From contig CP178758.1 of the NCBI GenBank assembly GCA_047651235.1, positions 2,250,001 through 2,282,000 on the forward strand: 32,000 nucleotides of DNA, in the 5' to 3' direction. Numbering within the stretch: position 1 is the stretch's first letter; the number at the start of each line of letters is the position of its first letter. This DNA is from Candidatus Electrothrix yaqonensis. GTDB taxonomy: Bacteria; Desulfobacterota; Desulfobulbia; Desulfobulbales; Desulfobulbaceae. This document shows positions 1 to 32,000 of the stretch, piece after piece. Position numbers and translations under genes: made by a program. The notes under the pieces were generated by a model. It did no database searches and was not told where the DNA came from. It worked only from the letters and a program-made list of their open reading frames with translations.

Positions 1-198
1 GGGTTGGAAGTGGCGATCAGCTGTCGACATGCCTATACGATGCTCGGTTCCCCGGAGGGAGAACTGGCCCTGTATCAGGCAATCGTGTATCTTGCCACGG
101 CACCGAGAAGCAATACCTTGCATAATGCCTTGTATGTAACGAAAAAAAAGGTTAAGAAAGAGGTACGGTGCTCACACATCGATACAACTGACCAATAA
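1..198 (+). CDS. rarA: RarA/MgsA-like recombination-associated AAA+ ATPase, C-terminal fragment (5' end off-window); looks 3'-truncated
   Basis: Frame-1 translation ...LGSPEGELALYQAIVYLATAPRSNTLHNAL... parallels the E. coli RarA motif [29 protein letters not shown]. The stop at 196-198 comes only ~25 codons later. No HLRNAPT-like continuation exists in any frame before the next gene at 231. Confidence 0.55.
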   Translation, partial: GLEVAISCRHAYTMLGSPEGELALYQAIVYLATAPRSNTLHNALYVTKKKVKKEVRCSHIDTTDQ

Positions 199-230
199 CA
201 GAATCAACAGAAAATACCGGTGAGAATACA

Positions 231-1811
231 ATGAAAATATACCGCACAAAAAAGATGTTGCTTCCCCTGCTCCTGCTGCTGACTGTGGTACCGTCATTGC
301 AAGCAAAGGAGTTCCTCCTGTTTTACGCCAATGATCAGCGTGGAGAGGTCGCCCCCTGCGGTTGAAAGCGTCGTCAGCTGGGCGGGCTGTCCAGAAAAGC
401 ATTACAGATAACACGACTTGCTGAACAGGAAAAACTGCCGTCACTGTTTCTTGACAGCGGCGCACTACTCTTTCCCGGAAAAAATTTGCAGGACAGAAAA
501 AAAGCAGCAGCAACGGTCAATGCCGAAGGTATTGTCACGGCTATGCAGGCCATGAACTGCCAGGCTGCGGGGATCTCCTCCTATGATCTGGCCGGAGGGA
601 TCGGTCTGCTTGAGGAACTGCAGGAGCAGGGTCGGGTGACCTGGTTATCCGGAAACCTAGTTGACAGCAAGAAAAAAGAACCTGTCTTTACACCGTCTCT
701 TTTCACGGAAGTCAACGGAATCAAAATCGCCATCCTGGGGATTACGGGCGAACAGGCAGGAGAGGCGACAGGAATCAAGGAAGCCGGATACACTATTCTG
801 CCCTGGCAGGAAACCCTGCCGAAAATGGCGGCAGCAGCAGGAAAAAAAGCCGATATGACGATTCTGCTGTCCAGTTATCCTTACCTGGTCAATAAAGAAA
901 TCGCCGAGTCTGTTGCCGGGGTTCACCTGATTCTTGCCTCCGGCCATGCCGTTTCTTCTTCCCATCCGTATCAAGCTGAAAATACGGTCATCGCGCAGAC
1001 CGGGGCACGCGGGAAATATCTCGGCATGATGCGAATCAACTGGACAGAAACGCAACAGTGGAGCGAAAATTTCTCCAGCCAGATCCAACAGGCCCGGAAG
1101 CAGCTGAAACAGGTTAACAGTCAGCTCGCGCGGCTGGAAAAACAAGGGGACAAGGATAAGCTGAAGAAAAATAAGCGCTATCAGAATATGCTGGCAAAAA
1201 AGAAGCAGATCAGCAAACAGATCAAAAAATTACAGGAGGACAAAGCTGCTGCGCCGGAATCGGAAACGCTCTGCAGCTTCAGCAACAAGTTTATCCCGCT
1301 GGAGACCTCGTTGCCGGAAGACCCGCAGGTGAAGAAAATAATTGATCAGACCATTCAGCAGGTGAATATGGTTAATCAGAAACATGCTCCGGTGGCTACG
1401 AAGCAGCCGACAGCCACCCTGCAGGATTTGGCTGGCTGGCAGGCCTGTCAGAAATGTCACCAGAAACAGGTGGAGTTCTGGCAGGGAACCAAACATGCAG
1501 CGGCGTGGTCCACCCTGGAGAAAAAGAACCAGCAGTTTAACGAAGAGTGTCTGATCTGTCACGTCACGCTGCCCTACTATGATGATGCACGGGTGAAAAG
1601 TGAAAACCTGCTCCTGATGTTGCCCGGCACCTTGAAAAATGTCGGCTGCGAAACCTGCCACGGCCCGGCAGCAGACCACAGCACCAAGCAGATGCCCATT
1701 CCTGTCCCTCATCCGGATGAGAAAGTATGCGCAGGATGCCATACGACAGAGCATGATGATAATTTTGTCTTTGCCGACAAGATGAAAAAAATACGCTGCC
1801 CGGAGAAATAA
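231..1811 (+). CDS. Exported UshA/metallophosphoesterase-like domain fused to a C-terminal tetraheme c-type cytochrome (c554-like); one in-frame TGA at 363-365 (candidate selenocysteine or nonsense lesion)
   Basis: ATG 231 encodes a signal peptide (MKIYRTKKMLLPLLLLLTVVPSLQA) in the same frame as track ORF 486..1811. The only interruption is TGA in GEVAPCG[TGA]KRRQLGGLSRK. UshA-like blocks are present (NDxxG, GGLxR, VNGIKIAILGIT, AQTGARGKYLG). There are four CxxCH motifs (CQKCH, CLICH, CETCH, CAGCH) and a K/Q-rich coiled-coil linker. Confidence 0.7.
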
Positions 1812-3649
1812 TGCACACAAAGATCGAGCATGTTACCCGCCGGATTATCGACCGCAGCCGGACAACCCGCACCGCCTACCTAGCGCGGATGGCGGCAGCC
1901 GGCGGCACGCAGAGCAATGGCCCGTTCCGTAAACGACTGCCGTGCAGCAACTTGGCCCATGATCTGGCCGGATGCCCTTCCTGCCGTCCGGCCCTGCTTG
2001 ATTCGGCAAAACCCAATATCGGGATTATCTCCGCCTATAACGATCTGCTTTCCGCTCACCAACCGCTGGGCCGTTATCCGGAGCTGATCAAAGAGACTGT
2101 GGCTGAAGCGGGCGGCACAGCCCAGTTTGCTGGCGGGGTTCCGGCCATGTGCGACGGCGTCACCCAGGGCGAGCCGGGCATGGATCTGAGCCTGATAAGC
2201 CGCGATGTGATTGCCATGGCCACGGTCATCGGGCTATCGCATAATGTTTTTGACGGCGCACTTCTGCTCGGTGTCTGCGACAAGATCATGCCCGGTCTGC
2301 TCATGGGCGGCCTGCAGTACGGTCATCTGCCCATGATTCTGGTTCCGGCAGGCCCCATGCCTTCCGGTATCGGCAATCAGGAAAAAAATAAGGTACGCGA
2401 ACGGTTCGCCAAAGGGGAAGTCGGACCGGAAGAGCTGCTGGACTCCGAGCTACGCGCCTACCACAGCCCCGGCACCTGCACCTTTTACGGCACAGCCAAC
2501 TCCAACCAGCTCATGACTGAGATACTTGGTGTGCATCTGCCCGGTGCCTCCTTTGTCAATGCAGATACCCCGCTGCGCGATGGCCTGACTAAGGCTGCAG
2601 CTCACCGGGTTGCGGCTGTCACCCACCTCGGCCCGGAGTATATTCCACTGGCTGAAGTGATCAGCGAAAAGGCCGTGCTCAACGCAATGGTCGGTCTGCT
2701 GGCCACGGGCGGCTCCACCAATGAGACCATGCACTTGGTGGCTATCGCCGGGGCAGCCGGGATCATGATTGACTGGGATGATTTTGCCGAACTGTCCGAA
2801 GCCGTGCCGCTCCTTGTCCGTATCTATCCCAACGGGGCCGGGGACATCAACTCCTTCCAGCAGGCAGGCGGCATGGCCCTGCTGATCCGCGAGCTGCTGG
2901 CTGGTGGTTTCCTGCATGAGGATGTGCAGACCGTGGCCGGGCCGGGACTGAGCAGGTATCTGGAACAGCCTGTTCTGGAGGGCGGAAAAGCTGTCTGGCA
3001 GCCGGGCCCGGAGCAGAGCAGTGATCCTGCTGTCATCGCCCCTTTGAACAAGCCTTTTGCCCCGGTCAGCGGCATCAAAGTACTGTCCGGCAATCTGGGT
3101 CGGGCAATCATGAAGATCTCTGCTCTGGCAGACGGTGAAAACACCTGCGTGGAAGCTCCGGCAATGGTTTTCAGCAGCCAGCAGGAGCTGAATCAGGCCT
3201 TCAAAAGTGGGCAGATGAACCGCGACCTGATCGCTGTCGTGCGCTTTCAGGGACCGCAGGCCAACGGGATGCCGGAGCTGCACAAACTGATCACCCCGCT
3301 GGCCATCCTGATGGAACAGGGCTACACAGTCGGGCTGGTCACGGACGGACGGCTCTCCGGGGCTTCAGGCAAGGTGCCCTTTGCCATCCACTGCACCCCG
3401 GAGGCCCTGACCGGCGGGCTGCTGGCCAAGGTGGAAGACGGCGATATCATCCGCATGGATGCCCGTACCAGTCGGCTGGAACTGCAGGTGGACGGGGCTG
3501 TGCTGGCAGAACGGCAGGCTGCGCTGCCACCGGCATACTCCGGTCCCGGAGAGCAGCTTTTTGCTCCGCTGCGGAGCCTGCTCACCGGAGCCGAACAGGG
3601 AGGCGGGGTTGCCGGTGCGGGAAATCTTTTCAAGGATAGCGGGAGGTAA
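1811..3649 (+). CDS. edd: Phosphogluconate dehydratase (Entner-Doudoroff dehydratase, IlvD/Edd family)
   Basis: The 612-aa product is collinear with E. coli Edd: VTRRIIDRSRTTRTAYLARM, ISAYNDLLSAHQP, GGVPAMCDGVTQG, GVCDKIMPGL, SPGTCTFYGTANSNQ. Its ATG overlaps the upstream stop (TAATG at 1809-1813). Confidence 0.9.
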   Translation: MHTKIEHVTRRIIDRSRTTRTAYLARMAAAGGTQSNGPFRKRLPCSNLAHDLAGCPSCRPALLDSAKPNIGIISAYNDLLSAHQPLGRYPELIKETVAEAGGTAQFAGGVPAMCDGVTQGEPGMDLSLISRDVIAMATVIGLSHNVFDGALLLGVCDKIMPGLLMGGLQYGHLPMILVPAGPMPSGIGNQEKNKVRERFAKGEVGPEELLDSELRAYHSPGTCTFYGTANSNQLMTEILGVHLPGASFVNADTPLRDGLTKAAAHRVAAVTHLGPEYIPLAEVISEKAVLNAMVGLLATGGSTNETMHLVAIAGAAGIMIDWDDFAELSEAVPLLVRIYPNGAGDINSFQQAGGMALLIRELLAGGFLHEDVQTVAGPGLSRYLEQPVLEGGKAVWQPGPEQSSDPAVIAPLNKPFAPVSGIKVLSGNLGRAIMKISALADGENTCVEAPAMVFSSQQELNQAFKSGQMNRDLIAVVRFQGPQANGMPELHKLITPLAILMEQGYTVGLVTDGRLSGASGKVPFAIHCTPEALTGGLLAKVEDGDIIRMDARTSRLELQVDGAVLAERQAALPPAYSGPGEQLFAPLRSLLTGAEQGGGVAGAGNLFKDSGR

Positions 3650-3719
3650 ATGAGCCTTTTCTTCCCGGCGTTGCAATTACCTCCCGGAACGGGGGCGATG
3701 ACAGCCCAGAACTTGCACC

Positions 3720-5726
3720 ATGAGCAGCGACAACGAGCCTTCCTCTAACCAGCCGACAGCGAAAGCAGCCTTGGATAAGCTCAAGGAATGGCAGGAGCTG
3801 GTCGGCTATATCGCTGCCGGGCTTACTGGTGTTCTCGGCACTTTTCTGAGTGGTGGTGCACTCCAGATTGCCAGCACGGCTCTTGCTGCGGTTGCTGTAG
3901 CTGCCGGAGGCTGGCAAGTACGACGTTCGCGGCGGCAAAAAAAACAACAGGCCGAGCAGGAACGGCTCTGGGAAGAACGGCGTCAGCAGCCGAGGGCGGC
4001 CTTCCGCAGTCTCTCTCCTTTTGAGGAACAAGACGAGCTGCCCGGCCAGGATCGTAAGCAGCAGGCCCGCTCCATTGCCGTACGGATCGTCAATGACGAC
4101 TTCCGCTTCGGCATTGTCTGCGGCGATTCCGGTGCAGGGAAAACCTCGCTGCTCCGCGCGGAGGTGATGCGCTACATCCGAAAAAACGGGTTGGAGCCGG
4201 TCTATCTCCGCAATCCCCGGCGGCTGCCCGGAGCTGCACCTGCAGATGCCTCAGTCTGCGAGCGGCTGTCGATAGAACTGGATGCTTTCGAGCAGGAGTC
4301 CATTCCCGCAGATGCCTGCGTCCTTCTCCTTGACCAGTTCGAGGAATGGTTTATTGCATACCGGGAGCCGGAGGCCCGTGCCCTGCTGGGCCGCTTCATC
4401 GCCCGGCTCACGCAGCGTGTCCCGCCGGTCAAGGTGGTTTGTGCGGTGCGGCGGGAATTTCTGATGGACTTTCATGATCTCTCCCCTGAACTTCCTGACC
4501 CTACCAATCCGAACAACACCTTCAGAATTCGCAACTTCACCGTTGCTCAAGCCATAGATGCAGTGCAGGAATGCGCAACAACGGACGGCATTGCTGCAGA
4601 GGAATCCTTTGCCGCCGCGTTGACTGCTGATCTGGAGGACAACGGCGAAGTGCGCCTGCCGGAACTGCAGATTGTTTGCACCCATCTTGCTGAAAGCGGC
4701 GGTCTTAGCAGCAGCCAATATCAGGCCGAAGGCGGCACTGCTGGCATTCTCGCCCATTACATCAAAAATGCGCTGGAATCCTGCCGCGAGCCGGAGATTG
4801 GCGCAAAACTGCTCCGCTCGCTCTGCGATTTCCCCACCCGGACCAAGAGACCGTCAAAAACTTTGGCCGAGCTGGTTGCCGATATCGGTGGAACAGCTGG
4901 CAGCAGGGCAATTGCCGCGCTGGTTCGCACCTTTGTTCTGGCCCGCCTGCTGATAGAGGAAAAAAGAACGGGCAGCCCGGATACCTACGCTCTGATACAC
5001 GATTATCTGGTCGGTGCGGTGGAACTGGCTACCGGCGATGTCTCCACCAAGACAGAAGAGGCGAATCAGTTGCTGCGCTATTATCTGGCCCAGCAGAGCG
5101 GAGTTATTCCGCTGCGCAGACTGCGTTTTATCCGGGCGCATGCGGACAGGCCGTTGCTGAGGCAGCCGAATGCCCGGCGGTTATTCCGCAAGAGTCTGAT
5201 TGCGCCAGCTTTGGTTTCAGGAGCGATGGTGTTTGTGGCGGTGCTTATGGCAGGCGGGTTGTATTTGGCGGCGACTGCTCAGATTCAGTGGCGGTCTAAA
5301 ATTATTGGGCGGCATTGGGATGAGGATGAAGCCGGAGCAGTTAATTACGAAATTTTGTCTGAGAAGGGACAGGTAGTCAGCGGAACTGGTTGGTCACGGA
5401 CAAAAAAAATCAGGCTTTGGGATGCAAAAAATGGGAAGATATTTACCAGTAATGACAAACTGAAAAATTCGGCGGCAACCGTCAGCTCAAATGTTAGTTA
5501 TAGTGGCACGTTGCTTCTTTTGAAAGGACTTTCTCGTCAAGGAAAACAGCTATGCACTTTAATTAACCTTGATAATGGAGAAAAGACAGAACTGCTTGCA
5601 GGTCGTGCAAGTAGTGGCTGTGAATTCTCAGAATCAGAGCAACATATTAACTTAATTTTAGAAGATAAAAATGACGACTTATTCACTGTCGCCCTTTGGT
5701 CAGTTAACACAAGAAAAAGTTCTTAG
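3720..5726 (+). CDS. Membrane-anchored STAND-type (nSTAND/NACHT-like) P-loop NTPase: N-terminal TM hairpin, NTPase plus helical domain, third TM helix, start of a WD40-like propeller
   Basis: Hydrophobic stretch LVGYIAAGLTGVLGTFLSGGALQIASTALAAVAVAAGGW (nt ~3798-3914) is followed by RRSRRQKK. Pre-P-loop motif FRSLSPFEEQDE. Walker A GDSGAGKTS (4122-4148). Walker B VLLLDQFEEW (4320-4349). RREFLMDF and LPELQIVCTHL blocks are typical of STAND NTPases fused to WD40. TM helix LIAPALVSGAMVFVAVLMAGGLYLAATA (5196-5279). WD-like KKIRLWDAKNGK and FTVALWSV follow. Confidence 0.75.
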   Translation: MSSDNEPSSNQPTAKAALDKLKEWQELVGYIAAGLTGVLGTFLSGGALQIASTALAAVAVAAGGWQVRRSRRQKKQQAEQERLWEERRQQPRAAFRSLSPFEEQDELPGQDRKQQARSIAVRIVNDDFRFGIVCGDSGAGKTSLLRAEVMRYIRKNGLEPVYLRNPRRLPGAAPADASVCERLSIELDAFEQESIPADACVLLLDQFEEWFIAYREPEARALLGRFIARLTQRVPPVKVVCAVRREFLMDFHDLSPELPDPTNPNNTFRIRNFTVAQAIDAVQECATTDGIAAEESFAAALTADLEDNGEVRLPELQIVCTHLAESGGLSSSQYQAEGGTAGILAHYIKNALESCREPEIGAKLLRSLCDFPTRTKRPSKTLAELVADIGGTAGSRAIAALVRTFVLARLLIEEKRTGSPDTYALIHDYLVGAVELATGDVSTKTEEANQLLRYYLAQQSGVIPLRRLRFIRAHADRPLLRQPNARRLFRKSLIAPALVSGAMVFVAVLMAGGLYLAATAQIQWRSKIIGRHWDEDEAGAVNYEILSEKGQVVSGTGWSRTKKIRLWDAKNGKIFTSNDKLKNSAATVSSNVSYSGTLLLLKGLSRQGKQLCTLINLDNGEKTELLAGRASSGCEFSESEQHINLILEDKNDDLFTVALWSVNTRKSS

Positions 5727-6669
5727 AGAAATTCCTTACATTATAAATGGTTACCCTGGTTATAATTCCACTGCATTTCAATTCAGTGCTGATGGTGATA
5801 GGGTTATTGCATCTGTACGTGAAAACAACAGAGAATTACTTGCACTTTATAACGCTATTTCCGATGAAAAAATTAATTATCTTACAGATAATGATAAAGA
5901 AGGAATCAATTTCGAGTTGAACAGCCTGACGAAAATAGTTTGCACGCTATCTGAGACACAGGATGGCAATAATATGCTTCAGCTATGGAATCTTAATGAC
6001 GGCTCTCTTATAAAAGAAAGAAAGATTCCTTCAAATTATATTGAAAGAATTACCAAAGACGGCAAGTTTATTCTTCTTCACTCAAAAATAGGCAACAGCT
6101 ATATTGATATAATCACAACTTCTAACTTGGAACCAGTCCAAGACGTAGACTTTGGCACCATGCGGTTAAGCAACGCAACTTCGCAACAATCTGACCCAAC
6201 TGTTTATTGGAAAGATGGAAAAGATGTTAAACTTTGGCACGTTGGTAAAGAAGACCCGATCTTGCTGCAACATATAAAGCTCGGCGATAAAGATAAAGTA
6301 GTATCCAGTGACGACCTGCAGCGGGCTTTCATCTGGGGGCCGCATCGTCTAGTTGAGCTGTGGGATGTAAAAAAGAAAAAGCGGTTGCGCCTGCTGACTT
6401 CCCGTCAGGATAAATACATCCAGTCTGTTCAGTTTACCATGAATGACACGGCGGTGGTAATTACCGAAGAAGGTGGTGTCGCCTCGCTTTTCGACGCCAA
6501 AGACGGTAGCCCGCTGGCGCAGCATATTCCCGGTGCTTCGGTTTATTACTACGACCCCGACCTGCGGCGTATTCATCTTTGGAACAGCTTCGGGCAGGTC
6601 ATCCGTTACGTTGAAGGCCGCAGCTATTTCGGACATTTTGTCCCGACAAAGAAAGGTGCGTTGCAGTAA
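5671..6669 (+). CDS. WD40-like beta-propeller repeats; most likely the frameshifted continuation of 3720..5726 rather than an independent gene
   Basis: Degenerate WD signatures: LQLWNLNDGSL, VKLWHVGKED, VELWDVKKKKRL, IHLWNSFGQ, FSADGDRVIAS. It overlaps the upstream ORF by 56 nt in the +1 frame. No convincing SD precedes ATG 5671. Confidence 0.6.
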   Translation: MTTYSLSPFGQLTQEKVLREIPYIINGYPGYNSTAFQFSADGDRVIASVRENNRELLALYNAISDEKINYLTDNDKEGINFELNSLTKIVCTLSETQDGNNMLQLWNLNDGSLIKERKIPSNYIERITKDGKFILLHSKIGNSYIDIITTSNLEPVQDVDFGTMRLSNATSQQSDPTVYWKDGKDVKLWHVGKEDPILLQHIKLGDKDKVVSSDDLQRAFIWGPHRLVELWDVKKKKRLRLLTSRQDKYIQSVQFTMNDTAVVITEEGGVASLFDAKDGSPLAQHIPGASVYYYDPDLRRIHLWNSFGQVIRYVEGRSYFGHFVPTKKGALQ

Positions 6670-6954
6670 TCTGCCGGAATTTGATATCACACGGGGTACG
6701 AACGGGTGGATGTCTCAAGCAGAATATCGAAATGTTTCTGCGTTACGCCTGTCAAAACAAGCAGGTGGCGGTCATCACGTATTGTTATCTTTACAAGATC
6801 GCTCCGTTTTTTTCGCAGAGTTTACCCGGTTCTTAAAAAGAAACAAATCTGTTTGATCTGATTCAGGCTGCCGGGTACAATCATTTGTGTTGTCCGGATA
6901 ACTTTATGGCGGAGCAGAACAGTGGAGCTTGAATGTGTAAAATACGGGGAAAAA

Positions 6955-7092
6955 ATGGATGCGGAGCAGGCGAGATGCCGACATCCGAAGGATTACTGCC
7001 AGTACAGAAAAGCCTGCATGATCCAGTTTGTTGAGCGGGAGAACAAGGGGGCAAAGGTAGGGGAAGAAGCAGTGTCGGAAAAGAAAGACTGA
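6955..7092 (+). CDS. Possible small Cys-containing protein (45 aa), function unknown
   Basis: My own translation: MDAEQARCRHPKDYCQYRKACMIQFVERENKGAKVGEEAVSEKKD. A GGGGA motif lies 5 nt upstream of the ATG. It is below the 60-aa cut-off of the track. There is no other support. Confidence 0.25.
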   Translation: MDAEQARCRHPKDYCQYRKACMIQFVERENKGAKVGEEAVSEKKD

Positions 7093-7330
7093 CTGATGCT
7101 GGTCATCACTTTGGAGGGCTGACGACAGAGGAATTTCCAAGCGGACTGGCCTGTGCGCCCTTCTGTTGGCAGTATTCTGATCACTCCTATGCAATGAAAT
7201 TTCTCGGTGGTTTTATCGGCGTCCGGCAGGAAGCTGAAACCCTGCGTTTAAAGCCGGAAATAGGTTGGGCTGTACGCGAACAGCAACAGTGAACAGAAAA
7301 AACACTATTCTGTGCCGCAAGTTATCTGCT

Positions 7331-7551
7331 TTACAGCACCCCGATTTTTTTCAGATGCACCTGCAGCACGGAAACCGCTGCCGGGGTTACCCCGGAAATC
7401 CGGGATGCCTGGCCGAGCGACAGCGACCTGATCCGGTTGAGTTTTTCCACCACTTCGTTGGACAGGCTGGGCAGGCCGGTATACTGCATATCCTCCGGCA
7501 GCCGGGTCTGTTCCAATTTTTTGAACCGTTCCGCCTGCTCCTGCTGGCGGC
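7331..7551 (-). pseudogene. mnmG: Remnant of the 3' end of mnmG/gidA (last ~73 codons plus stop), duplicate of 23143-23363
   Basis: Translation ...[73 protein letters not shown] compares with the intact MnmG C-terminus ...[73 protein letters not shown]. No mnmG sequence lies upstream of it. Confidence 0.9.
7331..7551. repeat. Left copy of a ~220-bp direct repeat (partner 23143-23363, constant offset 15,812 bp)
   Basis: Manual ungapped alignment of 7352-7551 with 23164-23363 gives 19 mismatches in 200 nt. Both copies are in the same orientation. Confidence 0.9.
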
Positions 7552-7698
7552 GAAATAAAAAAAGGATTATGCTTCAAGGATATGGGGAGAGCTGATCGCA
7601 TTAAAAATGCGAATTAGGAGTCGGCTAACCGACCAGTGCGTCCGGCGGTCAGCCGCCTGTATTCCGTTAACTCTCGTACCTTTGACCAAAAAAATATT

Positions 7699-8361
7699 AT
7701 GAAAAAGATGATGATGGCTCCCTCCATACTCTCGGCGGATTTTTCCAGACTCGGTGATGAAATCCGGGCAGTTGAGGCCGCCGGGGCTGAGGTGATTCAT
7801 ATTGATGTGATGGACGGACATTTTGTGCCCAATATAACCATCGGCCCGCTGGTGGTCGAAGCGGCCCGCCGGGTCACGGAACTGCCCCTGGATGTGCACC
7901 TGATGATCAGCGATCCGGACCGTTATATCAGCGAATTTGCTGAAGCCGGAGCCGACTGGATCACCGTACATGTGGAGGCATGCAACCACCTTCACCGTAC
8001 CCTGAGCTTTATTCGCAGTCTGGGAAAAAAGGCGGGCGCTGTGCTGAATCCTGCCACTGCTCTCTGCACTCTTGAATATGTGCTTGACGAATTGGACTTG
8101 GTTATGCTGATGAGCGTCAATCCGGGTTTCGGCGGGCAGTCGTTTATTGAGTTCACTACGGAAAAATGCATACAGCTGCGCACCATGCTGGACAGCCTCA
8201 ATCCGGAGGTGGGGATAGAAATCGACGGAGGTATCAGCCCGCAGACCATTGCCCGTATGGCCGAGGCCGGAGCCAATATCTTTGTTGCCGGTTCAGCCAT
8301 TTACGGGCAGGATGATTACGCAGCCGTGATGCAGGAAATGAAGGAATCAGCCGGATTCTGA
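7699..8361 (+). CDS. rpe: Ribulose-phosphate 3-epimerase
   Basis: APSILSADFSRLGDEIRAVEAAGAEVIHIDVMDGHFVPNITIGP, MSVNPGFGGQSF and FVAGSAIYG match E. coli Rpe along its whole length. I moved the start to ATG 7699 (MKKMMMAPSIL), in frame with track ORF 7636. Confidence 0.9.
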   Translation: MKKMMMAPSILSADFSRLGDEIRAVEAAGAEVIHIDVMDGHFVPNITIGPLVVEAARRVTELPLDVHLMISDPDRYISEFAEAGADWITVHVEACNHLHRTLSFIRSLGKKAGAVLNPATALCTLEYVLDELDLVMLMSVNPGFGGQSFIEFTTEKCIQLRTMLDSLNPEVGIEIDGGISPQTIARMAEAGANIFVAGSAIYGQDDYAAVMQEMKESAGF

Positions 8362-8417
8362 TATTCTGAAAGCTGCCGGAATAAACAAAATTACAGAACT
8401 CCAATAAAATACAACCC

Positions 8418-8699
8418 ATGAGTCTGTTGCAGCGATACAAAAGTTATGGTGTGGTGGTCATGCGCATTTTCCGATGGGATCTGCAGCTTCATTTTTTCTG
8501 GGGCTTTATGCTGACGCTGCTGGGCGTGTACTGGCCACCTCTGTATACCTCGGGTATTGTGGTGACCATTGTTAAAGAGGGGCTGGATCTCTGGAGCAAG
8601 AAACTCTGGAGCTGGGATGATGTCTGGTTGGGCATTATCGGTTCTCTGGCTTCGCTTGCCTATCTGTATTCGCAGGGCTTGTTTGTTATGGAGCTGTAA
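8418..8699 (+). CDS. Small hypothetical membrane protein (2-3 TM); start uncertain (alternative ATG 8460)
   Basis: Hydrophobic segments HFFWGFMLTLLGVYWPPLY and VWLGIIGSLASLAYLY. Same orientation and tight spacing with the downstream ferredoxin. No family recognised. Confidence 0.45.
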   Translation: MSLLQRYKSYGVVVMRIFRWDLQLHFFWGFMLTLLGVYWPPLYTSGIVVTIVKEGLDLWSKKLWSWDDVWLGIIGSLASLAYLYSQGLFVMEL

Positions 8700-8719
8700 A
8701 CTGTAAAAAGGAGGAAAGC

Positions 8720-8905
8720 ATGCTGACAATAAAAATAGACGAGGAGTTGTGTACTAACTGCCTGGAATGTTATGAAGTCTGCCCGGAAGGAGTGATTGAG
8801 GTGAAGAACGGCAGGCCGGTTCATGTCTACACTGACAGCTGTCAGCGCTGTGAAGCCTGTCTGAAGATCTGTCCGGAAGATGCCATCAGCGTTTTGGAGC
8901 ATTAA
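8720..8905 (+). CDS. 2x[4Fe-4S] ferredoxin (61 aa)
   Basis: Two CxxCxxCxxxCP motifs (CTNCLECYEVCP, CQRCEACLKICP). Strong SD AAAGGAGGAAAGC directly upstream. Confidence 0.85.
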   Translation: MLTIKIDEELCTNCLECYEVCPEGVIEVKNGRPVHVYTDSCQRCEACLKICPEDAISVLEH

Positions 8906-9043
8906 TGCCGGGAGGTTGGAAGGAGGAGGTTTTTTCTGCGGCGGAATCTCCGATGGTTTTCCGCAGGCAGAGATCAGGATTTTTTCAGCTTGATGACCGG
9001 GATCAGTGCCGGAAAAAGAAGGAACCAGGAAGGAAGTAATCGG

Positions 9044-10384
9044 ATGACAGAACAAGGAAAGCTGCACCTGACAAGTCTCGGATGCGCAAAAAATCTGGTC
9101 GATTCCGAGATGATGCTCGGTGCTCTTGAGCTGGAAGGCTATACTGCCGTGCAGAACCCGGCAGAGGCTGATCTGCTGCTGATCAACACCTGCGGGTTTA
9201 TTCGTCCGGCAGTGGAAGAGGCGGTGGAGGAAATTCTTGAGCTTGCGCAGTATAAAGAGAAAGATCCGGGAAAAAAACTGGTGGTCACCGGCTGCCTGGT
9301 GCAGCGTTACGGGCGGGACCTGCAGCAGGAACTGCCGGAGGTGGATCTTTTTGTCGGTATTGATGATGAAAAAAACATCGTCTCCCTCTTGAGCGCCCTG
9401 TCACCTGATAATTCAACTCTTGCCCTGCACACCCCTTCGCGATTTCTGACGAACAGCAGTCTGCCGCGCAGACTTGCAACCCCGTTTTTCCGCAGCTATC
9501 TCAAAATCACCGAGGGCTGCGACAACCGCTGTACCTACTGCATGATCCCGTCCATCCGGGGCGACCTGCGTAGCAGACCGGTCCAGGATCTGATCACTGA
9601 GGCAAAGGCTCTGGAACAGGCCGGTGTCCGGGAGCTTTGCCTGATTGCGCAGGATCTGACCGCCTACGGTGATGATCTCGGCAGAAAAGATAACCTTGTT
9701 GTCCTGCTGCGGCAGCTGCTTGCTGCAACTGATATCCCCTGGCTGCGCCTCCTCTATCTCTATCCGGTTTCCACGACCCCAGAACTCATCCGGCTTATGG
9801 CGGAACAGCCGCGTATTCTTCCGTATCTGGATATTCCCTTTCAGCATATCAGCGACCGGGTCCTGCAGCGCATGGGCCGCCGCTACGGCCGCCGGGACTT
9901 GGAAGAGCTGATTGCCATGATCCGCGAGATTCTGCCGGACTGCGCCCTGCGTACCACCATGATGGTCGGATTTCCCGGAGAGACAGAAGAAAATGTACAG
10001 GAGCTGCTTACCTGTCTGCAGGCCTGGCAGCTGGATCATGTGGGCGTCTTTCCCTACGAAGCTGAAGAAGGATCTGCGGCGGCTGATTTCCCGGATCAGG
10101 TGGCGGAAGAGGTCAAAGAGGAACGTTTTGCCCGGGTGATGGAACAACAGGCCGCAATAAGCCGACAACGGCTGCAGCAGTATGTAGGGCGGCAGGAAGA
10201 CGTTCTGGTGGAAGGGGTGAGCCGGGAAACAGATCTTTTACTGGAAGGACGGACCCGGTATCAGGCGCCTGATATCGACGGCTGCGTCTATATCAATGAG
10301 GGAACAGCGCGCCCCGGTGATATTGTCAGGATCGACATCACCGAGGCGCACATTTATGATCTGGTGGGTGGAATTACGGAATAA
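9044..10384 (+). CDS. rimO: Ribosomal protein S12 methylthiotransferase RimO (radical SAM, MiaB family)
   Basis: LHLTSLGCAKNLVDSE, INTCGFI, radical-SAM CDNRCTYCMIP, YLDIPFQH, FPGETEE, and a TRAM-like C-terminus ending PDIDGCVYIN...YDLVG. All are collinear with E. coli RimO. I chose ATG 9044 as the start because it follows AGGAAGGAAG. Confidence 0.9.
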   Translation: MTEQGKLHLTSLGCAKNLVDSEMMLGALELEGYTAVQNPAEADLLLINTCGFIRPAVEEAVEEILELAQYKEKDPGKKLVVTGCLVQRYGRDLQQELPEVDLFVGIDDEKNIVSLLSALSPDNSTLALHTPSRFLTNSSLPRRLATPFFRSYLKITEGCDNRCTYCMIPSIRGDLRSRPVQDLITEAKALEQAGVRELCLIAQDLTAYGDDLGRKDNLVVLLRQLLAATDIPWLRLLYLYPVSTTPELIRLMAEQPRILPYLDIPFQHISDRVLQRMGRRYGRRDLEELIAMIREILPDCALRTTMMVGFPGETEENVQELLTCLQAWQLDHVGVFPYEAEEGSAAADFPDQVAEEVKEERFARVMEQQAAISRQRLQQYVGRQEDVLVEGVSRETDLLLEGRTRYQAPDIDGCVYINEGTARPGDIVRIDITEAHIYDLVGGITE

Positions 10385-10407
10385 CCTCCAAGGAAGTTAA
10401 ATTTTCT

Positions 10408-10707
10408 TTACTTGTTGCCCTGTTTTTTCGCTTCGGCATCCACCCGTTCCCGCAGATCTTTTCCCACCTTGAAAAAAGGAAGTTTTTTCGGGGCAACACT
10501 GATCTTTTCTCCTGATTTGGGATTACGGCCCGTATATGCACCGTAGTGTTTGACCGTAAAGCTGCCGAATCCACGGATCTCTATGGAATCCCCCTCGACT
10601 AGGGCATCGCTCATCGCATCAATGATGGTTTTGGTGATAGCGGCAGTCTCGCGAACAGGCAGATCAATCTTTTCAGCCAAGTTCTCAATCAGTTCCGACT
10701 TATTCAT
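10408..10707 (-). CDS. ihfB: HU/IHF-family DNA-bending protein, IHF beta-like
   Basis: [13 protein letters not shown]...[48 protein letters not shown] parallels E. coli IhfB (MTKSELIERLA...[47 protein letters not shown]). Start moved to the MNK codon. Confidence 0.8.
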   Translation of the reverse strand: [99 protein letters not shown]

Positions 10708-10849
10708 ACTGTCTCCATTATACAGCAGGGCCTGCAACCGAATACCGGGCAGGGATGAGGGTTTAATTAATTGACCAACATAAACCACTAAATATCATTA
10801 CTATTAATTTTAGTTAATCAATTATAGTTTTGATTGTAAAGGGATTGTT

Positions 10850-11563
10850 TCATTTTTTTAACAAAAAAATTCGTTTTATATCATTTTTCGTTAAAAATCG
10901 ATAGGTTCCCTCCTGTAGCCCGCCCAGCCTCAAGCCGCCATAGGCAGTTCTTCTTAATCGGATTACCGAATGTCCGATTGCCTGCAACATTTTTCGCACC
11001 TGTCTTTTCCTGCCTTCATGGATAATGACCTCAATGACGACCGCGCCTTTTTTCGCGCTCAGGATCCGTAACCGGGCTGGCCAGGTTTTGTGTCCGTCCA
11101 GGATGATGCCCTGCTCAAGCCGTTGCAGATCAGATTTCTTCGGCATGGTCCGCAGTGTTGCCTCGTAGGTCTTGTTGACCTCGAAACGGGGATGCAGCAC
11201 CTTGTTGGCCAGAGCACCGTCGTTGGTCATCAGCAGAGCGCCTTCACTGTCCAGATCCAGACGGCCCACCGGAAACAGGCGCTCCCGGATATCAGGCAGC
11301 AGGTCGGTAACAATGGGACGGCCCTGGGGATCAGACAGGGTGGTGACATAGCCTCTGGGTTTATGGAGCAGGATATGAACCTTTTTCTCCCGGTGAAGCG
11401 GGCGGCCGTCCACCGTGATGACATCCTCGGCAGGATCAACCTTGGTCCCCGGCTGGCTGACCGGGGTACCGTTTACAGCAACTCTGCCTTCTGCAATATA
11501 CTGCTCTGCTCTGCGCCGCGAACAGATTCCGGCGCGGGCAATAACCTTCTGTATTCGTTCCAT
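10850..11563 (-). CDS. rluB: Pseudouridine synthase, RsuA/RluB family with N-terminal S4 domain
   Basis: MERIQKVIARAGICSRRRAEQYIAEGRVAVNG parallels RluB [31 protein letters not shown]. Catalytic-region motif FPVGRLDLDSEGALLMTNDG. Confidence 0.8.
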   Translation of the reverse strand: MERIQKVIARAGICSRRRAEQYIAEGRVAVNGTPVSQPGTKVDPAEDVITVDGRPLHREKKVHILLHKPRGYVTTLSDPQGRPIVTDLLPDIRERLFPVGRLDLDSEGALLMTNDGALANKVLHPRFEVNKTYEATLRTMPKKSDLQRLEQGIILDGHKTWPARLRILSAKKGAVVIEVIIHEGRKRQVRKMLQAIGHSVIRLRRTAYGGLRLGGLQEGTYRFLTKNDIKRIFLLKK

Positions 11564-11708
11564 AATAAATCGCAATAAATAGTCCGCAAAAAGTCCGTTA
11601 TGACGTTATGATACATGATGTAGTCGGGTAAAAATCGGGGAAGAGAAGAAAGGGGCACAGGCGGGAGAGAGTGCGGCACAGCCGCTGAAGACTGCCCCGC
11701 AGGAGGTA

Positions 11709-13484
11709 TTATCTGAACCGGGCAGGAATAATCTTGTCAAACCTGCTGTCTACCAGTTCTTTTGTGGCCTGATCAACCTCCAGCACCTCGGTGTACCAGG
11801 GTTTCATGCGGCAGTCAAAGACAACAGGCGGCGTCAGGCCGACGTGGAACCGTCTGACCTGCTGCTTTTTGGCGTGGATATCTGCTGCCGGTTCAAAGCG
11901 GGTGAAAAAGGTCCAGATAAATTCCTGCATACTTATCGTGGCCTCTGCCGTGGAATCCACCAGCAGAATGACCGGCCAGCCAGCCACGCCTTCCCAAGAG
12001 GCAAGCTGCGGTCCGAGTTCAGGGGTGTCTGTGTAGGCATCACCCTGAACCACAAGGGTGCCGGGCAGAAAGACCTTGGGACGGATACAGCCCGGAGGCA
12101 GGCTGCCGCTGAACTCTCCGGGCAGCTCACGCCGCTTCTCCCCCAGCCCCATCATCATAGCCTTTGATCCCTTATTCACTGAAGGCCCAGTATAATCCAG
12201 GGTATCCTGGGAAACATTGGCAAACACAAAGAGATCGCTGTCCCACTGAATACGCTCCAGCACATGCTGCCAGAGCACGGCAAAGTCAGCTACATCAATG
12301 CTGCCGTCTGTGGCGATGAGAAATTTGGTCAGGGAAAGCTGCCCCTCACCCAGGATGCGCAGTCCGGCGGCAAAGGCTTCGCGCGGATAGCGGTTGCTGA
12401 CCTTGGCCGCAGCCAGACAGTGAAAACCAGCCTCGCCGAAGGTCTTGAGCTGCTGCACGCCCTTCATCACCAGAGGAAAGACCGGCGAGAGCAGATCCTG
12501 GAGGAAATCACCGATAAAGTAGTCTTCCTGTTTGGGCCGTCCGACCACAGTGGCCGGATAGATGGCATCTTTGCGGTGATAGAGATGGCTGACCTGAAAT
12601 ACCGGATAATCGTGGGCCAGCGAATTATAGCCGTAATGATCGCCGAACGGCCCTTCAGACCGCCGGAATTTCGGCGGTACAATGCCTTTAACAGCAAATT
12701 CGGCCTCTGCCACAAGCCGGTGTCCGCCGAACAGATCCTTGGCCAGAGCCAGTTTCCTGCCCTGGAGCAGAGAGGCCAGCATCAGCTCCGGAATATCTTC
12801 AGGCAGGGGCGCGACGGCAGCCAGCATCAGGGCCGGAGGCCCGCCGATGAACAGGGTCATGGACAAGGACTGATTGCGCGCCTCGGCTGCGCAGTAATGG
12901 TAGCCGCCGCCTTTGTGGATCTGCCAGTGCACACCGGTGGTGGTGTCGTCGTAGCGGTGGATGCGGTACATGCCCAGGTTATGGCCGTGCCCGTCCGGGT
13001 GCTCGGTGTAGACCAGAGGCAGGGTGACAAAGGCCCCGCCGTCGGAATGCCAGGACGTGAGCAGGGGCAGGGTGCTGAGGCGAGCAGGGTGCTGCAGCCG
13101 CTCCATAACCGGCGCCCGGCTGCGTCCGACTTGTTTCATGCCGATCTTCAGGGCCTGAAGGGCCAGGGGAGCTGCCTGGCGGAGCGCAGACAGACTCGGC
13201 GGCATGGCCTGTTCAATCAGGTTGACCAGATCCCGGACAAAGTCAACAGGTCTGCTGCCGAAGGCCAGCTCCAGCCTGCGGTTGGTGCCGAACAGATTGG
13301 TGACCACAGGAAAGTCGGAACCCTTTACCTTGGTGAAGAGCAGGGCCGGGCCGCTGCGGGCAATGACCCGACGGTGGATTTCCGCAATTTCAAGATACGG
13401 ATCAACCTCGACGTCAATGACGAGCAGTTCGTTTTCCTGCCGCAGAACATCAAGGTATTGACGGAGATTACAAAGCGGTTTCAT
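11709..13484 (-). CDS. UbiD-family (prenyl-FMN dependent) decarboxylase, long 591-aa form
   Basis: LRQYLDVLRQENELLVIDVEVDPYLEIAEIHRRV, NLGMYRIH and EGPFGDHYGYNSLAHDYPVFQVSHLYHRKDAIYPATVVGRP are collinear with E. coli UbiD blocks. Confidence 0.85.
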   Translation of the reverse strand: MKPLCNLRQYLDVLRQENELLVIDVEVDPYLEIAEIHRRVIARSGPALLFTKVKGSDFPVVTNLFGTNRRLELAFGSRPVDFVRDLVNLIEQAMPPSLSALRQAAPLALQALKIGMKQVGRSRAPVMERLQHPARLSTLPLLTSWHSDGGAFVTLPLVYTEHPDGHGHNLGMYRIHRYDDTTTGVHWQIHKGGGYHYCAAEARNQSLSMTLFIGGPPALMLAAVAPLPEDIPELMLASLLQGRKLALAKDLFGGHRLVAEAEFAVKGIVPPKFRRSEGPFGDHYGYNSLAHDYPVFQVSHLYHRKDAIYPATVVGRPKQEDYFIGDFLQDLLSPVFPLVMKGVQQLKTFGEAGFHCLAAAKVSNRYPREAFAAGLRILGEGQLSLTKFLIATDGSIDVADFAVLWQHVLERIQWDSDLFVFANVSQDTLDYTGPSVNKGSKAMMMGLGEKRRELPGEFSGSLPPGCIRPKVFLPGTLVVQGDAYTDTPELGPQLASWEGVAGWPVILLVDSTAEATISMQEFIWTFFTRFEPAADIHAKKQQVRRFHVGLTPPVVFDCRMKPWYTEVLEVDQATKELVDSRFDKIIPARFR

Positions 13485-13705
13485 AGCAGTTGCACAGAAA
13501 ATGATAGTTTTTCTCCCTTTCTACTTCTTTTTGCCGGGTCGGACAACTTTTTTTCAAAAAAATCGGGCCCGATGTATTTCAGGGACGGATTATACTCTCC
13601 GGCTGTTCAGCGGAGCAGCACGGCGGGACGTATCTTTTTTTATCCTGCCCCTGTACAATTAAAGGCAGGAAAAGGGAAGGAGTACGACCTGATGGTGCCG
13701 TATAC

Positions 13706-13730
13706 GATCAGGCAGATCAGGCAGATCAGG
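13706..13730. repeat. Tandem 9-bp repeat GATCAGGCA x ~2.8, 16 nt upstream of the kinase start codon
   Basis: Read directly: gatcaggca gatcaggca gatcagg. Confidence 0.8.
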
Positions 13731-13745
13731 TTGCATCACCGCTAA

Positions 13746-15578
13746 ATGACAAACAGTGAGCATGTCCCCATGAATCTGAAACGTACTTTATTTATTTTGT
13801 TTTTGCTGCTCTGTATCGGTTCCCCTCCTGCTGCCGCAGAAGACCGGCTGCCGGAGCAACCGCCTGTTCTGCTGTCTGCCGGGCAGCAAATCGAACAGCA
13901 GAGCGGACGGCAGAAACTGGACATTCCTTCTGGAGATTCCGCATCGATCGGACCTGTTGTGCGTTTTGTTTCTTTCCTGCGGAAATTCTGTACGGATATG
14001 GAACTTCATATAGGCATGTTCTCGATATCAAGCCTTGTTTTTATCCTGCTCAGCATGTCGGTCTGCTGGAACCGTCGCCTGACCAGGGAAATCAGAGCGC
14101 GAAGACAGGTTGAACAGGAACTGCGGGAGAGCGAAGAACGCTTTCACAGCATGTTTGCGCAGCATCATGCAATTATGCTCCTGGTGGAACCGGAGACCGG
14201 GGTAATCGTTGACGCCAATCTGGCTGCACAGAAATATTATGGTTATCCTTTGGAAAAATTTCAACAGATGGCTGTCCAGGATCTCAATCCTATGTCCTCT
14301 GAGGAAATTACGAAAATACTGCAGCAGGCCGTTTCCCGGCAGCACAACGCGTTTACTTTTTCTCATCGGCTGGCTGACGGAGAGCTGCGCGCTGTGGAAG
14401 TGCATTCCTCTCCCCTGAACATTAAAGGACAAACCCTGCTGTTTTCCATTATTCATGACATCACTGAACGCAGGCAGGCTGAAGAGCGACTGTCTGCAAG
14501 CGAAAAAAAATTCCGCCGGGCAAAAGAAGCTGCTGAAGCAGCCAGTCAGGCCAAGGATATCTTTCTGGCCAGCATGAGCCACGAGCTGCGTACCCCGCTG
14601 AACGGCATTCTCTGCTCTGCCCAGATTCTTGCCCGGGAAAAAAACCTGGACACGACCCTGCGCAGCGGGCTGCAGATCATTGAACAGAGCGGCAACCATC
14701 TGCTTGCCCTGATCAATGATCTTCTGGACCTTGCCAGGATTGAAGCGGGAAAAATGAAACTCTATCCTGAACAGATCGATTTTCAGGATTTTCTGCAGAT
14801 CATTGTGCATATCATCCGGATCCGCGCCCAGGAAAAAGGGGTGGATTTTATATACACGCCTGATGCCCGTCTGCCGGAACAGGTTGAGATCGATTCCACC
14901 CGCCTCCGTCAGGTGCTGCTGAATCTGCTGGGTAATGCAGTCAAGTTCACTGATCCGGGCGGATCGGTCACCCTGCAGATCACCCGGGAAGCCATGATAC
15001 CGGTTTCTCCGGCAGAGCAGAGAACTCCTTCCGCCCGCTCCGACGCCCGCTGCTGTTTTGCTGTTACAGACACAGGGGTCGGTATGACAGAGGACCAGCT
15101 TGAACAAATTTTTCATCCGTTCCGGCAGGCAGGTGCTGTTGAGCGCCGGGCAGAAGGCACCGGCCTGGGCTTGGCCATCAGCCGCCGGATTGTCCGTCTG
15201 ATGGGAGCGGATATCAGCGTCACCAGTACGCCCGGCAAAGGCAGTACCTTTTCTTTCACTCTGGATCTGCCGGTCAGGCCCGGAAAAGAAAGATCCGATG
15301 CCAGGGAGAACGGGGAGGCTCTTCTACCGGCCCCGGATTCGGAAGAACAGAAGGAAGAGCAGGAACAGGCAGGGCCGGTCATTCCGCCGCCCAAGGAAGA
15401 ACTGGACAGGCTGCTGGAATTTGCTTCTCTGGGGATGATGCGGGAGATCCGCAGACTGGCGGTCCGGGTTGAAGAAGAGGACAGCCTGTACCAGCCCTTT
15501 GTCCGGCAGGTGCTGGCCCTTGCCGAAGCCTATGAGGAAAAAGCGCTTATCCAGTTTGTCCGTTCGTTCCGGAACTGA
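13746..15578 (+). CDS. Membrane sensor histidine kinase: TM, short periplasmic loop, TM, PAS, HisKA, HATPase_c, plus an unassigned 67-aa C-terminal module
   Basis: TM segments LFILFLLLCIG and ISSLVFILLSMSVCW. PAS (ERFHSMFAQHHAIMLLVEPETGVIVDAN...IHDITERRQAEE). H-box [18 protein letters not shown] boxes LLGNAVKFT, DTGVGM, GTGLGLAISRRIV. C-terminal module at 15375-15575. Confidence 0.85.
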   Translation: MTNSEHVPMNLKRTLFILFLLLCIGSPPAAAEDRLPEQPPVLLSAGQQIEQQSGRQKLDIPSGDSASIGPVVRFVSFLRKFCTDMELHIGMFSISSLVFILLSMSVCWNRRLTREIRARRQVEQELRESEERFHSMFAQHHAIMLLVEPETGVIVDANLAAQKYYGYPLEKFQQMAVQDLNPMSSEEITKILQQAVSRQHNAFTFSHRLADGELRAVEVHSSPLNIKGQTLLFSIIHDITERRQAEERLSASEKKFRRAKEAAEAASQAKDIFLASMSHELRTPLNGILCSAQILAREKNLDTTLRSGLQIIEQSGNHLLALINDLLDLARIEAGKMKLYPEQIDFQDFLQIIVHIIRIRAQEKGVDFIYTPDARLPEQVEIDSTRLRQVLLNLLGNAVKFTDPGGSVTLQITREAMIPVSPAEQRTPSARSDARCCFAVTDTGVGMTEDQLEQIFHPFRQAGAVERRAEGTGLGLAISRRIVRLMGADISVTSTPGKGSTFSFTLDLPVRPGKERSDARENGEALLPAPDSEEQKEEQEQAGPVIPPPKEELDRLLEFASLGMMREIRRLAVRVEEEDSLYQPFVRQVLALAEAYEEKALIQFVRSFRN

Positions 15579-15680
15579 AGTTTCAGTGTTGCATTTTTTT
15601 CGTTGTGGGGACAATATATATTGCGGTACAATATTTTATACCTTATGTGAAAAAACGATAAGATAACATATGAACAGACT

Positions 15681-18068
15681 ATGGAAGAATCTCAGCAGAG
15701 GGACAACGGGACCGATGTCTCCTTTCCGGTAGTCGGCATCGGGGCATCGGCCGGAGGGCTGGCTGCCTTGGAAGCGTTTTTCAGCGCTATGCCGCCGGAC
15801 AGCGGTATGGCTTTTGTTGTGGTCCAGCATATCTCTCCCGATTTCAAAAGCCTGATGGATGATCTGCCGGCTCGACATACCGCTATGCCGAGCCACCGCG
15901 TGGAAAACGGAATTATCTTAAAGGCAAATGCAATCTACCTGATTCCGCCGAAATGCGTCATGACCATGGCCGAGGGCTGCCTGTATCTGCAGGAGCGCGT
16001 TACCCAGCACATAGTTCTGCCGGTGGATATTTTTTTTGAGTCCCTGGCCGCAGCAGCAGGGCCGCAGGCCGTCGGAATCATCCTCTCCGGCACCGGTTCC
16101 GACGGCTCGCGGGAAATTCAGGCAATTCATGAGGCGGGTGGACTGGTTCTGGCGCAGACCGTGGAATCGGCGCAGTTTGACGGGATGCCGAGAGCAGCGG
16201 TCTGCACGGGTATATGCGATTACGTCATCACACCGACTGAAATGCCGGGCCTGCTGCTTGACAATCTGGAACTCCTGCCTGAAGAAAAAACACACTCCTG
16301 TTATTATCATGTCCCGCTGATTCCGTCCCGGCCTTCTGCACCTCCGTCAATATCTGCGTCAGTATCCACCCCTGAACCGGCAGTTTTTCTGAATGACCGG
16401 CGGAGTGTCCAAACATTACAGCACCATATTGCGGAGCTGGAGCTGGAACTGCAGACGACCAAAGAGAATCTGCAGGCTACAGTTGAGGAACTGCAGACCA
16501 GTAATGAAGAGCTGCAGGCTACCAACGAAGAACTGCTGGCTTCCAATGAGGACCTCTATACCGTCAATGCGAAGTTTGAACGGAAAAATAATGAACTGCA
16601 GGCCCTGAACCGGGAACATCAGCATCTGCTGGACAGTCTGCTCAGCGGCGTTGTGGTGTATGACCGGAACGCAGGTATTCTGCTGAGCAATCCTGAAGCC
16701 CGCCGTATTTTAGGACTTCCGAAAGAAGAGACTCTGTGGAAATATACCGGTGACACGAACTGGCATTTTACCGACGCACAAGGAGAGAGCCTGCCGGAAG
16801 AAGCCTGCCCGGTAACCCGTATTTTAGGAAGACACGAGACAGTGTCCAATGAGCTGCTTGGGATCAGAAAATCGGACTGCCGTGATGACTTCCATGATAT
16901 CACTTGGGTGTATCTGCACGGCATACCTGTCCGGGGGGATGACGGAGAGACGGACAAGGTGATTATTAATTTTGTTGATGTCACGGATCTGCAGCAGGCA
17001 AAAGAGGCCCTGCATGAAAAGACCGCCCTGCTCAACATGTCGCAGCATATCGGCCTGCTGGGCAGCTGGGTCCTTGATGTCCCGGGTGACCGTCTGGAAT
17101 GGTCGGACGAGACCTACCGTATTTTCGGCTTGGAACCGCAGGAATTCAAGGCCAGTTATGCGGCTTTTCTGGAAAGAGTGCATCCGGAAGACCGCAGCAT
17201 GGTGAACCGGGCGTATACAGATTCCATTCAGCAGGGCGCGGACCGCTATGAAATCGAACACCGCATCATCCGTCTGCACGATAAAGCGGTACGTTTTGTC
17301 CATGAAAAATGCCGGCATCTGCGGGATGCTTCCGGCGGGATTGTCCGTTCGGTGGGCATTGTCCAGGATATTACGGAACGGAAACAGACTGCCCAGGCCC
17401 TGCGGCAGGCCAAGGAAACCGCTGAGCAGGCCAGTCATGCCAAGACCATATTTCTCGCCAATATGAGCCATGAACTGCGAACCCCGCTGAACGGCCTTCT
17501 TGGCTCTGTTCAGGTGCTCAGGCAGAAGCCGAAGTCGGATCAGGAATTCCGGGAAGGACTGGACATTATTGAACAGAGCGGAACCCGCCTGCTGATGCTC
17601 ATCAACGACCTTTTCGATTTTACGGAGCGCAATACCGGGAAGCCTCCTGAGGCGCCGGGACAGGCAGGAGAGATGGAAGAAATAGAGGAGATGGAAGATA
17701 TCAGTCTGCCGGACGGCAGATGGACAGGCAGCCCGGAAGTGCAGGTTCCGCACAGTGCTGTACTGCCATCCCCTGCCTCCTCTGAACCCATTGTTCCGCC
17801 CCCGGCTTCTGATCTGCAGGCCCTGCTGGAGGCAGCGTCCCTCGGCATGATGCATGCAATCCGCAGGCAGGCGTTTCTCCTGGAAGAACAAGATTCCCGA
17901 TACAGCCCGTTTGTCCGCCGTCTGGTGGAGCTTGCAGATACATTTGAAGAAAAGCCGCTGCTGGATTTTCTTAGAAGATATCTGGGCCCGGACAGGCAGA
18001 CAGATAAACAGAGAGCAATGAACAATGAAAGAGAATACACATGCGCCGCCACGGATTCTGATTATTGA
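15681..18068 (+). CDS. CheB-methylesterase-domain / coiled-coil / 2x PAS / HisKA(DHp) protein with no CheR domain and no HATPase_c domain; carries the same C-terminal module as the upstream kinase
   Basis: CheB-type block [20 protein letters not shown]...VVVQH...LSGTGSDG, with Ser/His/Asp positions present. Heptad stretch [29 protein letters not shown] is typical of CheB/CheR-PAS fusions. Two PAS domains. H-box [16 protein letters not shown] (His codon 17469-17471). After the DHp there is only an acidic/Pro-rich linker, then the module at 17787-17987. Confidence 0.8.
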
Positions 18069-19698
18069 TGATAACAAAATTAATCTGACGGTTCTGACAG
18101 ATTATCTGGAAGGAAGTCATATTCAGACCATGACCGCGCTCAACGGCATGAACGGCCTGGAAAAAGCCCGGCGCGGTCAGCCTGACCTGATTCTTCTTGA
18201 TGTCATGATGCCGGATATGGACGGCTTTGCAACCTGCCGCCGCCTGAAAGCTGACCCGCTGACTGCGGATATCCCGGTAATTTTTGTTACAGCCCTGCAC
18301 AGTGTAGAGGATAAGGTCACCGGATTCAATGCAGGCGGGGTGGATTATCTGACCAAACCTTTCCAGATGGAGGAGGTCCGCGCCAGGGTGTTGACCCATA
18401 TCCGGCTGAGCCGGGCAAAGAAACAGCTGCACCGGGAAATCGCCGAACGGAAACGGGCTGAAGAGGAACTCCGGCAGGCAAAAGAGGCGGCAGAATCCGC
18501 CACCCGGACGAAATCCGCCTTTCTCGCCAATATGAGCCATGAGATCCGGACGCCCATGAATGTGATCATCGGCATGAACAGACTGATCCGGGAAACCGAA
18601 CTGACCCCGCAGCAGCGGGAATATGCCGAGATGGTGTGCCATTCTTCAGAAATCCTGTTGTCGCTTATTGAAGATATTCTAGATTTTTCCAAAATCGAAG
18701 CCGGAAGACTCGATCTGGAATCTGTTGATTTTGATATCAGAGAGCTGGTCACCGGAACAGCCGGAATGCTGGAGATGAAGGCAGCCGAAAAAGGGCTTTC
18801 CCTGTCCTGCCGGATTGCGGAGAATGTTCCCTGCTTTCTCAAAGGCGACCCCACCCGCCTCCGCCAGGTGATCATGAATCTGGTCAATAATGCGGTCAAA
18901 TTTACAGAACAGGGAGAAATCAGCATTGAGGTTTTTCTGGAGCAGGAAACAGATCAGCAGGTCACGCTTGGTTTTTCGGTTGCAGATACCGGCATCGGTA
19001 TTCCTGCTGACCGGCTCAGGGATCTGTTCAAACCGTTTTCCCAGGTTGATGCATCCACAACCCGGAAATACGGAGGAACGGGGCTTGGGCTTGTGATTTC
19101 GTCCGCTATCATCGGTATGATGGACGGCAGCATCAGCGTGGAGAGCGAACCCGGAAAAGGATCGACTTTTTCCTGTACAGCCTGTTTTGACAAAGCAGAG
19201 CCGGAGCCGGAAGAAACAGCGGGTCCATCGGATTTATCGGATGAATCGGTTGCCGGGAAAAAGGAGGGAGACTGTGCTGCAGTCCTTGCCGGTCTTCGAG
19301 TTCTGCTGGCTGAAGACAACCTGTTCAATCAGAAGCTGGCTCAGATTATTCTGGAAAAATCCGAAATACGGGTGGAAACCGCTGTCAACGGCAAAGAAGC
19401 GGTTGAAGCTGTGCGCAAAGGCAGGTATGATTTTGTCCTGATGGACGTGCAGATGCCGGTCATGGACGGCCTGGAGGCCGCAAGAACACTCCGGAAAGAA
19501 CAGATCCGGATTCCCATTATTGCCCTGACGGCGAACGCAACCGCAAAAGACCGGTCCGACTGCTTAGATGCCGGAATGGATGACTATATTTCCAAGCCGG
19601 TTGATGAAGAAAAACTGCAGGATGTCATCTGCAGGCAGATGAACAGGCAGGGGGCGTGCAGAACACTCGGTCGGGAAAAAACTGTACAGATTTTTTGA
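18025..19698 (+). CDS. Hybrid two-component protein: REC, coiled coil, HisKA, HATPase_c, REC
   Basis: [12 protein letters not shown]...[14 protein letters not shown]...TKPF (REC). [14 protein letters not shown] (H-box). [27 protein letters not shown] (ATPase). [12 protein letters not shown]...[14 protein letters not shown]...SKPV (second REC). It overlaps the upstream stop by 44 nt. Confidence 0.85.
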
Positions 19699-19816
19699 AA
19701 CATGGTATGAAATGTGGTAGAAATAATATTGAGTCCTGATCTGTTGGGTGCACTATTTGACTGCGGGAAACGCTCAGTAACCGTGTTCTTCAGAAATTTT
19801 TGACCGGGGGATGCAG

Positions 19817-19835
19817 CAGGAATCCTGTTTTTTTT
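19817..19835 (+). terminator. Weak candidate intrinsic terminator downstream of the hybrid kinase
   Basis: CAGG-aat-CCTG (extendable with A-T and G-T pairs) is followed by T8 (19828-19835). The stem is short. Confidence 0.3.
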
Positions 19836-19923
19836 CCTGAGAACCAGCCGGGATAAAAGAAAAAAATAATTTTCTGCTGAAGATAAAATAAAAAAAATTT
19901 TACAACGCGCAAAAAAATCGTTA

Positions 19924-19932
19924 TGGTATAAG
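19924..19932 (+). promoter_or_regulatory. Candidate extended -10 promoter element (TGgTATAAG) for the small secreted-protein gene
   Basis: TG at 19924-19925 and TATAAG at 19927-19932, ~48 nt upstream of ATG 19980, in an A/T-tract-rich region. SD AAAGGAGGAAG follows. No good -35 element. Confidence 0.35.
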
Positions 19933-19979
19933 AGAAAGCTGTTGGGTACTTTTTAATCTCATTAAAAGGAGGAAGAAAA

Positions 19980-20318
19980 ATGTTGCAAAAGGCTAAAATA
20001 GGCGCAATTGCTCTGATCGCTTCTGCTGCCATCATCGGCTCCGCACAGGCTCAGTCTATCACCATTCCCGTGCCAACAAGCGATCCGTCAATCGGAGGCG
20101 TCGTAACAGGGGTCAGAGGTGAAATGCCGGTAAGGGAGATCATGAACACCAAGCGGGCTCAGGTGATCGTTGAACAGGCCGGGAAAATGCCCTTGCTAGA
20201 TCAGGTTATGGTCCAGATGATGGACATGATGAAAAACAGGATAATGCAGACCCAGATGGATGCACTGAAGAATCCGGATGGCGGCATTCCCGGAGCAATT
20301 GCACCTCCTATGTTCTAA
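19980..20318 (+). CDS. Small secreted Met-rich protein, unknown family (paralogue 1)
   Basis: Signal peptide MLQKAKIGAIALIASAAIIGSAQA. The mature 88 aa contain 11 Met (QVMVQMMDMMKNRIMQTQMD). Strong SD. Shares the N-terminal IPxPTxDPxI..VV motif and the C-terminal NPD..P..IAPxF motif with 20562..20942. Confidence 0.65.
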   Translation: MLQKAKIGAIALIASAAIIGSAQAQSITIPVPTSDPSIGGVVTGVRGEMPVREIMNTKRAQVIVEQAGKMPLLDQVMVQMMDMMKNRIMQTQMDALKNPDGGIPGAIAPPMF

Positions 20319-20561
20319 CCGGAAAACTGTTGTTTTGGAGGAAGACGTGTTGTCTTACCGGCTTCCTCCGGAGTTGCTGCAGGTTTGTATTCCACTGGAG
20401 AGGGCTTTTCCGGCCCTCATCAATCTGCCTCTCTTTTATATTTTTCGGACTGATGAGGAAAAAAGAACTGGCAGTTTTTTGTTGAAGAAAAGGGATAGTT
20501 AGATTTTTTATCCCGGTGAACAATGAAAATCCGCATAATATATACTCAAGAGAGGTGTGAT

Positions 20562-20942
20562 ATGTTTCTCTCATTAAAAGCATCTGTCAGCTTCGTGTTG
20601 TTTTTCGTTCTGGCGACCTTTGTATCCGCTGCACAGGCAGAAACTATGGATATTCCTCTTCCGACCGAGGATCCGGCTATCCAGAATGTTGTGGGATCAG
20701 TCAAGACCGGCGTTGATGTTAAAAGTGTCATGGTGGAGATACGGGACAGAATTAAAGCACAGCAGGTAAAAGGGGCGCCCTTGATGCGCCTTGTAGGTGA
20801 CGGAATAAGTGAAGTGGTCAGTGCCCGGGTACGGGAAGTGACCCGTACCGAGACCAGAAAAGCGCAGATGGCTTCGATGATGGACCCGAACAATCCGGAT
20901 GCTGTACCGGATATGATAGCGCCGAAGTTTGAGTTTGAGTAA
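20562..20942 (+). CDS. Small secreted protein, unknown family (paralogue 2)
   Basis: Start moved to ATG 20562 (GAGAGG SD 6 nt upstream). Signal peptide MFLSLKASVSFVLFFVLATFVSAAQA. Motifs MDIPLPTEDPAIQNVVGSV and NPDAVPDMIAPKFEFE are shared with paralogue 1. A strong terminator follows. Confidence 0.65.
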   Translation: MFLSLKASVSFVLFFVLATFVSAAQAETMDIPLPTEDPAIQNVVGSVKTGVDVKSVMVEIRDRIKAQQVKGAPLMRLVGDGISEVVSARVREVTRTETRKAQMASMMDPNNPDAVPDMIAPKFEFE

Positions 20943-20978
20943 TACGACTGGCTGCAACCAGCGCCAAAAATAGATAAA

Positions 20979-21016
20979 ACTCCCGTAGCTGAATCAGCTG
21001 CGGGAGTTTTTTTATT
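20979..21016 (+). terminator. Rho-independent terminator
   Basis: 13-bp stem ACTCCCGTAGCTG / CAGCTGCGGGAGT (one G-T pair), loop AAT, then TTTTTTATT. Confidence 0.85.
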
Positions 21017-21150
21017 GTATCATAAAGAAGATCGAGCTGGACGAGTTAAAAAATATTGATATACTGCCAACCGGAATAAACTGCGCTTTTGAAAAACAGA
21101 TTACCTTCATCACCAAAACAAAAGATATATCCCTGCTCGGAGAAATACAG

Positions 21151-21185
21151 CCCTTTGGACAAGAAAAGGCGTTTTGTCCAAAGGG
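21151..21185. terminator. Perfect 12-bp inverted repeat (CCCTTTGGACAA-11 nt-TTGTCCAAAGGG), possible terminator for the convergent csp gene
   Basis: Read directly. It lies ~60 nt downstream of the csp stop on the minus strand. The U-tract is poor on either strand. Confidence 0.35.
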
Positions 21186-21247
21186 TAGAATTCCCCGCTT
21201 TTCCTTTTTTTTACGGACGAAGGGCAATCCTATACTAGGATAGGGGA

Positions 21248-21448
21248 TTACAGGGCAACAACATTATCCGCCGCCGGCCCCTTAGGCCCGTCAACGATAT
21301 CAAAACTTACCCGTTGACCTTCCTGCAGACTCTTGTACCCTTGGGATTGAATAGCTGAGTGATGAACAAAAACATCCTCACCGCCATCCTGCTCAATAAA
21401 TCCAAACCCCTTAGAATCGTTAAACCACTTTACGGTTCCTTCTGCCAT
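21248..21448 (-). CDS. cspA: Cold-shock protein (CspA family, 66 aa)
   Basis: [34 protein letters not shown] contains the RNP1/RNP2 motifs KGFGFI and VFVHH. Confidence 0.95.
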
Positions 21449-21682
21449 TTTCTCATACTCCTGTATAGCTTGATTTCTCTATGAAATCTTTATGTAAATA
21501 CGGATTACACCTTTTGAAATCCGTTGTGCAGACCAACCCATGCGGCCTGCGGGTTCTTTTCTTTATTTTGCGGAAAGCCTAGGATGACCTCAGGCTTTCC
21601 CCGGTTTCCTGGACGTTCAGTTTTGTTTTCGTCGGAGAGCAGCACCGCTATTTCTTATGAATGAAGTGAGCTCGCGGTAGGC

Positions 21683-21949
21683 TTATCGATGACGATATTT
21701 TTTTTTCTTCGTCGGTTTAGACTCGTTGCAGACAAGGTCACGGTGCTTATATCTTTTTCCGTTCAGATCTTCCATAGCCTTATGGCCTTCGCTTCTGGTC
21801 GCCATTTCCACAAAAGCAAAACCTTTTGGTCGGCCTGTAAATTGATCCTTGATGAGATTTGTGCTGACAACACTCCCGTACTGGCCGAACATGTCGGTTA
21901 ATTCATTTTCAGTAGTATTATGGGGAAGACTGCCGATAAAAAGTTTCAT
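21683..21949 (-). CDS. RRM-type (RNP-1) RNA-binding protein, 88 aa
   Basis: MKLFIGSLPHNTTENELTDMFGQYG...KGFAFVEM carries RNP2 LFIGSL and RNP1 KGFAFVEM. Start moved to the MKL codon preceded by AGGAGAAG. Confidence 0.85.
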   Translation of the reverse strand: MKLFIGSLPHNTTENELTDMFGQYGSVVSTNLIKDQFTGRPKGFAFVEMATRSEGHKAMEDLNGKRYKHRDLVCNESKPTKKKKYRHR

Positions 21950-22419
21950 ACTGCTTCTCCTGAAAAGATGTATCTCGTCTAAAACCAACAAGTAGTTAGT
22001 GTATGTAAAGAAGGTTACGAGAGAGTAAGTACGTATTGCGCGATACATACAAAAGCCATCAAAGATAGTTAAAGCAGAAACTTTAAGAGCACCAAAGGTT
22101 GGACTGGATTCACCATGACGACGGTGAAGCGGCGTAAAGAAAAGAAAATGCTAAAAAATATCAATTTATAGTTAAACAAGATAATACTCTTATTGTTATT
22201 AATTGCAATAAATAAATTCAGGAAAACAGTTTATGATCAACTTTACGAGGTAATTCCGGTACCGGTTTAGTTTTGTTTTTTTGCAGAAACAAATTGTTAG
22301 TCTTGGGCAAACTTGTTCCCGCTTTAAAGATCGGGTACACTTCACTTACAGATCCTTGCTGCATTACCGCAGCATCTCTCCTCCTTCCACCTACGAACCG
22401 GATTATCTAACTCTTCGAT

Positions 22420-22449
22420 ATCCTGCCAAATGAGAGCGGGCGGCAGGAT
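22420..22449. other. 8-bp inverted repeat ATCCTGCC-14 nt-GGCAGGAT abutting the stop codon of the minus-strand membrane-protein gene
   Basis: Read directly. The T-rich tail (tgtttattcattttt) is on the plus strand only, so the terminator assignment is ambiguous. Confidence 0.3.
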
Positions 22450-22452
22450 TGT

Positions 22453-22977
22453 TTATTCATTTTTGGCCTTGTTTTCGGGGTCACTGGAGGAGTCGCGTTT
22501 TTTGTTTGAACCGGTTGCTTTACCTGTGGTTGTTTTAATGAGAGAGGGAACAAAGCGTTCACTGAATCCGGCGATAAAGGACCAGAAAAGCAGCTTGCCC
22601 ATGCTGATACTGCTGTCCGGAAGTGTATACTGGAACCAATCGCGGATGCTCTTTTTTAAAGCTGCATGAGAATCTGGGTCGAATTTAACTTCATAGAAAT
22701 CAGGGAACAGTTCTCCTTGTACTAAACCGGAAAGAAACATCAGCATTAGCACAACAGCAAATATTCCTCCGTTAATGGATATTATTAACATAGAGGACCA
22801 TGAGTTTGATAAGAGTTTCAGTTCATCATATGTCATAGAAGGGAGACGCTGCTGGATACTGACAAAACCGCCGATCAGTCCTATCATAAATACAATGAGA
22901 ACTAAAAATCCGTCTTTTACCGATTCCTCTCCTGTCTCATAGGCTCGAGTAAAAAGGAGAATCACCAGAATCATCAC
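22453..22977 (-). CDS. AT-rich hypothetical membrane protein (about 4 TM); N-terminus unresolved
   Basis: Hydrophobic segments ILVILLF, FLVLIVFMIGLIGGFV, MLIISINGGIFAVVLMLMFLSGLV, LLFWSFIAGF. The frame stays open upstream to 23085 and encodes RRKYLQIVTKKLIIFTLIP. A strong in-frame SD-like AAGGAGGA lies at 23063-23070 (minus strand) but has no ATG/GTG/TTG nearby. Confidence 0.5.
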   Translation of the reverse strand: MMILVILLFTRAYETGEESVKDGFLVLIVFMIGLIGGFVSIQQRLPSMTYDELKLLSNSWSSMLIISINGGIFAVVLMLMFLSGLVQGELFPDFYEVKFDPDSHAALKKSIRDWFQYTLPDSSISMGKLLFWSFIAGFSERFVPSLIKTTTGKATGSNKKRDSSSDPENKAKNE

Positions 22978-23142
22978 CGGAATTAGAGTGAATATAATCA
23001 GTTTTTTGGTAACTATTTGTAGGTATTTACGCCGTTCACTATGTTGATTATTGTTCGTCTTATCCTCCTTTATTATTTCATTATTTTACTCCTTTTTAGA
23101 TTCTATCATAAAAGGATAATGAATACCAAGAGAAAATATTTT

Positions 23143-23363
23143 TCAAATTTTCCCCATCTTCTTCAGATGCACCTGCAGCACGGAAACCGCTGCGGGTGTG
23201 ACCCCGGAAATCCGGGATGCCTGGCCCAGTGACAGCGGTCTGACCCGGTTGAGTTTTTCCACCACCTCGTTAGACAGCCCGGGCAGGCCGGTATACTGCA
23301 TATCCTCCGGCAGCCGGGTCTGTTCCAATTTCCTGAAGCGCTCGACCTGCTCCTGCTGGCGTC
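23143..23363. repeat. Right copy of the ~220-bp direct repeat (partner 7331-7551); forms the functional 3' end of mnmG
   Basis: Same alignment as the left copy: 19 mismatches in 200 nt, no gaps. Confidence 0.9.
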
Positions 23364-25029
23364 TGATATACCCGGCATATTTAATCTGCAGTTCGATTTC
23401 ATCGGTACAGCGCAGTTCCTCCCCGGAAAAGGAACTTTCAGGAACAGTTTCCTCTGCCAACATAAGCAGGTCTTTCAGGCGCAATTCCGGCCTGCGCAGC
23501 AGCTCAGTCAGGGTCATGGCCTGGCTTAGTGGGGTGCTGTTGAGTTTGCTGAGCCGCTCGTTTACCGGGGGAAGAGGTTTCAGGCGAACAGCGTCCAGCC
23601 GGGTACACCCCTGCTTGATGGCGTTTCTCTTGGCAAGAAACTGCTGATAGGTTGCCTCGTCCACCAAGCCTAAACGGAAGCCGATCTCCCGTAGGCGCAG
23701 GTCCGCATTGTCTTCCCGCAGCAGCAGGCGGTATTCGGCCCTGGAGGTAAACAGGCGATAGGGTTCCTTGGTGCCCAAGGTCACCAGGTCATCGATAAGC
23801 ACCCCGATATAGGCCTGCGAACGATCCAGGATCAGCGGTTCCTGACCGCGCACCAGATGCACGGCATTGACAGCTGCCATCAGGCCCTGGGCTGCCGCCT
23901 CCTCATACCCGGAAGTGCCGTTGATCTGACCGGCATGGAACAGGCCGCTGATCCGTTTGGTTTCCAGCGAGGGTTTCAGCTCCAGCGGATCGATATAATC
24001 GTATTCAATAGCATAGCCCGGCCGGATAATGCGGGCGTTTTCCAGCCCGACAATGGAATGCACCAGCGCCACCTGGGTCTGCAGGGGCAGGCTGGTGGGA
24101 ATACCGTTGGGATAGACTTCCACGGTCTCCAGCCCTTCCGGCTCCAGAAAAATCTGATGCCGTCCCTTTTCCGGGAACCGCATGACCTTGTCCTCAATGG
24201 ACGGGCAGTAGCGGGCCCCGATACCTTTGATAATCCCGGAATACATCGGGGACTGCTCAATGCCGCCCCGGATAACTTCGTGGGTCTGCTCGTTGGTGTA
24301 GGTGATATAACAGGGGAGCTGCGGCAGGGCTGGCCTGCTGCCTTCATTGGCAAAGGAAAACAGGGCAGGCGGGTCATCGCTGTACTGCGGTTCGAGCCGG
24401 GAATAATCAATGGTTTTGCTGTCCAGCCGGGGAACCGTGCCGGTTTTCATGCGCCCGACTTTGAAACCGATCCGTCGATACCACTCGGCCAGCGCGGTGG
24501 ACGGCGCATCGCCCATTCGCCCGGCGGGAAAATTTTTCAGGCCGATATGAATAAGGCCATTGAGAAAGGTGCCGGTGGCCACCACCACGGCCCGGACCGG
24601 AACAACCTCGTCCAGCGAGGTGAGGATACCCACAACCCGGTCATCTTCGGTCAGGATTTCATCCACCACGGTCTGGCGGATCTCCAGGTTTTCCTGCTGC
24701 TCCAGCACCGTCTTCATGCGCTGCTGATAGATCCGCCGGTCGGCCTGGGCCCGGGAAGAACGGACAGCCGGGCCCTTGCTGGTATTCAGTCGGCGGAACT
24801 GGATGCCGGTGGCATCGATGTTTTTCGCCATCTCACCGCCCAGAGCATCGATTTCTTTGACCAGATGCCCTTTGGCCAGACCGCCCACTGCCGGATTGCA
24901 GGACATGGCGCCGATGGTGTCGGCATTGATAACACAGACCAAGGTGCGGCACCCCATCCGGGCGGCGGCCAGGGCTGCTTCGCAGCCAGCGTGCCCGGCG
25001 CCGATCACGGCGATGTCAAAATCTGTCAT
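23143..25029 (-). CDS. mnmG: tRNA uridine 5-carboxymethylaminomethyl modification enzyme MnmG (GidA)
   Basis: MTDFDIAVIGAGHAGCEAALAAARMGC (FAD motif), SCNPAVGG and GQINGTSGYEEAAAQG, ~628 aa. Start moved to ATG 25029. The track ORF's upstream extension has no homology. Confidence 0.95.
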   Translation of the reverse strand: MTDFDIAVIGAGHAGCEAALAAARMGCRTLVCVINADTIGAMSCNPAVGGLAKGHLVKEIDALGGEMAKNIDATGIQFRRLNTSKGPAVRSSRAQADRRIYQQRMKTVLEQQENLEIRQTVVDEILTEDDRVVGILTSLDEVVPVRAVVVATGTFLNGLIHIGLKNFPAGRMGDAPSTALAEWYRRIGFKVGRMKTGTVPRLDSKTIDYSRLEPQYSDDPPALFSFANEGSRPALPQLPCYITYTNEQTHEVIRGGIEQSPMYSGIIKGIGARYCPSIEDKVMRFPEKGRHQIFLEPEGLETVEVYPNGIPTSLPLQTQVALVHSIVGLENARIIRPGYAIEYDYIDPLELKPSLETKRISGLFHAGQINGTSGYEEAAAQGLMAAVNAVHLVRGQEPLILDRSQAYIGVLIDDLVTLGTKEPYRLFTSRAEYRLLLREDNADLRLREIGFRLGLVDEATYQQFLAKRNAIKQGCTRLDAVRLKPLPPVNERLSKLNSTPLSQAMTLTELLRRPELRLKDLLMLAEETVPESSFSGEELRCTDEIELQIKYAGYIRRQQEQVERFRKLEQTRLPEDMQYTGLPGLSNEVVEKLNRVRPLSLGQASRISGVTPAAVSVLQVHLKKMGKI

Positions 25030-25180
25030 GGTTTTTTCTGCAGATATTATGTATAAGCGAAAGTATACTTCCGTATCGGAGAATTCGGGTTCCCGCTGTT
25101 CAGCAGGCTGTTGGCAGCATACCAGTTTCCCTGTCAACCTGAAAAAAAATTCTGTCGGCCAGACATCTTTATCCGGTTTT

Positions 25181-26638
25181 ATGCACTTTCTCTCCATTGT
25201 CCATATCTTCGGCCTATTGCTGATGGCAACCGGCAGCGCCATGCTCCTGCCGCTGTTCTGTTCCCTCTATTACGGTGAAGCAGATTTTACTGCCATTCTG
25301 GTTTCTACCCTGGTGATCATCGGCGTGGGCCTGCCCTGCTGGCTCAGCACAAAGAAACAGAATGAGCTGAATATTCGTGATGGTATCATAATCGCCGTGG
25401 CAGGCTGGATTGTTGTCTCTGCCGTGTCCGGTCTGCCGTTCATGCTCCACGGCGCCATCCCTTCCTTTACCGACGCCTTTTTTGAGATGATGTCCGGCTA
25501 TACCACCACCGGCGCAACTATCCTTAATAATATTGAAGCAGTGCCGCACGGCCTGCTCCTCTGGCGGAGCGAAACCCATCTGCTGGGCGGCATGGGCTTT
25601 CTCACCCTGATTGTTCTTTTTCTGCCCAAGGGCATGGGAGGAGTGCGCCTGTTCCGGGCCGAGTCCAGTCCGGGCCAGTCCTTTACCGGGGAGAAGTTCA
25701 GCGCCAGGACCAAGGATACAATGATTCGGCTGTGGACAGTCTACCTAGGCCTTAATGTCCTGCAGATTGTCCTGCTGGCCGGGGGCGGCATGGACCTCTT
25801 TGATGCTGTCTGCACGGCCTTCGGCACCCTGTCCACTTCCGGGTACTCACCGAAAAACGCAAGCATCGGCTTTTATAATAATGCCTATTTTGACTGGGTG
25901 ATCATCGTGTTCATGTTTCTCGGCGGCACCAGCTTTGTGCTGCTCTACCACATGATGTACGGCGGTATCCGGGAAATTATCGTCAATACCGAATTTAAAT
26001 GGTACTCCATTCTGATCGTCTTTTTCTGCCTTGCCGTCTCCCTGATCCTCTGGCGGCACGGCACCTATGCAGGCATTGGGGATGCTGTCCGCTACGGCAC
26101 CTTTCAGGTCATGTCCCTGCTCACCACCACCGGCTTCGGCACGGCAGATTATGAGCAATGGCCCCAGGCCGCCCAGATGTTCCTCTATGTTTCCTGTCTG
26201 ATCGGCGGCTGTGCAGGCTCAACAGCCAGCGGCATCAAGATCGTCCATTATGTCATTGTCTGCAAGTTTATCTGGGGCAACGTGCGCAAGTCGTTTTTCC
26301 AGCCCATGTCGGTTATCTCCATCCGGCTGAATAACAGACAGGTCGATAATTCCATCATAAATATGGCGATCTGCTATTTTATCGTCAATGTTTTTATTAT
26401 CTTTATCGGCGGCTGCATTATGGTGCTACTGGACGACATGGACTATGTCACGGCCATGAGCTCCGTCATTTCCGCCCTGATGACCATCGGGCCGGGCTTC
26501 GGCGAAATCGGGCCGTCAGAAAATTTTTTCCATATCTCGGCTGCAGGCAAGTGGTTCCTGGCCTGGAACATGATGGTGGGCCGGCTGGAGCTGTTTTCCG
26601 CTCTGGTGATCTTTTATCCTTCTTTCTGGAAAAGATAA
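25181..26638 (+). CDS. trkH: TrkH/KtrB-family potassium uptake membrane subunit
   Basis: MHFLSIVHIFGLLLMATGSAML, FEMMSGYTTTGAT, GGMGFL, SLLTTTGFG, GGCAGSTASGIK, and MMVGRLELFSALVIFYPSFWK are collinear with E. coli TrkH (~485 aa). Start moved to ATG 25181. The first 135 codons of the track ORF are the antisense shadow of mnmG. Confidence 0.9.
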   Translation: MHFLSIVHIFGLLLMATGSAMLLPLFCSLYYGEADFTAILVSTLVIIGVGLPCWLSTKKQNELNIRDGIIIAVAGWIVVSAVSGLPFMLHGAIPSFTDAFFEMMSGYTTTGATILNNIEAVPHGLLLWRSETHLLGGMGFLTLIVLFLPKGMGGVRLFRAESSPGQSFTGEKFSARTKDTMIRLWTVYLGLNVLQIVLLAGGGMDLFDAVCTAFGTLSTSGYSPKNASIGFYNNAYFDWVIIVFMFLGGTSFVLLYHMMYGGIREIIVNTEFKWYSILIVFFCLAVSLILWRHGTYAGIGDAVRYGTFQVMSLLTTTGFGTADYEQWPQAAQMFLYVSCLIGGCAGSTASGIKIVHYVIVCKFIWGNVRKSFFQPMSVISIRLNNRQVDNSIINMAICYFIVNVFIIFIGGCIMVLLDDMDYVTAMSSVISALMTIGPGFGEIGPSENFFHISAAGKWFLAWNMMVGRLELFSALVIFYPSFWKR

Positions 26639-26747
26639 ACGATTTTTTGTGGAGGAAGGGAGGGGCAGTAACTTTTTTCCTGTGTAGGAATCAACACTAA
26701 CAAGGCTCACAATATATGATATTTTTCTTTACTTTTTCTCTTTAATT

Positions 26748-26764
26748 TGTATAAAATTTATACA
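26748..26764. promoter_or_regulatory. Perfect 8-1-8 palindrome TGTATAAA-A-TTTATACA, operator-like, ~85 nt upstream of the DUF975-like gene
   Basis: Read directly. It overlaps -10-like TATAAA. The AT-rich context lowers its significance. Confidence 0.3.
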
Positions 26765-26846
26765 TCAGCAGTTGATATTACCAATCAAAGCAAAGAGAGT
26801 CCATATGCAGCAACATACTGATATCAGACAAAAAGAGGAGGAGAAG

Positions 26847-27431
26847 ATGGAAGATATATCAAAAACAACGAATAAAGAATTAATGACAATGGCAAGAGAA
26901 TCTTTAACAGGAGCATGGGGATTAGCCATTGGCGCCTCTATCATTTGTTATATTATATTAAATGTTCCTGGCAGGATAGACGGTTATCTGGGTCTTGTGA
27001 CGTGTATAATAGCAGGGCCCATGTCATTAGGAATGACCATTTTTTTTCTATCAATATCGAGAGAACAGAATCCTGAAATATCACAGCTGTTCGACGGATT
27101 TAAAAATTTTGGTACTTCAATCGCTGCATATTATCTAATGATTTTATTTCTTTGTTTATGGTATTTCCTTCTTATAATACCAGGAATTATAGCCTCATTA
27201 TCATACTCAATGACATGGTACATAATAGCTGACGATGATTCGATAGGTCCATTAGAAGCTATCAGGAAAAGCAAAGAAATTATGAAGGGAAATAAAATAA
27301 AATTATTTTGTTTGCAATGCAGATTTATAGGATGGCTTATACTATGCTTATTTACCCTCGGTATTGGTTTTTTATGGATATGGCCTTATGCAAATGTAAG
27401 TATTGCGAAGTTCTACGATGATATCAAATGA
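26847..27431 (+). CDS. AT-rich integral membrane protein, DUF975-like
   Basis: N-terminal NKELMTMARESLTGAWGLAIGASIICYII followed by several TM segments resembles DUF975/YciC-type proteins as I recall them. GAGGAGGAG SD lies before ATG 26847. Confidence 0.55.
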   Translation: MEDISKTTNKELMTMARESLTGAWGLAIGASIICYIILNVPGRIDGYLGLVTCIIAGPMSLGMTIFFLSISREQNPEISQLFDGFKNFGTSIAAYYLMILFLCLWYFLLIIPGIIASLSYSMTWYIIADDDSIGPLEAIRKSKEIMKGNKIKLFCLQCRFIGWLILCLFTLGIGFLWIWPYANVSIAKFYDDIK

Positions 27432-27455
27432 ACAGATGACGGTTTTAAAGAAAAT

Positions 27456-28314
27456 ATGAAAATTCAATTCGACGAGTTTTTGCCGAAGTGGAATTATGCC
27501 GCTGTTCCGTCAGGACGGCTTTGAATCCCGTAGTTATTTAATTCCCGTTCCATAATGTCGATTCCTACGGCTATAATACTGATATCGTTCATCAGGGTAT
27601 TCCCTATGAAACCGAGAGCTGGGGATGGCTGCTGGATGAACGCTGGCATGGCAAAGTGGCTCTTGTCAATGCGCCGACGATCGGGATATTTGATCTGGCC
27701 CTTGCCGTCCAGGCAAGGGGAGAAATGGAATTCCGGGATATGGGCAATATGACCCGCAAAGAGGTTGACCGGCTGTTTGAGATCGTTATAGCAAAGAAAC
27801 GGCAGGGGCATTTCCGGGGGGTCTGGACTTCAGTGCCGCATTCTGTTGAACTGATGGCTTCCGGTGAGGTTGTTCTGGAAAGTATGTTTTCTCCGGGAGT
27901 CAGTGCGCTGAACGGCATGGGAGTATTTATGCCGCACCGAAAGAGGGCTACAGGGCATGGCACGGGGTCATGTGTCTCTCCCGGTCCTGCACCGGGGAAC
28001 GTCTGGAGGCAGCCTATGCATTCATGAACTGGTGGCTTTCCGGCTGGCCCGGAGCATTCATAGCCCGGCAGGGGTACTATATTTCCAATCCGCAGCGGGC
28101 AAAAGCATTTATGTCGCAGGCTGAATGGGATTACTGGTATGCCGGGAAACCGGCTGCCGAACCGCTGCAGGGAACAGACGGTAAAATATCGGTGCACCCG
28201 GGAACTGTCCGGACCGGTGGTTCCTATATTCAGCGGTTTGAACATATTGCGGTCTGGAATACGGTTATGGATACCTATGAATATACGTTACCCAAAGTTA
28301 CCCAAATGGAGTGA
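27456..28314 (+). pseudogene. Decayed ABC-transporter periplasmic solute-binding protein (PotD/PotF-like family 1), 5'-truncated with at least 3 frameshifts
   Basis: SBP-like sequence must be stitched across frames. Frame 0 gives FDEFLPKWNYAAVPS. Frame 1 gives QDGFESRSYLIPVP. Frame 2 gives FPFHNVDSYGYNTDIVHQGIPYETESWGWLLDERWHGKVALVNAP...MFSPGVSALNGMG. Frame 1 gives IYAAPKEGYRAWHGVMCLS...EAAYAFMNWWLSGWPGAFIARQGYYISNP. There is no signal peptide or N-terminal lobe. Confidence 0.6.
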
Positions 28315-28365
28315 ATTCGTTCTGGCATGATGGATAGATGGGTAAGTAAGGCAAGGGAAAGAGCG

Positions 28366-30263
28366 ATGATCCGGCTGCTGCTGAAGAAGGTTCCGTTAAA
28401 AAAAGAATATATTCCGGATATATTGCGACCGGACTCATTGCCCTTGTCATTGCGCTTCTTTCCTACGGCTCCCTGACCGCGCTGGCAGGCGATTTTCGTT
28501 CTGTTCTGCTGTTCAGCCGCCATGTCCGGGAGATCATGACCTTTGTCTCCCGGATGTCGGAGATGCAGCGCCAGGCCCTGATTTATATCTGTTCCGGCCA
28601 TGATGCCGCAGGTGATCGGGTCGGTGAAATATATTCTGGAATGATGGAGGGAGTCGGGCAGGTTCAGGGAGTCGGGCAGCTTGATGTGGATTCGTCTCTC
28701 GGTGTGACGAAAAAATATCTGCGTAGCTACTATGATACCTTTCAGGAGGTACGGAAGCAGCGGGAGATTCAGCGGCGGCTGGTCCGCAAGGAATTCCGCA
28801 TGTATGCCACGGAAGCCCAGGAGCGTATAGAGGAACGGATTGCAGCACTGCAGGAAAAAAACACAGACAGGACGCTGCAGTATTACCGGATGCTGCATTC
28901 CCTTCTGCAGATTGAAAAAAACGCCTACCGCTATTTTGATTCATTGGACAGCAGTGTTATCCAGGCGGCTATACAGCATATCAGAGCAACCGGACAGGTT
29001 ATTCATACCTTGGAGATGCAGCCCGGAACCGACCGGGAAAAGCTGCTTGCTCTTGCAGCGGTGCTGGACCGGTATGAGAGCAGTTTTCGTGAAGCTGTCC
29101 AGCGGACACGCGGCTACCTCTATCTGGTGAATGTGGTGATGGCAGCGCAGGCTTATGAGACAGTTTATCAGGCAAAACGTCTTTCGGCCATGATATCGGA
29201 GAAGTCCGGACAGATTTAGGAGCAGATGCTGGACGATATTTCATCGACCCTGTATTTTCTTCTGTTTTCCACCGGGGGACTGCTCTGTGTACTCTGCGTT
29301 TTTTCTTCTCTGGTCAGTCGAAGTATCGCGTTCCCGCTGAATCAGCTGACCGGTACGTTCAGAGTACTTGCTGCAGGCTCATCAGATGCTTCAATCCCGG
29401 AATACAGGCTCAGGGATGAACTGGGCGAACTGACAGCAGCGGCGGAGAGTTTTAAACAGAGGAATATTGCCTTGGAGGAGAGCAGAAAAGAACTCAGGCG
29501 GTCCAATAAGGAGCTGGAGCAGTTTGTCTATACGGTGTCCCATGATCTTAAATCACCCATTGTGACCAGCATGGGGTTTATCAGTATTATCCGTAAACTC
29601 GCCGGCAGAGGAAAGTATGAAAAAGCTGTGGCCAGGCTGGACAGGGTGGTCAGCGCCAATGAACGGATGAGCCAGCTGATCAAAGATCTGCTGGAGCTGA
29701 GCCGGGTCGGCAGAATGGAGACAGGAAAGCAGCCGCTTGATCTGAATGAACTGCTCAGTACCTTTGCGGAGAATCAAAGTATTCAGTTGGAAAATGCAGA
29801 CTTCACATTCGTGACCGCATCGAATCTGCCTGTTGTGTATGCCAATGAAAGTCGAATCCTGCAGGTTTTTGAAAATATCCTTTCCAATGCCCTGAAATAT
29901 GCCTGTAATGAAAATGAAAGTGAAAATGAAAATGGGGGGAAGCTGGAAATTACTGCAGACGAGGACGAGGATTGGCTGTATATTTACTGTCGGGACAATG
30001 GGCCGGGTATTCCGCCGGAGTATCATGAGAAAATTTTCGGGCTTTTCTACCGCCTTCACAGCGGGGGGGACGGAACCGGGATAGGTATGGCTGTGGCCAG
30101 AAAAATCATGAAATTCCACGACGGTGATATCCGTCTGGAACCGCAGTCCGGAGTTGCCGGGGAAGGGGCGATTTTTCGTCTTATGTTTCCGAAAGATGCG
30201 CTGAGCCGCCATCAATCGGAAGATATTGATCTGAAGCAGAGTGAAGCAGAGGAAAATGCATGA
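28366..30263 (+). pseudogene. Sensor histidine kinase (TM, ~270-aa helical extracytoplasmic domain, TM, HAMP, HisKA, HATPase_c) interrupted by a -1 frame break at an A7 run and an in-frame TAG
   Basis: ATG 28366 (MIRLLLKKVPLKK) is in frame 1. TM1 (RIYSGYIATGLIALVIALLSYGSL) is in frame 0 with no start codon. The switch lies at A7 (28398-28404). Track ORFs 28536..29219 and 29226..30263 are in the same frame, separated only by TAG 29217-29219 (SGQI*EQMLDD). The distal part has TM2, HAMP, FVYTVSHDLKSPI and DNGPGIP/GTGIGMAVARKI. Confidence 0.6.
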
Positions 30264-30721
30264 TAAGCAGGCCGGAAACAGCACAGCTTCTGCTGGTTGA
30301 GGACAGCGATGATCATGCCGAGCTGGCTGAGATTCATATTAATGACTACAGTGACAGGATCCGGGTTGACCGGCTGCGTGACGGTGCCGAAGCCATGATC
30401 TATCTGGAACAGGTGGAAGCCTCTCCAGAACCGGCTCTGCCCTGGCTGGTCCTGCTGGACCTGAAACTGCCCAAATATGACGGGCACGAGATCCTTGCAC
30501 GGATCAAAAACAGCAGGCGGCTGGCCCGGATTCCGGTGGTCATCTTTTCCACCTCCAGTTCTGATAAAGATATCAGGCGTGCCTTGGACAATTATGCCAA
30601 CAGCTATATTGTCAAACCTATGGAGGCAGACCGCTACGGTGAGGTGATCAGCGAAATTCTGCACTACTGGGAACTGAATCAGCACCATCTGGTGCAGGGT
30701 ACGGGCCGGTGTGATGCCTGA
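30260..30721 (+). CDS. Single-domain response regulator (CheY/Rcp1-like receiver)
   Basis: [13 protein letters not shown]...[17 protein letters not shown]...[12 protein letters not shown]...[12 protein letters not shown] overlap with the upstream kinase stop. Confidence 0.85.
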
Positions 30722-32000
30722 GACAGCTGAGCGACCACTGAATATAGTGCTGCTTGAGGATAACCCGGATCATGCCGAGCTGTTTATGGCTAATCTTGAT
30801 CTGACCGCGTATGCCGGTGCCCGGGTTGTCCGCCATCAGACCCTGAAGAACGGGCTGGTTACCCTTCGGAGGGAGCCGTTTGACCTGCTGTTTATTGATC
30901 TTTCCCTCCGGGACAGCTCAATCCATGAAACCCTTGAACGGCTGCCCCTGCTGGATGCCCGCTGTCCGGTCATTGTCCTGACAGCTCTGGACGATGCGCA
31001 GACTCTGCTCAATGTCATCAGAAAAGGAGCAGATGACTGCCTGCCGAAGTCCGAGCTGACAGATACCCTGCTGGAGCGGCTCATCCAGTTCAACCTGGAC
31101 CGCTGGCAGCTGAAACAGCAGCTTGTCCGAAGCAGGGAGGCGTACCGGGATCTCTATCACCGTTCACCGAACATGCTCGGCTCCGTTGATGCCCGGACGC
31201 GCCGGGTGCTGAACTGCAACCAGACCTTTGCGGACACCCTGGGCTACAGCAAAGAGGAGGTTGTCAACCGGAAGATAACGGAATTTTACCACCCTGACTA
31301 TCTGGAGAAATTCGAGCGGATTTTTGCAGAATTCTTGACAAGCGGTGTTGTGAACAACGCGGAACTCCAGTTCAGACGGCGGGACAGCAGCAGAATTGAC
31401 GTGCTGCTCAATGCCTCGGCTGTCCGGGATGAGCAGGGGCGGATTCTGCAGACCCGATCCACTTGGATCGATATTACGGAAAAAAAAGCAGCTGAAAGGG
31501 AGCTGCAGTATATGCAGCGGCTCAATCGGCTGATCATTGAAACTATCCCGGATCTGCTCTGGCTCAAGGACACGGACGGCGTGTATCTTACCTGCAATCC
31601 CGGTTTTGAACGCTTTTTCGGGGCAAGGGAAACAGACATCGTCGGCAGGACCGACTATGATTTTGTGGAAAAAGAACAGGCAGATTGGTTCAGGGAACGT
31701 GATCAGGAGGCTATTGCTGTCGGCAGAGCTATAGTACATGAGGAATGGATCACCTTGGCTGACGGTTCAAGAATGCTGCTTGAAGCGACCAAGACCCCGC
31801 TGTGTTACGATGACGGTATTGTGGCCGGTGTGTTAGGGCTGGGGCATGATATCACGGAGCGGTACGAGGCTGCGGAAAAGGTCGAAGCAGCCAGCCGGGC
31901 CAAGTCAGCCTTTCTTTCCAATATGAGTCATGAGCTGCGGACTCCGCTGAACGCGATTCTCGGCTATACCCAGATCCTGCTGGGTGACAATTCGCTTACG
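30714..32000 (+). CDS. REC / 2x PAS / HisKA hybrid sensor kinase, 3' end outside the window (not in the ORF track because no stop is reached)
   Basis: My translation from ATG 30714: [28 protein letters not shown]...[14 protein letters not shown]...VIVLTALDD (REC). [29 protein letters not shown] and [31 protein letters not shown] (PAS domains). [23 protein letters not shown] (H-box). Open to nt 32000. It overlaps the upstream stop by 8 nt. Confidence 0.85.

Follow-up and report, generated by a model that had tools for sequence, protein, structure and literature searches.

The locus at positions 231 to 1,811 of the window, a 32,000-nucleotide stretch of DNA from Candidatus Electrothrix yaqonensis (GCA_047651235.1, CP178758.1:2250001-2282000), raises the question of whether an in-frame TGA between an export signal and a tetraheme cytochrome body is a stop or a codon for selenocysteine (Sec), and what protein is made if it is read through. 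Positions 231-1811 form a single frame of 526 codons with exactly one internal stop, TGA 363-365; ATG 231 and the TGA share the frame of ORF 486..1811. Gene callers give two pieces, a 44-aa ORF (231-365) and a 441-aa ORF (486-1811). The readthrough product begins with MKIYRTKKMLLPLLLLLTVVPSLQA, followed by KEFLLFYANDQRGEVAPCG-[TGA]-KRRQLGGLSRK..., and the residues on either side of the internal stop are FLLFYANDQRGEVAPCG-[TGA]-KRRQLGGLSRKALQ. The leader MKIYRTKKMLLPLLLLLTVVPSLQA contains neither a twin-arginine motif nor a lipobox, and from its sequence is predicted to be cleaved after LQA, at a length of 25 residues. The product that would start at TTG 486 (MQDRKKAAATVNAEG..., read MQDRKKAAATV...) has no hydrophobic leader. 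Attachment of c-type hemes requires export. The preliminary description of this DNA had placed a signal peptide at ATG 231, in frame with ORF 486..1811 and separated from it by a single TGA, and the coordinates and the translation agree with this; its statement that the ORF has four CxxCH motifs and a start of its own that lacks a signal peptide is confirmed from the translation. The features of the locus are listed in Table 1.

Table 1. Features of the UshA-like PCGU locus, in window coordinates.
Feature	Position	Strand	Basis or remark
Full CDS, UshA-like PCGU (seleno)protein precursor	231..1811	+	526 aa, predicted Sec at residue 45, TAA stop 1809-1811; NF041198 match, alignment to Cys homologues continuous across the TGA
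Sec-type signal peptide MKIYRTKKMLLPLLLLLTVVPSLQA (predicted)	231..305	+	n/h/c layout by inspection; homologues have equivalent leaders
UshA/5'-nucleotidase/SoxB-like metallophosphatase-fold domain	306..1070	+	approx. residues 26-280; sub-threshold SoxB/UshA matches, alignment to 3ivd and other 5'-nucleotidases, model of homologue P0004
Degenerate metallophosphatase motif I, then family signature, N-D-Q-R-G-E-V-A-P-C-G-U	330..365	+	Cys43 = 357-359, Sec45 = TGA 363-365
UGA read as selenocysteine (predicted)	363..365	+	TGA or Cys codon at this column in relatives; TGA otherwise a normal stop in the window
SECIS-like hairpin	378..394	+	stem CUGGGC 378-383 / GUCCAG 389-394, apical loop GGGCU 384-388; overlaps the L-G-G-L-S-R codons
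Lys/Gln-rich helical linker	1071..1260	+	approx. residues 281-343; helices H287-311 and H322-343 of the P0004 model cover the equivalent region
C-terminal tetraheme cytochrome c554-like module	1443..1742	+	PF13435 Cytochrome_C554 (4.2e-13), PF14522; PDB 6i5b, cytochrome c554 1bvb
CxxCH motifs	1446-1460, 1548-1562, 1647-1661, 1728-1742	+	readthrough translation

The column of TGA 363-365 was followed in relatives at the DNA level, mostly by a scan of genome contigs, for which the best match has 41% identity among the matches listed. It is occupied by TGA in at least 12 other loci and by TGY (Cys) in at least 31, and by TAA or TAG in none of the 44 loci (window included) among the matches listed. 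Coding sequence is conserved on both sides of the column in TGA and TGY loci. The question put in the preliminary description, whether orthologues have Cys or TGA here, is thereby answered: among the matches listed it is one or the other, at the exact column. TGA is found in MAGs of Desulfobulbaceae, Desulfobulbia and Desulfopila (L001-L005, of which L002 is labelled only Deltaproteobacteria), in two further Desulfobulbaceae loci (L083, L084), in the complete genome of Ca. Electrothrix aestuarii (L082, CP159373.1), in Cognaticolwellia (L006), in an Enterobacterales-labelled MAG (L013), in Myxococcota (L014) and in Oligoflexia (L016). The TGT/TGC loci belong to Myxococcota, Planctomycetota, Verrucomicrobiota and other phyla, and the close relatives Ca. 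Electronema have Cys forms. The spread of the Sec form thus takes in Desulfobulbia, some Gammaproteobacteria, Myxococcota and Oligoflexia, and the family is widespread.

The motif PCG[U/C] is kept in 44 loci of many phyla among the matches listed, the sole deviation being ACG in L001, and P-C-G-[U/C] followed by GG[LIMV] is, among the matches listed, the most conserved feature superfamily-wide. Full-length Cys homologues, which make up 10 of the best 120 database homologues, read ...EPCGC[KRS]..Q.GG[LM][SA]R.... The gene calls of 110 of the best 120 begin downstream of the Sec column, 36 of these at (M/L)GGLS.. directly after it, most plausibly because gene callers stop at the TGA. The window gene keeps all family-invariant residues and shows no disruption besides the TGA.

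Every one of the 13 TGA forms has a hairpin downstream of the UGA, invariably spaced by 12 nt and built of a 6-bp stem that is closed by a 5-nt loop, GGNCU. Five or six of the six stem pairs are formed in each of the 13, and all six in the window. In the codon-anchored register the mean is 5.9 of 6 pairs for Sec forms (n = 10) vs 2.45 of 6 for Cys forms (n = 31), with a Mann-Whitney p of 1.9e-6 that overstates independence, since the Sec forms are phylogenetically related; three further TGA forms stand outside this test. A single Cys form of the 31 is fully paired in the hairpin register. In the alignment of 13 sequences 97.4% of the stem cells pair, vs 26-56% when the 3' partners are slid, and RNAalifold returns the same helix (378-383/389-394) independently. 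Double compensatory changes occur in two stem pairs (C-G to U-A in L003, U-A to G-C in L016) and a stem G.U is changed to G-C in L013 and L014; the covariation is modest, as three of the six stem pairs never vary. The L-G-G-L-S-R codons form the hairpin, so that Sec forms fix both the peptide and the synonymous sites and Cys forms vary both; because of this overlap with the conserved LGGLSR motif, part of the hairpin conservation is protein-driven. The window codons CTG GGC GGG CTG TCC AGA are the choice specific to Sec forms and are absent from Cys forms.

Taken singly, the window hairpin (-8.6 kcal/mol) is thermodynamically unremarkable (z = -1.66 over 21 nt, z = 0.07 when 38 nt are folded). 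When 355-440 and 363-400 were folded as single sequences, the minimum-energy structure was not the conserved hairpin and did not surpass shuffled sequences; the element was resolved by comparative analysis only. The preliminary description had judged the stem too weak to call, which is right for one sequence. It had drawn the hairpin as CAGC (375-378) with GCTG (386-389); this complementarity exists, in a register 3 nt off the conserved helix. As a functional element CAGC/GCTG (375-389) was rejected, since slid partners pair at the low rates given above and RNAalifold picks 378-383/389-394. Rfam models, run over the whole window at the gathering threshold and over 300-500 with E ≤ 10, gave no SECIS or other RNA family apart from a chance match to mir-499 (E = 8.4) in the search of 300-500. 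Curated models cover bacterial SECIS elements poorly, so the missing Rfam match is no argument against Sec.

A point of comparison is the SECIS of Escherichia coli fdhF; the sequence used for the register comparison has a 100% match in the fdhF gene of 5,419 E. coli genomes. In both genes the hairpin follows directly on the UGA, within the coding sequence. The loop GGNC of the window corresponds to GGUC of fdhF at the same positions (nt 22-25 from the U of UGA), and most orthologues of the window gene carry the loop hexamer GGUCUG as fdhF does. G23 and U24 are important for SelB binding. However, the third loop base (position 24) is G in the window, not the U contacted by E. coli SelB; it is also G in L004, and A in L082. 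The spacer is 12 nt in the window family vs 11 nt in fdhF. The window stem is a perfect 6-bp helix with a 5-nt loop and without the bulged U17 of the fdhF type, and the extended lower helix is not conserved in the window family.

The readthrough protein, with U entered as C, scores 593.3 bits (E = 3.7e-178) against the NCBIfam model NF041198.1 (UshA_like_PCGU, "UshA-like (seleno)protein"), for which the curated cut-off is 275 bits. The match is one stretch across the TGA, from residue 13 to 514 and from profile position 9 to 518 of 519. As expected of a family member, a P-C-G-U motif stands shortly after the ND.xG block and is followed by ..Q.GGLSR, a c554-like module with four CxxCH motifs forms the C-terminus, and an export signal, recognized by inspection, is present at the N-terminus. 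With NF041198 the window gene shares the full-length architecture, the position of Sec and the hairpin downstream of it; it departs from the family in NDQRG, in GEVAPCG for the consensus GE.EPCG, and in the G at the third loop base. A second family, NF049981 (UshA-like (seleno)protein family 2), likewise has a Cys/Sec pair close to the N-terminus of a UshA-like scaffold, but its motif is CxxU, not CxU. The window protein lies outside it (35.7 bits vs a cut-off of 140), and the family would be without a cytochrome module, since its HMM has only 262 positions. The nearest database proteins belong to cable bacteria (Ca. Electrothrix, Ca. Electronema) and Desulfobulbaceae, and the best match, self excluded, is 59% identical.

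On these comparisons TGA 363-365 is almost certainly a selenocysteine codon, and the gene at 231-1811 very probably encodes an exported member of the curated selenoprotein family NF041198, with the UGA recoded via the hairpin. The C-G-U selenoprotein reading advanced in the preliminary description is supported in three respects, by the TGA-or-Cys column in orthologues, by the hairpin conserved only in TGA forms and by the survey listings. Its statement that UshA-like selenoproteins had been listed in such surveys proved correct: UshA-like selenoproteins with a CxU motif appear in selenoproteome surveys of 2008, 2022 and 2026 (PMC2398784, PMC9312934, PMC13188914). The first of these reports "COG0737, UshA-like", motif CxU, with 76 Sec sequences in the GOS metagenome (PMC2398784), and the second has the entry "UshA-like protein", CxU (PMC9312934). 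WP_013162925.1 and WP_263046620.1 are cited in reviews as family members. The selenoprotein family is already catalogued and is named automatically by the NCBI pipeline, and the locus is not new. The literature searched yielded no functional characterisation of any member of the NF041198 type, and a search for literature linking cable bacteria or Electrothrix with selenocysteine gave nothing useful.

Pfam recognizes only the cytochrome c554/c7-type module in the readthrough protein. The heme Cys and His residues of this module are invariant in alignments A1 and A3. Over the linker (1071..1260) the Pfam search gave only spurious coiled-coil-type matches, and PF02872 (5_nucleotid_C) had no Pfam match, the C-terminus being filled by the cytochrome domains. 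The SoxB profile TIGR04486 scored 53.7 bits vs a cut-off of 550. An AlphaFold model was made for the Cys homologue P0004, which is 53% identical (mean pLDDT 81, pTM 0.76). With this model Foldseek puts 5'-nucleotidases and SoxB at the top of its PDB matches (E about 1e-13 to 1e-15), and the N-domain of the homologue, some 250 residues, has the calcineurin-like fold. The sole low-confidence segment of the modelled N-domain is the CG[C/U] loop (pLDDT < 50).

With UshA, 5'-nucleotidase and SoxB (COG0737; 1USH, 3IVD, 2WDC) the window protein has in common the N-domain fold, the periplasmic location and GG(L/W) after motif I. It differs from them in the loss of most metal ligands and in the tetraheme module that replaces 5_nucleotid_C. 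The dimetal ligand set (DxH, GD, GNH[E/D], H, GHxH) is incomplete, and family-wide only the motif I Asp and the motif III His are kept. In the alignment to 3ivd, motif II GD is changed to SG[A/G], the motif IV His falls in a deletion and motif V GHxH is not conserved; for GNHE the family consensus has AHD and the window SYD. The motif I His alternates with Arg across the family and is Arg in the window (NDQRG). The preliminary description had remarked on NDQRG as a replacement of canonical His and as a sign of a repurposed domain; the His is indeed replaced in the window, but ND-x-[H/R]-G is ordinary variation in the family, the His being retained in many members. By this pattern of residues the metallophosphatase catalytic apparatus is largely lost.

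The following course of events is proposed. The UGA at 363-365 would be read as selenocysteine by SelB.GTP.Sec-tRNA(Sec), SelB being recruited by the mRNA hairpin 378-394. The 526-aa precursor would be exported via the Sec pathway, with removal of the 25-residue leader, and four c-type hemes would be attached in the periplasm. The mature protein would consist of an N-domain with the metallophosphatase fold and a dismantled dimetal site, joined by the helical linker to the tetraheme c554-like module. A flexible loop after motif I would bear P-C-G-(U/C), seemingly the only invariant feature superfamily-wide, and Cys43-x-Sec45 would be redox-active, a selenenylsulfide/selenol centre in electron exchange with the four hemes, which would make the protein a periplasmic oxidoreductase. 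A redox centre wired to the hemes had been suggested in the preliminary description, and is a proposal here as well.

Another use of the same two residues deserves weight, and is possible though on balance doubtful: the protein would be a true selenoprotein in which Cys43 and Sec45 bind a metal or cofactor in place of the lost dimetal centre, with no redox couple between them. FdhA and [NiFeSe] hydrogenase offer the analogy, Sec being a ligand to metal in both. The motif lies right after motif I, where the metal site of UshA and SoxB is found, the motif I Asp and the motif III His are retained, and conserved acidic residues precede the motif (GE.E/DPCG). The low confidence of the loop in the P0004 model, which is free of ligand, is also consistent with a ligating role. 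However, the second of the acidic residues is replaced, by Ala in the window and by Gln in L082, and the alternation of the motif I His with Arg likewise argues against metal binding. Among Cys-x(1-2)-Sec selenoproteins found by computation, the majority are thiol-oxidoreductase-like, although the same survey puts UshA-like among the exceptions without a recognized redox motif (PMC2398784).

The surroundings of the gene bear on whether a selenoprotein is made at all. No selA, selB, selD or tRNA-Sec is found within the 32-kb window, which contains no tRNA and 20 annotated ORFs. This, together with the split made by the gene callers, would agree with a pseudogene inactivated by a nonsense codon, in which working Sec machinery is lacking, translation terminates after 44 residues and the cytochrome body is either not made or not exported. 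Such an outcome is very unlikely: the same codon, TGA, recurs in at least 12 other loci of several phyla, with no TAA or TAG among the matches listed, the window hairpin is intact with six of six pairs, and the 1.58 kb of the gene hold no second lesion, the family-invariant residues and the four heme motifs all being kept. Of the 16 Pfam-supported genes of the window, 9 are terminated by TGA in the ordinary way, so that recoding would be local and site-specific; global reassignment of TGA was rejected on the same count. The rarA/mgsA gene upstream is conserved in Desulfobulbia relatives, and the downstream genes differ. In the window the downstream neighbour is an edd/ilvD-family dehydratase with a TAATG overlap, which is not common to the relatives. 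In a distant Sec clade the gene follows an ABC-2/GldG-like/DUF4340 operon. Gene context does not help with function.

A sequencing or assembly error, by which the true codon would be TGC or TGT and the gene a Cys-form member, could be suspected from the Cys forms of close relatives such as Ca. Electronema. It is hardly credible, as the window carries the Sec-form hairpin codons that Cys forms lack, and as a separate Logan assembly of run SRR31704081 (L081, a 7.5-kb contig) matches the window at 100% over 7,379 nt with the identical TGA, though this contig may derive from the same reads as the window. The last reading, two products formed by termination at the TGA and an internal start (TTG 486 or another), that is, a 44-aa secreted peptide and a cytochrome, agrees with the mechanical ORF structure but is extremely improbable, since the 120 nt from the TGA to 486 encode the conserved KRRQLGGLSRKALQI..LPSLFLDSGALLF in frame and homologous to the Cys forms, and since a protein begun at 486 would have no signal peptide, yet would need periplasmic heme attachment.

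For the selenoprotein read through at the UGA, we infer that C43-x-U45 is the active centre, either as a selenenylsulfide couple or as a metal/cofactor ligand pair, and that it is electronically linked to the periplasmic hemes. A sulfur or other chalcogen compound may be its substrate, a guess prompted by the SoxB-like scaffold and the Desulfobulbia host. A broader proposal can be framed, and is unlikely to hold: the P-C-G-U loop on a metal-stripped scaffold with a tetraheme module would represent a class of periplasmic selenoenzymes that couples sulfur or selenium substrate chemistry to heme electron transfer, in cable-bacteria relatives might feed a periplasmic electron relay, and might have its Sec form (marine Ca. 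Electrothrix, this organism) or Cys form (Ca. Electronema) according to habitat.

The fragments 231-365 and 486-1811 are best annotated as a single selenoprotein gene, whose presence points indirectly to Sec decoding in this uncultured Desulfobulbia-like organism. The window adds one more diverged Sec member to a known family of striking architecture and opens no new question; the interest that remains is in the biochemistry of the family, and not in the locus itself.

Public protein sets seem to carry a systematic annotation error for the UshA-like PCGU family: of the 120 best-matching database proteins, 110 are missing the motif-bearing N-terminal part, and 36 of these 110 begin at (M/L)GGLS.., just past the Sec codon. 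For some of the short homologues, however, truncation at a contig end may be the cause. A distant Sec-containing clade with the motif PCG-TGA-PK..P.GGL is represented in Cognaticolwellia (L006), an Enterobacterales-labelled MAG (L013) and Myxococcota (L014). In all three loci the Sec gene lies immediately downstream of a four-gene operon, which in Cognaticolwellia encodes an ABC ATPase, an ABC-2 permease, an ABC_transp_aux/DUF4350 (GldG-like) protein and a DUF4340 protein.

The UshA-like gene of the window is directly preceded by rarA/mgsA (RuvB_N, AAA, MgsA_C), as it is in three Desulfobulbia relatives, Ca. Electrothrix aestuarii (L082) and two Desulfobulbaceae (L083 and L084). The gene order thus seems to be conserved, although nothing obvious connects the two genes in function. 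Downstream, the stop codon TAA (1809-1811) shares bases with the ATG of an ILVD/EDD-family dehydratase gene (TAATG), and this overlap suggests that the two genes are translationally coupled. The dehydratase neighbor is not conserved in the same relatives, which have lptC or a DHH phosphoesterase gene on the opposite strand.

Elsewhere in the window, an nSTAND1 NTPase gene overlaps a WD40/beta-propeller gene, forming a STAND-plus-propeller pair (3720-6669). Two HisKA-bearing ORFs overlap in different frames at 15681-19698; a frameshift or an uncommon kind of gene split could account for this, or the two may just be neighboring sensor kinases. The following stretch of about 3.4 kb (19700-23140) holds short ORFs only (20523-20942, 21683-22048 and 22453-22977). 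The Pfam scan gave zero matches for the first and last of these, and Rfam and tRNA searches found nothing within the stretch.

Features of the window and of homologous loci
Feature	Sequence	Position	Remark
rarA/mgsA	window	4-198	directly upstream of UshA-like gene
rarA/mgsA	L082	4381-5739	directly upstream of UshA-like gene
rarA/mgsA	L083	4506-5852	directly upstream of UshA-like gene
rarA/mgsA	L084	4506-5849	directly upstream of UshA-like gene
ILVD/EDD-family dehydratase	window	1811-3649	next gene after selenoprotein gene
nSTAND1 NTPase	window	3720-5726	
WD40/beta-propeller	window	5671-6669	
CheB-methylesterase/PAS/HisKA ORF	window	15681-18068	without HATPase domain
ORF with HisKA, HATPase, two receiver domains	window	18025-19698	other frame
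Four-gene operon ahead of distant-clade Sec gene	L006	1452-6004	
Four-gene operon ahead of distant-clade Sec gene	L013	1192-5902	matched by ORF layout only
Four-gene operon ahead of distant-clade Sec gene	L014	1185-5994	fourth gene also confirmed

Among the homologues found, the named full-length Cys forms (P0017 and P0048) belong to Ca. Electronema, which comprises freshwater or low-salinity cable bacteria. Ca. Electrothrix, a marine group, is represented by truncated gene calls, and its single locus checked at the DNA level (L082) carries TGA. Cable bacteria may switch between Sec and Cys forms according to habitat, a pattern behind which stand few genomes.

Follow-up and report, generated by a model that had tools for sequence, protein, structure and literature searches.

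A probable membrane-integrated nSTAND1 NTPase with a predicted periplasmic WD40-type propeller in cable bacteria

Introduction

To our knowledge, all experimentally characterized prokaryotic STAND/NLR-like immune receptors sense their ligands in the cytoplasm, and we know of no tested Avs or bNACHT member with a three-TM topology or an external propeller. In the fungal HNWD proteins, hypervariable WD40 repeats set recognition specificity and trigger cell death, and in resistosome- and HeLo-type executioners (the plant ZAR1 CC domain, the fungal HET-S HeLo domain) STAND oligomerization gathers N-terminal helices to breach or gate a membrane. An extracytoplasmic β-propeller is found in the Mycobacterium receptor kinase PknD.

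Among the closest described systems are the nSTAND1 conflict NTPases (PF20703; Kaur, Burroughs, Iyer & Aravind, eLife 2021, PMC8195603). According to the section of that article that covers them, nSTAND1 relatives are preponderant in filamentous or multicellular bacteria, and recognition is proposed to be intracellular; that section makes no mention of a TM helix between NTPase and sensor. Surveys list TM-type effectors and TM-containing bNACHT classes, some TM-bearing bacterial NACHT proteins have been suggested to sense periplasmic signals (Kibby et al.; Dore et al. 2024), and SLATT has been described as a 2TM pore-forming effector (Kaur et al. 2020).

Here we analyze a gene in a 32,000-nucleotide window of the genome of Candidatus Electrothrix sp. 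YB6 (contig CP178758.1, positions 2,250,001 to 2,282,000). Judged from its sequence, the encoded layout appears unusual for a bacterial immune-type receptor, with an NLR-like ATPase switch in the membrane and a fast-evolving propeller predicted to face outward. If this is true, the nSTAND1-clade bacterial NLR-like proteins would include true outside-in receptors, and the family would make it testable whether an NLR-type switch can be driven from outside the cell and how a NOD module receives a signal across the membrane. Its presence in cable bacteria ties the family to a multicellular bacterium of current interest.

Results

Positions 3720-6669 of the window constitute a single gene broken by a +1 frameshift (all features described here lie on the forward strand and are numbered by window position). 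ORF1 (3720..5726, 668 aa) corresponds, at 100% identity, to ACL93V_10660 of Ca. Electrothrix sp. YB6 in the NCBI protein records and encodes an N-terminal hairpin, the nSTAND1 NTPase, a third TM segment (TM3), and the initial ~140 aa of the propeller. ORF2 (5671..6669, 332 aa, +1 frame) overlaps it by 56 nt and encodes the remaining propeller; neither a signal peptide nor a TM segment was found in ORF2. The frameshift lies in an A5 run (5714..5718), and it is because of this frameshift that ORF1 ends at a premature stop and that the propeller region is read in two frames. Deletion of one A, giving A4, restores a 982-aa frame, and the junction after repair, NTRKVLREIPYI, aligns with intact homologs, for example, RQNKILRQVTII. 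The repaired product consists of two N-terminal hydrophobic helices, a basic stretch, nSTAND1, TM3, and a 460-aa WD40-type propeller. The motifs and features listed in the first-pass annotation were all present where it had placed them, and the order that it had proposed, from TM hairpin through nSTAND1 and a further TM helix to a WD40-like propeller, is backed by the profile matches, the predicted structure, and conservation throughout the family.

The nSTAND1 domain (4002..5012, residues 95-431) matches Pfam PF20703 over residues 95-431 with 108 bits against a gathering cut-off of 27.1 (E=1e-30), and PF20703 is matched by all 43 aligned homologs. Together with an intact Walker A (GDSGAGKTS, 4122-4148, residues 135-143) and an intact Walker B (LLLDQFEE, 4320-4346, residues 201-208), this match confirms the earlier assignment of the 3720 ORF as a STAND NTPase, and the top Foldseek match, Apaf-1, is in keeping with it. 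Invariant columns in the 43-sequence alignment are G135, G138, G140, K141, D205, Q206, F207, and E208, as well as R312, E315, and Q317, which belong to the RLPELQIVC segment (residues 312-320). An MHD-like His427-Asp428 (IHDYL; 4998-5003), in which H427 is invariant and D428 near-invariant in the alignment, follows a β-hairpin (residues 411-425) in the AlphaFold model; from this position, we infer that it is equivalent to the Apaf-1 LHD motif. No segment of the family is better conserved than the helical linker that connects the winged-helix/MHD region to TM3 (5013..5192, residues 432-491; modeled as helices over residues 430-480), which shows 97% identity to E. communis and 45-67% even in 30%-identical homologs and is a candidate signal-transmission element.

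The position usually taken by a STAND effector is occupied by two Gly/Ala-rich hydrophobic helices (3798..3914, residues 27-45 and 47-65), which are predicted to form a TM hairpin. The claim that no enzymatic domain is present there holds in the Pfam scan: the window protein has no Pfam domain ahead of the NTPase, and neither have 42 of 43 homologs, the exception being P0033, which carries EAD1. The helices are moderately hydrophobic in YB6 (Kyte-Doolittle 1.5-1.65) and more so in distant homologs (1.8-2.8); AlphaFold places them at residues 14-43 and 47-89 with low pLDDT (51-70). A basic stretch, RRSRRQKK (3921..3944, residues 68-75), directly follows the second helix as a cytoplasmic marker, and every homolog inspected retains a basic run. 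TM3 (5193..5285, residues 492-522), whose limits enclose those of the first-pass annotation (5196-5279), is preceded by RQPNARRLFRK and followed by an invariant W524. Its Kyte-Doolittle score is 2.39 in YB6, and almost all members score 2.0-2.8 over 19 residues even though they share only 3-50% identity in this segment. In the AlphaFold model, TM3 is part of a continuous 37-residue helix (483-519). Survey of the homologs found the three hydrophobic segments kept in more than 45 proteins of 950-1100 aa, down to 30% identity; since the pattern recurs in essentially all full-length homologs, it is not due to chance.

An NTPase on the inside and a propeller on the outside, as the first-pass annotation had deduced from the positive-inside rule, are consistent with the charge distribution across the family. 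Counts of K+R average 4.05 in the 15 residues ahead of TM3 and 1.93 in the 15 behind it (net charge +3.6 and +0.65), and the NTPase side is the richer in 37 of 43 sequences. The predicted arrangement would be an N-terminus inside, a TM1-TM2 hairpin, a cytoplasmic nSTAND1, TM3, and a periplasmic propeller of ~460 aa, the TM and topology calls being made from Kyte-Doolittle scores and charge counts only. Of the 31 non-cable members that have a cysteine in the last blade or in the C-terminal tail, 30 have both, which fits a disulfide in an oxidizing compartment; the cable-bacterial clade, the window gene included, lacks the putative pair, and this counts against the topology argument here.

The propeller region (5286..6669, residues 523-982 of the repaired protein) is predicted to be extracytoplasmic. 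Single-sequence Pfam scans of ORF2 alone gave propeller matches below the curated cut-offs. The WD40-like character suggested from the letters is nevertheless upheld by three analyses that agree. The family profile matches 185,486 WD40-like proteins and, in the PDB, 2ymu (E=1.6e-19), the Apaf-1 WD40 region (3e-18), Tako8, and WDR5; the AlphaFold2 model is all-β, with ~39 strands and pLDDT 80-96; and Foldseek returns Apaf-1 as the best match (E=5e-22), followed by the WD40 propellers of ODA16, Pwp2, and UAF1. The blade number, estimated from strand counts only, is ~10, each four-stranded.

About 285 residues of the propeller (residues ~545-830) are encoded by an AT-rich hypervariable cassette (5352..6210), in which the GC content is 0.31-0.40 and GC3 is 0.31; the gene outside the cassette has ~0.60 and 0.63, respectively. 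Between strains whose NTPases are 95-99% identical, the cassette shows only 15-50% identity. Its boundaries in the DNA are sharp, with identity passing from 92-98% to 37-58% and back to 93-99%, and it contains a conserved island, the LWSV codons at 5694..5705. The propeller with its cassette is a C-terminal, superstructure-forming, rapidly diversifying sensor of the kind that Kaur et al. (2020/2021) use as a criterion for STAND conflict systems. A sensor diversified by a DGR, as in the STAND proteins with a C-type-lectin/FGS variable region (Dore et al. 2024), was considered and found no support, the sensor being WD40 and not CLec; no second copy of the variable region (template repeat) was found within 4-8 kb, and none of the annotated neighbors showed an RT domain. 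Neither the cassette nor the recurrent lesions of homologs described below had been noticed in the first-pass annotation.

The family was found in every cable-bacterial genome that surfaced in the analysis, and the gene is retained across Electrothrix and Electronema with genus-level synteny. Family members share a TM hairpin-nSTAND1-TM chassis. The external module on it is interchangeable and can be a WD40 propeller, PQQ-like or HEAT-like repeats, or just a short tail. Many proteins of the wider nSTAND1 family likewise have a TM helix that separates nSTAND1 from the sensor, together with SIR2 or kinase effectors: relatives of this layout begin with SIR2_2 or a protein kinase and end in an FGE-sulfatase, WD40, or Sortilin-type domain. 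The architecture is accordingly less unusual than the first-pass annotation had claimed, also in view of the published suggestions of periplasmic sensing by TM-bearing NACHT proteins.

The absence of recognizable partner genes was reproduced, in that the neighborhoods inspected have no conserved partner. Six of 12 loci (the window counted) have toxin-antitoxin (TA) modules, IS elements or integrases, or other defense-type genes within ~5 kb, and the other six, including the window, have housekeeping or metabolic neighbors or no defense-type Pfam match. Across loci, the neighbors include ParE/Phd, HicB, HigB, RelE/MqsA, and PIN/Phd modules, IS elements, integrases, caspase-FGE, AbiEii, and NACHT. 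Retention in cable bacteria is less patchy than is typical of defense genes and some loci are purely housekeeping, which counts against a conflict function. The PADLOC search that had been suggested came back empty (0 families of PADLOC-DB v2 matched by the window protein), the NCBIfam antiphage models gave only matches far below cut-off, and we found neither phage-encoded homologs nor, in the literature, an experimentally tested homolog. Unsupported NTPase or propeller profiles, a propeller predicted to be cytoplasmic, or homologs in conserved housekeeping contexts with a known function, which the first-pass annotation had named as evidence against its proposal, were not what the analysis returned.

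Five of ~16 close homologs (YB6 counted) are disrupted, each by one lesion, and all lesions lie inside the cassette. Three frameshifts and one insertion, in four genes of independent lineages, cluster within ~20 codons downstream of LWS[VI]; YB6 has a +1 frameshift, whereas L088 and L089 each have a −1 frameshift. The insertion is ~290 nt long, and the fifth lesion is an in-frame TAA elsewhere in the cassette; these two cannot be homopolymer errors. One lesion was seen in the Logan assembly of a public sequencing run. Lesions in five of ~16 genes are as expected for a costly or toxic receptor, and the variability of the cassette together with recurrent single lesions points to strong, fluctuating selection on recognition by the propeller.

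We lean towards a genuine frameshift, which would make the YB6 gene a recent pseudogene or an "off" allele encoding at most a truncated membrane-NTPase core with ~3 blades; the YB6 copy is thus probably a recently inactivated, inactive allele. The genome is closed, and its ONT R10.4.1 data were polished by Racon and, with Illumina reads, by Pilon (PMC12093952). Longer runs, an A8 (5402-5409) and an A6, are in frame ~300 nt upstream of the lesion, the other large window genes examined (edd, miaB-like, ubiD, mnmG, and trkH) give complete domain matches, and four other homologs carry independent single lesions in the cassette, two of which homopolymers do not explain. Against this, the lesion site is a homopolymer in AT-rich DNA, both halves of the gene are otherwise intact and conserved, and the genome authors reported polishing difficulties (PMC12093952). 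These same facts, a nanopore-based assembly with acknowledged polishing problems (PMC12093952) and a one-base change in an A run of a gene that has no further lesion, would fit a residual sequencing or polishing error and an intact 982-aa protein in YB6. We regard such an error as the less likely explanation, given that longer A runs nearby are correct and that comparable lesions, including non-homopolymer types, occur in other assemblies. A genuine frameshift concerns the window copy only and is compatible with either of the functions considered for the family below.

A functional split after LWS[VI], by programmed ribosomal frameshifting or phase-variable switching that would tune the amount of full-length receptor, could account for the clustering of lesions at one conserved motif in independent lineages, with one lesion per gene and an open downstream part. 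This is very improbable, because the frameshifts run in opposite directions, the runs are short (A3-A5) and not conserved, most homologs are uninterrupted, one gene is instead interrupted by a nonsense codon at another place in the cassette, and neither a conserved slippery site nor a stimulatory structure was apparent.

Discussion

Our leading, though tentative, explanation is that the family comprises single-polypeptide, membrane-integrated, outside-in STAND (NLR-like) conflict receptors of the nSTAND1 clade, in which the hairpin and TM3 may cluster upon oligomerization. The propeller, with its ~285-residue allelic hypervariable core, would bind a rapidly evolving extracytoplasmic ligand, such as a component of a phage or other invader or a non-self determinant. 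TM3 and the linker (432-491) would relay the signal to the adjacent winged-helix/MHD-like His427 and release an ADP-locked state. ATP-dependent oligomerization of the NTPase would then bring several protomers together, so that their Gly/Ala-rich hairpins and TM3 helices form a cluster that perturbs the membrane, or, where an EAD1 adaptor is present (one homolog), a separate effector would be recruited instead, and the outcome would be growth arrest or death of the cell. That the hairpin itself might form a pore is pure conjecture. Features that speak for such a receptor are the intact Walker A and B motifs, the invariant His-Asp, the conserved TM segments with their charge bias, the confident WD40 propeller, the relatives with SIR2_2, kinase or EAD1, the hypervariable cassette, the TA and mobile-element neighbors, and the frequency of lesions. 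Counting against it are the lack of PADLOC or NCBIfam matches and of phage-encoded homologs, the low-confidence N-terminal helices, and the predicted membrane between sensor and NTPase, across which the sensor cannot impose autoinhibition in the manner of Apaf-1 or Avs.

The main alternative, which we consider rather unlikely, is a non-immune transmembrane receptor or scaffold whose periplasmic propeller would monitor an envelope or cell-cell cue while the STAND module builds a complex in the cytoplasm or at the membrane and the N-terminal helices act only as anchors; possible cues include recognition of kin or of the filament and, in cable bacteria, the condition of the periplasm that the cells of a filament share. 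Retention with synteny in Electrothrix and Electronema, the loci among housekeeping genes, the 42 of 43 members without a known effector domain, and the empty PADLOC search are in keeping with such a role, and hypervariable recognition domains also occur in allorecognition proteins, e.g., the fungal NACHT-WD40 proteins HET-E/D. However, the proteins closest in architecture bear domains characteristic of conflict systems (SIR2 or kinase effectors, EAD adaptors), TA modules and mobile elements often lie nearby, and disruption of about one third of the close homologs is unusual for a housekeeping sensor. It is hardly credible that the whole protein, propeller included, is cytoplasmic like the classical Apaf-1/Avs-type STANDs and that its segments do not span a membrane: WD40 repeats in well-studied proteins are mostly cytoplasmic and the YB6 N-terminal helices are weakly hydrophobic, but the hydrophobicity of TM3 is maintained in spite of sequence divergence, the positive-inside asymmetry is consistent, TM3 is modeled as one long helix, and the C-terminal-domain cysteine pair is conserved in 30 members.

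In cable bacteria, one continuous periplasm is shared by the cells along a filament. An extension of the conflict-receptor explanation, speculative and doubtful as it is, would be a one-protein immune or allorecognition receptor acting at the level of the filament, in which the propeller detects invader or non-self molecules in the shared periplasm and fires the STAND module via TM3, and the protein's own TM helices form a lethal or depolarizing pore. Alleles would be exchanged as AT-rich cassettes and often switched off at the lesion hotspot.

Compared with known systems, the order of a NOD followed by a WD40 propeller is that of Apaf-1, which is also the best match by structure and whose WD40 region is matched by profile. 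Apaf-1 and the fungal NACHT-WD40 proteins (HET-E/D, NWD) are soluble and cytosolic, with the propeller folded onto the NOD and a CARD or HET effector, whereas here a membrane is predicted between NOD and propeller, and the NOD is nSTAND1 rather than NB-ARC or NACHT. Avs1-7 and bNACHT proteins are likewise single-protein STAND receptors, in which ligand-induced oligomerization activates an N-terminal effector as in the mechanism proposed here, but their sensors recognize phage proteins in the cytoplasm, and the window protein has no PADLOC or NCBIfam match. The helices of the ZAR1 CC and HET-S HeLo domains are soluble until activation, whereas those of the window protein are predicted to be constitutively inserted in the membrane; no sequence similarity to resistosome- or HeLo-type executioners was detected. 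SLATT and CBASS Cap14/15-like TM effectors also have a pair of TM helices in the effector position, and the hairpin gave no match to Pfam SLATT or another TM-effector family.

The nSTAND1 conflict systems, as presented in the section of PMC8195603 that covers them, share with the window protein the NTPase, a tripartite layout, a C-terminal repeat sensor, and a stand-alone gene. They differ in that the effector or EAD position is taken here by a two-helix hydrophobic hairpin, and in that the sensor is predicted to be periplasmic and varies through an allelic cassette rather than a DGR-diversified FGS domain. PknD and the Pkinase-nSTAND1-TM-WD40 proteins (e.g., P0057) have, as predicted here, a cytoplasmic signaling module, one TM helix, and an external propeller; their output is a kinase, and that of the window protein would be a STAND switch with a TM hairpin.

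The YB6 gene is a probably broken member of a putative single-ORF receptor family

The gene at 3720-6669 (+) is present in Candidatus Electrothrix sp. YB6 as two same-strand ORFs that overlap by 56 nt: ORF1 at 3720-5726 (668 aa), 100% identical to NCBI protein ACL93V_10660, and ORF2 at 5671-6669 (332 aa), in the +1 frame relative to ORF1. If the A5 run at 5714-5718 is shortened to A4, a single 982-aa protein results, and the repaired junction, LWSV-NTRKVLREIPYI, is alignable to unbroken homologs, e.g., LWSI-RQNKILRQVTII. One full-length ORF of 950-1100 aa is the usual form of the homologs, which include those of E. communis (69% identity), Electronema sp. PJ (67%), and a Pyrinomonadaceae MAG (41%).

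Residues 95-431 of the repaired protein score 108 bits (E=1e-30) with Pfam nSTAND1 (PF20703), for which the cut-off is 27. In an alignment of 43 homologs, the Walker A residues G135, G138, G140, and K141, the Walker B motif D205-Q-F-E208, the motif residues R312, E315, L316, and Q317, and the MHD-like His427 are all invariant, and Asp428 is nearly so. A helical linker (residues 432-491), the best-conserved segment of the family, connects the NTPase to a strongly hydrophobic helix, TM3 (residues 492-522, Kyte-Doolittle (KD) 2.39), which has RQPNARRLFRK in front of it and an invariant W524 behind. At the N terminus, two Gly/Ala-rich hydrophobic helices (residues 27-45 and 47-65, KD 1.5-1.65) form a predicted hairpin ahead of RRSRRQKK. 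The features that the first-pass annotation had recognized from the sequence, i.e., the nSTAND1 domain with its Walker motifs, the hairpin, TM3, and the repairable frame, were thus all confirmed.

An AlphaFold2 model built from the alignment (mean pLDDT 82) shows N-terminal helices of low confidence, an alpha/beta NTPase, a continuous helix at 483-519, and an all-beta region at residues 522-975 with about 39 strands, mostly at pLDDT 80-96. The strand counts in the model give an estimate of about 10 propeller blades. Foldseek places full-length Apaf-1 (E=5e-22) and then WD40 propellers as the best PDB matches. The family profile matches the WD40 structure 2ymu (1.6e-19) and the WD40 region of Apaf-1 (3e-18), and a profile built from just the C-terminal domain matches 185,486 WD40-like proteins. 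Because ORF2 scanned alone gives sub-threshold Pfam propeller scores, the WD40 assignment rests on the profiles and the model. Pfam, AlphaFold2, Foldseek, the WD40 profiles, and conservation of the hydrophobic segments to 30% identity together support well the earlier structural reading of a membrane-threaded STAND NTPase with a WD40-like propeller.

A predicted extracytoplasmic propeller

Two N-terminal hydrophobic segments and one at ~490-550 are found in essentially all full-length homologs, down to 30% identity, and many homologs are well above YB6 in segment hydrophobicity (KD 2.3-2.8). The hydrophobicity of TM3 is kept while its sequence identity drops to 3-50%. In the 43 sequences, the 15 residues before TM3 contain a mean of 4.05 K+R (net charge +3.6) and the 15 residues after it a mean of 1.93 (net +0.65); in 37 sequences K+R are more numerous on the NTPase side, and in one they are fewer there. 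An ATPase has to lie on the cytoplasmic side, and this predicts an extracytoplasmic propeller irrespective of whether a hairpin forms at the N terminus. Hydrophobicity and charge therefore point to the same NTPase-inside, propeller-outside topology that was first proposed, and we consider the architecture and topology, taken together, to be highly probable.

A pair of cysteines, one in the DxxCRR of the last blade and one in the C-terminal tail 3-6 residues from the end, is present in 30 of the 43 members (alignment columns corresponding to L948 and G979 of YB6). Of the others, one carries only one of the two cysteines and 12 have neither, these 12 being the cable-bacterial clade, YB6 included, and truncated entries. 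The pair in the non-cable members fits a possible disulfide in an oxidizing compartment and lends the topology some indirect support.

An AT-rich, hypervariable cassette within the propeller

Over nt ~5350-6210 the GC content drops from about 0.60 to 0.31-0.40 and then recovers, with a GC3 of 0.31 in this cassette vs 0.63 in the NTPase part. The genes of E. communis and Electronema V4 share this dip, and a more distant homolog lacks it. The AT-rich stretch (residues ~545-830) is also the region where close relatives diverge. YB6 and E. communis are 87% identical in the NTPase, 97% in the linker, 81% in TM3, and 73-78% in the C-terminal blades, but only 26% identical over residues 561-700 and 43% over 701-830. 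Among Electronema strains, the NTPase (94-99%) and last blades (90-100%) contrast with a cassette of only 15-50% identity; one pair shares a common cassette allele (74-81%). At the DNA level, Electronema V4 and VV are 92-98% identical, then 37-58% over about 1 kb, then 93-99%. The E. communis gene and that of a related complete genome (L090) are 17% and 47% identical in the sub-regions flanking a conserved 12-nt island that encodes LWSV (5694-5705 in YB6), and this discordance suggests mosaic exchange.

The cassette is confidently modeled as beta-strands, so its fold appears constrained and its surface does not. Diversifying or balancing selection on a recognition surface would be expected to leave such a combination of variable surface and constrained fold. 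Silent or donor copies of the cassette were sought by tblastn in the window and 11 other loci, with 43 C-terminal domains as queries, and only the genes themselves were recovered. With the YB6 cassette as query, 5.8 billion proteins yielded only four relatives, the best being from Electrothrix AUS3 (72%), and these four matches gave no evidence of recent inter-lineage transfer of the YB6 allele. Diversification by a DGR was ruled out: the sensor does not have a CLec fold, and neither a template repeat nor an RT is nearby.

Lesions recur in the cassette

Five of ~16 close homologs are broken, each by one independent lesion that always lies within the cassette, and the remainder of each gene is intact. 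Four of the lesions fall within about 20 codons after LWS[VI]: the +1 in the A5 run of YB6 (5714-5718, +), a -1 in Electronema VV (L088, ~6930-6950), a -1 in L089, a Logan assembly of a public sequencing run (~6957-6990), and an AT-rich insertion of ~290 nt in L090 (~3700-3990). The fifth, in locus L093 (~3900), lies about 90 codons beyond these and is an in-frame TAA.

The closed YB6 genome is an ONT R10.4.1 assembly polished with Racon and, using Illumina reads, with Pilon (PMC12093952). The A8 and A6 runs just upstream of the A5 run are longer and yet in frame, and the window's other large genes appear intact, which leads us to favor, with some reserve, a genuine mutation in YB6; a polishing error in the A5 run is for the same reasons rather unlikely. 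Programmed frameshifting was judged unlikely, given the opposite signs of the shifts and the nonsense codon of L093. The clustering of lesions could hypothetically result from imprecise cassette junctions at the LWSV island or from counter-selection of active alleles. The YB6 copy is probably inactive, and intact orthologs are therefore more suitable for functional study.

A stand-alone gene in variable surroundings

No partner gene is conserved across the inspected loci, in agreement with the lack of recognizable partners first reported for the window. In YB6 the gene is flanked by edd and rpe. The E. communis copy is preceded by a TA gene (ParE/Phd) and the L090 copy by HicB, and both are followed by two tandem ~610-aa P-loop ATPases, directly downstream of these E. 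communis-type copies (locus L001, 11366-15099; L090, 5591-8930). The ATPases are paralogous (83% identical mutually and 90% between genomes), have no Pfam match on record, and may be another defense-type gene pair; as conserved partners they are ruled out because they are missing from the YB6 window. In Electronema, gpsA and a lipocalin gene flank the copies, and HigB/HTH or IS1/integrase genes are close by. Two related metagenomic loci have PrmA, RsmE, and an AMP-binding gene upstream, and RelE/MqsA is inserted in one of them. Transposases and a NACHT gene neighbor one distant member, PIN/Phd, caspase-FGE, integrase, and AbiEii genes another, and further distant members are placed among metabolic genes. 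The gene thus stands alone, with genus-level synteny and surroundings that are often variable and TA-rich.

A search of the species-representative genomes recovered the full architecture only from Electronema and a single Planctomycetota MAG; the remaining matches are nSTAND1-only and come mostly from filamentous cyanobacteria, Anaerolineae, Thiothrix, and actinomycetes. A search for mobile carriers matched no phage-encoded homologs, and plasmid matches were NTPase-only except for one Sphingosinicella protein.

Other features of the window were also noted. The STAND gene and rpe are separated by a ~1-kb gap that contains a small Cys-rich ORF at 6922-7092 (+; 56 aa, MELECVKYGEKMDAEQARCRHPKDYCQYRKACMIQF...) and, at 7340-7549 (-), a 210-nt duplicate of the mnmG 3' end, 90% identical to 23152-23361 of the full-length mnmG (23143-25242) and translating as the MnmG C-terminal helical bundle; this duplicate has the look of a scar left by a rearrangement beside the locus. 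Scanning the window for Rfam families and tRNA genes found none. Other low-GC stretches lie at 21000-23000 and 27000-28000 (0.40-0.43 vs 0.52 for the window). Two sensor-kinase ORFs, 15681-18068 (+; CheB methylesterase-PAS-HisKA, with no HATPase_c match at E<=1e-5) and 18025-19698 (+; HisKA-HATPase_c and two receiver domains), overlap by 44 nt and may represent another split or fused gene.

A hydrophobic helix before the sensor is widespread among nSTAND1 proteins

The combination of TM hairpin, nSTAND1, and TM3 recurs as a core and is also paired with PQQ/DUF6923-like or HEAT-like repeats. A minimal version of this layout is WP_129393323.1, a 610-aa protein encoded on the mobilizable plasmid p1 of Sphingosinicella sp. 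BN140058 (L092, 5749-7581), in which hairpin, nSTAND1, and TM are followed by a ~95-aa helical tail in place of the propeller. Distant nSTAND1 proteins, even ones with classical effectors, also have a strong hydrophobic helix exactly between NTPase and sensor (P0057, P0058, P0061, P0062, P0069, and P0071; loci L022-L085), in the architectures Pkinase-nSTAND1-TM-WD40, SIR2_2-nSTAND1-TM-FGE-sulfatase, and SIR2_2-nSTAND1-TM-Sortilin/BNR; nSTAND1-TM-FGE and nSTAND1-TM-WD40 also occur. Of 23 nSTAND1 ORFs sampled crudely across diverse genomes, 20 were long enough to judge; 15 of these have the NTPase-sensor segment and only two have N-terminal segments. An extracytoplasmic location is thereby suggested for many nSTAND1 sensors, and, together with the effector-bearing relatives, an external sensor looks like a common, little-discussed nSTAND1 theme. 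The unusual architecture claimed at first is thereby narrowed: a TM after the NTPase is widespread among relatives, and the distinguishing trait of the family is the N-terminal hairpin in the effector position. When the hairpin was compared by Pfam with TM-effector families such as SLATT, only insignificant DUF matches were obtained.

Possible mechanism and relation to known systems

The first-pass annotation had proposed a sensing or conflict module. Scans with PADLOC, which it suggested, and with NCBIfam defense and family models gave no usable match, and the homolog survey was divided: the TM-NTPase-TM-WD40 layout is kept, with TA or mobile neighbors at some loci and metabolic genes at others. 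From sequence, a conflict or defense function of the family is plausible. In Apaf-1 and plant NLRs, the residue equivalent to His427 holds ADP in the off state. In the present family, the external propeller would bind a fast-evolving ligand, and TM3 and the segment 432-491 would couple binding to the neighboring His427. Nucleotide exchange would then permit oligomerization, gathering three small-residue-rich TM helices per protomer into a membrane-perturbing assembly; in an EAD1-bearing homolog, effector recruitment might take the place of this assembly. We offer this conflict-receptor and pore model tentatively. A receptor for non-immune signaling or recognition is less likely.

Kaur et al. 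2021, who named nSTAND1, described effector-STAND-FGS systems as intracellular sensors, and the available part of that text does not mention a TM helix. A 2026 survey of 589 STAND clades likewise framed function as recognition inside cells. The literature searched contained no description or test of the TM hairpin-nSTAND1-TM3-WD40 family. Membrane-proximal conflict systems of other types were reported by Kaur et al. 2020, and a periplasmic location was predicted for one NACHT-CLec DGR target by Dore et al. 2024; periplasm-sensing bacterial NLR-like proteins have been proposed before as a general idea. The protein described here would be an nSTAND1 receptor that lacks an enzymatic effector, has an unusual predicted topology with three TMs, and carries a hypervariable WD40 cassette that is predicted to be displayed externally.
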